Assembly (NCBI GenBank): GCA_963715985.1
Contig: CAVQSP010000011.1
Coordinates: 544,001-608,000 of the forward strand
Source: an uncultured Thermoleophilia bacterium
GTDB taxonomy: Bacteria; Actinomycetota; Thermoleophilia; UBA2241
Length of the DNA: 64,000 bases
Direction of reading: 5' to 3'
Below the pieces are notes generated by a model that saw nothing but the letters and a program-made list of their open reading frames with translations, was not told the DNA's origin and made no database searches. The translations under genes and the position numbers were made by a program. Of this stretch, positions 1 to 64,000 are shown piece after piece (positions within the stretch are counted from its first letter, which is position 1; the number at the start of each line of letters is the position of its first letter).

Positions 1-342
1 GCTCAATCCCACCGTGCCGTACACGAGCTCCACCCCGGCGGTGGGGCACATCGTGGCCCACTCGGCGTAGACGAAGCCGATCGGCAGGACGGCGATCATC
101 ATGAGACCGAAGCCGATGAACGTGAACGGGCCGGTGGTGGTGAGGAAGAAGCCGTCCCAGTACGCCATGAACGTGAAGATGGCGCCGGTGGCGATGGCGT
201 AGACGTAGAACAGGCGCAGGGACCTCTTGAGCGTGCCTGAGCCGGCGTAGTACTTGTCCCGCATCGCCAGCTCTTCGGCGGTCTCACCGGGCGACGCCGG
301 CACGTCCGCGTATTCTGACTTCTTGGTGGGCTCGTCTGCCAT
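1..342 (-). CDS. APC-family amino acid permease, N-terminal part (runs off window edge)
   Basis: My translation from ATG 342 (GGGGAC RBS upstream): MADEPTKKSEY...GTLKRSLRLFYVYAIATGAIFTFMAYWDG...IGFVYAEWATMCPTAGVELVY. The LKRSL...AIATGA and YAE...P-AG motifs are typical of APC permeases. Not in the ORF track because there is no stop in the window. Confidence 0.8.
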   Translation of the reverse strand, partial: MADEPTKKSEYADVPASPGETAEELAMRDKYYAGSGTLKRSLRLFYVYAIATGAIFTFMAYWDGFFLTTTGPFTFIGFGLMMIAVLPIGFVYAEWATMCPTAGVELVYGTVGLS

Positions 343-423
343 TTCATGTCCCCCGTTTCCGCGTGCCTGTGACCTGTCGGCGCCCGCGCCGGACGCCTCT
401 CACTCACACGTCGAGTCGGGCGA

Positions 424-1548
424 TCAGGCTGATACTCTGACCGCGATCTCCTCGTCATAGCCCGTCACCACGCGCATGTAGCCGGTCAGCATGGCGTTGG
501 TCTCCTCGCTGCCGGTGTCCACGAGCAGTGGCTTGCCGCCGAGGGCGGCGATCTTCTGTCTGGTCGCGACCACCGTGATGTGATCCCTGCCGACGCGCTG
601 GATGACGCGCGGGCTGAGCTGCTGGTTGCCGCGGCCGAAGATGTATCCCTGGCCGCCGATGACGGTGACGACGATCCTGGCCGGTGCGCCTCCTTTCGGC
701 CCGAGCAGGTCCAGGAGCTGGTGTTCTGTGACGTCGGCGGCGACCAGCTCGCGCCCGCGCGTGACGTCTACGCCGAGCAGCGTGCCGGCGATGCCGAGAC
801 GCCTCTTGATGCCGAAGACCGTGCTGCCCGTCCCGAGGAGGTAGAGCGTCTCGGGATCCATGCGGTCCATGAGGCGAAAGGCGATCGCGTCGAGCGCGTT
901 CTCGTCGGACGCGGTACGCCCCGCCTTGCCGCCCTGCACGCGGGCCTCGTCCCGGGGCACCGTGAGGTAGCCGAAGAGCTCGGCCGAGACGCGCCCCTGG
1001 CGGAACGCCTCCTCGTCGATGTCCATGACCTCGGCCTGCTTGACCTTGGTGACCTTGCCCTGCAGGTACAGGGCGGCCAGCTCGCCGGCGTTGCGCGGGT
1101 TGATGCCGTACACGCCGGAGTGGATCTTGCAGCCGGCCGGGACGCCGAGACACACGGCGTCGGGGCCGGCCGCTGCATACACGTCGCGGGCCGTGCCGTC
1201 ACCGCCCGCGAAGAGGATGAGGTCGACACCCGCCGCGGCCATCTCCGCGGCAGCGCGGCGGGTGTCGTCGCTCGTGGTCGTCTCACCGTTCGTGCCGAAC
1301 AGCACCGTGGGCGTGAAGCCGGCCGCGACGGCCTCGGCCTCGCCCATGTCTCCCGACACGGTGAGGATCTCGACGTCATCCCTGAGCGGCTCGAGCCGGC
1401 TCAGGGCCAGCTGTGCGCGGCCGGGCGCCTCGGGTTCGGCCCCGAGCGCGCAGGCCTGGGCCAGGATCTCGGCGCCGTCCGTGCCTTTGAGACCGCACCG
1501 GCCGCCCATGCCGGCGATGGGGTTGACGATGAGGCCGACCCGCTTCAC
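424..1548 (-). CDS. ATP-NAD kinase family protein (AcoX-like)
   Basis: VKRVGLIVNPIAGMGGRCGLKGTDG, GGDGTARD, GVPAGCKIHSGVY and GGQGYIFGRGNQQLSP motifs; GTG start just after the gcvPB stop. Confidence 0.85.
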   Translation of the reverse strand: MKRVGLIVNPIAGMGGRCGLKGTDGAEILAQACALGAEPEAPGRAQLALSRLEPLRDDVEILTVSGDMGEAEAVAAGFTPTVLFGTNGETTTSDDTRRAAAEMAAAGVDLILFAGGDGTARDVYAAAGPDAVCLGVPAGCKIHSGVYGINPRNAGELAALYLQGKVTKVKQAEVMDIDEEAFRQGRVSAELFGYLTVPRDEARVQGGKAGRTASDENALDAIAFRLMDRMDPETLYLLGTGSTVFGIKRRLGIAGTLLGVDVTRGRELVAADVTEHQLLDLLGPKGGAPARIVVTVIGGQGYIFGRGNQQLSPRVIQRVGRDHITVVATRQKIAALGGKPLLVDTGSEETNAMLTGYMRVVTGYDEEIAVRVSA

Positions 1549-1555
1549 GGCGCCG

Positions 1556-3121
1556 TCACGCGATCCCGTGCTTGCGCTTGTAGGCCCGCCACGTGGTGGC
1601 CCACTTCGTCGGGTCATCGAGCTCCTCTTCCGCGGAGCGCTTGTGCGCCGCGCACTTGTGCGGGGCGTTCTTGACGAACTCCGGGTCCTCGCGAGCCTCT
1701 TGCGCGATCTGCCGAAGCACGAGGGAGTACTCCTCGAGGTCCTCCTTGGAGAAGGTCTCGCAGGGCTCGATGGTCATCGGCTCGGGGACAACCCACGGGT
1801 GGTGGCTCGACCAGTAGTGCTGCAGGCCGAAGTCGCCGACGCGCCGCAGGATGTCGTCCGTGCCGACGCCGGTCTCCTCGGTGAGCTCCTGCCACGACCA
1901 GCGGCACTCCTCGAGGCGGCGATGGCCCTCGGCGTATGGATGCGTGAGGCCCGGGATGTCCTCGCACATCTTCATGAAGTAGTTGTTGTTGAGGGCCGAC
2001 ATCTCGGCCGTCTCCCTGAGGCCCTTGGGGCCCATCGTCACCGCCCAGGCGTAGGCCCTGAGGACCACGCCGGCGGAGCCCAGGAAGCCCTTGATCTTGC
2101 CGATGGACTCCGGGCGGTCGAAGTCGAGGTAGAAGCGGCCGCTGGCCGGGTCCTTCTCCACCACCGGGTAGGGCAGGTACTTGGCGAACTCCTCGCGGCA
2201 GCCCATGGCGCCGGTGCCCGGGCCGGAACCGGCGTGCGGGGTGCCGAAGGTCTTGTGGAGGTTGTAGTGGCAGAGGTCGAAGCCCGCGTCCCGCGTGCGG
2301 GCGATGCCCATGAGGACGTTGCCGTTGGCCTGGTCGTTGAAGCACACGGCCCCGGCCGCCTTGGCGACCTTGACGAACTCCTCGATGAGCGGGTTGTAGA
2401 TGCCGGTGTCCTCGGGGTTCGTGAAGAAGATGGCCGCCGTCTGCGGACCCACGACCGCCTTCATGGCCTCGAGGTCGGGGTAACCGTCCTCCTTGGGCAT
2501 CAGCGTGACGATCTTGTACCCCGCGGTGGCCGGGGAGGCCGCGTCGCAGGGGTGAGAGAACATGCTGGTGACGACCTCGGTGCGCTGGTCCCCCTCGCCG
2601 CGGTCACGGTGGTAGGCACGGATGATCGAGGCGGCGGTGAAGACGCCGTGGGCGCCGCCGCCGGGCTGCAGCGTGAAGCGGTCCATGCCCGACACGGCCT
2701 TCATGATCTGCTCGTGCTCCCAGTAGATCTCGAGGATGCCCTGCAGGGTCTCGTCGTCCTGCCACGGGTGCACGTTCGCGAAACGCGAGTACGCGACGAG
2801 GTCCTCGTTGATCCGCGGGTTGTACTTCATGGTGCAGGTGCCCTGGCTCATGTCGGCGTGCAGGTTGGAGCCGTTGGTCTCCTGCGAGAGGTGGAGGAAG
2901 TGGGCGAGCACGTGCTTCTGGTCGACCTCCGGCAGCGCCGGGGCCTCCGAGCGACGGATGCTCTCGGGCAGCCGGCCGGCCACGTCACCGACGGCGTCGA
3001 CGATCTCCGCGTCCGGCGCCGGCGGATACATGCCGCGGGTGCCGGGCGTGGACAGCTCGAAGATCATCGGCTCGTCCCAGCGAGCCTGGTGGTAGTTCTT
3101 GCGCACCTTCACGATGGCCAT
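1556..3121 (-). CDS. gcvPB: Glycine dehydrogenase (decarboxylating) subunit 2-like, divergent GcvPB
   Basis: QGTCTMKYNP, TLQPGGGAHG, TNPEDTG and the PLP-lysine motif HYNLHKTFGTPHAGSGPG; start overlaps the gcvPA stop at 3121. Confidence 0.85.
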   Translation of the reverse strand: MAIVKVRKNYHQARWDEPMIFELSTPGTRGMYPPAPDAEIVDAVGDVAGRLPESIRRSEAPALPEVDQKHVLAHFLHLSQETNGSNLHADMSQGTCTMKYNPRINEDLVAYSRFANVHPWQDDETLQGILEIYWEHEQIMKAVSGMDRFTLQPGGGAHGVFTAASIIRAYHRDRGEGDQRTEVVTSMFSHPCDAASPATAGYKIVTLMPKEDGYPDLEAMKAVVGPQTAAIFFTNPEDTGIYNPLIEEFVKVAKAAGAVCFNDQANGNVLMGIARTRDAGFDLCHYNLHKTFGTPHAGSGPGTGAMGCREEFAKYLPYPVVEKDPASGRFYLDFDRPESIGKIKGFLGSAGVVLRAYAWAVTMGPKGLRETAEMSALNNNYFMKMCEDIPGLTHPYAEGHRRLEECRWSWQELTEETGVGTDDILRRVGDFGLQHYWSSHHPWVVPEPMTIEPCETFSKEDLEEYSLVLRQIAQEAREDPEFVKNAPHKCAAHKRSAEEELDDPTKWATTWRAYKRKHGIA

Positions 3122-4514
3122 CAGAGGATCTCCTTCAAGCTGCCGACGAGTGCGTCCAGGTCGTCCTTGGTGTGGACCTCGGTCACGCAGTAGAGGGCAC
3201 TCTGGCCAAGTGCGGGGAACCACCCGGACAGGTCCTTGCCACCGAAGATCCTGCGCTCGAGCAGGGCGGCGTTGATGTCGGCGACCGTCTTGCCGGTGCC
3301 GTCAAAACCGACCACGAACTCCTTGAAGAACGGGCCCGAGAAGTGCGGCGCCTTGACGCCCGGGAGGGCCGCCAGCTGCCGGGCCAGATAGGCCGAGCGC
3401 TGCATGATGCCCTCGCCGATCTCCTTCATGCCCTGCGGGCCCATGAGCGAGAGGTACACGCCGGCGCCGATGCCGTGCAGCTGCGCCATGGTGCCGAGGA
3501 AGTCCTTGGCCTTCTCGCGGGACGCGTACCGAGGTGCGCTCGAAGAAGACCTCGCCGAAGCCGTACTCGCCCTCGACGATGGTCGGAGTGACGCCGAACA
3601 TCAGAGCGTTGAACTCGGCGAAGTACGTCGGGTCGTCCTGGGTGGCGATGAAGCCGCCCTGGCCACCGCCGCACTGCATGGGGATGCCGAGGCCCTGGAC
3701 GTCGCCGCAGGCGATGTCCACACCGTATCTCGCCGGGGCCTCGAGGACGCCGAGCGAGATGGGGTCGACGCCGGCGGCCACAACACCGCCCGCGCCGTGC
3801 ACGATCTCGGCGATGGCGGCCCCCTGATGCTCGATCACCCCGAGGAAGGAGGGGTTCTCGTAGTAGAACACGGCGACCTTGTCGGTCATCTTCTTCTTGA
3901 GGTCCTCGAGGTCGAGCAGGCCGGTCTCGGGGTCGTGCTCCACGGGCGTGATGGTGGGCACGGTGGACCAGGCGTAGTTGCGCATGCACGAGAGGCGGTC
4001 CGGGCTGATGACGGCCGAGACCAGGGCCTCGGAGCGCCCGTTGATGCGGGCGCCCATGCGGATGGCCGTGGCGGCCGCCATGCCCCAGTCGTAGGTGGGA
4101 GTGTTGACCGCGTCCATCTCGAGGAGCTCGGCCATGCAGCTGGCGTACTCGAACTGCGCCTGCCACTTGCCGTGATCGGCGTAGGCCTCACCCACGTAGG
4201 AGGTGAGGAACTCGTCGCGGCCCATGATGGTGGTGACCACCGAGGGCACGTAGTGGTTGTACACGCCGCCGCCGAGGAAGCCGATGTACTCCTTGCAGTC
4301 CTTGTTCTTGTCCAGCAGGCCCTCGACGTGCCGCCGCAGTGCGGCCTCCGAGGCGTAGGGGCCCGGCGTGTCGAGCTCGCCCTTGATACCGCAGGTGGTC
4401 GGGGATCTCGGCGAAGATGTCCTCGACGCTCGCGATCCCGACCGCGTCGAGCATCTGCTTCTTGACTGCCGGTACAGAGTTGGGGATGTACGGGAAGACT
4501 TCTGGATCAGTCAT
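3121..4514 (-). CDS. gcvPA: Glycine dehydrogenase (decarboxylating) subunit 1-like, GcvPA; frameshifts near 4385 and 3530
   Basis: Three pieces join into a full GcvPA: MTDPEVFPYIPNS...IPDHLR, FLGGGVYNHYVP...GIPMQCGGGQGGF, and HGIGAGVYLSLMGPQG...CVTEVHTKDDLD. Confidence 0.8.
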
Positions 4515-4693
4515 CAGCCCAGACCTCCACTGGTCGTTTGGCACGAGGGACGGGAAGAACTGCCTGAGGTGGCCTCCTCGATCGTGCGCAGCGCGCGGAT
4601 TGAGCGGTGGCGCACGTCCGGAGCGCTATGCGGGGGCTCTCCGGCGTGCGAAGTGCAATCCGCAGGATATGATTCCGATTCGGCGTTGCAAAC

Positions 4694-4747
4694 ATGGGTA
4701 GTTCATGGTTTTCTCCTGTGGCTGACCTATGAGTTCTCGCATGGGGC
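4694..4747. promoter_or_regulatory. Phased ATG(G/A)G-type heptamers, candidate LuxR/NarL-type binding sites in the divergent gcvPA/regulator promoter
   Basis: ATGGGTA 4694, ATGGTTT 4705, ATGAGTT 4729 and ATGGGGC 4741 in an AT-enriched patch; the first reads TACCCAT on the minus strand, matching the NarL heptamer. Confidence 0.35.
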
Positions 4748-4751
4748 CTGA

Positions 4752-6263
4752 ATGGATCCACAGCTCGCCGACATCCACGAGGCGCTGATCACCACGCTCG
4801 CCTGGCGGCGGGCGCCGGCTGCCGCGCTCGATCGGGAGACCGGCGTCCTGGTCGCGTCCAACGGGGACGGGCCGACCGGCGACGACGTCACGGCCGGCCT
4901 CCCCTCGCGCCTGTTCGAGTTCGGCGGCCTGCAGCTCCGCCTGGCCGCCGGGTCGCTCGCCACCAACGAGCCCGACCGCGAGATCCCATCCATCGTCACC
5001 GACACGATGCTGCGCCGCATCGTGGAGGCCCACTTCGCCGTGTGGTACGTGTGGCACGTACCCACCGGCGTGTGCATCGTGCCGGGCATGCGCGAGCTGC
5101 TGGACATCCCGCAGGAGGAGGTGCCGACCATCGTGGAGGACTGGCTGGGGCGCGTGCACCCCGACGACCTCCCCAGGATGGTGGCCGAGAACGACGAGGC
5201 GCTCCGCTCGACCTCACCCTTCCGCAGCGAGTACCGCTTCCGCCGCGGCGACGGCACCTACATCTCGATCAGCGACTGGGGCATCGTGCTGGCGGGGGCC
5301 GACGGCACGGCGGAGTGGATGGCCGGCGGCCTCCGCGACATCACCGTCGAGAAGTCACTGGAGCAGGCGCGCGAAGAGGCGGAGCGCCTGCGCGAGGTCC
5401 TCTTTCAGCACGCGCCGGTGCCGACGTTCCTCATCGACGGCGGCGGGGTGCTGGTCGACGCCAGCCAGTCGGCGCTGGACTTCCTGCAGGTGCGGCGCGA
5501 CGCGGTGGTGGGCCACCCCGCGGTGGAGATCCTGCCCGTCGAGCTCGTGGAGCGCACGCGCGCGCCGCACGCAGCCACCGCGCCGGACGACCTGCCCGGC
5601 GCTACCGAGGTGGACCTCGAGGTCGCGGGCGCCCGCAAGTGGCTGCTCGCCACCGTGGTGCCCTTCGCCGCCGGCGACGCCCAGATGGCCTTCGTCCTCG
5701 GGGCCGACGTGACCGAGCGCAGGCGCGCCGCGGAGGCACTCGCCGAGTCGGAGGCCTCGTTGCGCGAGAAGACGCTGGCCCTGGAGAAGCACAACGTGGC
5801 CCTGCGCGTGCTCATCGACCAGCGCCGCAACGACCTCGAGGAGCGGCGCCGCATCCTCGCCGAGAACCTGGAACAGCTCGTCTTCCCGACGCTCGACCGG
5901 CTCGCAGAGGCCTTCTCCGACCACGCCGAGGTGGCGCTGCTCGACGTGGTCCGTCAGACCCTCAACGAGATCGCCGATCCTCTGCTGGAGGCGCCCGGAG
6001 CCGGACTCGACCGCTCGCAGGGCCTGAGCCGGCGCGAGTACCAGGTCCTGCAGCTCGTGCGCGCCGGCAAGACGTCCGAGGAGATCGCGCGAGCGCTGTA
6101 CCTGTCGCCGACCACGGTCACCTTCCACCGCGGCAACATCCGCCGCAAGCTGGGCCTGCAGGGCAGCGGGGTGCGCCTCGCGTCGCGCGTCGCCGTGGAC
6201 TCACTCTCGCCGCTCCGGAAGTACGTACCGCCCACCGGGCTCGGCGACGAGCTGCCGGTGTAG
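4752..6263 (+). CDS. PAS/PAC-PAS-LuxR HTH transcriptional regulator
   Basis: VHPDD...EYRFRRGDGTYISISDWG...DIT (PAS/PAC), a second PAS ending DVTERR, a coiled coil, and the C-terminal LuxR HTH LSRREYQVLQLVRAGKTSEEIARALYLSPTTVTFHRGNIRRKLGL. Confidence 0.9.
   Translation: MDPQLADIHEALITTLAWRRAPAAALDRETGVLVASNGDGPTGDDVTAGLPSRLFEFGGLQLRLAAGSLATNEPDREIPSIVTDTMLRRIVEAHFAVWYVWHVPTGVCIVPGMRELLDIPQEEVPTIVEDWLGRVHPDDLPRMVAENDEALRSTSPFRSEYRFRRGDGTYISISDWGIVLAGADGTAEWMAGGLRDITVEKSLEQAREEAERLREVLFQHAPVPTFLIDGGGVLVDASQSALDFLQVRRDAVVGHPAVEILPVELVERTRAPHAATAPDDLPGATEVDLEVAGARKWLLATVVPFAAGDAQMAFVLGADVTERRRAAEALAESEASLREKTLALEKHNVALRVLIDQRRNDLEERRRILAENLEQLVFPTLDRLAEAFSDHAEVALLDVVRQTLNEIADPLLEAPGAGLDRSQGLSRREYQVLQLVRAGKTSEEIARALYLSPTTVTFHRGNIRRKLGLQGSGVRLASRVAVDSLSPLRKYVPPTGLGDELPV
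5911..6203 (+). repeat. Copy 1 of a ~290 bp duplicated LuxR-HTH segment (copy 2 at 7988-8280)
   Basis: CCTTCTCCGACCACGCCGAGGTG... starts at 5911 and at 7988; identical for about the first 110 bp, then synonymous differences. Confidence 0.9.
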
Positions 6264-6341
6264 TCCCGGCCGCACCCGGCGTGGCGCACCCGGCGGAGGG
6301 TCAGGGCTGCCGACGCGGCTGCGCCGGACCCCGGCGGCACG

Positions 6342-7109
6342 TCACGGCGACGCCGGACTGCCCACGGGCAGCAGGTACAGCGGCTCCTCGCCGAAGCCGA
6401 GCTCGAGGACCAGACCCACGGCGTGGTCGTCGAAGGCGCCTGTCGGCACCGCTCCGAGGCCCAGAGCCACAGCCTGCAGGCACACGTTCTCGGCGGCGTG
6501 GCCGGCCTCGAGGACGACGTAGCGGCGCCCGCGCTCGCCGTACTTCGCGGTCGTGCGAGAGAAGACAGCCGTGAGCGCGAGTGTGAGCGGCGCGGCCCCT
6601 ATCGCGGGCTGAGAGAGCGCCGCGTCGCACAGCCGCCGGCTGACCGGCTCCTCGGTCACGAGCTCCAGCCCGTGGCTCTCCGGGATGTAGCGGTAGACCC
6701 CGGGTGGCAGTCCCGCCACCCGGGAGACGGCTGCGTAGACCTCCAGCGGATAGAGCGCGCCGGCGGAGGGCGCGGTGCGCAGACCGCCGGCCGGCTGGGT
6801 GATCCCCTGCGCCGCCCACAGCAGCTGTCCGAGCTGGGTCAGCGTGAGCGGCGCGGCGGCGAACTCGCGCACCGACCTCCGCCGATACAACGCCTCTTCG
6901 AGCGACATGAGACCGCTCGCACGCGGCGACGGCAGGACCACGAGGCGCCGGGCAGGTGCGGTCGGAGTGACCACCGGGACAGCTTCCTGAGAAGGCCGGC
7001 CGGGAGACGCGCCGCCGGTGGAGAGCTCGCCGCACGAGGTCGCACCGAGAGGCACGGCGAGACTGACCGCCACGAGAAGCGTCAGGCCCGCGACGTGCCG
7101 GAGTCGCAC
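6342..7109 (-). CDS. SagB/ThcOx-family nitroreductase-like dehydrogenase with possible lipoprotein signal; start uncertain (7109 or 7175)
   Basis: SLEEALYRRRSVREF, LLWAAQGIT, RTAPSAGALYPLE, EAGHAAENVCLQA; N-terminal hydrophobic stretch ending LGATSC. Confidence 0.85.
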   Translation of the reverse strand: MRLRHVAGLTLLVAVSLAVPLGATSCGELSTGGASPGRPSQEAVPVVTPTAPARRLVVLPSPRASGLMSLEEALYRRRSVREFAAAPLTLTQLGQLLWAAQGITQPAGGLRTAPSAGALYPLEVYAAVSRVAGLPPGVYRYIPESHGLELVTEEPVSRRLCDAALSQPAIGAAPLTLALTAVFSRTTAKYGERGRRYVVLEAGHAAENVCLQAVALGLGAVPTGAFDDHAVGLVLELGFGEEPLYLLPVGSPASP

Positions 7110-7397
7110 GCCACCCGCGGCCGCACCCGGCGAATGTCCCCGACCCTCGCCGCCCCGTGCCGCCGTCGCGCCCATGGTGCCTCCCGCCGCACGAGGCCGG
7201 GCGCCGCGGTGCCGCGGAATCGCCGACGGTACGGCTGCCTGCAAGGTGCCCCGCACGAAAGCGACCAAACCGATGGGCCCCTGGCCGGCCTAGGCAACAT
7301 GCTGCCACGCCCCGCAGATGCGAGGCTCGCTGCAGCGACGTCGCGCGGCGCCGGCATGAGCGCACGCGCGGGGAACCCTGGATGCTGGAGGACCGCC

Positions 7398-7988
7398 ATG
7401 GCCATTCTGCTCGACTCGGCATCACTCGACGACGCGGCCGCGGCGGCCGGGCTCGGGTTCGTGCGAGGCATCACGACGAACCCCGCACTCATGGCGAAGG
7501 AGACGAAGGAGCCGCTGGCGCACCTCGAGCGGCTCCTCGCCGCCTTCCCCGAGGGCCCGATCTGCTACCAGCCGACGCGCACGTCCTACGAGGAGATGGA
7601 CCGTGAGGCGCGAGCGGCGGCGGCCCTCGCGCCCGACCGCGTCGTCGCCAAGCTGCCCGCGACCCTGGACGCCGTCCGGCTGGCCGGCGCACTCCGCGCC
7701 GACGGCTTCCGCCGCGCCCTCACCGCCGTCTACGCGCCGGCGCAGGCGCTGCTGGCGCACGAGACCGGCTGCGTCTGGATCATCCCGTACGTGGACCGGG
7801 CGGCGCGCCACTCCGCCGGCCGCGTGGTGGAGGACCTGGCGGCGGTGCTTGCGAGTCTGCGCAGCAGCACCCGCATCCTCGCCGCCAGCCTCAAGACCTC
7901 ACGGCCGGTCGTGGACGCCGTGCTGGCCGGCGCTCAGGACGTCACCGCGCCGCTCGACGTCATCCGCGCCCTACCAGCGCACCCGCTC
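7398..7988 (+). pseudogene. fsa: Fructose-6-phosphate aldolase/transaldolase-family gene, copy 1, truncated at 7988 by the LuxR-tail duplicate
   Basis: GGAGG RBS; MAILLDSAS...GITTNP...VVAKLPAT...TAVY...PYVDR...LAASLK...PAHPL, then an abrupt switch to regulator sequence. Lacks the last ~14 residues present in copy 2. Confidence 0.8.
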
Positions 7989-8340
7989 CTTCTCCGACCA
8001 CGCCGAGGTGGCGCTGCTCGACGTGGTCCGTCAGACCCTCAACGAGATCGCCGATCCTCTGCTGGAGGCGCCCGGAGCCGGACTCGACCGCTCGCAGGGC
8101 TTGAGTCGGCGCGAGTACCAGGTCCTGCAGCTCGTGCGCGCCGGCAAGACGTCCGAGGAGATCGCGCGAGCGCTGTACCTGTCGCCGACCACGGTCACGT
8201 TTCACCGCGGCAACATCCGCCGCAAGCTGGGCCTGCAGGGCAGCGGGGTGCGCCTGGCCTCGCGGGTGGCGGTGGACTCGGTGGTCGCGCCGTGGCAGCG
8301 CGCCGCGCGCGGTGCGCTGGACGGCGACCTGCCGGCGTAG
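7988..8340 (+). pseudogene. 3' fragment of a second PAS-LuxR regulator (HTH only, no start)
   Basis: FSDHAEVALLDVVRQ...LSRREYQVLQ...RKLGLQGSGVRLASRVAVDS, followed by a different tail (VVAPWQRAARGALDGDLPA*). Confidence 0.8.
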
Positions 8341-8481
8341 TTCGCGGCGAGTCGGGCGCGAGGGCGAGCAGCGCTTGAAGCGCCGCCTCCCGCGTGCGAC
8401 GCTGACGTGGTCGGAGCGGGGCCGCCGCGGGCGGCCCCGCTCCGACCGGCAGACGACCAGCGGACAGGTGGGAGACAGAAG

Positions 8482-9117
8482 ATGGCGGTGTTGCTCGATT
8501 CAGCGTCCCTGGACGACGCGGTGGCGGCCGCGCAGCTCGGCTTCGTGCGCGGCATCACCACGAACCCGGCGCTGATGGCGAAAGAGACCAGGGAGCCGCT
8601 GGCGCACCTCGAGCGGCTCCTCGCCGCCTTCCCCGAGGGTCCGATCTGCTACCAGCCCACGCGCACGTCCCCGGCGGAGATGGAGTCCGAGGCGCGAGCC
8701 GCGGCGGCCCTCGCGCCCGACCGCGTCGTCGCCAAGCTGCCGGCCACGCTGGACGCCATCACCCTGGCCGGCGCCCTGCACGAGGACGGCATCCGCTGCG
8801 CCCTCACCGCCGTGTACTCGCCGGCGCAGGCGCTGCTCGCGCACGAGACCGGCTGCGTCTGGGTGATCCCCTACGTGGACCGCGCGGCGCGGCACTCCGC
8901 GGGCCACGTGGTGGAGGAGCTGGCGGCGATGCTGGCGAGCCTGCACAGCGGCACGCGCATCCTCGCCGCCAGCCTCAAGACCTCACAGCAGGTCGTGGAC
9001 GCCGTGCTGGCCGGCTCCCAGGACATCACGGCGCCCCTCGATGTGATCCGCGCCCTGCCGGCGCACCCGCTCACGGAGTCGGCCGTGAACGAGTTCGCGG
9101 CGCACTGGGAGAGCTAG
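8482..9117 (+). CDS. fsa: Fructose-6-phosphate aldolase (FSA-type transaldolase family), intact copy
   Basis: GITTNP; CYQ (Gln rather than the transaldolase Glu); Schiff-base Lys in VVAKLPAT; TAVY and PYVDR carry the Tyr of the FSA APYVNR motif rather than transaldolase SPFVGR; HPLTESAVNEF. Confidence 0.85.
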   Translation: MAVLLDSASLDDAVAAAQLGFVRGITTNPALMAKETREPLAHLERLLAAFPEGPICYQPTRTSPAEMESEARAAAALAPDRVVAKLPATLDAITLAGALHEDGIRCALTAVYSPAQALLAHETGCVWVIPYVDRAARHSAGHVVEELAAMLASLHSGTRILAASLKTSQQVVDAVLAGSQDITAPLDVIRALPAHPLTESAVNEFAAHWES

Positions 9118-9121
9118 CGCC

Positions 9122-10105
9122 TCACCTCCACGCCGGCTGGCCGCCCGCCGTGAGCTTGTGCTTGCCGGAGCCGTCGGCGTTCATGATCCACAGGGTCTGC
9201 CACCCCTTGGCGTAGACGACCTTCGCCCAGTCCGGCGAGTAGCGGGCGACGCCCACCCCAGGCGGACCCTGCCAGCCGCCGCCGGTGGCCAGCGTGCGGA
9301 TCACGGTGCCGCTCAGCTTCGTCTGCTTGATGCTCGTCTTCGACTGCGTGGCCACGGAGAGGAGCACCGACTGCCCGTCGGCCGCCCAGTCGGCCGTGGA
9401 GGCCTCGGCCACGGGGATCTTCTTCGTGGCCCCGCTGATGATGGTGTACACCCACGTGCCGCCGCCCTCGGCGTCCTGACCCTGCTGCGCGATGAGGATG
9501 GCCGAGCCGTCGGGGGACCAGGAGAGGCTCCACGCCGTCACGATGGAGTGACCGAAGCCCCCGTTCTTCTTGAGCATCACGGACGTCCTGCCCGACGCGA
9601 CGTCGATGATGACGAGCCTGGTGCCGACCGGCGTCGCACCCCTGGCCGAGTACACGTCGGCGAACGCCAGCTTGGTGCCGTCCGGGGAGTAGGCGAGCCC
9701 CGTGACGTCGATGTAGCTGACCTTGGGGATGCTGTCGCGATAGAACACCGTCGCGGCGCCCCCCTCGGCCGGGACCGTGTAGATCGTGGACACCTTGCTC
9801 GACGACCCCTGCCGCACGAAGGCGATGGTGCTGCGGTCGGGCGACCAGGCGGGCGTGCCGTCCTCGACCTTGCCGCTCGTGAGCTGCTTGAGACCGGTGC
9901 CGTCGGGCGAGACCTTCCAGATGTGGTCGCCCCTGACGAAGGCGATGGCCGCTGCGGGAGCCGCGGCGCCATGCGCCGGCGTCATGGGCCGCGCAAGGGC
10001 CGACGGGGCCAGGGCCAAGCGCGGACGCAAAGAGCAGAAGGGCGGCGCCCGACGAGCGACACGCCGGCCGCCGCGCTCACACTGCCGGAAGAAGAGACCG
10101 TTCAC
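9122..10105 (-). CDS. TolB-like/PD40 beta-propeller secreted protein
   Basis: Repeated PAWSPD, AYSPDG, SWSPDG and RYSPDW blades plus WIMNADGSG; the signal-peptide region looks garbled by indels. Confidence 0.8.
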   Translation of the reverse strand: MNGLFFRQCERGGRRVARRAPPFCSLRPRLALAPSALARPMTPAHGAAAPAAAIAFVRGDHIWKVSPDGTGLKQLTSGKVEDGTPAWSPDRSTIAFVRQGSSSKVSTIYTVPAEGGAATVFYRDSIPKVSYIDVTGLAYSPDGTKLAFADVYSARGATPVGTRLVIIDVASGRTSVMLKKNGGFGHSIVTAWSLSWSPDGSAILIAQQGQDAEGGGTWVYTIISGATKKIPVAEASTADWAADGQSVLLSVATQSKTSIKQTKLSGTVIRTLATGGGWQGPPGVGVARYSPDWAKVVYAKGWQTLWIMNADGSGKHKLTAGGQPAWR

Positions 10106-10367
10106 GACTCACCCCCAAGGCCGCAGCGCCGGCCGTCCGGCCGGCTTTGCCGCAGTGTCTCACGGCGACCTGGTCAAGTCACCAGCACGGCCACGGCGAC
10201 GCGTATGCGGCTCCTCCGAGCGCAAGTCTTACGCTAGACTTGAGGATGAGAGTAGCACACCGTCGAGGTAGACGGACGTCTTATGTGCCCACGCGGCTCC
10301 CATCCGATAGAAGAAGAGGGCGCGCGCGAGCCCGCGCGCGCCTGCCTGTCGGCGGAACGGAGGCCAC

Positions 10368-10991
10368 GTGGCGAGGAGACAGACGAAGCAGGCCGGCGGT
10401 GGCGCCGGGTCCTCAGTGCTCCAGATCCTCATCGTGGCCGGGGTGGTCGCCCTCGTCGCCGCCATCGCGCTCCCCGTGTACGCCGGCCGGGCCAGACGGG
10501 AGACCCTCCGGCAGAACGCCGCCAGCCTGCAGCTCGAGCTCAAGACCTATCTGGCCCTCGACCTCGACCCCACCTACGTGGCCGACGGCGAGATCGGCGC
10601 GGACGCCGCGCCTCCCGCCTCACGGGAAGCGACTGCGAGCACCGGCAGCCCAGGTGCTCACAACGCCTGCCGCGTGTTCACACTCGCCCTCCGCGGCCCC
10701 CGGGACCGGGCCTCGTCCTACTACGTGAATCCATACGGCGGCAGCCGCGTGGTGGTGTGCCGCTCGGCGCCGCCGGATACCGACGATGGGGGCGCCCCGG
10801 CGGTGTGGATCACCGACGACCAGCGCTACGCCTACGACGCGCTCAAGACGTCGGCGGCGGACACGAGCGGGCTGCGCGGCACGCTGGTCGTCGTCTTCCT
10901 CTCGCACAACGGGCGGACGAGCGGCATCGACGTGTACTACGTGGACGGCTCCGGCGAGGTCTCCCCGACGGCGACGGCGCTGATCGTCTGA
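10368..10991 (+). CDS. Pilin-like protein with degenerate class III signal
   Basis: GGAGG-like RBS and GTG start; basic leader then G|SSVLQILIVAGVVALVAAIALPVY...RARRETLRQNA, resembling the type IV pilin N-terminal helix. Confidence 0.6.
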   Translation: MARRQTKQAGGGAGSSVLQILIVAGVVALVAAIALPVYAGRARRETLRQNAASLQLELKTYLALDLDPTYVADGEIGADAAPPASREATASTGSPGAHNACRVFTLALRGPRDRASSYYVNPYGGSRVVVCRSAPPDTDDGGAPAVWITDDQRYAYDALKTSAADTSGLRGTLVVVFLSHNGRTSGIDVYYVDGSGEVSPTATALIV

Positions 10992-11000
10992 GCGGCGCCG

Positions 11001-11984
11001 CTACCCGTCGACCGTGGACATGTCCGCGTAGCGGTCGCCGACGGTCTTGCCGCGCGGCGCGGCCTCGTCGAGGAGAGCCAGCTCGTCGGCGCTCAGCCGG
11101 ACCTCCTCCGCCGCCACGTTCTCCTCGAGGTACGAGCGGCGCTTGGTGCCCGGGATCGGCACGACGTCCGCGCCCTGGTGCAGCACCCAGGCCAGCGCCA
11201 GCTGGCCCGGCGTGACGTTCTTCTCCCGGGCCAGCTCCTCGAGGCGGCCCACGATCACACGGTTGGCGGCGAACGCCTCGTCCGTGAAGCGCGGGTGCCT
11301 GCTGCGCCAGTCGCCCGCGCCGGCGACGTCCTCCGGCGTGCGGAACCGGCCCGTCAAGAACCCGCGCCCCAGGGGGCTGTAGGCGACGAAGCCGATGCCG
11401 AGCTCGCGTACGGTGGGCAGGATCTCCTCCTCCGGCTCACGCGACCACAGGGAGTACTCGGTCTGCAGGGCGCTGATCGGGTACGTGGCATGGGCCCGGC
11501 GGATGGTCGCAGGCGCGGCCTCGGAGAGACCGAGGAAGCGCACCTTGCCGGCCTCGACCAGCTCGGCCATGGCGCCCACCGTCTCCTCGATGGGCACGGT
11601 GCGGTCCACGCGGTGCTGGTAGTAGAGGTCGATGACGTCCACGCCGAGCCGCCTGAGCGACGCTTCGCAGGCCGCCCGCACGTAGTCGGGGCGGCCGTTG
11701 ATGCCCACCCAGCTGCCGTCGTCGCGGCGCTCGTTGCCGAACTTGGTGGCCAGCACGACCTCGTCGCGGCGGTCGGCGACGGCACGGCCCACCAGCATCT
11801 CGTTGGTGAACGGCCCGTACATGTCCGCCGTGTCCAGCAGGCTCACGCCCAGGTCGATCGCCCTGCGGATGGTGGCGATGGCTTCCGCCTCGTCGGTCGC
11901 CCCGTAGAACTCGGACATGCCCATGCAGCCGAGTCCCACGGCCGATACCTCGAGGCCCTGGCTGCCGAGTGCGCGTGTCTGCAT
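11001..11984 (-). CDS. Aldo/keto reductase
   Basis: [48 protein letters not shown] motifs. Confidence 0.95.
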
Positions 11985-12067
11985 GAGTCGTCCTTCCGTG
12001 AGCTGGGCGGGCGCCGCTAGCGGCCGCAGGCACCACAGCGAGTGGGGCGCCGCAGGCGCACCGCTCA

Positions 12068-12562
12068 TTAGCCGCCGAGCATCGTCTCGGCGAAGCTTCG
12101 GGCCGCGGCGCGGGCGTCGTCCAGGGCGCCGTCGGCGAGCGGCCCCTTCATGCCGGTGACGAGACAGCGCAGCTCGATCGGCGCCACCCGCAGCCCCTTC
12201 TCCTCGAGGCGCTGCCGCAGTTCGGCCACCCCGCCCGGGTACAGCCAGGCGTTGTCCACGTTCTTGGCCGGATCGGGATCCAGGGGGCCCCAGGTGTCGT
12301 AGACGAGCGCCGGCTTGCCGGCCCACGCCGCCGCGTCGAGCTTCTTGGCGAAGGCGGCGGCGCGCTTGCCGATGTGCTTCATGCGGGTGGGGCCGCCGAG
12401 CACGAGGAACTCGGCGGCGGCCAGGACGTCCTTGCCGGCCTTCGCACGGTGCAGCGCGACCAGCGTGACCGCGTGACCGGCGCCGGTGAGCTCCTCAGCG
12501 ATCGCCGTGGCGACTCGCTCACCGTTGCCGTAGTAGCTGTCGTAGGCGACGAGACCGTTCAT
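12068..12562 (-). CDS. Flavodoxin-family protein
   Basis: [18 protein letters not shown] phosphate loop, [14 protein letters not shown]; GGAGGGG RBS. Confidence 0.8.
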
Positions 12563-12675
12563 GCGTCCCCTCCCGGACCCGCTCGGGTCCAGCCTACCAC
12601 CGCGGCCGGCGGCGGCGGCCGGCGTGTGCGCCGCCGGAGCGGACGGCAACGGTTGCGACGACCCGACGCCGCGGG

Positions 12676-12702
12676 CATACTGCAAATGATGTTTGCAATA
12701 TG
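12676..12702. promoter_or_regulatory. Palindromic operator candidate upstream of the MMPL-TetR operon
   Basis: CATAcTGCAAA-TGATG-TTTGCAaTATG, an AT-rich inverted repeat ~60 bp before the MMPL start. Confidence 0.55.
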
Positions 12703-12760
12703 CGAGAGATATTTGCGGAAGCGCGTCGTCGCGCCGCCGGCGCCGGCGGAGGTGCGGCTG

Positions 12761-15700
12761 ATGGCCCGCAGGGGCTTCACCGAGCGAGCCGCCGTTGCCT
12801 GCGCCCGGCGTCCCTGGGTGACGATCTCCGTCTGGGTGGTCGCGCTGGCCGGCTGCGCTGCGCTGTACCTCCTGTGGGGCGACGTGTTCACGACGTCGTC
12901 CAAGTTCCTCAACGAGCCTGACTCGAAGCGGGCTGCCGACCTCGTCGCGGAGCACGGTGGCGGAAGCGCGGCGGCACAGACGGGTGCAGCCGTGCAGAGT
13001 CTCGCCGAGGGCATCGACTCCGCGCGCGCCGGGGCCGGCAAGCTGGCGAAGGGCTCGCAGAAGCTCTCCGGCGGGACCAGGTCGCTGCAACGCGGGCTCG
13101 GCAGGCTGGCCGGCGGAGCCGGCGAGCTGAGCGCCGGGACGCGCAAGGCCAGCGCCGGCGCCGGCGGCTTGAGCCAGGGCCTGACGAGCGCGTCGGCCGG
13201 CGCGTCCAGCCTGAGCGCCGGCCTGAGCAAGGTCGGCGGCGCGACCGATGCGTTCAGCGCCGGCCTGCTTCGCCTCTCGGCCGGCGGCGCGGAGCTGGTG
13301 ACGGCGGCCGACAGGCTGTCCGCCGGCGCCGGAGACTTGGCCGCCGGCGCCAAGCAGACCGCCGCCGGCGTCGGTCAGGCCTCTTCGTCGGCCGGCCAGC
13401 TCAGCGGCGGTGCCCAGAACCTGAAGAGTCTGGTCGACTCGTACCTGCAGCAGCACCCGGACGCGGCCGACGACCCCACGTACCAGCAGATCGTCGGCTT
13501 GGCCGCCCAGCTGGCCGCGGGATCGGGAGACCTCGCCGCCGGACTCAAGTCCGCGAGCGACGGCGCCTCGTCCGTCGCTGCCGGCGCCGGCGAGCTGGCA
13601 GCGGGCGCCGGCAAGCTGGCCTCCGGAGCACGCAGCCTCGGCTCCGGCCTCAAGAAGAGCGCCGGCGGGGCGGGGCAGCTGGGCCAGAGCCTGGACGCGC
13701 TCACCTCCGGCGGCGCCCAGCTGGCCGGGGGCCTCAGCACCGCCGCCCAAAGCTCGCAGGCGCTGGCCGCCGGGTCGCAGGAACTCGCCAGCGGCACCTC
13801 CAGGGTGGCCAGGGCGGCGCGCAGGGCGGCCGGTGGCGCGAAGCAGGTGGCGCGGGGCACGACCAGTCTCAGCAACGGCGTGAGCGGCCTGCACACCGGC
13901 CTGGCGTCGGCCGCGAAAGGGGCGACCAAGCTGACCGATGCGCTCGCCTCGGCCGGGTCGCTCACCAACCACGACACGGAGATCGTCGTCGTGCACAACG
14001 GCGGCCTCACGGTGGACGACCCGGCCTTCGAGCGGGAGGTCCTCGCCCTGCGCGACGAGCTCGCCGCCCTGCCGGAGACCGATGTCGTCAGCGTCACCAG
14101 CATCTTCGACGACGGCCTCGACACGGCCGTACGTGACGGCCTGACCTCAGAGGATCGGCACACTGCGCTCATCACGGTCGAGCTCAACGCCCGGCCGGAC
14201 GAAGCCGCCAATCACATCGGCGGCGTGTACGACGTCGTCACCGAAGCAGACGGCCGGGACGGCTTCGACGTGGCCGTCACCGGCCAGGCTGCCTTCATGA
14301 GCGACGGTCAGCGCCTTGCCAGGTCCGACCTCGAGCGCGGCGAGGCCATCGGCATCCCCGTGGCGCTCATCATCCTGATCCTCGTCTTCGGCACCCTGGT
14401 GGCCGCCGGCGTGCCCCTCGTGCTGAGCATCTTCGCCATCGTCGTCGGTCTGGCGATCACCGTGCTCTTCGGCCACCTGTTCGATGTCTCGATCTTCGCC
14501 CTCAACGTGCTGACCGCGATGGGCCTCGCCGTCGGCATCGACTACTCCCTGTTCATCGTCTCGCGCTTCCGGGAGGAGCGCGCCGGCGGCCGCGACAAGC
14601 TCGCGGCCATCGCCGCGGCCGCCGCCACGGCCTCGAACGCCGTGTTCTTCAGCGGCATGACGGTCGTCCTGGCTCTGGTCGGCATGCTCATCGTGCCGCT
14701 GTCGGTCTTCACCAGCCTGGGCATCGGCGCCATGGCCGCGGTGTTCGCCGCCGTCGCCGCCGCGCTCACGCTGCTGCCCGCCATCCTCAGCCTGCTCGGT
14801 GACCGCATCGATGCGCTGCGGGTGCCGTTCCTGCACCACACCGCACACCGTCCCGGGCGGGAGGGCTGGTGGGGCCGGGCGGCAAAGGCGATGATGAAGC
14901 GCCCGGTGATCGGTCTGGCGCTGGGCGCCGTCCTGCTGCTCGCCCTCGCGGCGCCGACCCTGCTCATGCACAGCGGCGGGTTCAGCGCCGCCTCGTTCCC
15001 CGACACGTACTCGTCGAAGAAGGGCCTGCTCATGCTGCAGCGCGACTTCGCCGCCGGCCTGAGCCAGCCGGTCACCGTGGCCGTGGACGGCGATCTCGGG
15101 GACACGGCGGTGCAGGACGGGCTCAAGCGCCTGATCAGTGAGGTGTCCAAGGACGGCCGCTTCACGCTCGCCGGCGTGCAGACGAGCGGGGACGGGTCGC
15201 TGGCCGTGGTGCGGCTGGTGCAGGACGCCGAGGCGATGACGAGCCAGGCGCGGGACGGCGTGCTCGCACTGCGCCAGGAGCTCGTGCCTGCGGCGTTCGC
15301 CGGGGTTCCGGCGAGCGTCTTCGTGGGCGGCCAGACGGCGGGCGACATCGACTCCGTGCGCCTCACCGATGCGTACATGCCGGTGGTCATCGGCGTCGTG
15401 TTGAGCCTGAGCTTCCTCCTGCTGCTGGTCGCGTTCCGCTCCGTCGTCGTCTCCCTGTCGGCGATCGTCATGAACCTGCTGTCCGTGGGCGCGGCGTACG
15501 GCGTCATCACGCTCGTGTTCCAGAAGGGCGTGGGCGCGGACCTGCTCGGCCTGACCCAGATGCCGGCCATCGAGTCCTGGGTGCCGCTGCTGATGTTCTG
15601 CGTGCTGTTCGGGCTCAGCATGGACTACCAGGTGTTCCTCCTGAGCCGCATCCGTGAGAGCTGGGGCGAGACGCACGACAACCGCGACGCGGTGGTGTTC

Positions 15701-16045
15701 GGCGTGCAATCCACCGCCGGCATCATCACCGGCGCCGCGCTCATCATGGTGGCGGTGTTCGCGGGCATGGCCAGCGGGCGCTTCACCGTGCTGCAGCAGC
15801 TGGGGGTCGGGCTGGCGGTGGCCGTCCTGCTGGACGCGTTCGTGGTGCGGACCGTCATCGCCCCGGCGATGATCGCCCTCATCGGCGAGCGCTTCTGGTG
15901 GCTGCCGCGCTGGCTCGAGTGGCTGCCGCGCGTCGGCGTGGAGGGGCCGGTGTCCGAGGAGGAAGAGGCCGGCGGCGAGCGCACGAGCAGGGGCGGAGCG
16001 GGAGGCAGGCTCGCCGCAGGCTCCGCGCCCGGTCGCGCCGAATAA
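12761..16045 (+). CDS. MMPL-family (RND) transporter with a long Ala/Gly heptad-repeat insertion
   Basis: GGAGG RBS; MGLAVGIDYSLFIVSRFREE and LFGLSMDYQVFLLSRIRE MMPL motifs; about 300 aa of xxxLxxG heptads (e.g. AGKLAKG SQKLSGG TRSLQRG) after TM1. Confidence 0.9.
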   Translation: MARRGFTERAAVACARRPWVTISVWVVALAGCAALYLLWGDVFTTSSKFLNEPDSKRAADLVAEHGGGSAAAQTGAAVQSLAEGIDSARAGAGKLAKGSQKLSGGTRSLQRGLGRLAGGAGELSAGTRKASAGAGGLSQGLTSASAGASSLSAGLSKVGGATDAFSAGLLRLSAGGAELVTAADRLSAGAGDLAAGAKQTAAGVGQASSSAGQLSGGAQNLKSLVDSYLQQHPDAADDPTYQQIVGLAAQLAAGSGDLAAGLKSASDGASSVAAGAGELAAGAGKLASGARSLGSGLKKSAGGAGQLGQSLDALTSGGAQLAGGLSTAAQSSQALAAGSQELASGTSRVARAARRAAGGAKQVARGTTSLSNGVSGLHTGLASAAKGATKLTDALASAGSLTNHDTEIVVVHNGGLTVDDPAFEREVLALRDELAALPETDVVSVTSIFDDGLDTAVRDGLTSEDRHTALITVELNARPDEAANHIGGVYDVVTEADGRDGFDVAVTGQAAFMSDGQRLARSDLERGEAIGIPVALIILILVFGTLVAAGVPLVLSIFAIVVGLAITVLFGHLFDVSIFALNVLTAMGLAVGIDYSLFIVSRFREERAGGRDKLAAIAAAAATASNAVFFSGMTVVLALVGMLIVPLSVFTSLGIGAMAAVFAAVAAALTLLPAILSLLGDRIDALRVPFLHHTAHRPGREGWWGRAAKAMMKRPVIGLALGAVLLLALAAPTLLMHSGGFSAASFPDTYSSKKGLLMLQRDFAAGLSQPVTVAVDGDLGDTAVQDGLKRLISEVSKDGRFTLAGVQTSGDGSLAVVRLVQDAEAMTSQARDGVLALRQELVPAAFAGVPASVFVGGQTAGDIDSVRLTDAYMPVVIGVVLSLSFLLLLVAFRSVVVSLSAIVMNLLSVGAAYGVITLVFQKGVGADLLGLTQMPAIESWVPLLMFCVLFGLSMDYQVFLLSRIRESWGETHDNRDAVVFGVQSTAGIITGAALIMVAVFAGMASGRFTVLQQLGVGLAVAVLLDAFVVRTVIAPAMIALIGERFWWLPRWLEWLPRVGVEGPVSEEEEAGGERTSRGGAGGRLAAGSAPGRAE

Positions 16046-16050
16046 GCAGC

Positions 16051-16837
16051 GTGATGGACGGCGGCACCCCAGAGACCGGCGCGCCCGCCTCGGGCCGGCG
16101 CGCCGTGCGCCACTCGCGGACCCGCAGCGAGATCCTGGACGCCGCCGCCGAGCTCATCACCGAGCAGGGCGCCGAAGCGCTCAACCTGAGCGAACTCGCG
16201 ACCCGAGCGGGGTTCAGCAACGCCGCGTCGCTGTACCGCTACTTCTCCAGCAAGAAGGAGCTCATGGGCGCCTTGATGCGCCGCGGGCTGGAACGCCTGG
16301 AGGACCACCTGCGAGACGTGCCGGCGGACCTGCCCCCGGAGGAGCAGCTCGTCGAGTTCTGCCTCGCCTACGTGGACTACGCGCGCTCCCATCCCGGCGA
16401 GCGTGCCCTCTTGCTCACCACCACCGCCGTCATCGCCCCGGAGGACCGCGCGGCGTCGCTGCCGGAGGAGTTCGTCAACCGGGTGTTCGGACTGATCGCG
16501 ACCGTCATCGAGAGCGGCGGAGAGGGCGAGAGCGAAGGCACGCGCGACTGGGCGGCTCTCAGCACGGCCATGGGCGAGCGAGACTCGAGGCCGCTGGGCG
16601 CCGGCGCGACAGGCGGGCAAGGCGCCGCGTGCGGGCGAAGGCGGAGCACTCCCCCGCGGCGCCCCCGACGCCGGCGACATCTTCGCCATGCTGCACGCCG
16701 TGTGGGCGCTCGCCCAAGGCATGGCCGAGTACGACAGGCTCTACACGGGCCCGGAGCGCGAGGTGCTGCGCAGCCGGCACCGTGTGATCTTCCGGGCGTA
16801 CGTGGAGGGCTCCAAACGCGCCTGGTCGGCGCGGTAG
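16051..16837 (+). CDS. TetR-family regulator (frameshift near 16650)
   Basis: TRSEILDAAAELITEQGAEALNLSELATRAGFSNAASLYRYFSSK HTH; C-terminal HAVWALAQGMAEY...RAYVEGSKRAWSAR* lies in another frame. Confidence 0.8.
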
Positions 16838-16898
16838 GCCCTGAGCGCATGATGCCCGATGTCAACGGCGCCCCGGCACGGAGCGACCCGGTCCACGA

Positions 16899-16940
16899 CG
16901 AAGCGCCGGGGTGACTCGACGGAGTCACCCCGGCGCTTCG
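16899..16940. terminator. Perfect 19-bp stem-loop, probable (bidirectional) terminator
   Basis: CGAAGCGCCGGGGTGACTC-GACG-GAGTCACCCCGGCGCTTCG. Confidence 0.7.
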
Positions 16941-17070
16941 AGAGGCGGCACGCCGCTCGGGAGGAGGAGGTCAGCCTCCCCGGCGGCTCCCGGCTCAGTG
17001 AGGGCAGCACTGGTTTTCAGCCGGGCCGTGACGGCCGAGGGGGACGACCGTCGCTGCCGTTTCTTTCTTG
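16899..17070 (-). ncRNA. Candidate structured small RNA with three C-rich hairpin loops
   Basis: Minus strand: a closing CGGCA/UGCCG stem encloses GACGGUCG-UCCCCCU-CGGCCGUC, CCCGGCU..CAGUG-CUGCCCU-CACUG-AGCCGGG and GCCGC-CGGGGAGG-CUGACCUCCU-CCUCCCG-A-GCGGC, followed by the 19-bp hairpin; AT-rich patch upstream. Folded by eye. Confidence 0.45.
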
Positions 17071-17232
17071 GCCAGTATTCTGTCCGCGTACTATTAAGCT
17101 GGTGAGAAGGCTTTGTTTCGCTCTCGTTGCGCTTGCGAAAGAGTTGCGGAACGCCGGCGAGACAGCCCGGTCGCACCTCGGCCGAGTGCCGCCGACAACG
17201 GTGACTGGCGCCGCTGCTATGCTCGCGGCACC

Positions 17233-17997
17233 ATGAGCGACCCCTCTTCGCCATCGCCGTCGCACGCTTCCCCACTGTGGGAGTCCTGGAACCCGGTGAC
17301 CGGGTGCACGAAAGTCTCCGAGGGCTGCCGGCACTGTTACGCCGAACGCTTCGCGGAGCGCTGGCGAGGCCTCGCCGGGCACCACTACGAGCACGGCTTC
17401 GACCTGCAACTGCGCCCCGAGCGCCTCGAGCTCCCGCTGCACTGGAAGAAGCCGCGGCACGTGTTCGTCGACTCCATGAGCGACCTCTTTCACGGGCGCA
17501 TCCCCGACGACTACGTGCGCGAGGTCTTCGCGGTGATGGAGCGCGCGCCGCAGCACGTGTACCACGTGCTCACCAAGCGCGAAGAGCGCCTGGCGGCGCT
17601 CGCGCCGAGCCTGCCCTGGCCGCCGCAGGTGTGGATGGGCGTGACCGTCGAGCGCGACGAGTACCGGCGACGGGCAGACGTGCTGCGCACGGTCCCCGCC
17701 GCCGTCCGGCACATCTCGGCTGAGCCGCTGCTGGGGGCGCTGGACGAGCTCGACCTGAGCGGCATCCACCTGGTGGTGGCGGGCGGCGAGTCCGGCCCGG
17801 AGCGCCGCCCGCCGCGATTGGAGTGGCTGCGCGCCCTGCGCGACCGCTGCGTGGCGCAGTGCGTGTGCTTCACCTTCAAGGGCTGGGGCGGCGGCACGCA
17901 GCGCGCCGGCGGCCGCCTGCTCGACGGCCGCGAGTGGAACGAGTCGCCGCTGCTGCCGGTCGTCGGCCGCGAAGCACCCCAAACCCGCCTGTTCTGA
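17233..17997 (+). CDS. DUF5131 / phage Gp37-Gp68 family protein (three-Cys motif)
   Basis: WNPVTGCTKVSEGCRHCYAE, FVDSMSDLFH, LTKR, SAEPLLG, GGESG; extended -10-like TGcTATGCT at 17215-17223. Confidence 0.9.
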   Translation: MSDPSSPSPSHASPLWESWNPVTGCTKVSEGCRHCYAERFAERWRGLAGHHYEHGFDLQLRPERLELPLHWKKPRHVFVDSMSDLFHGRIPDDYVREVFAVMERAPQHVYHVLTKREERLAALAPSLPWPPQVWMGVTVERDEYRRRADVLRTVPAAVRHISAEPLLGALDELDLSGIHLVVAGGESGPERRPPRLEWLRALRDRCVAQCVCFTFKGWGGGTQRAGGRLLDGREWNESPLLPVVGREAPQTRLF

Positions 17998-18062
17998 CGC
18001 TCGGATCCGGCGCGGCCACACGGGCGAGGGCGCAGGTCGGGGTGCTAGAGTCCTCTCCGCCG

Positions 18063-19295
18063 ATGCCTTCGTCTGAGGACACACGCGCGCTGCCCGTGAC
18101 GCCCACCGGGTCGCGCCCTACCCTCTTTGCGCTCACCCTCGGTCACGCGTTCGCCGACCTGTGCGGCGGCGCGTTGTGGGCGCTGCTGCCCTACCTGGTC
18201 GTGGAGCGCCACTACACCTACGCCGCGGTCGGCGTGTTCGCGCTCGTCGCCAACGTGACCCACGCCCTGTTCCAGCCGGTCGTCGGCGCTCAGGGCGACC
18301 GCCGGGCGGCGCCCTGGCTGCTCCCCGCCGGGCTCGTCCTTGCCGGCGCCGGCATCGCCGCCGTGGGATTCGCGCAGAGTTACGCCGTCACGCTGCTCGC
18401 CGTCGCCGTGAGCAGCGCCGGCGTGGCCGCCTACCATCCCGAAGGCGCCCGCTGGGCGCGCCGCGCCGCCGGCGAGCAGGTGACCCTCGACATGAGCGTC
18501 TTCTCCGTGGGCGGCGGCGTCGGCTACGCGCTGGGCCCGCTCGTGGTGGCGGCGGTGCTGGCGCCGCTCGGCCTCCACGGGACCGCCGTGGTCGCGCTGC
18601 TGCCCTTCTCCGCGGCGGTGGTGGTCGTGGTCGCCCTGCGACGGTTCCACGCGCGCCCGAAGCAGACGCACGCGGCACACCACTGGGCGCCGCCGTCGGG
18701 CTCCGAGTGGCGGCCCTTCGGCGTGCTGCTGGCGCTGTTCGCCCTCGCCGCGGCCGTCGCCACGGGCTTGCTGGCCTACGTGCCGCTGTTCCTCGTGAAC
18801 GAGCGCGGCGCCAGCCCGGCCGCGAGCAACGTGGTGACCGCCGTCATGCTCGCCGCCGCCGCGGGGGGCACGCTCGTCGGCGGCCTGCTCGCCCACCGCC
18901 TGGGGCGCCGCTTCGTGCTCATCGTCCCCCAGCTCATCCTGGTGCCTGTCATCGCCCTGCTCCCGAGCCTGAGCTACGCCGGCATCATCCCGCTGGTGGT
19001 GGTCATCGGGTTGGCCGTGAACGCCAATACCGGTGTCGTGCTCGTCCTCGCCCAGGAGTACCTGCCCGCGCACATGGGCCTCGCCACCGGCCTCACGATC
19101 GGCCTCAGCGGAGGGGCCGGGGGTCTGATCGTCGCGGCGCTCGGAGTCCTCGGCGACGCCGCCGGACCGGCCGCGGTGCTCTACGTCATCGCGGCGCTGC
19201 CACTCGGCGTGGCCGTGCTGTCCTCGCTGCTGACCCGCCCGGCCGCCGCGCCGCCCGGGACGATCTGGAGCTTCAGGGTCCAGCCCGGGCGCTGA
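18063..19295 (+). CDS. MFS transporter (Fsr-like)
   Basis: About 12 hydrophobic segments; LGHAFADL, QPVVG, GVAAYHPEG, MSVFSVGGGVGYALGP, AQEYLP. Confidence 0.9.
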   Translation: MPSSEDTRALPVTPTGSRPTLFALTLGHAFADLCGGALWALLPYLVVERHYTYAAVGVFALVANVTHALFQPVVGAQGDRRAAPWLLPAGLVLAGAGIAAVGFAQSYAVTLLAVAVSSAGVAAYHPEGARWARRAAGEQVTLDMSVFSVGGGVGYALGPLVVAAVLAPLGLHGTAVVALLPFSAAVVVVVALRRFHARPKQTHAAHHWAPPSGSEWRPFGVLLALFALAAAVATGLLAYVPLFLVNERGASPAASNVVTAVMLAAAAGGTLVGGLLAHRLGRRFVLIVPQLILVPVIALLPSLSYAGIIPLVVVIGLAVNANTGVVLVLAQEYLPAHMGLATGLTIGLSGGAGGLIVAALGVLGDAAGPAAVLYVIAALPLGVAVLSSLLTRPAAAPPGTIWSFRVQPGR

Positions 19296-19304
19296 GGGCG
19301 GGCG

Positions 19305-20147
19305 TCAGCCCGTGGCGCCGTGCTCCTCCGGGGCCTCCCCCAGCAGACTGTCGAGGAACGTCAAGGTACGCGCCCAGGCGCGCCGCGCCGCGGTGACGTC
19401 GTAGGCGCGGCGCGTATCGTTGAAGAAGGCGTGGCCGGCGCCGTCGTACACGTGCCACTCGAACTGCTTGCCGGCCGCGCGCACAGCGTCGGCGAAGGCC
19501 GGCACCGTGCCCGTGACGTGCGGGTCCTCGCTGCCGTAGAAGCCGAGGACCGGGCAGGAGAGGCCGGCCACGGCGCCCGCAGCAGGCGAGGCCCCGTAGA
19601 AGACGACGGCCGCGTCCAGCTCCGGCTCGGTGCAGGCGAGCAGGGCGCTGAGGGCGCCGCCGTTGCAGAAGCCCACCGACCCCACCTTGCCCGTGCACCC
19701 GGCGTCTGCGCGCGCGAGCGCCACGGCGTCACGGAGCATCGCCACCTGCGCCTGCCTGTCGTGCGGCCCGAGGAGCAGGGAGAAGGTCTCGACGAGCTGC
19801 TCCCGCTCCGGTCGCGGCAGCGCCGCCAGGGCCTCGTTGCGCGCCGGCTCGTCCCACCACGACGACGGCGGGATGGTGTCCAGAAAGCGTTTGGCCGCGA
19901 GGATGCGCTCCTCGGCCATCGCGGGCGGGCGCCGGCCGCCCAGCGAGTACAGGTCCGGCGCCAGGACCAGGTAGCCGGCCGTCGCGAAGCGGGCGGCCTG
20001 GTCGCGCAGGTGCTCGTCCACGCCCCAGACCTCCTGGACGAGCACCACCGCCGGCAGCGCTGCGCCGGCCGGCTCCGGCCGCGCCCGGAAGGCGAGGGCC
20101 GTGGTCTGGCCGGTCGGGAACTCGAGTGTCTCAGTCAGCAGGTGCAT
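19305..20147 (-). CDS. Dienelactone hydrolase family protein
   Basis: VQEVWGV, APDLY, nucleophile GFCNGG, GHAFFND. Confidence 0.9.
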   Translation of the reverse strand: MHLLTETLEFPTGQTTALAFRARPEPAGAALPAVVLVQEVWGVDEHLRDQAARFATAGYLVLAPDLYSLGGRRPPAMAEERILAAKRFLDTIPPSSWWDEPARNEALAALPRPEREQLVETFSLLLGPHDRQAQVAMLRDAVALARADAGCTGKVGSVGFCNGGALSALLACTEPELDAAVVFYGASPAAGAVAGLSCPVLGFYGSEDPHVTGTVPAFADAVRAAGKQFEWHVYDGAGHAFFNDTRRAYDVTAARRAWARTLTFLDSLLGEAPEEHGATG

Positions 20148-21096
20148 CCGTACTCCCGTTCGTCAGGACGATCTTGCCGCGCTTGCCGGGCATCGCGAAG
20201 CGCTCATAGGCGGCCGCTGCGTCCTGCAGCGAGAACGTGTCGCTCACCGGTACGCGCAGCCGTCCGGCCGCCAGCAGCGGCAGCACGCGCGCCCTCATGG
20301 CCTCGATGAGGGCCGCCTTCTCGTCGTGGCGGCGCGCCCGCAGGGTCGAAGCGAAGAGGCGCGCACGGCGCGCCATGAGGCGCCGCAGGTCCATCTCCAT
20401 CTCGGCGCCGGCGCCCACACCGATGACGACCACCCTGCCTGTGGTCGCCAGGCTCCGCAGCGCCTGGGACAGCGTCGGCGCTCCGACCAGCTCGAGCACC
20501 ACGTCGTACGGGCCCGCATCCCTGATGCCGGCGGGCTCCACGACCTCCGCCGCCCCGAACGCGGCCACGGCCGCGTGCAGGCTCGTGTCGCGGACGGCGG
20601 CCACGACGTGGGCGCCGGCCACAGCCGCGAGCTGGACGGCGGCGGTGCCCACGCCGCCCGCGGCGCCGGTGACCAGGACGCGCTCACCGACCACAAGGCC
20701 CGCCTGGAGAAAGAGCGCGTCGAACGCGGTGGCGAACGCCTCCACAAAGCCCCCGGCCTCCGGCCAGGGGAGCCCGGGAGGCACGGGCAGGGCGTGCGCC
20801 TCGTCGACCACGGCCAGTTCGGCCTGGCCGCCGCCGCCGACGAGGGCCATCACGCGGTCGCCGGAGGCGAACCGCGTGACCCGCGGCCCGGCGGCGGCCA
20901 CCGTGCCGGCCAGCTCCAGTCCGGGGATGTCCGCCGGCCAGCCCGGCGGCGCCGGGTACTCGCCGCGGCGCTGCGCCAGGTCGGCGCCGTTGACCCCGGC
21001 GGCGCGCACGGCCACGACGAGGTCGTGGTCGCCGCCCGCCGGATCCGGGCGTTCCTGCCAGCGGAGCTCGCCGCCGTCTATGACCACGGCGAACAC
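20131..21096 (-). CDS. NAD(P)H-quinone oxidoreductase (MDR, PIG3-like)
   Basis: AAGVNGADLAQRRGEY, PGLELAG, VLVTGAAGGVGTAAVQLA, GKIVL. Confidence 0.9.
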   Translation of the reverse strand: MFAVVIDGGELRWQERPDPAGGDHDLVVAVRAAGVNGADLAQRRGEYPAPPGWPADIPGLELAGTVAAAGPRVTRFASGDRVMALVGGGGQAELAVVDEAHALPVPPGLPWPEAGGFVEAFATAFDALFLQAGLVVGERVLVTGAAGGVGTAAVQLAAVAGAHVVAAVRDTSLHAAVAAFGAAEVVEPAGIRDAGPYDVVLELVGAPTLSQALRSLATTGRVVVIGVGAGAEMEMDLRRLMARRARLFASTLRARRHDEKAALIEAMRARVLPLLAAGRLRVPVSDTFSLQDAAAAYERFAMPGKRGKIVLTNGSTDAPAD

Positions 21097-21148
21097 GGCT
21101 CACCTCCCGCGAGGACGGCGACGATCGCGGCGGCCCCGGCCGGCACGT

Positions 21149-21493
21149 TCACCTGGGCCGGCACTGCATCCGCGTGCAACGGTCCTGCACGAACGCCTTG
21201 TACTTCTCGAGGTCGCGCTCCAGAGTGGCCTGGGCCCGCGCCACCTCATCCGTTGCCGTGTCCTTGGTCCGCGGCGCGTACTCCAGTGCCACCGTCACGC
21301 GCACCAGCCGCTCGCCCTCGGTGGTGAAGTCCACCTTGCCGGCCTTCATGTCGTCTTCGTCTATCAGTGGCTCTACGTCCGTGAGCCCACGCGTGTAGCC
21401 GCTCAACAGGGAATCCAGAAGAAACTCGCTCCACTCGAGATCGGCGAACTCGAGCGGGACATCGACTTCGACCGACGCCTGGATGGTAGCCAC
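21149..21493 (-). CDS. Hypothetical protein, short SRPBCC/cyclase-like
   Basis: GGAGGG RBS and GTG; ATIQASVEVDVPL...VDF...VRVTVALEYAP...LERDLEKYKAFV pattern of SRPBCC-fold proteins. Confidence 0.55.
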   Translation of the reverse strand: MATIQASVEVDVPLEFADLEWSEFLLDSLLSGYTRGLTDVEPLIDEDDMKAGKVDFTTEGERLVRVTVALEYAPRTKDTATDEVARAQATLERDLEKYKAFVQDRCTRMQCRPR

Positions 21494-21672
21494 GACGCCT
21501 CCCTCCGCATTGATACGCTCCCGCGCACCGCGGGGAGCCTCAGGCACAGTCTCCCCACTCCGGGCCGTTCTCCTCACACGCCCTGCTCGGACTCCTCGGT
21601 GGGACCCGCCGGGAACGGGAAGAGGCAGTGCACGGCGGACACAGCCTGACGGAGCGCCGCCGCCGCGGACCG

Positions 21673-22548
21673 TCAGCCGGCGCGGCGCTCGCTCACGCGC
21701 CGCGCGAGTCCCTCGTCGCCGAGCTCGCGACAGACGTCGCCGAAGTCCGGCGCGGGGCCGCGCCACTCGAGGTCGGCGAGGCTCTCCGCGAGAGGGACGT
21801 CCTCGCGCAGGGTAGCGAGGCGCCGGTACAGGAGAGCCTCCTCCCGGTGCCCTTCGAGGCTCTCCACGAGCCGAGCAGCGCGCCCCGGCGAGAGGCCGAG
21901 CTGAGCCGGGTCGTCCGGGATCGCCTCGAGGCGGCCGAAGCGCGCCAGCACGGCCGCCGCCGACTTGGCACCCCACCCGGGGATGCCGGGGAATCCGTCG
22001 GCGGCGTCACCGACAAGCGCCAGCCAGTCGGGGATGGACGCCGGCGGCACGCCGAACTTGCCGCCCACTCCCTCCTCGTCCAGGACGACGTCCCGGCGGC
22101 GGTCCCAGCAGACCACGCGGTCCCCGGTCACCGCCTGCGCGAGGTCCTTGTCGGGCGAGCAGATGACGACCTGCTCCACGGCCGGGTCGTCGCGGTAGCA
22201 GGCCGCCGCGCTGGCCAGCGCGTCGTCGGCCTCGAACTCGACCATCGGCCACACGGTGAGGCCGAGCGCCGTGACGGCGCGCTCGGCCGGCGCGAACTGG
22301 GCGAGCAACACCGGGTCCACGCCGGCGCCGGTCTTGTAGCCGGCGTACAGCTCGTTGCGGAACGACTCGACGACGTGGTCGAAGGCGCAGCCGACGTGCG
22401 TGACGCCGGGCGTGGCCAGGAGCATGGAGAGGCTGCGCAGCAAGCCGACCGTGGCGCCCACCTCGAGGCCGCCGGGACTCGTGCGCGGCGGCGCCCCGAA
22501 GTGGGCGCGGAACAGCTCGTAGGTACCGTCGACCAGATGGACCTTCAT
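21673..22548 (-). CDS. Stand-alone 5'-3' exonuclease / flap endonuclease (PolI N-terminal-like)
   Basis: HLVDGTYELFRAHF, FRNELYAGYK, EADDALAS, SPDKDL and the H3TH motif LVGDAADGFPGIPGWGAKSA. Confidence 0.9.
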   Translation of the reverse strand: MKVHLVDGTYELFRAHFGAPPRTSPGGLEVGATVGLLRSLSMLLATPGVTHVGCAFDHVVESFRNELYAGYKTGAGVDPVLLAQFAPAERAVTALGLTVWPMVEFEADDALASAAACYRDDPAVEQVVICSPDKDLAQAVTGDRVVCWDRRRDVVLDEEGVGGKFGVPPASIPDWLALVGDAADGFPGIPGWGAKSAAAVLARFGRLEAIPDDPAQLGLSPGRAARLVESLEGHREEALLYRRLATLREDVPLAESLADLEWRGPAPDFGDVCRELGDEGLARRVSERRAG

Positions 22549-22868
22549 GCGCGCGCGAACCAGCCGGCCTCCTGCATCGCCTGGGCGGCGACGCGCCCGC
22601 CGCGGGCGTCGCCGCGGGCCACGGAGACGGAGACCTGGTCGCCGACGGCGGCGGCGATCTCGGCGACGTCCTGATGCCCGTGCCCCGGGCAGAGCAGCAC
22701 CGACTGGATGCCCTCGTCGGCCACCATCCGCGTGCACACGTCCAGCGCCTGCTGGTGGTCTCTCACGACGACGGCGTGGAACTCGTACAGCCCGGTGTCG
22801 ATGCGCGCCCGGTGCTTCTCCGGGTCGGCGTCGGGAGCTGTGGCGACGAACAGCGCTTTGAACGGCAT
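22545..22868 (-). CDS. DUF6506-like hypothetical protein
   Basis: MPFKALFVATAPDADPEKHR...GIQSVLLCPG...VSVARGD; overlaps the exonuclease start. Confidence 0.65.
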   Translation of the reverse strand: MPFKALFVATAPDADPEKHRARIDTGLYEFHAVVVRDHQQALDVCTRMVADEGIQSVLLCPGHGHQDVAEIAAAVGDQVSVSVARGDARGGRVAAQAMQEAGWFARA

Positions 22869-22929
22869 GACCGAGCCTCCTCGCTGACCGTGGCGCGCCC
22901 GGGCGGCACTCACGCGTGCCCGGGCGCCC

Positions 22930-24120
22930 TCACTCGTACCTCAGCGCCATCGTAGGCTCAACGGACGCCGCCTGCACGGCCGGGCCCAGGCCCGCCAGGA
23001 TGCCGACCGCCGCCGCGACCACGAGCGCGAGGGTCACGGTGAGCACCGAGAACGCCGGCGCCACGCTCAGGGCCGAGCCGCCGATGTACGCGGCGCCGAT
23101 GCCGACGCCAAGCCCCAGAAGACCGCCGATGATGCTCGTCACCACGGCGTACACGAGGAACTCGACGACGATGTCCCGGCGGGTCGCACCCACGGCCCGC
23201 CGCACGCCGATCTCACGCGTGCGCTCCCGCACCGTGACGAGCATCACGTTGGCCACGCCGATGCCGCCCACGATGAGGCTGATGGCGGCGATCGCCGCCA
23301 TCAGCTCGGTGAGCGTCTTGGTGCTCGACGAGACGGCGGAGGCGATCGAGCTGGCGTTGACGATCTGGAAGTCGTTCTGGTCGCCGGTCGCGAGGCCGTG
23401 CTGCGTGCGCAGCGCGCTCTCCACGGCCGCTGAGAACGTGTCCACGGCGTCCGGCTCGGCCTGCACGCGCACCGAGGAGATGTCCGGGTGGTAGGCGACG
23501 AGCCGCCCCTCGATGGCGCTGAGAGGGACGACGATGCTCGAATCCACTGAGGCGAAGGCGATGCCGCCCTGCGCGTCCAGCACGCCGATCACCGTGAACG
23601 GCATGCCGCCGATCTTGACGGTCTGGCCCACGGCGCGGAGCGGCGTCAGGCCCAGGTCGTCCACGGTGGTCGCTCCGAGCACGGCCACGGGCAGCGCGTT
23701 GTCCACGTCGAACTGGCTGAAGAAGGTGCCGGCCACCACCGACAGGTGGTCGATGGCCTTGAAGGTCGGGAAGGTGCCGGTGATGGTGGCCATCGCGGTC
23801 GACGATCCGTACGTCACCGCGGCGTTGGTGTCCACGGTGTAGACGGTCCTCTTGACGCCCGGCGCGTTCTGGATGGCCTTGAGATCGCTGGACGTGAGCG
23901 CGGAGGACGACGAGAAGCGGCTCGCCTCCACGGTGATCGTGTCCGTCCCGAAGGCGTTGAAGCGGTCCTCGACGGCCTTGGTGGACCCGCCGCCGATGGC
24001 GGTGAGGGCGACCACCGCGGCGACGCCGATGACGATGCCGAGGATGGTCAGCACCGCGCGCAGCGGGTTGGCGCGCAGGCTCGAGAACGCGAGACGCAGC
24101 GACTCGAGGAAGACGATCAC
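22930..24120 (-). CDS. MacB/FtsX-type ABC transporter permease
   Basis: LRAVLTILGIVIGVAAVV, ISLIVGGIGVANVMLVTVRERTREIGVRRAVGA, ending ALRYE. Confidence 0.95.
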   Translation of the reverse strand: MIVFLESLRLAFSSLRANPLRAVLTILGIVIGVAAVVALTAIGGGSTKAVEDRFNAFGTDTITVEASRFSSSSALTSSDLKAIQNAPGVKRTVYTVDTNAAVTYGSSTAMATITGTFPTFKAIDHLSVVAGTFFSQFDVDNALPVAVLGATTVDDLGLTPLRAVGQTVKIGGMPFTVIGVLDAQGGIAFASVDSSIVVPLSAIEGRLVAYHPDISSVRVQAEPDAVDTFSAAVESALRTQHGLATGDQNDFQIVNASSIASAVSSSTKTLTELMAAIAAISLIVGGIGVANVMLVTVRERTREIGVRRAVGATRRDIVVEFLVYAVVTSIIGGLLGLGVGIGAAYIGGSALSVAPAFSVLTVTLALVVAAAVGILAGLGPAVQAASVEPTMALRYE

Positions 24121-25706
24121 TGACCACCGCCCGCCGGTGCCGCGGGGAAGCCGCCCTGAGGGACCGGCATGCCGGCCGGCGGCCCGCCGCTGCCACCGAG
24201 GATGCTGCCGCCGAGGCCGCCCGAACTGTTCGAGGAGCCCGTCCCGGTGCCCGTGGCGCCGTCGGTGTACGTGCCCGTCACCACGACCTCGCCCTCCGCC
24301 AGGCCGCTGGTGATCTCGGTGGAGGCGGACGTCGCCATGTCCGTCTCGACCTGGCGCACGACGGGCGTGCCGTTCTGCATCACGCGCACGTAGGACGTGC
24401 TGGACGTCCCGGTGACGGCGCTCGTCGGCACCAGCAGCACGTCGGTGTGCTCCTGGAGCACGATCTCGAGAGTGCCGGTCATGCCGGAGCGCGCCACGTC
24501 GGGCAGGCCCTCCGGCCGGATGGTGATGGCGTACTGCGTGGAGCCGGACGACGTACTGGCCCCGGTCGACCCCGTGGACGACGCAGGCTCGTCCGAGATC
24601 GCCGTGATCACGCCGGTGAACGCCTGGTCCGTGTACCCGTCGATCGTCATCTGCGCCTTCTGCCCCACCTTGAGCTCGCCGAGGTCACTCTGGCTCACCA
24701 GAGCCTGTGCCGTCAGAGTGCTGGGAGCGCTGATGGACGCCAGCTCAGTGCCGCCGCTCACGCGGCCACCAAGCGTGACGTTCCAGGAGGCGAGCGTGGA
24801 CCCGACCGGCATCCAGACGAAGCGGTCCACGTCGACCACGCCCGTCTTGCTCATGCCGTTGTCTGCCTGCCAGCTCTTGTAGGCGGTCCTGGTGGCCGAT
24901 GTGAACGTCCCGGAGAGCGTGCCGGTGTAGTACCCGCCCTGCCTGAGCGCGCGCTGAAGGGCGGCCACGTTGACCCTCTGCTCCCCGGACGACAGGCCGG
25001 TGGAGAGGTCCTTCCACAGCGGCGTCGGGCTGACGAACGCGAACACGCCCTTGCCGGACACCGTGAGCAGACGCTGCAGCGTCCGCGGGGTGCTTCCCTC
25101 CTTGGCGGAGAGGTGGGTGACGATGCCGCTGATGCCGGAAGAGACCGTGGTCGACGTGGTGGCCGTGCCGATGCCGGTGGCTGACGCGCCGGAAGAGCCG
25201 AGGCCCGTGCCGCTCCCGCCGCTCTGCCCGGACGGCGCGACGATCCCGGACTGGCTCGGTGACGGAGTCGGGAGCCCGCTGCCCGTGGGTGTGGGGGACG
25301 GCGTCGATGTCGGTTCCACGCTCGTCGTCGGAGTCGGCGTCGGCGATGGGGTCTGGGTCTCGAACGCCGCGAAGACCGTGGAGGCCGCGGTCGTCCCGGT
25401 GGAGCCTGTCACGGCGCTCGTGGCCGTGGTGCCCGTCCCGCTCGTCGTGCTGCCGGCGCTCGACGAGCTGCCGGACAGTGAGATGGCGGAGACGCCGCCG
25501 TCCGCGGCGAGCGTGAAGTCGCTCTCCACGGTCTGCGAGATGGTGCCGGTGGCAGCGGTGGACGTCAGGTAGTGCACGGTCGCGGTCGTGCTGCGGCCGA
25601 AGAACCACCACACGCCGCCCGCCACCGCGGCGGCCACGACCACGATCACGACGGCGAGCAGCCACCACCGCCTGCGCCTCGTCTTGCCTGCAGTCGCTGC
25701 GCTCAC
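24117..25706 (-). CDS. Membrane-fusion/adaptor subunit with peptidoglycan-binding domain and S/T/P-rich linker
   Basis: N-terminal TM; VAALQRALRQGGY...GTFTSATRTAYKSWQ (PG-binding); LKVGQKA, RSGMTG, VLLVPTSAV, EITSGLAEGEVVV. Confidence 0.85.
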   Translation of the reverse strand: MSAATAGKTRRRRWWLLAVVIVVVAAAVAGGVWWFFGRSTTATVHYLTSTAATGTISQTVESDFTLAADGGVSAISLSGSSSSAGSTTSGTGTTATSAVTGSTGTTAASTVFAAFETQTPSPTPTPTTSVEPTSTPSPTPTGSGLPTPSPSQSGIVAPSGQSGGSGTGLGSSGASATGIGTATTSTTVSSGISGIVTHLSAKEGSTPRTLQRLLTVSGKGVFAFVSPTPLWKDLSTGLSSGEQRVNVAALQRALRQGGYYTGTLSGTFTSATRTAYKSWQADNGMSKTGVVDVDRFVWMPVGSTLASWNVTLGGRVSGGTELASISAPSTLTAQALVSQSDLGELKVGQKAQMTIDGYTDQAFTGVITAISDEPASSTGSTGASTSSGSTQYAITIRPEGLPDVARSGMTGTLEIVLQEHTDVLLVPTSAVTGTSSTSYVRVMQNGTPVVRQVETDMATSASTEITSGLAEGEVVVTGTYTDGATGTGTGSSNSSGGLGGSILGGSGGPPAGMPVPQGGFPAAPAGGGQ

Positions 25707-25754
25707 TGGGTACCTCCCCCGGTCTGACCGGTGCTGCCAGCCTGGCCCTGACCG

Positions 25755-26631
25755 CTACCGGAGGCTGCCCGCCCCCGGGAAGGACCTGTACCAGACGATG
25801 CTCTCTCCTTCGCTCAGCCCCGAGACGATCTCCGACTGGCTGCCGGACTGCTGCCCCACCTGGACGGTGCGGTCCTGAGTCGTGCCGTTGGCCAGCACCT
25901 GCACGGTGGCAGAGCTGCCGCTGCCCGTGATGGCGGCGGTCGGGATCACGATGACGTTGGCGGCCAGGACCTTGGTCTCGATCGCCGCGAAGCCGATGGA
26001 ATCGGCGGCGGCGTCCGCCGGCGTCTCGTCGAGACGGATGGTGGCGGAGGCCGTGCCGTCGGCGTTGGTCTTGACCGCCGTGACCGTGCCGGGCGTCCCG
26101 CGGTCGCCGAGGTCGCCGCCGGGGAAGCCGCCCTGAGGCATGCCGCTCGGGCCGGGCTGGGGCATGCCGCTGCCTTGGGGCACGGGCATGCCGCTCGCCG
26201 CCCTGGGGCACGGGCATGCCGCTCCCCTGCGGGACCGGCATGCCACTCTGGCCGGGCTGCGGGAGGCCGCCCTGCGCGCCGTTGAACAGGAGCACGGTCG
26301 CGGTCTGCCCGGCGGCCACGGAACCGGCGCTCTCGGCCGGCACGGTGGCGACGACGATGGTCTTGTCTCCGAGAGACGTCACCTTGACCGGCGCGGCGAC
26401 GCTCTGCGTCAGGTCGCCGCGCTCGACCTCGGTCAGGACCTGCATGGCGGTGGGCATCACCTGTCCGGGCTGGGCGGCGGCGTTCTGCGAGCCGCTGCTC
26501 GAGCCGCCGCAGGCGCCGGCCAGCACGGCGACCGCCGCCACCGCCGTCACCGCAGCGGCCACGGAGATGGACATCTTCAGTCTGCGCCCGCCCTCGCGGA
26601 GCCCAGAACGACGGCGGTGTGCAGGATTCAT
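25755..26631 (-). CDS. Second, short adaptor-like lipoprotein (frameshift near 26200; 3' end may extend to ~25703)
   Basis: Lipobox VLAGAC; VERGDLTQSV; GMPVPQG repeats; VIVIPTAAI...VQVGQQSGSQSEIVSGLSEGESIV adaptor C-terminus. Confidence 0.7.
26137..26263 (-). repeat. Five ~24-bp coding tandem repeats (SGMPVPQG / SGMPQPGP)
   Basis: GGCATGCC at 26137, 26161, 26185, 26213 and 26237. Confidence 0.85.
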
Positions 26632-27360
26632 ACGTGAGCCTCCGCGTACGTCGCGTGATCGTGAAGCTTGCCTTCGCCGAGCACGAGCCGTCTGTCGGCG
26701 TGCTCGGCCACGTCTTCTTCGTGCGTGATCATGAAGATGGTGCGGCCCTCGCCGTGGAGACGGTCGAGGATCTCGAGCACCTCGGCGGTGGCGGCCAGGT
26801 CGAGGTTGCCCGTGGGCTCGTCCACGAGCAGCAGCTCGGGGTCGCCGACCAGCGCCCGGGCGATGGCGACGCGCTGCATCTGCCCGCCCGAGAGCTCGCC
26901 GGGGTCGTGGTCGGCGCGGTCCTCGAGGCCCACGGCCACCAGCGCCTCGCGAGCCCGCTCGAGACGCTCTTTGCGCCGGATGCCCCGGTACACGAGGGGC
27001 GTGGCGACGTTCTCGAGGGCGGTGGTGCGCGGGAGCAGGTTGTGAAGCTGGAAGACGAACCCGAGCAGATGGTTGCGCAGCCGCGAGCGGTCGCTGTCGT
27101 CGAGGTCGGAGACGTCGTGCCGCTCCGAGCAGGTACTCGCCGGCATCGGCGCGATCCAGCAGTCCGAGGACGTTGAGCAGGGTCGACTTGCCGGAACCCG
27201 AGCGGCCCGTGCAGGCGACCCACTCCCCTCGCGTCACGCGGAGGTCGAGGTCCCAGAGCACCGGCACGGCGATCTCACCGCGACGGTAGGTGCGCTCGAT
27301 GCCCGTCGCCTGCATGACGACGTCGTCTTCTCCGCCGGCGGCGGTCCCGTCCAGGCCCAT
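26628..27360 (-). CDS. ABC transporter ATP-binding protein, LolD/MacB type (frameshift near 27125)
   Basis: Walker [20 protein letters not shown], signature [15 protein letters not shown], Walker [16 protein letters not shown]. Confidence 0.9.
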
Positions 27361-27526
27361 GGACTTCCTCCCACATCCGATCCCAGGGGCCGCTCGAGCG
27401 CTCTTCGCACATCTGCGACCCGTGGCACAGTATGGGAACTCGACCTGTGAGCAGCCTGTGAGCGCACGGAGGGCAGCCTGAGAAAGCCGGCCTCGTGCGC
27501 GCGGCACCCGCCGCTGAGGAGGTGGG

Positions 27527-28717
27527 TCAGACGGGGGGCAGGGCGCCGCGCGCCGCCACCAGCTGCTCCACGGCGAAGTCCAGATCGGCCGGCTCGTGAA
27601 GCGCGGACACCTGCAGGCGGATCCGCGCCTCCCCCCTGGGTACCACCGGGTAGAAGAACCCGATGGCCAGCACGCCGCGCTCGAGCAGGCCGGCGGCGAT
27701 GGCCTGCGCATCGCGCGCCTCGCCGACCATGACCGGCACGATCGGGTGGCCGGCTCCGCGAGTCTCGAAGCCGGCCGCCTCTACCGCCGTGCGCAGGTAC
27801 GCCGCGTTGCGTCGCAGGCGCGCGAGCAAGTCCGGCGAGCGCAGCACGATCTCGATGGCCGTCACCGACGCCGCCGCGATGGGTGGGGCGAGGCTGTTGG
27901 AGAAGAGGTACGGCCGCGAGCGCTGGCGGAGCAGTTCGACCAGCTCGCGGGAGCCGCACGTGAAGCCGCCGCTGGCGCCGCCCAGCGCCTTGCCGAAGGT
28001 GCCGGTGACGATGTCCACGCGGTCGCTCACGCGGTGGTGTTCCGGCGTGCCGCGACCCTGCTCGCCGAGCACGCCGACGGCGTGCGAGTCGTCCACCATC
28101 ACGAGAGCGCCGTACTTCTCGGCGAGATCACAGACGTCGGGCAGGGGCGCGATCACGCCGTCCATCGAGAACACGCCGTCGGTGGCGACGAGGATGGTGC
28201 GTGCTGCCTTGGCCTCCTCCAGCTTGTCGCGCAGGTCGGCCATGTCGCAGGTGCGGTACCGAAAGCGTTGCGCCTTGCAGAGGCGGATGCCGTCGATGAC
28301 GCTGGCATGGTTCAGGGTGTCGCTGACGATGGCATCCTCGGGCCCCAGCAGCGTCTCGAAGAGGCCGCCGTTGGCGTCGAAGCACGAGGAGTAGAGGATC
28401 GCATCCTCCTTACCGAGGAAATCGGCGATCGTCCGCTCCAGGCGCGCGTGCACCGTCTGCGTGCCGCAGATGAAGCGCACCGAGGACATGCCGTAGCCCC
28501 ACTCCTCGAGGGCGGCCGCGGCGCCGGCCACCACCTCGGGGTGCGACGACAGGCCGAGGTAGTTGTTGGCGCACATGTTGAGCACGCGACGGCCGTCGGC
28601 GAGGTGCACCCACGCTCCCTGGGCGCCGGCGATGTGCTGTTCCACCTTGAAGAGGCCCGCATCGCGGGTGCCCTGCAGCTCGTCCAGGAGCCGCTGTCTG
28701 AATGGGGGCGTGATCAT
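27527..28717 (-). CDS. kbl: Glycine C-acetyltransferase (2-amino-3-ketobutyrate CoA ligase)
   Basis: [56 protein letters not shown]. Confidence 0.95.
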
Positions 28718-29799
28718 GGCCGTCCTCCCGCCGTCTGTGCTGTGCGGCTCTCGTCGCCGAGCGCGGCCGGCCACTCCAGGATCACCTTGCCGGAGTGGCC
28801 CGACCGAACCAGCGCGAACGCCTCCTCGTACTCGGCCACGGGGAAGCGGTGGGTGATCACCGGCGTGACGTCGAGCCCGCCCTGGACCATGGCCGTCATC
28901 TTGTACCAGGTCTCGAACATCTCGCGCCCGTAGATGCCCTTGAGGGTGAGACCGTAGAAGATCACCCGCTCCAGCTCGACCGGAGTCTCACCTTCGAGGA
29001 ATCCCATCAGGCTGATGCGGCCGCCGTGCGCCATCGTGCCGATCATGCTGTGCAGGGCGGACTTCTGGCCAGACATCTCGAGACCCACGTCGAAGCCTTC
29101 CGTCATGCCCAGGGTCGCCATGGCCTCGACGGGACTTGAGGTGCGCACATCGACGGTGAGTGAGGCGCCCATCCTGGCGGCGATCTCCAGCCGCGTGGGG
29201 TTCACGTCCGTGACCACCACGTGCCTGGCGCCGGCGTGACGCACCACGGCTGTGGCGAGGCAGCCGACCGGGCCGGCGCCGGTGATGAGCACGTCCTCAC
29301 CGACCAGGTCGCACGAAAGCGCCGCGTGGACCGCGTTGCCGAGCGGATCGAAGATGGCGAGCGTGTCGAGCGGGATGCTCTCGGGGACGGGCCAAACATT
29401 GACCGCCGGCAGCGCGAGGTACTCGGCGAAGGCGCCGGGGGCGGTGGCGCCGATGCTCACGCTGGCAGCGCACAGGTGACGGCGCCCGGCGCGGCAGTTG
29501 CGACAGTGCCCGCATACGATGTGCCCCTCGCCGGTGACGAGCTGCCCGACCTCGAGCCCGCGCACCGCGTCTCCGAGCTCGACGATCCTGCCCACGAACT
29601 CGTGGCCGGCGACAAGCGGCACCGGGATCGTGCGCTGCGCCCACTCGTCCCACTCGTAGATGTGCACGTCGGTGCCGCAGATGGCGGTCTTGAGCACACG
29701 GATGACCACGTCCGCGGGACCAGTCGTGGGGACGGGCACGGCGTGAAGAGCCAGACCGGCGCCGCGGTGGTCCTTGACGAGCGCGAGCATGGAGTCCAC
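28714..29799 (-). CDS. tdh: L-threonine 3-dehydrogenase
   Basis: [62 protein letters not shown]; overlaps kbl. Confidence 0.95.
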
Positions 29800-29866
29800 A
29801 CGCCCTCCTTCGGTCGCGAATGCTGGTCCTCGTGGGACGGTCTCTCGCGGCTCCGTGCGACGCCGC

Positions 29867-31231
29867 CTAACTGTGCGCCCGCCCCGGCGCCAGCAGCTCC
29901 GCCACCTGGAAGGCGACGTCGAGGGACTGGCGCGCGTTGAGGCGAGGGTCGCAGAGCGTGGAGTACCGCGAGCAGAGCTCGCTCTCGGAGATGAAGTCGG
30001 CGCCGCCCACGCACTCGGTGACGTCGTCGCCGGTGAACTCCAGGTGCACGCCGCCGGGCCACACGCCCTGGGCGCGGCACACCGAGAAGAAGCCGCGCAG
30101 CTCGCGCATGATGTCGTCGAAGCGGCGCGTCTTCATGCCCTCGTCGGTCATCAGGCCGTTGGCGTGCATGGGGTCGCAGGTCCACACCACGGGGTGGCCC
30201 GACTCCTTCACGGCCCTCACCAGCGGCGGCAGGAGCTCCTCCACGCGATCGGCCCCGAGACGGGCGATGAGCGTCATGCGCCCGGGGTCGCGGTCCGGGT
30301 CCAGGCGGTCGCAGAGGGCCACCACCTCGTCGGGAGTGGCCGCCGGCCCGAACTTGCAGCCGACGGGGTTCTGCACGCCGGCGAGGAACGCGACGTGGGC
30401 GTCGTCCAGACCTCGCGTGCGCTCGCCGATCCAGAGCAGGTGGGCCGAACAGTCGTACCAGCGGCCGGTGAGGCTGTCCCGGCGCGTCAGGCACTCCTCG
30501 TAGGGCAGCACGAGACCCTCGTGGCTCGTCCACAGGTCCACTTCGTGCAGCGTGCGCTCGCGCTCCAGGTCGATGCCGATCGCCGTCATGAAGCGAAGGG
30601 CGTCGTCGATGCCGCGCGCGATGCCCTCGTACCGGCGCCCCTCGGGTGAGCCGGCCACGAACTCCTGGTTCCAGAAGTGCACCTGGGTGAGGTCGGCGAA
30701 GCCGCCCTTGGTGAAGGCGCGCAGCAGGTTCAGCCGCGCGGCGGACTGGTTGTACGCCTGCAGCATGCGCTCGGGGTCGGCAACGCGCGCCTGCGCGTCC
30801 GGAGCGTCGTCGTTGACCATGTGGCCGCGGAACGAGGGCAGCTCGAGATCGCCGACACGCTCCGTAGGGCTGGAGCGCGGCTTGGCGAACTGCCCGGCCA
30901 CGCGCCCGAGTTTGACCACCGGCAGCGCCGCGCCGTAGGTGAGCACCGTCGCCATCTGCAGCATGATCTTGAGGTTGTCGCGGATGCGCGGCGCGGTGAG
31001 GTCGCGGAACGACTCGGCGCAGTCGCCCACGTGCAGCAGGAAGGCACGGCCGGCGGCGACGTCCGCCAGGGCGGCGCGGAGCTGGCGGGACTCCCCCGCG
31101 AACACGAGCGGGGGCAGCGCCCTCAGCCGGGTGAGGACATCTTCCAGGGCGGCCTGGTCGGGCCAGTCCGGCTGCTGCTTGGCCGGCCGCTCACGCCACG
31201 ATCCCGGGGTCCACTCCGCGCCTGTCTCCAC
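29867..31231 (-). CDS. Class II DAHP synthase (3-deoxy-7-phosphoheptulonate synthase)
   Basis: LPPLVFAGE, GDCAESF, GRVAGQFAKPRS, WTSHEGL, LWIGERTR, CDPMHAN, CDPRLN. Confidence 0.95.
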   Translation of the reverse strand: METGAEWTPGSWRERPAKQQPDWPDQAALEDVLTRLRALPPLVFAGESRQLRAALADVAAGRAFLLHVGDCAESFRDLTAPRIRDNLKIMLQMATVLTYGAALPVVKLGRVAGQFAKPRSSPTERVGDLELPSFRGHMVNDDAPDAQARVADPERMLQAYNQSAARLNLLRAFTKGGFADLTQVHFWNQEFVAGSPEGRRYEGIARGIDDALRFMTAIGIDLERERTLHEVDLWTSHEGLVLPYEECLTRRDSLTGRWYDCSAHLLWIGERTRGLDDAHVAFLAGVQNPVGCKFGPAATPDEVVALCDRLDPDRDPGRMTLIARLGADRVEELLPPLVRAVKESGHPVVWTCDPMHANGLMTDEGMKTRRFDDIMRELRGFFSVCRAQGVWPGGVHLEFTGDDVTECVGGADFISESELCSRYSTLCDPRLNARQSLDVAFQVAELLAPGRAHS

Positions 31232-31431
31232 CCTGCAGCTCTCCCTTCGCCGCCACGCGAGCGTCCCCGCCGGCGCCGGCGTCCGATAGATCGTCGGCGA
31301 ACGTGCGCGGCGGCACCCGCCGCCGCGCACCACTCACCTGTCAATGATAGCGCGCTCAGCGCAGCTCGTTCGCGGCGCCGCAGTGGCGGTCGCGGCCCCG
31401 GGCCGTCAAGCGGCCCACAGCCACGCCTGAC

Positions 31432-31618
31432 TCAGCGCTGGTCGCAGAGCTCGCCGCCCTCGGCCCAGTCGCTCTTCGGATAGTCGTCGAAGACGATGGA
31501 CACCGCCGGCTTCGGGCAGCCGACGACCTCGACCATGATGTCCGTCGAACCGCCGAGCCAGCTCGGCCTTCTGCTCACGGGTCCTGCCTTCCCAGAGCTT
31601 CACTTCGATGATGGGCAT
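31432..31618 (-). CDS. 4-oxalocrotonate tautomerase family protein (single-base insertion near 31545)
   Basis: AGGAAGGAG RBS; corrected MPIIEVKLWEGRTREQKAELARRFTDIMVEVVGCPKPAVSIVFDDYPKSDWAEGG with N-terminal catalytic Pro. Confidence 0.85.
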
Positions 31619-31658
31619 GGCACGCTCCTTCCTCAGGGGATGTGTCGGATCTCGAGCT

Positions 31659-33111
31659 TCACTGCCCCCGCCCACGTAGGCGTCCACCAACTCGTCCACG
31701 ACACCCCGCAGGTCGGCCGGCAGCGGCTCCGGCTCGTGCGTCGCGAGGATGTCCAGAGCCTTGTGCCGCGCCTTCCGGCGCAGGTCCGGCGACCCCTCGG
31801 CCTCCCAGTGCGCGCGGGTCACGCGATTGAACAGGGTGGGTCTCCACTGCAGCGCGCGGGCGTGCCGCCGGGTGTGCCGGCTGCGCAGGAAGTCGCCGCC
31901 CGGGCCCGCGGCGGCGATCACCTCGACGGCCAGCGTCTCCTCGTCCACCTCGATGCCCTCCAGGGCGCGGCGGTTCATCGAGATGATCTCGTCCACGATG
32001 ACGACCATCTCGGGCGCACAGGTGAGTCCGAAATCCAGGTAGCCGATGTCGTGGTTGAGGTTCGAGCCTGCCTGCATCGAGAGCAGGGTGACCTGCGCGG
32101 CGTCGATGCCCGCCTGGGTGTCCACGCACTGCGCGTCGCTGGTGCCGGCGAAGTTCCAGTTGGGGATGTCAAGCCACTTGGCCATCTCGATGATGCCGAG
32201 GTCGGTGGTGTACCGCTCGGCCGCGTTGTACAGCGTCTGCAGGGTGACCATGTCGAGCTTGCCCGACGCCGACCCGAAGATGAACGGCGCCCCGGGGCGC
32301 CTGAGCTGATGGACGACGAGCCCGAACAGCGATTCCGCCGTTCCCTGTGCGATCTGCCCGGCGTGCGTGATCGGCGACGTGGCGCCGGCAATCGGAGCCG
32401 GCGCGTAGATCAGCGGGATGCCCCGGTCGGCGCAGAAGAGCAGCTTGTCGAGGACCTCGACGGGATGCACGAGCGGGCTCACGGGCTCGCCGTACTGGAT
32501 GAAGTACGGCTTGGCGCGCAGCTCAGCAGCGCCGCCGCGCAGTGCGCAGGCGATCTGCCACATGACCTCGAGGTCCTCGACGCCCTCGGCCGTCATCACC
32601 ATGGGCTTGGTGGTGTTCGTCACCATCGCGCGGAAGCTCTCGAGGTAGGCGGCGCGCGCGTCTACGTCGTGCGGGTAGGCGCTGGACATCACGAAGTCGA
32701 TGTTGGGGAGGCCGTCGCACAGGCGCGCCATGCGGGCGACGTCGGCGAGAACACTGAGGCGGCGCTCGCCGGACTCCAGGTCGTAGGTGTTCATGAGGTC
32801 CGAGCCGGTGCCGAAGTAGGCGTTGCGGCCGCCGAGCTCCATGGCGGGCTCGCCGCCGCGGTCGTACACCGGGATCGAGGCCGGGACCGTGCGCCGCGCC
32901 TCCGCGACGAGCTCGCGCGGGATGCGCACGAGGTCACCGCTCACCACGCGAGGCGCCGGCGTCCACGAGCAGCCGGCGCGCCGTTCTCCTGCGGCACCGT
33001 CATTCCCACGTCCGCGATGACCGTGAGCGCGGCGTCGTAGATGGCCCGGCACTTCTCGTCGGTGAGCACGGCCATCCGGCCGCTGAGCCCCGGGGCGTGC
33101 GACTCGATCAT
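31659..33111 (-). CDS. Trimethylamine methyltransferase (MttB) superfamily protein, non-pyrrolysine; indels near 32950-33000 and at the 3' end
   Basis: LTDEKCRAIYDAALTVIADVG, FGTGSD, EPVSPL, GATSPITHAG, QLRRPGAPFIFG, AGTSDAQ, NLNHDIGYLDFG, GPGGDFL; ATGA overlap with the upstream decarboxylase. Confidence 0.85.
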
Positions 33112-34584
33112 GCTGTCTCCTTCTCTGGGCCGGCGGCGCCGGCGACACGTACACCCAGGCGCCGCAGCGTCTCCGCGACGTCCTCGCCGGTCGTGCGCGG
33201 GTTGATGGTGCAGAGGCGCAGCACCGGCTGATCGCGCACCCAGGTCGTGGTGAGGTGCGCGAAGCCGGCCGCGGCCAGCGCGTCGGCGCGGCGCTTGTGC
33301 TCCTCGTGCTCCGCGCCGCGCAGGGCGAACGTGACGATGCCGAGCCGCGCGGGTGTCACGACCTGCCAGCGCGGCGTCGCCGGCCACGAGGCGCTCGGCC
33401 TGCTCGGCGAGGCCGATGCCGTGCGCCACGGCCTCGCGCAAGCGAGCCACGCCGTGGATGCGAAAGGTCAGCCAGAGCTTGAGGCCGCGCGCGCGCCGCG
33501 TGAGCTCCAGACTGCGGTCACGCATGTCGACCTCTTCCCCGGCGCCGGTGACGTCGGCAAGGTAGTCCGGGCTCATGTGGAAGGCCCGCGCGAGAGCCCC
33601 GGGCCGGCGCACCAGCAGGCAGCCGAGGTCGTAGGGCTGGAAGAGCCACTTGTGCGGGTCGACGACGAGTGAGTCGGCCTGCTCGATGCCCTGCAAGGCG
33701 CGGCGGCCCGGCTCGCAGAGCGCCGCCGCCGCGCCGTACGCGCCGTCCACGTGGAACCACAGACCCTCGGCCAGGCACAGCTCGGCGATGCCGGGGAGCG
33801 GGTCCACGGCGCCGGTGTTGGTGGTGCCGGCGTTGGCGATCACCAGGGCCGGGCGCCGGCCGGCCGCGCGGTCTTCGCGGACCGCGGCCGCCAGCGCCTC
33901 CAACGGCAGACGCAGCTGCTCGTCCGTCGGCAGGGTTCGCACCTGCTCCGGCGCGAAACCCAAAGCCGGGAGGCCGCGCGTGATCGAGGCGTGTGCCTGG
34001 TCGGAGAGGTAGCACACGCCCGGCCCCACGCTGACGCGCGCCGCGGCGACGGCGGTGATGTTGGCCATCGACCCGCCGCTCAGCATCACCCCTTCAGTGC
34101 CCTCCGGCATGCCCAACAGCGTGCGCAGCCAGTCGAGCGCCACCAGCTCCACCGTAGCGGGGCCGGAGCCGCCGCCCCACGAAGCGGCGATGGCGTTGAA
34201 GCCGGTACCGAGCCAGTCGCCGAGCACGCCGGCGAAGGACGACGGCCCCGGGACCCGCGCGAAGTTGCGGGGGTGGTCGCCGTGCTGCATGTTGGCGAGC
34301 GCGACGCCGGTCAGGGCCTCGAGCGCCGCCAGCGGGTCGCCGCCGTGTTCCGGCGGCGGGCCACCCAGGGCGGCGCGGAGATCCGCCGGCGCGCCCGTCG
34401 TGATGGACGGCCCGTCGGCGACGCCCTCGAAGTGCTCGACGACGCGGTCCACGACCCAGTAGCCCAGCTCGCGCATCTGGGCGGCGTCGAGACCCAGCGT
34501 GTCCGCGGCCCGCGGCAGCGGGACGCGACGGTCGCCCGGATCACTTCCCTGACGCCGATCCTTGCCTTCGCCCGCTGCGCTCAC
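33108..34584 (-). CDS. Group II PLP-dependent decarboxylase (aromatic amino acid/glutamate decarboxylase family; frameshift near 33365)
   Basis: HPRNFARVP, SGGSMANITA, AGTTNTGAVDPL, WFHVDGAYG, PLP-Lys DPHKWLFQPY, ELTRRARGLKLW, LRLCTINPRTT. Confidence 0.9.
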
Positions 34585-34711
34585 GCGTTCCTCCCCTGTG
34601 TCGCTCTCGCCGCGGCGATACTAGCCCTTCGGACCACCCCTGGGCATACTCCCCGCGCGAGCCGCACGAGGGTCGGATGGCGCGCGAGCGGCCTCCGGCT
34701 GCGTTGCTCCG

Positions 34712-35430
34712 CTACGGCCGCACGAGCGCGGCGATCGCGGCGGCCAGCTCCCGGCACACGAGCCGCTGGCCGGCGGCGTTGGGGTGGATGCCGTCGAGCA
34801 GCAGGTCGCCGACGGATCGCCCCGGTCCGGCGCCGTACTCCTCGAAGGCACGGTGCACGTCCACGAGCGGCACGCGCTCCTGCCCCGCCACATCGCGGGC
34901 ATCCTGGGCGTAGAGGTCGAGCAGCGCGCTGAGACCGCGCTCACTCCCCGTGTCCAGGAGCCCCGGCGCCCGCTGGAACACGTCCACGTAGTACGGGTCC
35001 GCCCAGCGCATCGGGTTGGGAGACATGAGCACCACCAGGGCGCCGCCGTCCTTGAGCGCCCGCACCAGACGGCGCAGGTTCTCGCGATACTCGTCGCGGG
35101 TGAGCCGCGGCTCGCGGCGCCCCTCGTCGGCGTCTATCCAGGAGTCGTTGATGCCGAACTGGATCGACCACCAGGTCCGGGGAGTACGCGCCCACGTCGC
35201 GGTCGAGCCGCTCCAGCGCGTCGCGCGTCGTGGTGCCGCCGATGCCGGCGTTGACGACCCGAGCCCTGAGGCCGAAGGCGGCCAGGGCCTCCGGCAGCAG
35301 CTCCGGGTACACCGCGACGTCCTGCCCGCTCCAGTCGTCGACGGCGGTGGTCGAGTCGCCCAGCGCGACGATGGTCAGCGCCGCGCGCGTCGTCGTCGCC
35401 GTCTGGCCGGCGGTCCTCCCGGTCTGCCAC
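34712..35430 (-). CDS. SGNH/GDSL hydrolase (frameshift near 35165; start uncertain)
   Basis: Block I IVALGDSTT, block II NAGIGG, block III QFGINDS (shifted frame), block V DGIHPNAAG. Confidence 0.8.
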
Positions 35431-35474
35431 GAAGTGCCTCCTCCAACGGCCGTCTCGGCACCGCCGGCCCCGGA

Positions 35475-35650
35475 CACGGCGCGCCGACGATACCACTCCA
35501 CGGTGCGCTGAAGACCCACGTCCATCGGTGTCGCCGTGGGTCCGAGCTCGCGCTCGATGCGGCTCGAGTCCACGACGAACGGGCGCGTGGACTCGTCCAT
35601 CATCTCCAGAGAGGACCCGAGCTCCTTGAGCGCGATGATGCGGTTCAGGC
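35475..35650 (-). pseudogene. Orphan C-terminal fragment of an NAD-dependent epimerase/dehydratase
   Basis: [41 protein letters not shown] is a typical extended-SDR C-terminus; no Rossmann N-terminus upstream. Confidence 0.55.
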
Positions 35651-35823
35651 GCGGCAGCTGGTCGAGCTCGATGTCATCAGCGAGGAGTCCGCCCACCCCG
35701 ACGCGGGCATCCAGCTCCGGACCCCGCTGGATTGGCTCGGGTGAAGAAGGGAAGGCTAGTGCCAACGCGAAGGGCTGCGCCAACACGGGACACGACGGCG
35801 AGAGCCGGCAGGAGGGCAGGGCG

Positions 35824-36082
35824 ATGGCAAACGGGGCACAAGGCACACAGTCCAAGGGGAACAACGGCTTCCTGATCGGCGGCGGCATCCTTCTCGCGCT
35901 GCTGCTGATCTTCATCTTCCAGAACACGGCGGACACGCAGTTCAAGTTCCTGTTCTGGTCGTTCACGCTGCCGCTGTGGCTGGTGCTCGCTCATCACGGC
36001 GCTCGTGGCGTTCGTGATCGGGCAGTTCGCGCTGATGTGGCGGCGGCACAAGCGTCGCCAGGCGCGCCGCGACGCCAGGTAG
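35824..36082 (+). CDS. LapA/DUF1049-like small membrane protein (1-nt insertion near 35988)
   Basis: [33 protein letters not shown]...[10 protein letters not shown]...WRRHKRRQ*; locus length is 3n+1. Confidence 0.75.
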
Positions 36083-36112
36083 ACAACCGGCCGCCGGGCC
36101 GCCGGTGCACAG

Positions 36113-36162
36113 GACGAGACCGGGCGGGGCCGCCCTTGCGGGCGGCCCCGCCCGGTCTCGTC
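36113..36162. terminator. Perfect 23-bp stem-loop
   Basis: GACGAGACCGGGCGGGGCCGCCC-TTGC-GGGCGGCCCCGCCCGGTCTCGTC just after the LapA-like stop. Confidence 0.7.
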
Positions 36163-36282
36163 TGCCGGTGCGCCGGCGGCAGGATTGCCGACGACCCCGC
36201 GGAAGGGAGCGATGACTACTTGAGGCGTCCGGCGGGTAGTCCGCTCAGTCAGAAACACTCTTCCTCACAAGGGGGCACTCTC

Positions 36283-37031
36283 ATGAACACCGGCAAAGCC
36301 GCCGTGGCCGAGTTCTTCGGCACCTTCTGGCTCGTCTTCGGCGGCACCGGCGCCGCCGTGCTCGCCGCCTCGGTGGGCTCAAGTGGCATCGGCTGGCTCG
36401 GCGTCGCTCTCGCCTTCGGGCTCACCGTCGTGACCATGGCCTACGCCGTCGGCCACATCAGCGGCGGCCACTTCAACCCCGCCGTCACGCTCGGCCTCTG
36501 GGCCGGCGGCCGCTTCCCGGGAGGCAAGGTCCTCATCTACATCGTCGCCCAGGTGCTCGGTGCGATCTGCGCCTCCGCCGTGCTCTACGTGATCGCCTCC
36601 GGCAAGGCGGGCTTCAGCCTCTCCGACGGCTTCGCCGCCAACGGCTACGGCGAGCACTCACCGGCCGGCTACTCGCTGCTCGCGGCGATCGTCATCGAGC
36701 TGCTCCTCACCTTCGCCTTCCTGCTCGTCATCCACGGGGTCACCGACCGCAGGGCCCCGGCCGGTCTGGCTCCGCTCGCCATCGGCCTCACCCTGACCCT
36801 CATCCACCTGATCGCCATCCCCGTCGACAACACGAGCGTGAACCCGGCGCGCTCCCTCGCCCCGGCGCTCTTCGTCGGCGGCTGGGCGCTGGCCCAGCTC
36901 TGGGTCTTCATCCTCTTCCCCATCATCGGCGGCCTCGTCGGCGGGCTCGCTCTACCGCTACCTGCTGGAGGTCCCGGAGAGTGCCCGCGACAAGGTCGAA
37001 GGGCCCGGGCGAGGCGACGGAAGAGAGCTGA
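36283..37031 (+). CDS. aqpZ: Aquaporin Z (indels near the 3' end; end approximate)
   Basis: [54 protein letters not shown] (both NPA boxes). Confidence 0.9.
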
Positions 37032-37057
37032 GCGCTCGCGACCTGCGCCCGAGCCTG

Positions 37058-37103
37058 AGGGCCGGCCGGCGCTCCCCTCGTCAGGGGGCGCGCGGCCGGC
37101 CCT
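37058..37103. terminator. GC-rich imperfect hairpin between convergent genes
   Basis: AGGGCCGGCCG...CGGCCGGCCCT arms. Confidence 0.5.
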
Positions 37104-37119
37104 TCTGCCGGCAGGGTCG

Positions 37120-37668
37120 TCAGACGTGCCGAGCCCGCTGCTCCAGGACCTCGACCACCGACGCGTATTTCTCGTGGATCATCGTCCGGTCGAACTCCCG
37201 GTAGCGGACGAGCAGGTCCTGGTCCTCGTCGTCCGTGAAGTAGGCCCTGGCGACGGCGAAGAACGCCTTGTCCTCTTTGGCGATGTGCACAGGGTAGAAG
37301 TCGCACAGCGTCCTGATCCGAGCGCCGATGTCGGACAGGGCGGACTCGCCGCCGTGGCGGTAACGCTCCCCGGCGCGGACGAGTCCGGCCGTTTCTCGAC
37401 GAGCGAACTCGTGGTCCGCGATCAGCTCCTCCATCGCCCGCCGATCGGCTGCGGAGAGCGGCCGCGCGCCCAGCTCCGCGAAGAGGATGTCCTCCTCCTT
37501 GCCGTGGTGGGTCCGGTCGGCGTAGGTGCGGATGAAATCCACGGCCGCGTCGATCACCGGGGGATCGATGCGTCGTGCCGACTCGATCTCTGCCAGTACC
37601 GTCTCCAGCGACGAAAGCATCCGCTCGATCAGGCGATGCTCCTTCATGAGAGGAGCGCGTGACTGCAT
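37120..37668 (-). CDS. Hemerythrin/HHE cation-binding domain protein
   Basis: AAGGAGG RBS; [39 protein letters not shown]. Confidence 0.9.
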
Positions 37669-37702
37669 GCCTGCCTCCTTTGCAGGAGGGCGCCGGTGAC
37701 CG

Positions 37703-38335
37703 TCAGACGGAGTCCGGCGCCGTGTCGTGGTCCGGGCCCCGCCCCGATGGCGCCGGCGGCGAACCCGAACAGCGTGTCGATGCACTGCCGCGCGACGACG
37801 TCCGGGTCCTCCCCCTCCAGGCCTACACCGGCGGTGAGCATCGGCTGGACGGACGCGAGGCCCATGAGCGCCGCGCCCAGCACCATCGCCACGACGCGCG
37901 GGTCCGCGCCCTCGGTCGCCGCCCCTTGCATCGTCGAGCCAGCTCGGCGAGCAGGGCGAGCGGACGCAGGGGGGACCCGCCGAGCAGCCGCTCGGGGGCG
38001 AGCCCGTCGATCTCCGCCCGTAGCATGAGGAGCAGCGAAGTGCGGCCTTCCGTCAGGGTGTACATGAAGATCTCGCCCAGCGCCGCCAGCGACGTGACGG
38101 TGTCGGCCTCGGGCCGGGCCATGGAACTCATCGCCCGAGCCTCGTTCTCCAGGATCTCCGCGACCATGTCGCTCTTCGTGCCGAAGTAGCGGTGGACGAG
38201 CGCGTGGTTCACGCCGGCGGCGGCGGCGATCTGCCGCACGCTGACGTTGTGGACGCCGCGCGTGGCGAAGAGGTCGCGCGCGGCCGCGAGGATCACCTGC
38301 CGCGTGACGGTGGAATCGCCGCGAGGCGCACCCAT
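37703..38335 (-). CDS. TetR-family regulator (frameshifts near 37940 and at the 3' end)
   Basis: ILAAARDLFATRGVHNVSVRQIAAAAGVNHALVHRYFGTK HTH; C-terminal DPRVVAMVLGAALMG in a shifted frame. Confidence 0.8.
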
Positions 38336-38495
38336 GGACCGCTCCTCTCCTCTTCTGGCCTCTCGTCGTGACCGGCGTCGCGCTGGTGTGGCCGGCGTCG
38401 CGCGGCCCGACCCAGCACCCGGAACGACGCATTTGTGCGTGTATCACCGGTAGGTTACAGTCACCGCAGGGTGACGTTCAACAGAGGGGGGACCT

Positions 38496-39851
38496 ATGGA
38501 CCTGACTCGCAAGCAGTTCCTCGCGGCGTCCGGCGTAGCAGCAGGCGGCCTGGTGGCGGCCAACGCGATGGGCGTGCCGGGCTTCGGCGGCCCGAACCAG
38601 GCGATGGCGGCGGGCAAGGCCTTCGACCCGGTGGCGCCGCCCGGCAGCCCGACGCTGCCCGAGATCGCCGACAAGCTCATGCACAACAACTGGTACATCC
38701 CCGTCGAGCCGCTGGCGGAGGACGAGATCCGCGTGTCGTTCATGGGCACGGCCTTCGTCCCCCGCATCGCCCAGGCCGCCAACAGCGTCTTCATCGAGGT
38801 CGGCACCGGGCAGAGCTTCGTCTTCGACCTGGGCATGGGCACCCTGACCAAGTATCAGGCCATGGGCGTCCCGTACACGCGCATGCAGCACCTCTTCATC
38901 ACGCACCTCCACGCCGACCACATGAGCGACCTGACCGCTCTGTACTGCTTCGGGCCTCCGCACGGGCGCGTGACGCCGATGCACGTGTACGGGCCCAGCG
39001 GGCCGAGGCTGAACGGCGCCGTGTACGAGAAGGAGGGCACCAAGGCCTTCTGTGAGGCGCTCTACGCGATGTGCGCCTGGCACCGGGAGGCCTTCAGCTT
39101 CCTGCCCACCGACCTCAAGCCCACAGCGGACGACCCGGATCCCGGCGGCGGCTACGACATCGTCGCGCACGAGTTCGACTACCGCGCCGAGGGCGCCGAC
39201 GCCGTCGCCTACCAGGACGACGACGTCACCATCACCCACTTCCCCGCCGCCCACGACCGCGACGGGTCGGTGAGCTACAAGCTCGAGTTCAAGGGCCAGA
39301 GCGTGGTGTTCAGCGGCGACACCAAGCCCACCACCTGGCTGCCCAAGTACAGCAAGGGCGTGGACGTGCTCATCCACGAGATGGCTCTCACCCCGCAGAC
39401 CTGGGTGGAGCACCAGTCGGACCTCTACCCCGGCGACGAGGGCTACTCCACGAACCTCGCCGGGTCCATGGAAGTGCAGGCCAACTCGCACACCCCCGAG
39501 AAGGCGTTCGGCCAGATCATGGCCAAGTGCCGGCCGCGCCTCGCCGTGATCACGCACTGCCACTTCAACCAGGACTGCTTCATCCCGGCGATGGACAAGG
39601 TGCGCAAGTCCTACGACGGCCCGGTGGCGTGGGCCATCGACGGCATGGTGATCAACCTGCGGCCCGGCAAGGACATCAGGCAGCGCATGTCCCTCATGCC
39701 CGACTTCGCCTGGGACCTCATGATCGCGCAGTACGGCTCCGACCAGCTGGAGCCGGCCAAGTACAAGGGGCCGTTCGCGCAGTACAGCGACTTCACCATG
39801 GACCACATCCCGGCCGAGTGGAAGAAGTGGCCCAGCGACAACGCGGAGTGA
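38496..39851 (+). CDS. Tat-signal metallo-beta-lactamase-fold hydrolase (RNase Z/arylsulfatase-like, GntH-like)
   Basis: MDLTRKQFLAASG Tat-like signal; FMGT, FDLGMG, THLHADHMSD, FSGDT, LIHE, SHTP, VITH. Confidence 0.8.
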   Translation: MDLTRKQFLAASGVAAGGLVAANAMGVPGFGGPNQAMAAGKAFDPVAPPGSPTLPEIADKLMHNNWYIPVEPLAEDEIRVSFMGTAFVPRIAQAANSVFIEVGTGQSFVFDLGMGTLTKYQAMGVPYTRMQHLFITHLHADHMSDLTALYCFGPPHGRVTPMHVYGPSGPRLNGAVYEKEGTKAFCEALYAMCAWHREAFSFLPTDLKPTADDPDPGGGYDIVAHEFDYRAEGADAVAYQDDDVTITHFPAAHDRDGSVSYKLEFKGQSVVFSGDTKPTTWLPKYSKGVDVLIHEMALTPQTWVEHQSDLYPGDEGYSTNLAGSMEVQANSHTPEKAFGQIMAKCRPRLAVITHCHFNQDCFIPAMDKVRKSYDGPVAWAIDGMVINLRPGKDIRQRMSLMPDFAWDLMIAQYGSDQLEPAKYKGPFAQYSDFTMDHIPAEWKKWPSDNAE

Positions 39852-39881
39852 CGCCGGCGGCTCACGCGGCGTGATCCGGAT

Positions 39882-39919
39882 CGGCGGCGGAGCGTGACGG
39901 AGGGGACGCTCCGCCGCCG
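39882..39919. terminator. 14-bp stem-loop between convergent genes
   Basis: CGGCGGCGGAGCGT-N10-ACGCTCCGCCGCCG. Confidence 0.6.
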
Positions 39920-39924
39920 GCCGG

Positions 39925-40467
39925 CTACGCGCTCTCCAGCGCGAACGTCGCCTCTACCGGGACTCCCTCCCGCAACGTGCTGAGCACCACGCAGTAGCGC
40001 TCGGCACTGCGCAGCAGCCGCTCGGCGCGCGCTCCCCGCTCGTCCCCGCGCACCACCACGCGCGTGTGGGCGCGCACGCCGGTCAGCCCGATGGGGAACT
40101 CCCGGCCCATCGCCAGCGTGCCCCGCGGGTCCCAGTCGCCCTCGACCGTGACCTCCAGCTCCTCGAGGCCGATGCCCATGTTCGCGGCGACCATGCGCAC
40201 CGTGGTCTCCTGGCAGGCGGCCAGGGCTGCGAGCAGCAGGTCGGCGGAACACGGCACGTCGCCGTCGCCGCCGACCGACGGATGCGCACCGGAGCGGAAG
40301 GCCGCCTCCGGCACGGAGTCCGGCGTCACGACGCAGTGCAGGGGATCTGCAAGGTCGGACGTGCCACCCCGCACGCGCAGCACCTGCGGGGCGCTGCCGG
40401 GGTCGTCCGTATACTGCTGCCGCAGCGGGGCCTGCCGCGCGCGGATGTCCACCTTCGACATCGGCAT
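39925..40467 (-). CDS. OsmC-family protein
   Basis: HPSVGG, CSADLLLAALAAC, VEGDWDPRGTL, AERYCVVLSTL. Confidence 0.85.
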   Translation of the reverse strand: MPMSKVDIRARQAPLRQQYTDDPGSAPQVLRVRGGTSDLADPLHCVVTPDSVPEAAFRSGAHPSVGGDGDVPCSADLLLAALAACQETTVRMVAANMGIGLEELEVTVEGDWDPRGTLAMGREFPIGLTGVRAHTRVVVRGDERGARAERLLRSAERYCVVLSTLREGVPVEATFALESA

Positions 40468-40482
40468 CAGGTCTCTCCGGGC

Positions 40483-40872
40483 TCAGAGCAACGGGTTCGG
40501 GTCGGCAGCGTACTCCTCCTGGCTGAGGCGCCGCACCAGGATCATGGAGCGCACGTACCGCGCGGGCTTGACCTTGCGGGGGTCGACCTTCTCGTCCTTC
40601 TCGCGGAAGTACACGTGCTCACGCTCCACGACCTTGAACGGCGTGAGCGTGCCGCCCCAGGCGAAAGCCTGCGCCTTCGTGTCCCCGGTCACGTTCGTCG
40701 GGAGAAGGATGAGATCTCCGACCTGGGCGAGCGGAGGATCCGGAGGCAGGTATTCCAGCGGGCCGTGGAAGCTGAACGGCGGCCGCCCCTCGCCGGGTTC
40801 GAGCAGCCACACCTCGACCGGCTCGCCTGCCGTCCTCTTGTCGGCCTTCCTGTCGGCCTTCTTGTCGGCCAT
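40483..40872 (-). CDS. Hypothetical protein
   Basis: GAGGAGGAG RBS and ATG; globular-looking sequence with high GC3; no family recognised. Confidence 0.7.
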   Translation of the reverse strand: MADKKADRKADKRTAGEPVEVWLLEPGEGRPPFSFHGPLEYLPPDPPLAQVGDLILLPTNVTGDTKAQAFAWGGTLTPFKVVEREHVYFREKDEKVDPRKVKPARYVRSMILVRRLSQEEYAADPNPLL

Positions 40873-41016
40873 GAGCTCCTCCTCAGTGGTGCGTGCGCGT
40901 TGCGGGGACCGCACGTGGGGCGACCCCTCTTCTCAGCGCTACACTCCCCATCCGGAGCCGTGCTCACTCACGGCGTCCGCTCCCCGACACCGGCCGGCGT
41001 ACCGCCCCAGAGCTCC

Positions 41017-41109
41017 TCAGTCGCGCGGCGGCGCGACCTGCGCCTCCGCCTCCCTCAAGTACTGCTGCACGAAGGCGATGGCCATGCTTCCCTCGCCGAC
41101 GGCGGCGGC
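41017..41109 (-). pseudogene. C-terminal remnant of a thioredoxin-reductase-like FAD oxidoreductase
   Basis: Reads AAAVGEGSMAIAFVQQYLREAEAQVAPPRD*; (S/A)AVGEGS-A...YL is the TrxB-family C-terminal motif; the rest of the gene is absent. Confidence 0.7.
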
Positions 41110-41133
41110 AGGACCGGAGGGGCCTGCGACCCG

Positions 41134-41898
41134 TCACGCCGGCCTGGTGACGAACACGACGGCGCGCTCGTGCGGCCGCAGCCGCTGGGCCGCCGCCGGC
41201 ATCCTGTCGGCGATCGTCGGTACCCGCTCGAAGAGCTCGGACCGCGCGATGGCGGCGAGAGCGTGGGGGTTCACGTAGACGATCGCGACCCGTCTGGGCC
41301 GTTCTCTGAGGCTCGTCTCGAGGTTCGCGACGACGCGCTCGAGCACCGCGCCCGGGAACGGATTGTAGAGATAGATCAGCAGCGGCTCGCCCGGGAACTC
41401 GAAGTCCTCCGCCTCCTGGACCAGGAGCTCGACGCGGGACGGATCGATCTTCTCGGGCCCGTAACGGGCCATGTTCCGCCCGGCCACGGCGACACACGCC
41501 GGCGAGATGTCCACTCCGATCAGCCTGCGAAAGGGATAGGTGGCGGCGACCATCAGGGGCTTGCCCTTGCCGCAGCCCAGGTCGACGAAGACGTAGCCGG
41601 AGAAGTCGAAGGCGAGACCGTCGAGGGGCATCCTGATCGCCGCCTCGCTGGTCGTCTCGTAGTGGACGACCAGGTGACCGCCGCGAGTGACGGCCGGCCC
41701 GAGCTCACGCCCGACGAGGACGGCGGCCGTGTCGGTGCCGTGCGCCGCGTCGAAGCCGTCCCGCGAGAGCTCCTCCAGCTTGCGCTGCTTGAGCCGGCGC
41801 ATCGTGCGGGGCCAGAGCACGTACCGCGGAAGCTCACGGAGCGTCGCCCCGAGCCCGAGGTCCCTGACGGAGGCGGAGAGGCGTCTGAGCGTCCTCAT
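41134..41898 (-). CDS. Class I SAM-dependent methyltransferase
   Basis: FDAAHGTDT, FVDLGCGKGK, IGVDIS, YLYNPF, IVYVNP. Confidence 0.85.
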   Translation of the reverse strand: MRTLRRLSASVRDLGLGATLRELPRYVLWPRTMRRLKQRKLEELSRDGFDAAHGTDTAAVLVGRELGPAVTRGGHLVVHYETTSEAAIRMPLDGLAFDFSGYVFVDLGCGKGKPLMVAATYPFRRLIGVDISPACVAVAGRNMARYGPEKIDPSRVELLVQEAEDFEFPGEPLLIYLYNPFPGAVLERVVANLETSLRERPRRVAIVYVNPHALAAIARSELFERVPTIADRMPAAAQRLRPHERAVVFVTRPA

Positions 41899-41953
41899 GT
41901 CGGCCTCATCCTACGCGAGACCGTGCCTGCGCCGTCGCCCCGCCGGCGGCCGG

Positions 41954-42289
41954 CTACCCCTCCGTGAGCTTGAGGGAGACGTCCCTGGCGAGCGCGAGGT
42001 TGGTGATGACGTACATGGCCTTGACCGCGCCCGCCGGCACCACGCAGGCCTCGCAGCAGCCCGTCGTGCGCAGCAGCTCGCTCGCCAGCGCGAGCACGGG
42101 GTTCTCGTCGGGGCTCAGCGTCTGGATCGCGTCGACCGGCTCGATGTCCTTGAGCCGCTTGTCGAACTCGGCGATGAGGTCGCAGTCACACTCGAACGCG
42201 AACGTGACGTTGCGGGCATCGCCGGTCTCGGCCGTGACGACCACAGGGTAGCCGCACACGCCGGGATTGATCTCTTCTCGGAGTTCCAT
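41954..42289 (-). CDS. Small Cys-rich protein (DUF6951-like)
   Basis: INPGVCGY, ECDCD, CCEACVVPAGAVKA, LALARDVSL. Confidence 0.7.
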   Translation of the reverse strand: MELREEINPGVCGYPVVVTAETGDARNVTFAFECDCDLIAEFDKRLKDIEPVDAIQTLSPDENPVLALASELLRTTGCCEACVVPAGAVKAMYVITNLALARDVSLKLTEG

Positions 42290-42447
42290 CGGTCTCTCTC
42301 TCAGTCTGGGGAGTGCAACGTCGAGGTGTGGTGCCGGAGCGCGTCACGCGTCAGCGCGCCGGCTGCCGTGCGGAACGTAGCAGTCGCCGGCGACCGCGCC
42401 CATGACCAAGGTCAAGCCGGCGCGGCCGGATCGGAGCAGTGGCCGCT

Positions 42448-43349
42448 TCAGTCGGGGTCGGCGGACGCACGCTTGCGGAGGAACCGTACCGCGTGCAAAG
42501 CCGCCACCTGACCCTCGCCCACGGCCTTGGCCGTCTGATAGGGCTCTCCCGTACAGTCGCCCGCCGCGAAGACTCCGGGGATCGCGGTCTCCATGGCGTC
42601 TGTCGACGGTCACGTGGCGGCCGTCGGAGGCCAGGCCGTCGAGGAGGGTGTGGGGAGCGACGCTGTTCTTGTAGATGAACACCGCGTCGACCTGCAGGTC
42701 CTCACCGGGCAAGCGACACGAGCATGTGACCGTCCACCCGCGCCAGCCGCGTCGGTCGCGCGCCGGGCAGCACCCTCACGCCCTCGGGGAGGCGGTAGTC
42801 GCCCTTGTAGAGGGGCAGGAAGGTGACGTCGACGCCGAAGTCCTCGGCCAGCGCCGAGGCCTCCTCCTCGCCCTGAGGGGAGTAGCTGACGAAGGCCGCC
42901 CGGCGCCCGGCGAACAGCCTGCCGTCGCAGGTGACGCAGTAGCTCACGCCCTGGCCCACGAGCTCCTCTTCACCCTCGATCCCGGGCTCGCGGTACACGC
43001 CCGTGGCGAGCACGACGGCGCCGGCGCGGTACATCTCGCGTTCGCTGAACACGACGAACCCGTCCTCGTCGGGGATGATCTTGCCGACCTTCTCCCCGAT
43101 GAGAGGCACGCCGAACTCCTCGAGGTGGCGCATGAACGACGCCGCCAGCTCCTCTCCGCTCGCCGAGATGAAGCCGAGGTAGTTCTCGATGGAGGGCGCC
43201 TTGCGGATGCGGCCACACGGCGCCTGGCCGTCCATCACGGCCACCGTGCGTCTGCGGCCGGCCACGTTGACGGCGGCCGAGATGCCCGCCGGCCCCGACC
43301 CCACGACGATGACGTCGTAGTCTGACGACCTCTCTGCGGGTTGTTCCAT
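42448..43349 (-). CDS. Thioredoxin reductase-like NAD(P)/FAD oxidoreductase (frameshifts near 42712 and 42597)
   Basis: VVGSGPAGISAA, IENYLG, VLATG, redox motif GVSYCVTCDG, and C-terminal PGVFAAGDCTGEPYQTAKAVGEG in a shifted frame. Confidence 0.85.
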
Positions 43350-43446
43350 GAGGATCCTTCTTCCGCTGCTGTGAGCCCCACCCATCGGGGCCCGCCGCAA
43401 CGAGAGATACCCCCGGGGGGCACCCCGGGAAACGGCCCGCGGCAGG

Positions 43447-44410
43447 TCACACGGTGATGACCACGTTCCCCGTCTTCTGCCCCGTCTCCACGTACTCGAA
43501 GGCCTCGACGGTGCGCTCCAGCGGGTACCGCCGGTCGATGACCGCCTTGTACCGGCCGGCCTCGACGAGCTGCTTGAAGAAGAGCACGTTCTCCTTGCTC
43601 ACCTTGGGGATCGGGAACCTGATCCTCTTGCCGCCGATCCCGGGGGTCCACAACGACAGCAGGGGGTTCTGAGCAAGGAAGCCGAGCTCCGACGAGATGT
43701 AGACGCCACCGTCGTCCAGCAGGTCCTGGCACCGCCGGAACGAGCTCTTGCCGACCGCGTCGTACACGGCGTCGTACCGCCGCCCGACCCTGGTGAAGTC
43801 CTCTCGCGTGTAGTCGATGACCGTAGCGGCGCCCAAGGACCTCAGCAGCTCCATGTTCTGCCCCCGGCACACCGCCGTCACGTCCGCCCCGTAGTAGCCG
43901 GCGAGCTGCACGGCGGCGGAACCGATGGAGCCGTCGGCGCCGTTGACGAGGATCCGCAGTCCGTCCCGGCGCGGCGTCCTGCGGATGAAGGCGATGGCGA
44001 GCATCGCCCCGTCGCAGACGACGGCGGCCTCCTCGTAGTCCATGGCCGCCGGCTTCGTCGTGATGGGAGCGTCCTCCGGCAGGCACACGTACTCGGCGTG
44101 AGCGCCGAAGTGCAGACCGGTCAGCCCGAAGACCTGGTCGCCCGGCGCGAACGACGTGACCCCCTTGCCTGCCGCCTCCACCTCGCCGGCCAGCTCGCTG
44201 CCCAGGATCGTCGCCTTGGGCTTGAGGGGGCCGCTGACCGCCCTGGCGAAGAAGGGTTCACCGCGGAGGAAGCCGCAGTCGGTGCGGTTCACGGTGGTCG
44301 CGCGGACGCGGATCAGCACCTCATCGTCTTTCGGGAACCGGCTTTGCCACGTCCGTGAACCGAAGAATGCCCGGTGGGCCGTATCTGGTGTGCACGATCG
44401 CCTTCATCAT
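43447..44410 (-). CDS. NAD(P)-dependent MDR oxidoreductase (frameshift near 44332)
   Basis: MKAIVHTRYGPP, then EVLIRVRATTVNRTD, GAHAEY, LVNGADGSIGSAAVQLA, IDYTREDF, KTGNVVI. Confidence 0.9.
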
Positions 44411-44503
44411 GGCTCCAAGCCTGAGTCGCCTGGGACGAGTCTACCTTGGAGCCCGTCGCTCACGCACGAGCACCTCTCGGCAGGGCGACCGGCGCGCGCC
44501 GAA

Positions 44504-46956
44504 TCAGTACTCCTGCTCGGCGAACGCCCCTTCGACCATGCCTTCGAGGTCGCCGTCCAAGGCGGGCTCTTCCCCAGTGGGCCCTGACGCCTCGCCCTCG
44601 TCTCTCCCCAGCAGCGCCGACCTGCCACGTATCATCGCATCGAACGCCTTGACCTTGAGGCGGGTGCGCGTCGCTTCGATGCGGCTGCGCATCTCCGCTT
44701 GATCGATCGTGTCGCCGGCCCGCACCCTGGGCTCTGTCGGCGCGGCGGACGCTTCGGTGGCGAGCTCGTCCGCGGAGGGCTCTTCGGCTCCGATCGTGGC
44801 GTTCCGCGGTGTCCGGCGGCACGCTTGCCTCGACAGGCGGTCCGCCCGCGCCTCGCCCTCGGCGCCGCCAGGGTGCCGCTCCTGCTCGTCTCCCATGGCC
44901 GGGTCGCCGGCTCGCTGCCTCGACGCCAGGAGGTCGGCATCGGCGGCGGCGGCCAATCCACTCGCGTCGGGTGCGTCCTCGGGGTAGGTGGCGATGCCGA
45001 AGCCTGACGCGAGATCGGGACTTGTTCGCCTGTCTCCGTCACATAGGGCGTCTCTGCGAGCGCCGCGCAGAGCTCCTCGGCGAACAGGGCCGCCTGAGCG
45101 GCCGTGGCCTCGGCCAGGATCAGGAGGAACTTGTCGCCCGCCCAGCGGCCGACGACATCATCGGCTCCCGTCCGCTCCGACAGCAGCGCGGCGACCAGCC
45201 GCAGCACTTCGTCGCCGGCGGGGTGGCCGTAGGTGTCGTTGAGGGATTTGAGGCCGTCGAGGCCGAGCATGACCGCGCTGAAGTGGCTGCCCTGGTCTTC
45301 GGCCCGGGCCTGCTCGAGGGCGAGGGACTCGTGGAGCTCGCGATGGCTGGCGAGGCCCGTCATCGCGTCGGCCTCGTTCAGGCGGCCCAGACGACGCAGA
45401 AGCCTGGCGCCGGCCACCGCCTCACCGGCCAGCCCGGCCAGCGCGCTCGCCACAGCCAGATCCTCTTCCGGGAACGCTCGCTCCCGCTCCGCGTCCCCGA
45501 AGACCAGCAGGCCCACCGGCCCGTCGGTGGACGGCATGGGGACGGTCAGACGGCTCTTCTCGCCCCGACTGTCCAGATCCGCGCGGACGGCCGGATCCAG
45601 CTCGCGGTCGGAGAGGAGTTCGAGCAGGGAGCGACCCGATTCGAGCACGGTGTGGCCCATCGGATCCTCTGCCAGCGGCAAGGGCTCCCCCGACCGGTCG
45701 CAGCCGCCGGGCGTCCTCTCCCACCTCGCCCGCATGACGATGGCCTCGAGCTCGAGGTCATGTTCGTACGCCACGCACTCGGAGACCCCGAGTGCTTCAC
45801 CGGCGCAGCGCGTGACGACGGCGAGCGCCTCCTCCAGGCTCGCGCCGACGGCGACCGCGCGACTCGACTCGTCCAATGAGGCCAGCCTGCGGTCGCCTTC
45901 TTGCTGCGCCCGCATGATGTCCGCGTCGTGGAGCGCAATGGCGATGAGCCTGCAGACCGAGACGACGGTCGAGACCTGCTCGGGCGTGATCGCACGGCCC
46001 TCGCGGGTCTCACTGATCTCGACCAGGCCGATGGCCTCGCCCCTGGCGACGAGCGGCACGATGAGCATCGCCTGCTCCCGCCACGCGCGCATCTCCTCGC
46101 GCTCCACCGCGCCGAGGCGCGGATCGGCGGGTGATGCGATGAGGACCGGCTCCTTCGTGAGCACCGCCTTCGCGTCGATGGCCCACACGTCCTGCTCCGG
46201 GCGAAGGCCCAGGTAGTCGGGGTGGGGCTCGTGGTCGTAGAGGCTCGCCAGACAGACGAGGCCGCCGCCCTCGGTCAGGCGATAGAGGTCGCAGTCGGGG
46301 AGATCTGCGACCTCACTCAGATGCCGGGCGATGGACGACCAGAGCTCGTCCGGATCCGCGGCGGAGGCAAGCTCCGCGCCGATGGCGTTCACCGCGGCGC
46401 GGACCCGCCGCAAGGCCACCCGGCTGAGCTGCAGTCTGGTCGAGAGCCATGCCAGCAGCTCGCCGACCACGAGGCAGGCCAAGCCGACGTACAGCGCGGA
46501 GGCCAGGGCGGGACCCGAGAGCTGACCCGCGGAGACAAGGGGCAGCAAGTACGCGACCGCGAACAGTGGTAGTGCCATCAGCGCCGTCCCCCGCGGGAAC
46601 GCGACGCCGATCCCGGCGAAGAGCAGGACGAACAAGACGCTGTAGAGGCGGACGTCGGGGCTCGCGAACGCGATCTGGAGCGCGACCAACGCGAGCCCCA
46701 CCGGGACCAGGAACAGCCCGGCCCAGCGAGGCCATCTGTTCCACGGCAGGAGCCAAGTCAGCAGGCCCGCGCCCGCGGCGACCGCGGCGGCGACGTAGGC
46801 GAGACCCGGCTGGTCCCCGGGAGTCGCGGGCCACACGAGACCGACGAGGCTGGAGACTCCGCAGAGCCAGAAGAGGACGGCGGCCGCTCGCCCCGCCAGG
46901 ATCCTGGACGGCCATGCGCCGGCCAGACCGTCTTCTCCGGCGTCGCCCTGCCGCAT
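44504..46956 (-). CDS. Membrane sensor-GAF-GAF-GGDEF protein with degenerate active site (frameshift near 45010)
   Basis: N-terminal TMs, two GAF domains (LIVPLVARGEAIGLVEI; LTVPMPSTDGPVGLL), DAMTGL, LNDTYGHPAGDEVL, RWAGDKF in place of GGDEF, acidic tail. Confidence 0.8.
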
Positions 46957-47338
46957 ACCCTCACGCCACTGCGCCAGCAGTGCACCCACCAAACGCCCTC
47001 CCCTGCGGTCGGTCACAAACGCCGCAGCCTCTGCTGACAACACTCATCGGCCGCCTCACGGAGCGCCTTGAATCCAAGCGCCGGGCGTGCGCTGAGAGCA
47101 ACGAATCGGCAGTCCGCAGGTCCGACGTGTGGCGAGGGAGGTGCCCCCGCCGGTCAGTCGCCCTTGGGATGAGGGAACGCGAACCCAGCCAATAGTTGCG
47201 CCGCGATGCCCCACGCACGTGCCGAGCGCCACCGGTTGGCCCCGGTCGCGAAGATGGGTCACAGGGCGCGGGCGAGGCGGCAACGTCCCGCCGCGCTCAA
47301 GGGGCGTCGCAACTGGTCGATAGACGCAGGAGATGCTG

Positions 47339-48959
47339 ATGCAGCTCCACTACACGCCCTTCATCGTGCCGCTCGCGGTCTCGGCGCTCTTCTGCCTCGC
47401 CATGCTCGCCGTCGCCTGGCTCAACCGCAGGGAAGCGGTGGCGCCGTGGTTCGCGGCCACGCTGCTCGCCCTGCTCGCCTGGACGGTCGGCTACATCTTC
47501 GAGCTCATGGCCCGCGGCCTGCAGGCGAAGATCGCCTGGGCGAACCTCGAGTACGTCGCCACCATCGCCCTGCCCGTGTTCTGGCTCCAGGTCGTGCTCG
47601 TCTACACGCGGCATCGCGGCCTCTCGCGGCGCAGCTGGCTGGTGCTGGGCCTGCTCGGAGCCGCCCTCCTTCTCGGCATCTTCCTCAATCCCGCCGGGCT
47701 CTTCCGCGACCGCACCAGCGCTCGCCAGGCACGGCTCGCTCACGGCTCTGCACCCTGAATACGGCCCCCTCTGGAGCCTTGGCTGGGTTCCCTTCGCCTA
47801 CGGCCTCCTGCTCGTCGCCGCCTTCCTGCTCGTGCGCGCCCTGCGCCACTCGCAGGGCTTCCAGGTGCGGCAGTCGCTCGCCCTGCTCGCCGCCTCGCTG
47901 CTGCCCCTCGCCGCCGGCACCGTCTACGCCCTCGGCCTCTCACCGTGGCCCGACTACAACCCGGCGATGGCGGTGCTCAGCGCCTCCGGCCTGCTGATGG
48001 CCTACGCCCTCTTCTCCTCGCGCCTCTTCGCGCTGGCGCCGCTCGCCCGCGATGCCGTGGTCGAATGCCTGGCCGACGGCGTCCTCGTCGTCGACCGCCG
48101 CGGCCGGCTGGTCGACGCGAACCCCGCGGCGCGGGCCGCCTTCCCCGAGCTTGCCGGCGCGCGCCTCGGCGAGCCCCTGGCCGCGCTCCTGGGCGGGCGC
48201 GAGGACGTCCTGCGCATCGTCGCTGAAGCGCTCGCCGCCCTCGAGCACGACCCCTGCGAGCGGCCCCGTGCACTGGGCCTCGTGGAGGTCGAGATCAGGT
48301 TGGCCAGCTCGAGCGCCGCCGCCGCGCGCATCTACAGCTCGGTCGTGACCCAGGTGCGCGGCGGCTCCGGCCGGCCCCTCGGGCTCGCCCTCGTGCTGCG
48401 CGACGTCTCCGAGCGCGTCGGGCTCCTCGACGAGGCGCGACGCCTGGCCACGACCGACGCCCTGACCGGCGTGCTCACGCGGCGCCGTCTGCTCGAGCTC
48501 GGCGCACAGGCGGTGCAGCAGGCGGCGCGGCGCGGGCTCCCCTTGAGCGTGCTCGTCGTCGACGTCGATCACTTGAAGCAGGTGAACGACAGCCAGGGTC
48601 ATGCCCGAGGCGACCGCCTGCTGACGGCGGTCGCCGCCGCCAGCCGCAGCGTGCTGCGCGAGGGCGACCTGCTCGGTCGCCTGGGCGGCGATGAGTTCTG
48701 CGTGCTCCTGCCCGGCGCCGACGGCGAAGAAGCGCGGGGCATCGCCGAGCGCGTCCGCTTCGCCACGAGCGTCTCCTGGGAGGCGGGCGCGGCGAGCCCG
48801 CGGCATGCGAGCGTGAGCATCGGGGTCGCCACCTGCGACGAGGTGGCCGCGAACGACTTCGCGGGCCTCCTGGAGGCCGCCGACCGCGCCCTCTACGCCG
48901 CGAAGGACGGCGGACGCGACCGGGTCGCGGTGACCGCCGTGGCGGGGACGCCGCGCTAA
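47339..48959 (+). CDS. HisKA_7TM-PAS-GGDEF diguanylate cyclase (frameshifts near 47745-47790)
   Basis: N-terminal 7TM domain (WTVGYIFEL...KIAWANLEY), PAS (DGVLVVD...NPAA), TDALTG, DVDHLKQVNDSQGH, RxxD I-site REGD, RLGGDEF. Confidence 0.85.
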
Positions 48960-49317
48960 GTCGGCCTCGGGGCCACCGGACCTACGTGCGGCGGGCAGGG
49001 GCAGCGTGGGCAGCATGGCTCCCGCGCACCTGACCACGCTCCTTTCCGCTCCCCAAGTTCTTGAAGCCGCCCTTGGTACGCGCTCATGATGAGTGCGGAG
49101 GAGGAGCAGGAGGTGGAGCGCCACGAGCGCGGCGAGGCCTCCGACCAGACGGGAATGGCGCATCTTGTTGCCTTCTTTCGTGACCGGGCGCTGTCGCCTG
49201 GTCTCGAGGTGGGCGCCTTGATGACGCCGCGGCAGCTGGACTCTGGAGAGACCCAGGGGCGCAGCCGCTCAGGTGTGGGGATCCCGTCGGCGCCAGAAGG
49301 CACGCCCGGAGGCGTTC

Positions 49318-49500
49318 CTAGCGGAGCAGCTCGAGCTCATCCCATGCGGACTCAGGCACGGTCACGAGGCGGCTTGGCGCGCCGCTCTTCGCGGGGATGC
49401 TGACGACGACAGATGCCTGCTCATCGGCATGCCCCTCGACGATGCGTCCCTCTTCGCCCTTGTAGCGGACGTGCCGGCCGATCAGGTCCTCAAGCCTCAC
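49318..49500 (-). CDS. Small hypothetical protein (~60 aa)
   Basis: GGAGG RBS and GTG; VRLEDLIGRHVRYKGEEGRIVEG...LVTVPESAWDELELLR, a beta-rich pattern. Confidence 0.5.
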   Translation of the reverse strand: MRLEDLIGRHVRYKGEEGRIVEGHADEQASVVVSIPAKSGAPSRLVTVPESAWDELELLR

Positions 49501-49664
49501 ATGGCCTCCGTTGGCGTGAAAGGAGCCCACCAGTTCGGGCGGCCGGCGGCGGCACAGCGGTGAGCGTCCTGCTTCTCAGGGTAGCACCGCTGAGCCCCAA
49601 CGCCGCGTCTCGTCGGCAGAACCTCGCGACGAAGTTCGACGCGTGCTCGAGCGTCGACCGGACA

Positions 49665-51512
49665 TCAGAGGCTGCGCCATCCCGCGGCGAGCCGTGGGAA
49701 CCGGGTCTGCGCCGCCGCGACTGCCCGGAGCGCCTCCTGGAGGTTGGCGCGGGTGAGGGGTCGCAGGGCGCCCGTGTCGATGGTGTTGTCGGGCGGGTGC
49801 CCCTCGCGAACTGCGTCGGCGTGGTGCTCCAGCTGCAGCTGTTTGATCGTCAGGTACGCCTCACGCAGCGTGCGCACGCACTCGGCACTCTCCGCGTCGA
49901 GGTCGCGGGTCGCGGCCAGACGGTCCAGGGTCGCCTGGATCGTGATGCCGCGCGACAAGGCGTGGTAGCGCGCCAGGTTCTGGATGGGCAGGAGGCCACC
50001 CTTCTTGATGTCGACCAAGGGGTCCAGCTTCTTCCGGAACCCCCCGATGGAGGGGGAGAAGTCCGAGCCGAGGCGCGAGAGCCAGTGCAGGAACTGGCGG
50101 TGCTCGGGTGCCTCACGCATGACGTCGCTCAGCGCCTGCTCCACGTACAGCCGGCCGGCCGCCTGGCGGTAGTCGAAGCACACGCTGGCGCTCATCACAC
50201 GCTTGACGTCGTTGCCTTCCAGGCAGCTCGAGAAGACCTTCCTCCAGCCGGAGAGCGTCCTGCGCCACAGCTTGACGCTGGCCAGGACGGCGTGGGAGTC
50301 GGGCTCGAAGCCGCAGCGGGTGAGGCCGCCGTTGACGTCCTCGGCCACGCGGCCGAAGTACTCATCGACGGCGGGGTCGTCGGTGTCGGCGTAGGCGAGC
50401 CCGTTGTCCTGGTCCGAGGCGAGCGTGAGCTCGTTGCGTGCGGCGCTGCCGAAGACGAGCCAGGCGTAGTCCAGCGGCGGCGCGCCGTGGCGTGCGAAGG
50501 CCAGCTCGAGGAGGCGCACGGTCAGGGAGTCGTGGAGGATCGTGAGCACCCGGCAGATCAGCGGCGCGTCGAGGCGGGCGTCGAGAAGGTCGACGAACAG
50601 CTGGGGGATGTCGGCAGCCGCCGCGACGAGCTCGTCCTCGTCGCGGGCCCGGTGCAGGGCGCGGCGCAGGGCGAACGGGTTGCGCGCCTCGAGGCTCATG
50701 AGGTCGCCGGCGGAGACCATGCCGACCACGGTGCCGTCGGGGGCGAGCACCGGCAGGTGGTTCACGCCGAAGGTCAGCATCGTGATGCCGGCCTCGGCGG
50801 CGAGGGTCTCGGCGCCGATCGTGTGCACCGGAGTCGACATGATGGCGCTCACCGGCGCCTCGCGGGAGACGCCGCCGGCGACGACCTTCTCGCGCAGGTC
50901 GACGTCGGTGACGATGCCGAGCCCCTCCCGCGTGCGCACAAGGACGGCCGAGCGGCCGTCGGCGCTCATCATCGTGGCGGCCGCGCTGATCGTGGTCTCC
51001 GGGTCGCACATCTGCGCTGCGCCGCGCACCATGGCGGTCACGGGCAGCGTCTGCACCTCCGGCAGCGGGCTCAGGGAGCGCGCCGCGTAGAGCAGCGCGT
51101 CGCGCTGGGTCGTCGCCAGCCAGCGCACCCCGTCCTCCCGGCTGAGCAGCTCGAGGCCGAGCTCGCCGGGGATGCAGTAGAGCGTGCACTCGGCGCGCGC
51201 CCGCACCGTGAAGGCCGGCGCGGTGCGCGTGAGCAGGCTGGCGTAGCCGAGGAGCTCGCCGCTCGTCATCACGGTGACCAGGTGGTCCCTGCGGAGGAGG
51301 TCGAGGGCGCCGTCGCGCAGCACCCAGAGCTGCGTGCTGGGATGGCCGCCCTCGACGATCATCGTCTCGCCGGCAGCGAGCTCGCGGTGCGTCACCGCGG
51401 CCGCGACCCGCGCGAGCTGCTCGCTGTCCAGCGTCCTGAACGCCTCGACGCCGGACAGGAAGGTCGCGATGTCCTCGAGGCTCTCGCCCTGGTCGACCGG
51501 TCTCTCGCTCAT
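49665..51512 (-). CDS. cNMP-binding / CBS / DUF294 putative nucleotidyltransferase protein
   Basis: cNMP domain (LWVLRDGAL, GELLG), CBS pair (GIVTDVDLR, NHLPV), FGSAARNELTLASDQDNGL, DIKKGGLLPI. Confidence 0.9.
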   Translation of the reverse strand: MSERPVDQGESLEDIATFLSGVEAFRTLDSEQLARVAAAVTHRELAAGETMIVEGGHPSTQLWVLRDGALDLLRRDHLVTVMTSGELLGYASLLTRTAPAFTVRARAECTLYCIPGELGLELLSREDGVRWLATTQRDALLYAARSLSPLPEVQTLPVTAMVRGAAQMCDPETTISAAATMMSADGRSAVLVRTREGLGIVTDVDLREKVVAGGVSREAPVSAIMSTPVHTIGAETLAAEAGITMLTFGVNHLPVLAPDGTVVGMVSAGDLMSLEARNPFALRRALHRARDEDELVAAAADIPQLFVDLLDARLDAPLICRVLTILHDSLTVRLLELAFARHGAPPLDYAWLVFGSAARNELTLASDQDNGLAYADTDDPAVDEYFGRVAEDVNGGLTRCGFEPDSHAVLASVKLWRRTLSGWRKVFSSCLEGNDVKRVMSASVCFDYRQAAGRLYVEQALSDVMREAPEHRQFLHWLSRLGSDFSPSIGGFRKKLDPLVDIKKGGLLPIQNLARYHALSRGITIQATLDRLAATRDLDAESAECVRTLREAYLTIKQLQLEHHADAVREGHPPDNTIDTGALRPLTRANLQEALRAVAAAQTRFPRLAAGWRSL

Positions 51513-51669
51513 GGACGCACCGCCCAGTGCTGCGTCGCGCCGGATGCCTCCACCATGCCCTGCGGCCTTCGTCTCACGGCTTCCTCCCTGAGGATCCCTG
51601 GAACAGCTTCGTCCACGCCAGCTCCGCGTGGAACGATAGTACTCCCAGCAATGGACCACGGGGGATCGC

Positions 51670-51702
51670 TCAGATGGGGGTCTCCCGTCAGATGGGGGGT
51701 CT
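51670..51702. promoter_or_regulatory. Tandem direct repeat upstream of the DUF294 gene
   Basis: TCAGATGGGGGTCT at 51670 and TCAGATGGGGGGTCT at 51688. Confidence 0.4.
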
Positions 51703-51830
51703 GCGCCCTCCCCACGCGCTCGACTCCTCGAGGGGATGGCGACGCAAGCGGCTGTGACGAGGCGTCCTGTCGGCAGTGCGCCGGCAGCGGATCGCGCCCC
51801 GTGCGATGGCGGCGCGCCAAGACTCTCGCC

Positions 51831-53714
51831 TCACATCTCGGAGGTCATGATTGGGGCCGCTGCTTGTCCACTCGCCCCACCCGCGGCCTTCACCTCGAGC
51901 GAGAGCCGCTCCTCCAGCGCGGTGAGCAGCTCCACGGCCTCCGCGCTGAGGCCCGGCTGCCTCGCGCGCCCGCGGATGACGGCGAGCAGGTCGTTGAGGG
52001 CGGCCAGGCGGTCCGCGCTCCCCGGTGTCCGTAGGGCGAAGGCGACGATGCCGTCGAGCACGCGGGGGTGGACCAGGTCCGGCCCGAGGGTGGCGAGGAC
52101 GCCGGCGCGCTCGAGCAGGTCCCGCGTGTCTGGGCGCAGGCCGCACAGCCACAGCTCGATGGCTTCACCGGCAAGACGCTGCCGCAGGTCGTCGAGGGCG
52201 TCGACCACGGGCACGTCGGCTTCCGGCGTCAGCCCCAGGTCGAGCAGGACGACCGACGGGCGCGGGTCGGCCCCCGCGACGGCCTCGACGATCTCGTCGC
52301 GCACCGCAGCGACGTTGGCGAAGAAGAGCATCTCGTCGGGACGCACGATGAGCAGGCCCGGGATCGCCGCCTCCGGCGCCGTGCGCAGATCGACCGGCTC
52401 GAGGCCGCCGCGGGCCCGGCCGAGGAAGGTGAGGCGCGGCTGGCTCGATCGCCAGACCAGCATCAGCAGCGAGACGACGACGGCGATCGCCAGCGCCGGC
52501 AGGGTAGGCATCACGAGCACGCCGGCGAGGGCGATCAGCGCCAGCCAGAAGTCGGCGCGCCGCAGCCGCCACAGCTGGCGCATCTTGCCGACCTTCATCA
52601 TCCCCGCCACGGCGACGATGACGATGGCGCCGAGCGTCGCCTCGGGGAGTGGTTCGAACAGCGGCGTCAGGAACAGGGCCACCAGGGCGGTGGCCGCCGC
52701 GGCCGTGATCAGCGAGGCGGGCGTCTTGGCTCCCGCGCGATCGTTGGCGGCCGACTTGGAGAGCGACGAGCCGATCGGAAAGCCGGAGAAGAGGCCGGCG
52801 CCCGTGTTGGCGGCGCCGAGGGCGATCAGCTCCCGGTTCGGGTCGACCTTGCCGCCGTGCAGGCGCGCGAACTCGTTGGCCGGCCCGATCGCCTCCGCGA
52901 ACGCGACCAGGGCGATCCCCAGCGCCCCGCCGAGCAACTGGGGCACGGCATCCAGGCCGACGCCCGGCAGCGAGGGGCCGGCGAGGCCGGCGGGCAGCGG
53001 GCCGACCACCGTGACGCCGTGCGCCTCGAGGCCCACCGCGACCGAGACGGCGATCGAGCCGAGGAGGACGAGCAGCGCCGCCGGGAGCTTGGGCAGCCGC
53101 CGCTCGAGCACGATCATCGCCAAGATGCAGGCCGCGCCCACCGCCAGCGTCAGCAAGTCGGCTTCCTTGACGTGCGGCAGCATGTCCCGGATCAGAGCGA
53201 TCGCGGTGTCGCCATGGGCCTCGATGCCGAGGATCTTGGGGATCTGCTTGATGGTGATCAGCAAGGCGAGCCCGAACACGAAGCCGACGAGCACCGACTG
53301 CGAGAAGAACTGGGCGATGCGCCCGAGCCTGAGGACCCCGAACGCGATAGAGACGAGGCCGGCCAGCACCGCCAGAGCGGCGGTGAGGGCGATGTACTCG
53401 GCGCTGCCGGCGGTCGCGAGCTCCGAGATCGTCGCGGCCGACATGATCGCGACGGCCGAGGAGACGGCCACCACCAGCTGGCGCGAGCTGCCCAGCACCG
53501 CGTAGGCGAGCAGCCCGATCGGCGCCGCGTAGAACGCGTACTCCGGGGGGACGCCGGCCAGCTGCGCGTACGCCATGCCCTCCGGGACGAGGATGCCGCA
53601 CACGGTGAGCCCGGCGATGACATCGAAGCGCAGCCAGCTCCGCTTGTAGCCGGGCACCCACTGGAGGATCGGCCAGGTATGCCGCGTCGCTCGCCGTGCT
53701 GAAGGCTCTGTCAT
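51831..53714 (-). CDS. SulP/SLC26 anion permease with STAS domain
   Basis: DVIAGLTV...VPEGMAYAQLAG, GSSRQL, NRELIALGAAN, SLSKSA, LFFANV STAS region. Confidence 0.95.
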   Translation of the reverse strand: MTEPSARRATRHTWPILQWVPGYKRSWLRFDVIAGLTVCGILVPEGMAYAQLAGVPPEYAFYAAPIGLLAYAVLGSSRQLVVAVSSAVAIMSAATISELATAGSAEYIALTAALAVLAGLVSIAFGVLRLGRIAQFFSQSVLVGFVFGLALLITIKQIPKILGIEAHGDTAIALIRDMLPHVKEADLLTLAVGAACILAMIVLERRLPKLPAALLVLLGSIAVSVAVGLEAHGVTVVGPLPAGLAGPSLPGVGLDAVPQLLGGALGIALVAFAEAIGPANEFARLHGGKVDPNRELIALGAANTGAGLFSGFPIGSSLSKSAANDRAGAKTPASLITAAAATALVALFLTPLFEPLPEATLGAIVIVAVAGMMKVGKMRQLWRLRRADFWLALIALAGVLVMPTLPALAIAVVVSLLMLVWRSSQPRLTFLGRARGGLEPVDLRTAPEAAIPGLLIVRPDEMLFFANVAAVRDEIVEAVAGADPRPSVVLLDLGLTPEADVPVVDALDDLRQRLAGEAIELWLCGLRPDTRDLLERAGVLATLGPDLVHPRVLDGIVAFALRTPGSADRLAALNDLLAVIRGRARQPGLSAEAVELLTALEERLSLEVKAAGGASGQAAAPIMTSEM

Positions 53715-54561
53715 CGTCGTCTCCGATCGCCCGCCGGGCTCCCGGCGTGTCCTCGTCTCAGGATCGACAGCAGGAACGAATCGATCGGCCGCCAGGTGAT
53801 GAGCAGCGAGAGCACCCCGTACGTGAACAGCAGGCTGCAGAGCGCCGTGACCAGGGGCAGGAACCCGGCGATCACGGCGGCGAGCGTGAAGACGAGGACG
53901 ACCAGCGCGATGGGAATGCCGATTGACTCGGCCCGCTCCACATCGGCGTTCTCCACCTCGGTGAGGTCGTTGGACGATTGCGAGTACCCGGTCATGTAGG
54001 CCTCGATCGCCGCCGAAGCCACAGCATCCTTGACCAGTCCTGCAGTTCGGCCGAGCGGTCGGCGCGCTGCCGGTCGTCGCCGTTCAGGCCCATCGTGGCG
54101 TAGGCCGCCGTCTTGTCCTTGGAGGTCTGGCTCTCCGCCCCGACGTCGAGCGGGCTGACCACGGCCACGACCCAGGTCTTCTTCTTGACGGCCTTGACGA
54201 CGCGGTCGATCGCGTCCTTGTACTCCTTGTCGGTGACCTTCAGCCCGTCCGAGGCGAAGACGATGATGTCCTGCTCGGCGCCGGCCGCCGTGAAGTCCGA
54301 CTGGATGATGTCGGTGACCTTGGCCGAGTCAGACCCGGTGACGCTGTAGTCGGGGGCGGACAGGTTCTTGGTAGGGTGCGGCGTGGAGAGCAAGGCCAGC
54401 ACGAGCAGCACGACCCAGAAGCCCAGCACCCACCACTTGTGACGGGCGACCCACCTGCCCCATCTCATCGAGAACGTCGGTCGTGAGCGATGAGGCGGGC
54501 GTCCCCGGTCCGGGGTCGCGTGGGTCGGCTCTGCGTTGTCGCGCGGCTGGTCCTCAGGCAC
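53711..54561 (-). pseudogene. Truncated MMPL-family transporter (N-terminal ~280 codons; frameshift near 54020)
   Basis: WGRWVARHKWWVLGFW, extracytoplasmic domain, DVERAESIGIPIALVVLVF...AGFLPL, then an abrupt end after DSFLLSI; GIDY motif and second half missing. Confidence 0.8.
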
Positions 54562-54676
54562 CGTTCCCTCCCCGACGGCGTCCCACCGCAGATGGGCCGC
54601 AATGCAGCCCCTCCAGCGGCCCTATCGAAACAGTGGTTCTCGCCCTTCAGGGCGCGAATGCGCGAGCTCCGTTCTG

Positions 54677-55291
54677 TCACTCATGAAAGGCCAGCCTCGC
54701 GACATCGCGCAGGACCTCGACCATGGCCGCCTCGACGCGGTCGTCGGGCTCGGTGTCCAGGCCGACGCCGTGCCGGATGTACCGGCCGAGCAGCGCATAG
54801 CCCACGGTGGCCGAGCTGAGGCAGGCGACGATGATGCGGGGGTCGTGCCGCCCGCGGACGGCCCCGCTCTTGAGCTCCGAGCGAAACCGCTCCAAAAGCC
54901 CGGCCATTGCCGGACTCGTGGCCGGGAGCTCGTCGAACACGCCGTCCAGTGTCGCGCGCGCGAGCGCGGCGATGAACTCCCGCTCCTGGAGCGTGGCGTG
55001 TACGACGGCCGCCGCTCCTTCGACCACGTCCGGGATCTCCTCCACGGTGGCGGCCACATGGCGTTGCGCCCGTTCCATGGCGGCGCGCATCAGATCGTGC
55101 TTCGAGCCGAAGTAGCGGTGGACGAGGGTCGGGTTCACATCGGCCTTGGCGGCGATGTCGCGCACCGTGACACGGCCGGAAGGGCGCTCGGCGAAGAGCG
55201 CCGCCGCCGCGTCGATCAGGGCCTGGCTGACATCCTCGCGCGACCGCCGCGGTCGCCTGCGGCGGGCGGCCGCGTCTTCCCCTGGCTCCAT
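54677..55291 (-). CDS. TetR-family regulator
   Basis: ALIDAAAALFAERPSGRVTVRDIAAKADVNPTLVHRYFGSK HTH; HDPRIIVA in the C-terminal domain. Confidence 0.9.
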   Translation of the reverse strand: MEPGEDAAARRRRPRRSREDVSQALIDAAAALFAERPSGRVTVRDIAAKADVNPTLVHRYFGSKHDLMRAAMERAQRHVAATVEEIPDVVEGAAAVVHATLQEREFIAALARATLDGVFDELPATSPAMAGLLERFRSELKSGAVRGRHDPRIIVACLSSATVGYALLGRYIRHGVGLDTEPDDRVEAAMVEVLRDVARLAFHE

Positions 55292-55340
55292 CGTCTGCTC
55301 CGGCTCCGTCGCGTCGGCAGAAACGAAACGCCCGTCAACG

Positions 55341-55368
55341 TTGGCATGGTACCACCGTACGGCATAAT
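55341..55368 (+). promoter_or_regulatory. Candidate housekeeping-sigma promoter for the HAD-sulfatase operon
   Basis: TTGGCA-16 nt-CATAAT in an AT-enriched divergent intergenic region. Confidence 0.4.
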
Positions 55369-55597
55369 GTAGTCGTTCGTGTACTTCTCCCGACGCGACC
55401 GCCGTGCGCGCTCGGAGAAGCGCTTCGTGACCGCGGGGGCGAGGTCCCATCGGTGTCGAGGCTGAAGCGACCGGGTGTCTGCTGAAGCGCGGGTCATCGG
55501 CGTCGGCCGTGCACGCGGTGACCAGGTCTTCGCAGGCCTGCCTGGTCACGCCTGGACCGGGCGAGCGCGGGCGCTTCTGAGACGAAGGAGTCTGCAC

Positions 55598-56477
55598 ATG
55601 AAGGACGACGCAACTCTCCCCAGCTGGAACGACGGACCCGCACAGGCCGCCATCCTCGAGTTCGTCCGCTCCGTGACGACACCCGGAGTCTCCTTCGTAC
55701 CTCCTCCCGAACGCATCGCGACGTTCGACAACGACGGCACCCTCTGGTGCGAGAAGCCCCTCTACATCCAAGCCGATTTCGTCTTCCGTCGCTTTATGGA
55801 GATGGTCGCGCGAGGACCCCGAGCGGGCGAACGAGCAGCCGTACAAGGCCGTGGTCGAGGGCGACCGCGAGTGGCTCATGGACATCTACGCGCACGTCCC
55901 CGAGTTGCTCAAGGGCGTGACCGAGGCCTACAAGGGCATCACCGTCGAAGCCTTCGAGGCAGCCGTCTGCGACTTCTTCGAGTCCGCACGCCACCCGACC
56001 CTACAGGTGCCCTACACCCAGGTGACGTACCGGCCGATGCGCGAGCTGATCGCCTTGCTGGCGGCCCACGACTTCCAGGTCTATGTCTGCTCGGCCGGCG
56101 GCCGCGACTTCGTGCGACCGGTGTCGGAACAGCTCTACGGTATCCCGCGGGAGCGCGTCATCGGCTCGGCGACCACACTCGAGTACCGCGACGGCGACCT
56201 GTATCGGGCGGCCGGCGTGGAGCAGCCCATCGACGACGGGCCCGGGAAGCCGGTGCACATCTGGACGCGTACCGGACGCAAGCCGCTGCTCGCCGGCGGC
56301 AACGCCGACGGCGACGTCGCGATGCTGGAGACCGCTCGCTTCGCGCTCCTCGTGCACCACGACGACGAGGAGCGCGAGTTCGCCTACGACGAGGGCGCCG
56401 AGCAGGCGCTCGCCGCCGCCAAAGCTCATGGCTGGACCGTGGTCAGTGTGAAGGAGGACTTCAGGACGGTCTTCTGA
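55598..56477 (+). CDS. HAD-superfamily hydrolase (frameshift near 55812)
   Basis: AAGGAG RBS; LPSWNDGPA, motif I TFDNDGTLWCEKP, VCSAGG, GPGKP, AGGNADGD, LVHHDDEEREFAY. Confidence 0.85.
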
Positions 56478-56542
56478 CCGACCTGAGCGGTATGGCCGCA
56501 GGAGACCAGCAGCGCACACGAGGACAGGAGGAGTGATGGGAC

Positions 56543-58905
56543 ATGGGTGAGCCATTCAAGGGAGTCATCAACGTCGACATCCGCGACTCGACGCCGGACT
56601 GGGCGCCGTTCGAATCGCCGAAGGCGCCGGACGGGGCGCCCAACGTCGTCTACATCGTGCTCGACGACGTCGGCTTCTCGGCGATGTCGTGCTACGGCGG
56701 CCCGATCCCGACGCCCAACATCGACAAGATCGCCGCCGAGGGCGTGCGCTACACGCAGTGGCACACCACAGCGCTCTGCTCGCCGACCCGCTCCTGCCTG
56801 CTGACCGGGCGCAACCACAGCCGCAACAGCATGGCCTGCATCACCGAGGGCGCGATCGGGTTCCCGAACGGCAGCGGCACGATCCCGCCCGAGAACGGCA
56901 TGCTCTCGGAGATCCTCGGCGAGCTGGGCTGGAACACCTACATGGTCGGCAAGTGGCACCTCTGCCCCACGCACGAGATGAACCTGGCCGCGCCGCGCCG
57001 CAACTGGCCGTCAGCGGCCGCGGCTTCGAGCGCTGGTACGGCTTCCTCGGCGCCGAGACCAACCAGTGGTATCCCGAGCTCGTCTACGACAACCACCCGG
57101 TCGACCAGCCGAAGTCGCCGGAGGAGGGCTACCACCTCACCGAGGACATCACCGACAAGGCGCTCGAGTTCATCAAGGACGCCAAGGCGATCGCCCCGGA
57201 CAAGCCCTTCTTCCTCTACTACGCGCCCGGCGCCTGCCACGCGCCGCACCACGCGCCCCGGGAGTGGATCGACAAGTTCAAGGGCCAGTTCGACATGGGC
57301 TACGAGGCGATGCGCGAGCAGACCCTCGCCCGCCAGAAGGAGATGGGCCTGGTCCCGCCCGACACCGAGCTGCCGCCGGTGAACCCGATCGGCACACCGG
57401 CGACGCACAGGGGACCGAAGGGACAGCCGTTCGCGCAGTACGACGAGACGAAGCCATGGGACACGCTGTCGGAGGGTGAGAAGCGGCTCTTCTCGCGCAT
57501 GGCCGAGGTCTACGCGGGCTTCCTCGCCCACACGGACTACCACATCGGAAGGCTGATCGACTACTTGGAGGAGACCGGGCAGCGCGAGAACACCATCGTC
57601 CTCCTGGTCTCCGACAACGGCGCCAGCGGCGAGGGCGGCCCCGTCGGATCGGTGAACGAGAGCCTGCTCTTCAACGGCATGCCCGACGATCTCGAGACAC
57701 AACCTGGCGATGCTGGACGAGCTGGGCGGCGCCAAGACCTACGGCCACTACCCCAACGGCTGGGCAATGGCCTTCAACACGCCGTTCAAGCTGTGGAAGC
57801 GCTACAACTTCAACGGCGGCACCGCCGACCCGTGCCTCATCTCGTGGCCGGCGGGCATGAAGGCGAAGGGCGAGATCAGGGAGCAGTACCACCACGCGAT
57901 CGACATCGTGCCGACGATCCTCGACTGCCTCGGCGTCGAGGCTCCGGAGACCATCAAGGGCCACGTGCAGAGCCACTTCGACGGCGTCAGCATGCGCTAC
58001 AGCTTCGACGACGCCGACGCGTGAGGGGGCGCGGAAGACGCAGTTCTACTCGATGCTCGGCCAGCGCGGCATCTGGCACGAGGGCTGGAAGGCCGTCACC
58101 ACCCATCCGCCGCTCAGCGGCTGGGGCGAGTTCAACGCCGACGAGTGGGAGCTCTACCACACCGACGTCGACCGCGCGGAGCTGCACGAACCTGGCGGCC
58201 GAGCAGCCCGACAAGGTCCGCGAGCTGGTGAACCTCTGGTTCGCCGAGGCCGGGCGGAACGATGCCTTCCCGCTGGACGACCGCGTCCTGCTCGAGATCG
58301 CGCTCACGGAGCGGCCGCAGCTCTCGGCGCCGCGCGAGAAGTACATCTACTACCCGGACATCGCCGAGGTCCCCGAGAAGCAGTCCGTCAACATCCGCAA
58401 CCGCTCCTACTCCCTCGGCGCGCTCGTCGATATCCCGGCGCCGGGTGCGGAGGGGGTGCTGTTCGCCCACGGCGCGCGCTTCGGCGGGCACGCCCTCTAC
58501 GTGAAGGACGACAGGCTGCACTACGTCTACAGCTTCGTGGGCCTGATGGAGCAGAAGATCGACGCCCTCGAGGACATCCCCACGGGCGAGAATGTGATCC
58601 TGGCCGCGTCCTTCGAGAAAGACGGCGAGGATCCGCCCGGCGTCGCCACCGGCATCCTGTCGCTCTACTACGGCGACAGAAAGGTCGGCGAGGGTCGCAT
58701 CAAGACCCAGCCTGGGGAGTTCGCCATCGCCGGTGAGGGGCTCTGCGTGGGGCGGGACAGCGGCGCCCCCGTCACCGACGACTACCCCGGCGAGTCCCCC
58801 TACCGATTCACCGGGGGCGCCATCAAGCAGGTAAGAGTCAACGTCAGCGGTAAGCCGTACTTCGATCTGGAGCGTGAGGCGCAGGCGATGCTGATGCGCG
58901 AGTGA
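56543..58905 (+). CDS. Formylglycine-dependent arylsulfatase, AtsA/AtsD-like (about 4 frameshifts)
   Basis: PNVVYIVLDDVGF, sulfatase signature LCSPTRSCLLTGR, VGKWHL, CHAPHH, VSDNGAS, NTPFKLWKR, WELY, and a C-terminal LamG-like region; shifts near 57010, 57700, 58020 and 58188. Confidence 0.9.
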
Positions 58906-59142
58906 ACGATGTGGAGGGGACGGTAGGCGACGATGTGGTCAGGACAGGAGACACAGACCGTACTCGTGACGTGGCAAGGAAATCGAAGGGCTGAAGTCGC
59001 TCGACCCGTCCAAGTCGAACGCCCAGGAGGACGCCCACGCGCATCGATTGGCGCCGGGCCCACACCGGCTAGGGAAGCGCGGGCCTGTGGGCGCCGCGTC
59101 ACGAGGCCGCCCTGAGCGGCAGAAGACTGGAGGAGGAGGACC

Positions 59143-60255
59143 ATGCACCTCGGTCACACCCACACCGAACCGGCCCACCTGGCTATCCGCCCCGAGGACT
59201 ACACGCGCTTCAAGATCGCCCGGGGCGATATCCAGCCGCACGAGGATGGCCTGCGTCTCGACCCCGCCCCGCCGAGCGAGGAGTGGTGGTACTTCGACTC
59301 GCTCCTGGATGACGGCGCCAAGCTGGCCATCATCTTCTGCACCAAGGAAGGCTCCAGCTCCAAACAGCCCCTGGAGCCGCTCATCGAGATCGACCTTGAC
59401 CTGCCCGACGGGCGCCGGCTGATGAAGTACGGCAAGTTCAAGGCCGACGAGTTCGAGGCCGCCGTGGAGGGCTGCGACACGCGCATCGGGGAGTACTGCT
59501 TCTCCGGCGACCTGCACGAGTATCACATCACGGCCAAGGCCGAGGACGTCTCGGCCGAGGTCCGGCTCGAGGCGACGACGGAGCCTTGGCGCCCGGAGAC
59601 GGGGCACCTCGTCTTCGGCGACGACGAGGAAGCGTTCCTCGCCTGGCTGGTAGCGGTGCCCATGGGCAAGGTGACGGCCACCTACCGGATCGGCTCGGAG
59701 GTCCACGAGAGCACGGGCATGGGCTATCACGACCACAACTGGCTGAACCGGGCCTACTGCGACATGGCGCACATCATCGACCACTGGTACTGGGGACGAG
59801 GGCGCGTGGGTCCCTACTCGTTCGTCTCGGCCTACATCACGTCTGCGAAGAAGTACGGCTACACGACCATCCCGTGGTACATGCTCGCCCGCGACGGCAA
59901 GGTGATCGCTGACGACGGCGCCAAAGTCACTTTCTCGAAGACCGAAAGCGAGACCGACGAACACACCGGCAAGCCGATCCCGGACACGCTGCGCTTCGAG
60001 TACCGCGACGGGGACACGCGCTACGTCCTGTCCTTCACGCGTGAGCGCACGCTCGTGAGTCAGACCCTCATCGACTTCACGACAGGGGTGAAGAAGGTGA
60101 TGGCCGAGATGATCCGGTACCCCGGCGGCTACCTTCGCTTCTCAGGCCCTGTGAAGCTGGACTGTTACGAGGGGGACGAGGTCGTCGAGCACTACGAGGA
60201 GCCCGGATCGTTCGAAGAGACCTACTTCGCGCACCATCTCCACGGCGAACAGTAG
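59143..60255 (+). CDS. CrtC/AttH-like lipocalin-fold protein (hydroxyneurosporene synthase-like), copy 1
   Basis: GGAGGAGG RBS; EDGLR, EEWWYFDSLLDDG, GMGYHDHNW, HWYWGRG, YLRFSG. Confidence 0.75.
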   Translation: MHLGHTHTEPAHLAIRPEDYTRFKIARGDIQPHEDGLRLDPAPPSEEWWYFDSLLDDGAKLAIIFCTKEGSSSKQPLEPLIEIDLDLPDGRRLMKYGKFKADEFEAAVEGCDTRIGEYCFSGDLHEYHITAKAEDVSAEVRLEATTEPWRPETGHLVFGDDEEAFLAWLVAVPMGKVTATYRIGSEVHESTGMGYHDHNWLNRAYCDMAHIIDHWYWGRGRVGPYSFVSAYITSAKKYGYTTIPWYMLARDGKVIADDGAKVTFSKTESETDEHTGKPIPDTLRFEYRDGDTRYVLSFTRERTLVSQTLIDFTTGVKKVMAEMIRYPGGYLRFSGPVKLDCYEGDEVVEHYEEPGSFEETYFAHHLHGEQ

Positions 60256-60325
60256 GCGCGTATTCGGACCACACGGGCGCTGCGCCGGAGGCTCTCATCC
60301 CGCGGCGACAGAGAGGAGTGAACCC

Positions 60326-61042
60326 ATGGGACGTGCAGGCGAGGCTCACGGCTGGAAGTTCACGCGCAAGGCGGAGCACCACGCGGGCACGCTGACCGCC
60401 GGCTGCATCGCCGGGATGATCTTCGCCGTCCTGTTCGGCATCTGTGCGATCCTCAACCGCACCAGCGTGGGCAGTACCTCGGACAGCAGCGGCGCCTGGC
60501 TGGCCGAGGGCCGGGGGCAGGTGGAGGTCGCCCTCGCACTGCTCCCCTTCGCGGGGATCTTCTTCCTCTGGTTCATCGCCGTGTCCCGGCAGCGCCTCGG
60601 GCGCTACGAGGACCGCTTCATCTCGACGCTCGTCCTCGGCAGCGGGCTGCTGTTCCTCGGGATGGTCTTCGTCGCCGCCGCCCTCGGCGCGGCGATCCTC
60701 GCCAACTACTCGAAGTCGGCCGCCTTTGCCGGCAGCCAGACGTACGTGTACGTCCAGCTCGCGTACTCGCAGCTCTTCGGCGTGTACGCGCTGCGCATGG
60801 CGGCGGTGTTCCTCGTCTGCCAGGCGACGGCGTGGCTGCGGCACGGGCTCATGCCGAAGTGGCTGGCGCTGCCGACCTACGTCGTCGCCCTGGTCCTGCT
60901 GTTCGTCGTGGGCGTGGAGGCGTGGGCCATCCTGATCTTCCCCGTCTGGGTCTTCCTCGTGAGCGCGTATCTGCTCGCGGTCACCGGCCGTGGCGGGGTC
61001 GACGAGGCGGGGGGCACGGAGGCCGTGGGTCCCGACGCCTGA
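60326..61042 (+). CDS. Conserved hypothetical membrane protein (about 6 TM)
   Basis: AGMIFAVLF, LLPFAGIFFLWFI, RLGRYEDRF, GSGLLF, YALRMAAVF, FPVWVFLVS. Confidence 0.8.
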   Translation: MGRAGEAHGWKFTRKAEHHAGTLTAGCIAGMIFAVLFGICAILNRTSVGSTSDSSGAWLAEGRGQVEVALALLPFAGIFFLWFIAVSRQRLGRYEDRFISTLVLGSGLLFLGMVFVAAALGAAILANYSKSAAFAGSQTYVYVQLAYSQLFGVYALRMAAVFLVCQATAWLRHGLMPKWLALPTYVVALVLLFVVGVEAWAILIFPVWVFLVSAYLLAVTGRGGVDEAGGTEAVGPDA

Positions 61043-61142
61043 CAGTCCCGCGCGGTCTCAGCCGGCGGGCTGTGTGATGGGCGCGGCGCCCGTCGGCGCT
61101 GCCTCAGGCCAAACAAGGGATCACGACAAGGAGGTAACCCCA

Positions 61143-62256
61143 ATGACCACCGAACCGGCCCGCCAGGCCGACAGGCCCGAGGACTACGCGCACTGGAATC
61201 TCGAGAGACGCCATCATCAACCGTGGGAGGACGGCATACGCATCGACACCGGCGCGCCCAACCTGGAATGGTGGTACATGCGACGCGGATTTGGACAACG
61301 GCACGGGGCTCGCGATGATCTTCGCCACGAAGGATGGCAGCCGGCTTCACCAGCCTTTCCAGCCGCAACTCGAAGATCGACCTGACCCAGCCCGACGGCA
61401 CGAGACTGGTAAGGTCCTGGTACGCCAAGCCCGAAGAGTTCAGCGCATCCAAGGACGGCTGCGACGTCCGGATGGGAGACTATCGCTTCACCGGCGACCT
61501 GCACGAGTACAGGATCACGGCCGGGGCCGATGAGCTCTCGGCCGACATCCGGCTCGAAGGGATCACGGAGTCATGGCGTCCGGAGAGCGGCATTCTGCTC
61601 TTCGGGCCCAATGACGAGCACTTCTTCGGCTGGACGCCGTTCGTGCCCTTCGGCAAGGTGAGGGCCACCTACAGGATCGGCGACGAAGTCCATGAGGCCA
61701 CGGGCCGGGGCTATCACGATCACAACTGGACGAACACCGATCATCGGGCACCTCATCGACCACTGGTGGTGGGCGCGAGGGGAGGTCGGTCCGTACACGT
61801 TCCTCGCGGCGCACATCGTGGCCACGGAGAAGTACGGCTACAAGCCGTTCCACTGGTACATGCTGGCCCGCGACGGCAAGGTGATCGCGGACGACGGGTC
61901 CAAGATGACCTTCACGACGCACGGAGCAGAGATCAACGAGAAGACCGGGAAGCCCGAGCCGGATTCGATCTGCTTCGACTATCAGGACGGAGACACGCGC
62001 TACGAGCTGACCCTCACGCGCCAGAAGACGCTCGTAGCCTACACGTGGGTCGATTTCGCCAAGGGATGGCGAGAAGGAGATGATCAAGCTCATCCGCTAC
62101 CCAGGTGGCTACATGCGTTTCTCGGCGGCCACGAGCTTGAACTGTTACCGGGAAGGCAAGCTCGTCGAGCATCACGAGAAGACGGGGGCGTTCGAGCAGA
62201 TCTTCTACAAGCGTGAGATCCACGAGGAATCGCTGGAGCACGACGCGGCCCGCTAG
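61143..62256 (+). CDS. CrtC/AttH-like lipocalin-fold protein, copy 2 (about 4 frameshifts)
   Basis: AAGGAGG RBS; RPEDY, WEDGIR, LEWWY, GDLHEY, GRGYHDHNW, IDHWWWARG, WYMLARDGKVIADDG, RYPGGYMRF, colinear with copy 1. Confidence 0.75.
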
Positions 62257-62359
62257 CGTTCCCGAGTACCGCCGGCGCGTGGCCGAACACGTATCCATCA
62301 CGCGCCGACGGGAGCCACGACGGCATGGACGGTCCGGAACCGCACCACGCCCTACCGGG

Positions 62360-62381
62360 GGCATGTTGGCGGCATGTCGGC
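62360..62381. repeat. 11-bp tandem direct repeat, possible integrase arm-type sites
   Basis: GGCATGTTGGC GGCATGTCGGC, about 80 bp from the tRNA fragment. Confidence 0.5.
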
Positions 62382-62460
62382 AGAATGCCAGCCCTTCTGC
62401 CGATTCGGAAGCGATGCTGCCGAACGCCCCAGCACGAAAGCGCCCTGTGCAGCACAGAAG

Positions 62461-62507
62461 TGGTGCCCCCGGGCTGGATCGAACAGCCGACACCAGGTTT
62501 GGGAGAC
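62461..62507 (-). mobile_element. 3' fragment of a tRNA (Arg-CCT-like), probable att-site scar of an integrative element
   Basis: Minus strand GTCTCCCAAACCTGGTGTC-GGCTG-TTCGATC-CAGCC-CGGGGGC-A-CCA: perfect T-arm, acceptor 3' strand and CCA, degenerate anticodon arm, no 5' half. Confidence 0.7.
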
Positions 62508-62943
62508 GTGTCGTGCCGCTGGAAACGGCCCCATGCAGCCGCTCCAATGAGCAAGCCGACGCACCGCCGACCAGAGACCTCCGCCTGCCGCCGCGACGCT
62601 CCCGCCCGGCTTGGACCAACGAGCACGGTCCGGCCGCGTACCATCGCCGCTTGGCCTTCACGTCACCAGACAGCTCGCAGTCACCACTGCCAGACGGCTT
62701 TGGCACCATGCAGACGTCAACGCCGCTCCGTGACCGTGAGCTCATCAGCTCCTGACAGACGCCTGGGAGCCTAGGCCGGCAGATGTGGCGTGCACAGCGG
62801 CGTTGGTCGCAATCCGGCGTCGCGTTGCCGGGAGGCTGGCCGTCGAGCCATCCCGACCAGCGGCAACGACGGCGGCGCTTGATACCAGCTTGCCGGGCGC
62901 CATCTGACGAGGGCTTCGCCCCCGGTCCGCCCACCAATCATCG

Positions 62944-63870
62944 ATGCCGAGGTGCGGCATGCACTACGCGGGTGACATCGACGCGCACAACTACGGCCTC
63001 ACGCTCGAGGATCTCATGCTCGAGTCACGGCCCGAGGGCGCCGGCAAGAGGAGTCACCTCCCCGGCGACTACCACGTCCATACCACCTTCTCGGACGGCA
63101 GCGGCAGCGTGGCCGAATGCATCGAGCAGGCGATCGCCGAGGGGCTGCCCGAGATCGGCATCTCCGACCACGTCTCACCGGCGCAGCCGTCGCCGTGGGC
63201 GATGCCCACGATCCCATTTGCGCGGCTCGAGGACTACGTCGCCAAAGTGCGAGATGCCGCAAGCCGCTACGACGAGATCACCGTGCTTCTCGGCGTCGAG
63301 GCCGACCACGCGCCGGAACACGAGGCACAGCTACAGGCGCTGCTCGACGCTTGGCCGTTCGACTACGTCGTCGGCGGCGTGCACGCGGTCGAGGGCTTCG
63401 ACTTCGACGACCCCGACCGAAGGCAAGATCCCCGCTGGTCGGACGCGGATGCACTCCATGGCGCCTACTACCAGGCGGTGCGCCGGGCTGCGGAGTTCGG
63501 GGGCTTCGACGTCATCGCACATCTCGACTACATCGGCTTGTGGGGACACGCGCCCGGTCCCGCCGTGGGCGACGTCATCAGCTCGGCCTTGGACGCGATC
63601 GCCGCCTCGGGCGCCGCCATCGAGCTCAACACAGACAAGTTCAGTGACCCGGCCGGCGTCATGTATCCATCGGACGAGCTGCTCCGTGCCGCGAACCGGC
63701 GGCGAATCCCGCTCGTCATCAGCTCGGACGCGCACGCCGCGGTGCAGGTCGGCCGACTGTGGAACGAGGCCCAGGAGCGCGCCGTCAGAGCTGGATTCCG
63801 CGGGACTCTTCGCCTCTCGGACCGCACGCTCGTGCAACTGCCCCAAGGGCCGCGGCGGGTGACCGGATGA
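62944..63870 (+). CDS. PHP-domain histidinol-phosphatase (HisJ-like); start uncertain
   Basis: DYHVHTTFSDG, IGISDH, LGVEAD, DYVVGGVH, DVIAHLD, IELNT, ISSDAH. Confidence 0.85.
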   Translation: MPRCGMHYAGDIDAHNYGLTLEDLMLESRPEGAGKRSHLPGDYHVHTTFSDGSGSVAECIEQAIAEGLPEIGISDHVSPAQPSPWAMPTIPFARLEDYVAKVRDAASRYDEITVLLGVEADHAPEHEAQLQALLDAWPFDYVVGGVHAVEGFDFDDPDRRQDPRWSDADALHGAYYQAVRRAAEFGGFDVIAHLDYIGLWGHAPGPAVGDVISSALDAIAASGAAIELNTDKFSDPAGVMYPSDELLRAANRRRIPLVISSDAHAAVQVGRLWNEAQERAVRAGFRGTLRLSDRTLVQLPQGPRRVTG

Positions 63871-64000
63871 GACAGGGGGTCGACGCTGCCTCGAGCGCGC
63901 AGGGCCCGGACATGGGATGTGCGCACGCCGGGTACCCTACAGCAACGGCGTCAGGGAAGGGACGGAGTCGATGTTGCACGACGCAGCGCATACCTGGCGA

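What the first reader, a model, noticed from the sequence alone, without database searches (positions are those of the whole stretch)
1..9117. Divergent GcvP-like operon with AcoX-like kinase, amino acid permease, own PAS-LuxR regulator and an FSA-type aldolase: candidate novel amino-acid or amino-sugar-acid catabolic system
Seen: gcvPA is the first gene after the promoter, with no gcvT or gcvH upstream. It is followed by gcvPB, an ATP-NAD kinase family gene and an APC permease. GcvPB has shifted motifs (DMSQGTCTMKYNP and HYNLHKTFGTPHAGSGPG, where I recall YPLGSCTMKYNP and HLNLHKTFSTPHGGGGPG for canonical enzymes). The operon faces a PAS-LuxR regulator, and fsa follows the regulator in both duplicated variants. 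Established: canonical operons are gcvT-gcvH-gcvP; AcoX-type kinase-like proteins sit in lipoyl-dependent acetoin dehydrogenase operons; FSA cleaves sugar phosphates. Inference: this P-protein may decarboxylate an imported non-glycine substrate (e.g. a hydroxylated or sugar-derived amino acid), with the kinase-like protein and aldolase handling the carbon skeleton.
Basis: partly seen in the sequence, partly recalled or inferred. Interest (0 to 1): 0.72.

Follow-up and report, generated by a model that had tools for sequence, protein, structure and literature searches.

The report
Glycine-decarboxylase look-alike with kinase-fold partner
This soil or wetland actinobacterium carries, beside its ordinary glycine-cleavage genes, an operon for a look-alike of the glycine decarboxylase that travels with a kinase-like protein in many bacteria and archaea, whose substrate is unknown and which databases name as the ordinary enzyme.

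Summary
The gene order is real: APC permease, NAD-kinase-fold gene, gcvPB-like and gcvPA-like on the minus strand, facing a PAS-PAS-LuxR regulator. Three details were missed.

- gcvPA-like is read in three frames, because of one extra base near 3529 and one near 4387.
- The "second regulator" is only a 100-residue C-terminal fragment, fused behind a truncated fsa copy.
- A nitroreductase-family gene lies between the regulator and that fsa copy.

The genome also holds canonical gcvH-gcvPA-gcvPB and gcvT, each behind a glycine riboswitch. The window locus has no riboswitch.

The window's P-protein pair belongs to a separate clade found in bacteria and archaea. It keeps the PLP lysine but has rebuilt active-site loops. 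45 of 80 loci fetched with the kinase-fold protein carry a gcvPB-like gene within 3 kb.

New here: a complex prediction places the kinase-fold protein's C-terminal strands on an edge strand of GcvPB-like (score 0.81, best control 0.00). That strand is conserved only in the variant clade.

fsa is not part of the conserved set: 0 of 80 loci have it, and it is absent beside one of the two close orthologues with enough flank.

The substrate remains unknown. A non-glycine, probably hydroxylated or phosphorylated amino compound is my inference. This scan has reported the same module in five other genomes.

The parts
1..342 (-). N-terminal 114 codons of an APC-family amino-acid permease. The whole gene is 497 aa and runs to about 1150 bases left of the window. 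An SDR gene follows it on the same strand, about 1185-2000 bases left of the window.
   Evidence: Pfam AA_permease_2 1.5e-30 on the full ORF L007:10852-12342(-); adh_short_C2 8.4e-66 on L007:10000-10815(-). Orthologues in G064 and G056 are 89-90% identical and in the same order.
427..1548 (-). NAD-kinase/DAG-kinase-fold protein of 374 aa with a GTG start. The start lies 8 bases after the gcvPB-like stop.
   Evidence: PF01513 1.4e-18, PF20143 2.3e-18, PF00781 1.2e-5. No NCBIfam model matched. The GGDGT motif is invariant in 16 relatives. In the model (pLDDT 85.9), the N-terminal part aligns to NADK 7qvs (Z 11.6, rmsd 3.3, 135 aligned) and DAG kinase 2qvl (Z 11.2). The C-terminal 150 aa has no confident PDB match.
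1559..3121 (-). GcvPB-like PLP subunit, 521 aa and intact. Its ATG overlaps the gcvPA-like stop codon by one base.
   Evidence: NF003346 517.8 bits (cut-off 441). PDB 1wyt_B 1.9e-93. Lies in the variant clade of the tree. The PLP lysine K290 is kept; 11 columns are conserved differently from canonical.
3124..4514 (-). GcvPA-like subunit, read in three frames in this assembly. The pieces are about 4401-4514, 3518-4390 and 3124-3510, with one extra base near 4387 and one near 3529.
   Evidence: Three-frame translation. NF001696 270.2 and 106.9 bits on two pieces. Orthologues in G056 and G050 are in one frame. The single-base differences are located.
4515..4751 (.). Divergent intergenic region of 237 bases between gcvPA-like and the regulator.
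   Evidence: No sigma-70-like or terminator-like site. No Rfam match here at E up to 1, so no glycine riboswitch.
4752..6260 (+). PAS-PAS-LuxR (GerE) transcription regulator, 503 aa.
   Evidence: GerE 3.2e-16, PAS_3 4.5e-13, PAS_4 1.6e-10. Orthologues are divergent from the operon in G056 (79%) and G064 (71%).
6345..7289 (-). Nitroreductase-family gene lying between the regulator and the truncated fsa. The core domain is in roughly 6345-6940.
   Evidence: PF00881 1e-28. 68% identical to a G056 protein that there lies about 12 kb away beside a radical-SAM/B12 gene.
7401..7988 (+). Truncated fsa-like copy: 196 codons, C-terminal ~15 residues missing. It continues out of frame into the regulator fragment.
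   Evidence: TIGR00875 120.2 bits. 87.7% identical to the full copy. Frames.
7967..8283 (+). Duplicated 3' fragment of the regulator gene (LuxR helix-turn-helix part).
   Evidence: 94% nucleotide identity to 5890-6189. 97% protein identity to regulator residues 386-485.
8482..9114 (+). Full-length short transaldolase-family protein of the FSA type, 211 aa. A neighbour, not shown to belong to the operon's pathway.
   Evidence: TIGR00875 143.2 bits, below its cut-off of 245.95. Best PDB matches are 3r8r 1.5e-29 and 1l6w 2.1e-23. It has Gln58 where 3r8r has Glu and Tyr131 where 3r8r has Phe.

Best explanation
The locus encodes one member of a widespread, uncharacterised sister lineage of the two-subunit glycine-cleavage P-protein. 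It is a PLP-dependent alpha/beta enzyme (GcvPA-like plus GcvPB-like) that works with a NAD-kinase/DAG-kinase-fold protein encoded directly downstream.

Shown by calls:
- It is a clade separate from canonical GcvPB.
- It is an extra copy beside a riboswitch-controlled canonical glycine cleavage set.
- It keeps the PLP lysine but has different, clade-conserved residues in active-site segments of both subunits.
- The kinase-fold gene is its usual neighbour.

Supported by a model only: the kinase-fold protein docks through its C-terminal strands on an exposed edge strand of GcvPB-like, so it would be a third subunit.

Inferred: in this genus the set (permease, two SDRs, the P-like pair, the kinase-fold protein) imports and breaks down an amino compound other than glycine, under the PAS-LuxR regulator. 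The compound probably carries a hydroxyl group that is oxidised by the SDRs and/or phosphorylated by the kinase-fold protein. The PLP enzyme would then decarboxylate or cleave it.

The fsa genes, the nitroreductase gene and the duplicated regulator fragment reflect a local rearrangement and are probably not part of the pathway.

In this assembly gcvPA-like is broken by two single-base insertions. I put about 0.7 on consensus errors and about 0.3 on a real, very recent inactivation.
For: Extra copy beside canonical genes:
- gcvH-gcvPA-gcvPB on contig C13 and gcvT on C10.
- A glycine riboswitch precedes each canonical unit (64 and 54.8 bits). None was found in the window's first 12 kb at E up to 1, nor at gathering score in the G056 orthologous locus or the own second variant locus.
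- All 5 of 5 named genomes with a variant module also hold a canonical gcvT-gcvH-gcvPA-gcvPB. NF003346 scores are 672-789 bits for canonical copies against 513-577 for variants, and 517.8 for the window.

Separate clade:
- In the quick ML tree of 66 GcvPB rows, the 13 canonical rows lie on one side of a branch with SH-aLRT 100.
- The window row groups with G064, G056 and G050, then with Bariatricus, a Chloroflexota MAG and Clostridium sp. Cult2. It does not group with the genome's own second variant copy.

Active site:
- In GcvPB, 63 columns are conserved alike in both groups, including K290. Eleven are conserved differently: E>Q68, S>T95, A>S189, G>P191, T>D238, L>T239, G>Q264, P>A305, A>N379, V>R407, A>P448.
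- The canonical HPPT-x-YFP segment reads HYWSSHHPW in the window protein. The SHHP core is conserved across the variant rows (S439, H440 and P442 invariant, H441 in 90% or more of 33 rows).
- In GcvPA, the canonical loop YTPYQPExSQG is replaced by a one-residue-shorter Y-x-G-x-x-Y-x-DHGK.
- The human residues equivalent to parts of these segments (Y161, Y164, T894, W897) are labelled active site in PMC7259800 (passages seen). The mapping is mine, made through the 1wyt_B alignment.

Partner:
- 45 of 80 loci fetched with the kinase-fold protein have a GcvPB-like gene within 3 kb. Two more have one further off, and 33 have none in the DNA held; 7 of those 33 loci are shorter than 9 kb.
- In the five named genomes, 7 of 7 variant GcvPB genes have a kinase-fold gene within 7 kb and 6 of 7 within 1.5 kb. 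This includes two copies that were not found through the kinase-fold gene.

Complex:
- The model supports binding; it does not show it. Score 0.81, best of 3 controls 0.00. The mark was reached by 116 of 157 solved complexes and 2 of 215 mismatched pairs, and these counts hold only roughly because my own alignments were used. The runs agree in at least 76% of contacts, and the partner's pLDDT is at least 80.
- The interface is GcvPB-like 187-223 and 442-445 with partner residues 330-371.
- The contacted strand K203-P209 is conserved in 46 variant rows (K 87%, T206 83%, P209 98%) and variable in 13 canonical rows.
- No solved relative of the partner exists by sequence, so a pass from memory of a solved complex is unlikely.

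Operon in close relatives: G056 and G064 keep PA-PB-kinase-fold-APC-SDR-SDR, with the regulator divergent.
Against: - No substrate was identified. The SDRs match only generic models, and the permease matches amino-acid and ethanolamine permease models far below their cut-offs.
- The GcvPB-like protein scores above NCBIfam's equivalog cut-off for GcvPB and keeps 63 conserved columns. Glycine is therefore not excluded, and use of the genome's single H-protein is not excluded.
- 33 of 80 kinase-fold loci show no P-like gene in the DNA held. The kinase-fold family also stands in unrelated contexts, for example beside EpmC in gammaproteobacteria.
- One subclade of variant P-like pairs in this genus has no kinase-fold gene nearby (L034, L035, L036).
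- One archaeal locus (L117) has a canonical-type pair beside the kinase-fold gene.
- SDR homologues of the window's SDR were seen in only 20 of 45 module loci.
- The complex was folded without GcvPA-like, so the docking surface could be occupied in the real tetramer.
- The tree is the quick version; the careful search did not finish. Its root is arbitrary.
- gcvPA-like is broken here, so this particular copy may not work at all.
Confidence: 0.6

Rival explanations
1. It is simply a second glycine decarboxylase isozyme. It feeds the genome's single H-protein under different regulation, and the kinase-fold gene is an unrelated neighbour.
For: NF003346 517.8 bits is above the cut-off of 441. The PLP lysine and 63 other conserved columns are shared with canonical GcvPB. 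PDB 1wyt_B matches at 1.9e-93 over nearly the full length.
Against: It lies in a separate clade. Active-site segments are rebuilt in both subunits. It has no glycine riboswitch, while both canonical units have one. It is always additional to a canonical set in the 5 named genomes examined. The kinase-fold gene is conserved as a neighbour across phyla. The complex prediction passes with controls at 0.00.
Confidence: 0.13
2. In this organism the module is a dead relic. The two insertions in gcvPA-like are real, and the neighbourhood (inverted SDR2 segment, moved nitroreductase gene, duplicated regulator/fsa fragments) shows a decaying, rearranged locus.
For: There are two lesions in one 1.4-kb gene, while rpoB and rpoC on the same contig (about 8 kb of coding sequence) are each in one open frame. 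The G064 orthologue also has two frame changes, at other places. The extra T at 4387 is not in a homopolymer. The rearrangements relative to G056 are seen.
Against: Frame switches are common in this assembly and not in G056. I counted four by the scan plus the one at 4387 in about 13.8 thousand aligned residues, against none that is real in G056. The canonical gcvPA and the second kinase-fold gene are also split. Apart from the two bases, the gene is as conserved as its neighbours: pieces are 85-92% identical to G056, against 94% for GcvPB-like, 87% for the kinase-fold protein and 90% for the permease. There is no in-frame stop. Both insertions create the same pentamer TACCG, which hints at a context-dependent consensus artefact.
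Confidence: 0.3
3. One reading: the P-like enzyme decarboxylates an imported sugar-derived or hydroxylated amino acid, and the FSA-type aldolase then splits the carbon skeleton.
For: fsa follows the regulator in the window and in G056. The protein carries the FSA-type residue set. A PTS-type dihydroxyacetone kinase lies about 7-11 kb left of the window.
Against: fsa was found in 0 of 80 related loci. None was found within 9 kb of the G064 orthologue. One of the two window copies is truncated. FSA acts on sugar phosphates, and no sugar-handling gene is conserved with the module.
Confidence: 0.05
4. The module is biosynthetic: it makes an amine, amino alcohol or phospho-amine, for example for a cofactor or lipid head group.
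For: Kinase plus PLP-decarboxylase pairs exist in biosynthesis. I recall threonine kinase with threonine-phosphate decarboxylase in cobalamin synthesis; this was not checked here. The kinase-fold family also occurs alone in housekeeping-like contexts.
Against: Neighbours are mostly of the uptake and catabolic kind: APC, SSF and ABC transporters, M20 deacylases, aminotransferases and sensor regulators. Presence within one genus is patchy, with the window type in 5 of 54 genomes.
Confidence: 0.1

Closest known systems
Two-subunit glycine cleavage P-protein GcvPA/GcvPB (EC 1.4.4.2; Thermus thermophilus, PDB 1WYT)
   Same: Split alpha/beta architecture, full-length similarity (1wyt_B 1.9e-93), PLP lysine and G-x-CTMK motif kept, and translational coupling of the two genes.
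   Different: Separate clade. Rebuilt loops in both subunits. No gcvT or gcvH beside it, and no glycine riboswitch. A kinase-fold gene directly downstream, predicted to dock on the beta subunit.
NAD kinase (NadK/PpnK) and DAG-kinase/YegS-type lipid kinases
   Same: N-terminal alpha/beta domain with GGDGT. Pfam PF01513 and PF00781 match. VIA-align gives Z 11.6 to 7qvs and 11.2 to 2qvl.
   Different: Only about 120-135 residues align. The C-terminal 150 residues fold as an alpha/beta domain with no confident PDB match (best Z 5.4). No NCBIfam model matches. The substrate is unknown.
AcoX of acetoin dehydrogenase operons (acoXABC)
   Same: A protein of unknown function encoded beside an alpha/beta decarboxylase that hands its product to a lipoyl arm (PMC10107126, passages seen).
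   Different: Relatedness of the window protein to a true AcoX was not tested here, because no AcoX sequence was available from a tool.
Fructose-6-phosphate aldolase / short transaldolases (E. coli FSA 1L6W; B. subtilis 3R8R)
   Same: 211 aa with a full-length match. D6, N28, Q58, K85, T109 and Y131 correspond to the FSA active-site set named in PMC13259622 (passages seen).
   Different: It scores below the TIGR00875 cut-off (143.2 against 245.95). Position 129 is Ile, not Ala. Its role here is unknown, and it is not conserved with the module.

Membership tests
Canonical GcvPB (aminomethyl-transferring glycine dehydrogenase subunit 2) | Scores as equivalog in NCBIfam NF003346 | tested here: met
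   517.8 bits against a cut-off of 441. Canonical copies in five genomes score 672-789 and variant copies 513-577, so the cut-off admits both clades.
Canonical GcvPB (aminomethyl-transferring glycine dehydrogenase subunit 2) | Groups with GcvPB genes that stand with gcvH/gcvT | tested here: not met
   The 13 canonical rows lie on one side of a branch with SH-aLRT 100, and the window row is on the other side with 51 others (quick tree).
Canonical GcvPB (aminomethyl-transferring glycine dehydrogenase subunit 2) | Conserved active-site segments (YPLGSCTMK, AHGTNP, TNPNTLG, DGAN, PHGGGGPG, HPPT-x-YFP) | tested here: not met
   The PLP lysine and the GxCTMK core are kept. Eleven columns are conserved differently, and HPPT-x-YFP is replaced by HYWSSHHPW in the window protein, with the SHHP core conserved in the variant rows.
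Canonical GcvPB (aminomethyl-transferring glycine dehydrogenase subunit 2) | Genomic association with gcvH/gcvT and glycine-riboswitch control | tested here: not met
   gcvH and gcvT are on other contigs. Riboswitches stand only before the canonical units.
Canonical GcvPB (aminomethyl-transferring glycine dehydrogenase subunit 2) | Glycine decarboxylation with lipoyl-H-protein as acceptor | not testable with these tools
   Needs an enzyme assay.
Canonical GcvPA | Loop YTPYQ(P/A)ExSQG and an intact reading frame | tested here: not met
   The loop is replaced by YVG-EAYADHGK. The frame is broken twice in this assembly.
NAD kinase (NadK/PpnK) | N-terminal GGDG domain | tested here: met
   PF01513 1.4e-18. 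GGDGT is invariant. Z 11.6 to 7qvs, rmsd 3.3, 135 aligned.
NAD kinase (NadK/PpnK) | C-terminal beta-sandwich domain of solved NAD kinases | tested here: inconclusive
   Pfam PF20143 matches (2.3e-18). However, the modelled C-terminal 150 residues (pLDDT 93) are alpha/beta. NAD kinases are not among the 50 rows that VIA-align listed (best Z 5.4), and Foldseek gave no match at E up to 0.001.
NAD kinase (NadK/PpnK) | Phosphorylation of NAD | not testable with these tools
   Needs an assay.
Fructose-6-phosphate aldolase (FSA/TalC/MipB) | Active-site set Asp6, Asn28, Gln59, Lys85, Thr109, Tyr131 | tested here: met
   D6, N28, Q58, K85, T109 and Y131 were read from the sequence. In the alignment to 3r8r it has Gln where the transaldolase has Glu and Tyr where it has Phe. 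The residue list is from PMC13259622. That Glu/Phe marks transaldolases is recalled, not from a call.
Fructose-6-phosphate aldolase (FSA/TalC/MipB) | Score above the TIGR00875 cut-off | tested here: not met
   143.2 bits against 245.95.

The most novel reading that the evidence does not exclude
The NAD-kinase-fold protein is an obligate third subunit of a P-protein-derived enzyme. Kinase and PLP decarboxylase would form one complex that phosphorylates a hydroxylated amino compound and decarboxylates or cleaves the phospho-intermediate without an H-protein. This would be a new enzyme class spread from Clostridia to Asgard archaea and hidden under the name 'glycine dehydrogenase'. By analogy, it would also explain what AcoX-like proteins do beside other alpha/beta decarboxylases.
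Probability: 0.2. Interest if true: 0.85.

Novelty: new variant of a known kind. Interest (0 to 1): 0.62.

Why it matters
- **Misannotation.** Thousands of genes in public genomes are named "glycine dehydrogenase subunit" and "ATP-NAD kinase family protein" although they form a separate, conserved module of unknown chemistry. Metabolic reconstructions that count them as glycine cleavage or NAD kinase are probably wrong.
- **A testable handle.** The predicted docking of the kinase-fold protein on the beta subunit is concrete: co-purification, and a mutant of the strand K203-P209. It suggests that the kinase-fold protein takes part in the reaction rather than being a bystander.
- **This genome.** The organism keeps three P-protein systems: one canonical and two variant modules of different subclades. 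The window copy may be inactive.

Tried and rejected
- **Literature.** Searches for AcoX with NAD kinase, glycine dehydrogenase with ATP-NAD kinase and gene cluster, COG3199 (0 papers) and GcvPA/GcvPB/paralog found no paper on this module in the listings. The library lacks most subscription journals, so I cannot say it is not in print.
- **P-protein structure papers.** PMC1142568 and PMC3853282 are not held. The residue roles I cite come only from passages of PMC7259800.
- **Substrate from neighbours.** I clustered 408 neighbouring ORFs of 43 module loci. Only SDRs recur widely (19 loci in the strict cluster). M20 deacylase (7), ABC ATPase (6), SBP_5 (5), saccharopine-dehydrogenase-like (5) and class III aminotransferase (5) are patchy.
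- **H-protein independence.** This could not be tested by absence, since all 5 named genomes with the module also have gcvH and gcvT.
- **Kinase-fold C-terminal domain.** The best VIA-align rows (eIF2B subunits, ribose-5-phosphate isomerase, DeoR effector domains; Z 4.8-5.4) are below the level that the tool calls meaningful. Foldseek found nothing at E up to 0.001.
- **Protein Atlas.** It returned only the protein's own family.
- **Earlier findings by sequence.** Nothing was found.
- **Promoter scan.** No site was found in 4300-4900. This scan does not cover other promoter types.
- **Weak Rfam hit.** HCV_SL1412 at 9215-9256 (E 0.0098, below gathering) is taken as chance.
- **Systematic error at TACCG.** I rejected this as a general rule. 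The motif occurs 4486 times in the genome, rpoB and rpoC are intact, and the other frame switches lack it.
- **Sequencing runs.** None held half or more of the sampled words (best share 0.35). The contigs laid are of related strains about 95-96% identical, so they cannot decide whether the two extra bases are errors of this assembly.

Full report
**Anatomy**

The window is G000:C11:544001-608000, from a draft genome of 4.35 Mb in 22 contigs (88.8% complete, 7.3% contaminated), with about 71% G+C.

On the minus strand, read from upstream to downstream:
- gcvPA-like, 3124-4514.
- gcvPB-like, 1559-3121, 521 aa. Its ATG overlaps the gcvPA-like stop by one base.
- A NAD-kinase-fold gene, 427-1548, 374 aa. 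It starts 8 bases after the gcvPB-like stop.
- An APC permease. Its first 114 codons are at 1-342 and the whole gene is 497 aa.
- An SDR, left of the window.

On the plus strand:
- A PAS-PAS-LuxR regulator, 4752-6260.
- A truncated fsa copy, 7401-7988.
- A fragment of the regulator's 3' end, about 7967-8283.
- A full fsa, 8482-9114.

A nitroreductase-family gene (6345-7289, minus strand) lies between the regulator and the truncated fsa.

gcvPA-like is read in three frames. Three orthologues (G056, G050, G064) lack one C at about 3529 and one T at about 4387. Short-read contigs of strains about 95-96% identical lack one base at 3529 in 3 of the 4 runs laid, and at 4387 in 2 of 4.

The orthologues in G056 and G050 are in a single frame. 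The one in G064 has two frame changes at other places.

Is the break real?
- *Against a real break.* This assembly has frame switches elsewhere. I counted four by my scan plus the one at 4387 in about 13.8 thousand aligned residues against G056, which has none that is real. They are also present in the canonical gcvPA and in the second kinase-fold gene. Apart from the two bases, the gene is as conserved as its neighbours.
- *For a real break.* rpoB and rpoC, 65 kb away on the same contig, are each in one open frame. Two hits in one 1.4-kb gene are unlikely at about one per 8 kb.
- *Unexplained.* Both insertions create the pentamer TACCG, which occurs 1.03 times per kb in the genome. The other frame switches lack it.

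I put about 0.7 on artefact.

**Rearrangement**

In G056 the layout is SDR2-SDR1-APC-kinase-fold-PB-PA, then divergently regulator-fsa, then a PD40 gene. Compared with that, the window genome differs in three ways:
- The SDR2 segment is inverted.
- The nitroreductase gene, which in G056 lies 12 kb away beside a radical-SAM/B12 gene, sits behind the regulator.
- Part of the regulator-fsa unit is duplicated.

G064 has the regulator but no fsa within 9 kb.

**Not the housekeeping enzyme**

The genome holds gcvH-gcvPA-gcvPB on C13 and gcvT on C10. It also holds a second variant module on C13 (SDR, PA, PB, kinase-fold).

Glycine riboswitches precede gcvH (64 bits) and gcvT (54.8 bits). None was found at gathering score in the G056 orthologous locus or the own second variant locus. 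In the window's first 12 kb nothing matched at E up to 1 apart from one weak, unrelated hit.

Five named genomes with a variant module all have a canonical gcvT-gcvH-gcvPA-gcvPB as well. The NCBIfam GcvPB model scores canonical copies at 672-789 bits and variants at 513-577. The window protein scores 517.8, above the cut-off of 441. This explains the database name.

**A separate clade with a changed active site**

In a quick maximum-likelihood tree of 66 GcvPB rows, the 13 canonical rows form one side of a branch (SH-aLRT 100). Three rows were dropped as duplicates or partial. The careful search did not finish and the root is arbitrary.

The window protein groups with G064, G056 and G050, then with Bariatricus massiliensis, a Chloroflexota MAG and Clostridium sp. 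Cult2. It is far from the genome's own second variant copy. The two variant modules are therefore old paralogues or separately acquired.

Between 13 canonical and 49 variant rows, 63 columns are conserved alike, including the PLP lysine K290. Eleven are conserved differently. Most of these changes go from small or apolar residues to polar or charged ones: G>Q264, A>N379, V>R407, T>D238.
- The canonical HPPT-x-YFP segment reads HYWSSHHPW in the window protein. The SHHP core is conserved across the variant rows.
- In GcvPA, the loop YTPYQPExSQG becomes a shorter Y-x-G-x-x-Y-x-DHGK.

PMC7259800 labels human Y161, Y164, T894 and W897 as active-site residues (passages). My mapping to these segments goes through the 1wyt_B alignment and is an inference.

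**The partner**

The kinase-fold family is large: 8000 proteins at E up to 1e-10, which was the cap of that search. It matches no NCBIfam model.

Of 80 loci fetched with this protein from species genomes:
- 45 have a GcvPB-like gene within 3 kb.
- 2 have one further off.
- 33 have none in the DNA held; 7 of those loci are shorter than 9 kb.

Carriers include Bacillota, Chloroflexota, Acidobacteriota, Synergistota, Bathyarchaeota, Heimdall-, Thor- and Hadarchaeota. This sample was chosen through the partner, so it overstates nothing about the partner but cannot give the reverse frequency.

Partly independent evidence comes from the five named genomes. There, 7 of 7 variant GcvPB genes have a kinase-fold gene within 7 kb. 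Two of these copies were not found through the kinase-fold gene.

Within the genus, 39 of 54 genomes have a kinase-fold match at E up to 1e-60. Only 5 of 54, counting this one, have the window type at 72% identity or more.

**Structure of the partner**

The model has mean pLDDT 85.9.
- The N-terminal part aligns with NAD kinases and DAG kinases: 7qvs Z 11.6, rmsd 3.3, 135 aligned; 2qvl Z 11.2.
- GGDGT is invariant.
- The last 150 residues, modelled alone (pLDDT 93), have no confident solved relative.

**Predicted complex**

This had not been noted in the earlier findings that I saw.

The model supports binding; it does not show it. The score was 0.81 and the best of 3 controls 0.00. The mark was reached by 116 of 157 solved complexes and 2 of 215 mismatched pairs, and these counts hold only roughly because my own alignments were used. 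The runs agree in at least 76% of contacts, and the partner's pLDDT is at least 80.

The partner's C-terminal strands (356-371) pair with GcvPB-like K203-P209. That strand is conserved in the variant clade and variable in canonical GcvPB.

By my knowledge of the aminotransferase fold, this strand is the exposed edge strand of the PLP-domain sheet. That is an inference. GcvPA-like was not in the fold because of the size limit.

**Mechanism**

- *Shown.* A distinct PLP enzyme lineage with a conserved kinase-fold neighbour.
- *Modelled.* The two proteins bind.
- *Inferred.* The more polar pocket and the bound kinase-fold protein suggest a substrate larger than glycine with a hydroxyl or phosphate group. 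The SDRs (generic by NCBIfam) would oxidise or reduce it. The permease imports it.

I found no evidence for the identity of the substrate.

**The aldolase**

The full fsa copy has the FSA-type residues: D6, N28, Q58, K85, T109 and Y131 (with the residue list from PMC13259622). It scores below the TIGR00875 cut-off.

It is not conserved with the module: 0 of 80 loci. A PTS-type dihydroxyacetone kinase lies left of the window and may be its real partner. I did not follow this up.

**Earlier findings**

This scan reported the same kind of module in five other genomes. Those notes gave me the lead that the linkage is wide. I tested clade separation, loop changes and linkage again on my own data. 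I added the riboswitch contrast, the complex prediction and the state of this particular locus.

**Verdict**

- Novelty: a new variant of a known kind.
- Interest: 0.62.

Noticed in passing
window 3529 and 4387: Both single-base insertions that break gcvPA-like turn a near-match into the same pentamer TACCG (TACG to TACCG; AACCG to ATACCG). The motif occurs 1.03 times per kb genome-wide, and the other frame switches of the assembly lack it.
   Followed up: partly
G000:C13:84833-86230 and C13:130307-131522: The canonical gcvPA and the second kinase-fold gene of this genome are also split between two frames, so the assembly carries indels in several genes.
   Followed up: partly
L032:6738-10271 (G000:C13:126738-130271): In the genome's second variant module, GcvPA-like and GcvPB-like lie in one open frame of 1178 codons. 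This is either a fusion or a lost stop through an indel.
   Followed up: no
L007:621-5090 (about 6.9-11.4 kb left of the window): One long open frame carries Dak2 (DhaL), EIIA-man, HPr and enzyme I domains, which is a PTS-dependent dihydroxyacetone kinase set. FSA releases dihydroxyacetone, so fsa may belong with these genes rather than with the P-like operon.
   Followed up: no
L117 (Hodarchaeaceae MAG), 7105-11107: A canonical-type GcvPA/GcvPB pair (canonical loops, canonical side of the tree) stands directly before a kinase-fold gene. The partner is therefore not strictly tied to the variant clade.
   Followed up: partly
L034, L035:12932, L036 (G022, G019): A third subclade of variant P-like pairs in this genus has no kinase-fold gene nearby, yet it keeps the conserved edge strand K-x-x-T-x-x-P.
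   Followed up: partly
window 29870-34620 (-): A class II DAHP synthase, an MttB-family methyltransferase (PF06253) and a group II PLP decarboxylase (PF00282) lie in a row. The last two open frames overlap by about 400 bases, which may be another indel.
   Followed up: no
window 26631-27233 (-) and 53995-54621 (-): Partial ABC ATPase and partial MMPL open frames. The profile matches start or stop mid-domain, which suggests further frame breaks or gene remnants.
   Followed up: no
window 427-876 (-), residues 225-374 of the kinase-fold protein: A confidently modelled alpha/beta domain (pLDDT 93) without a clear solved relative. The weak top rows are all sugar-phosphate-binding folds (eIF2B, RpiA, DeoR effector domains) at Z about 5.
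   Followed up: partly
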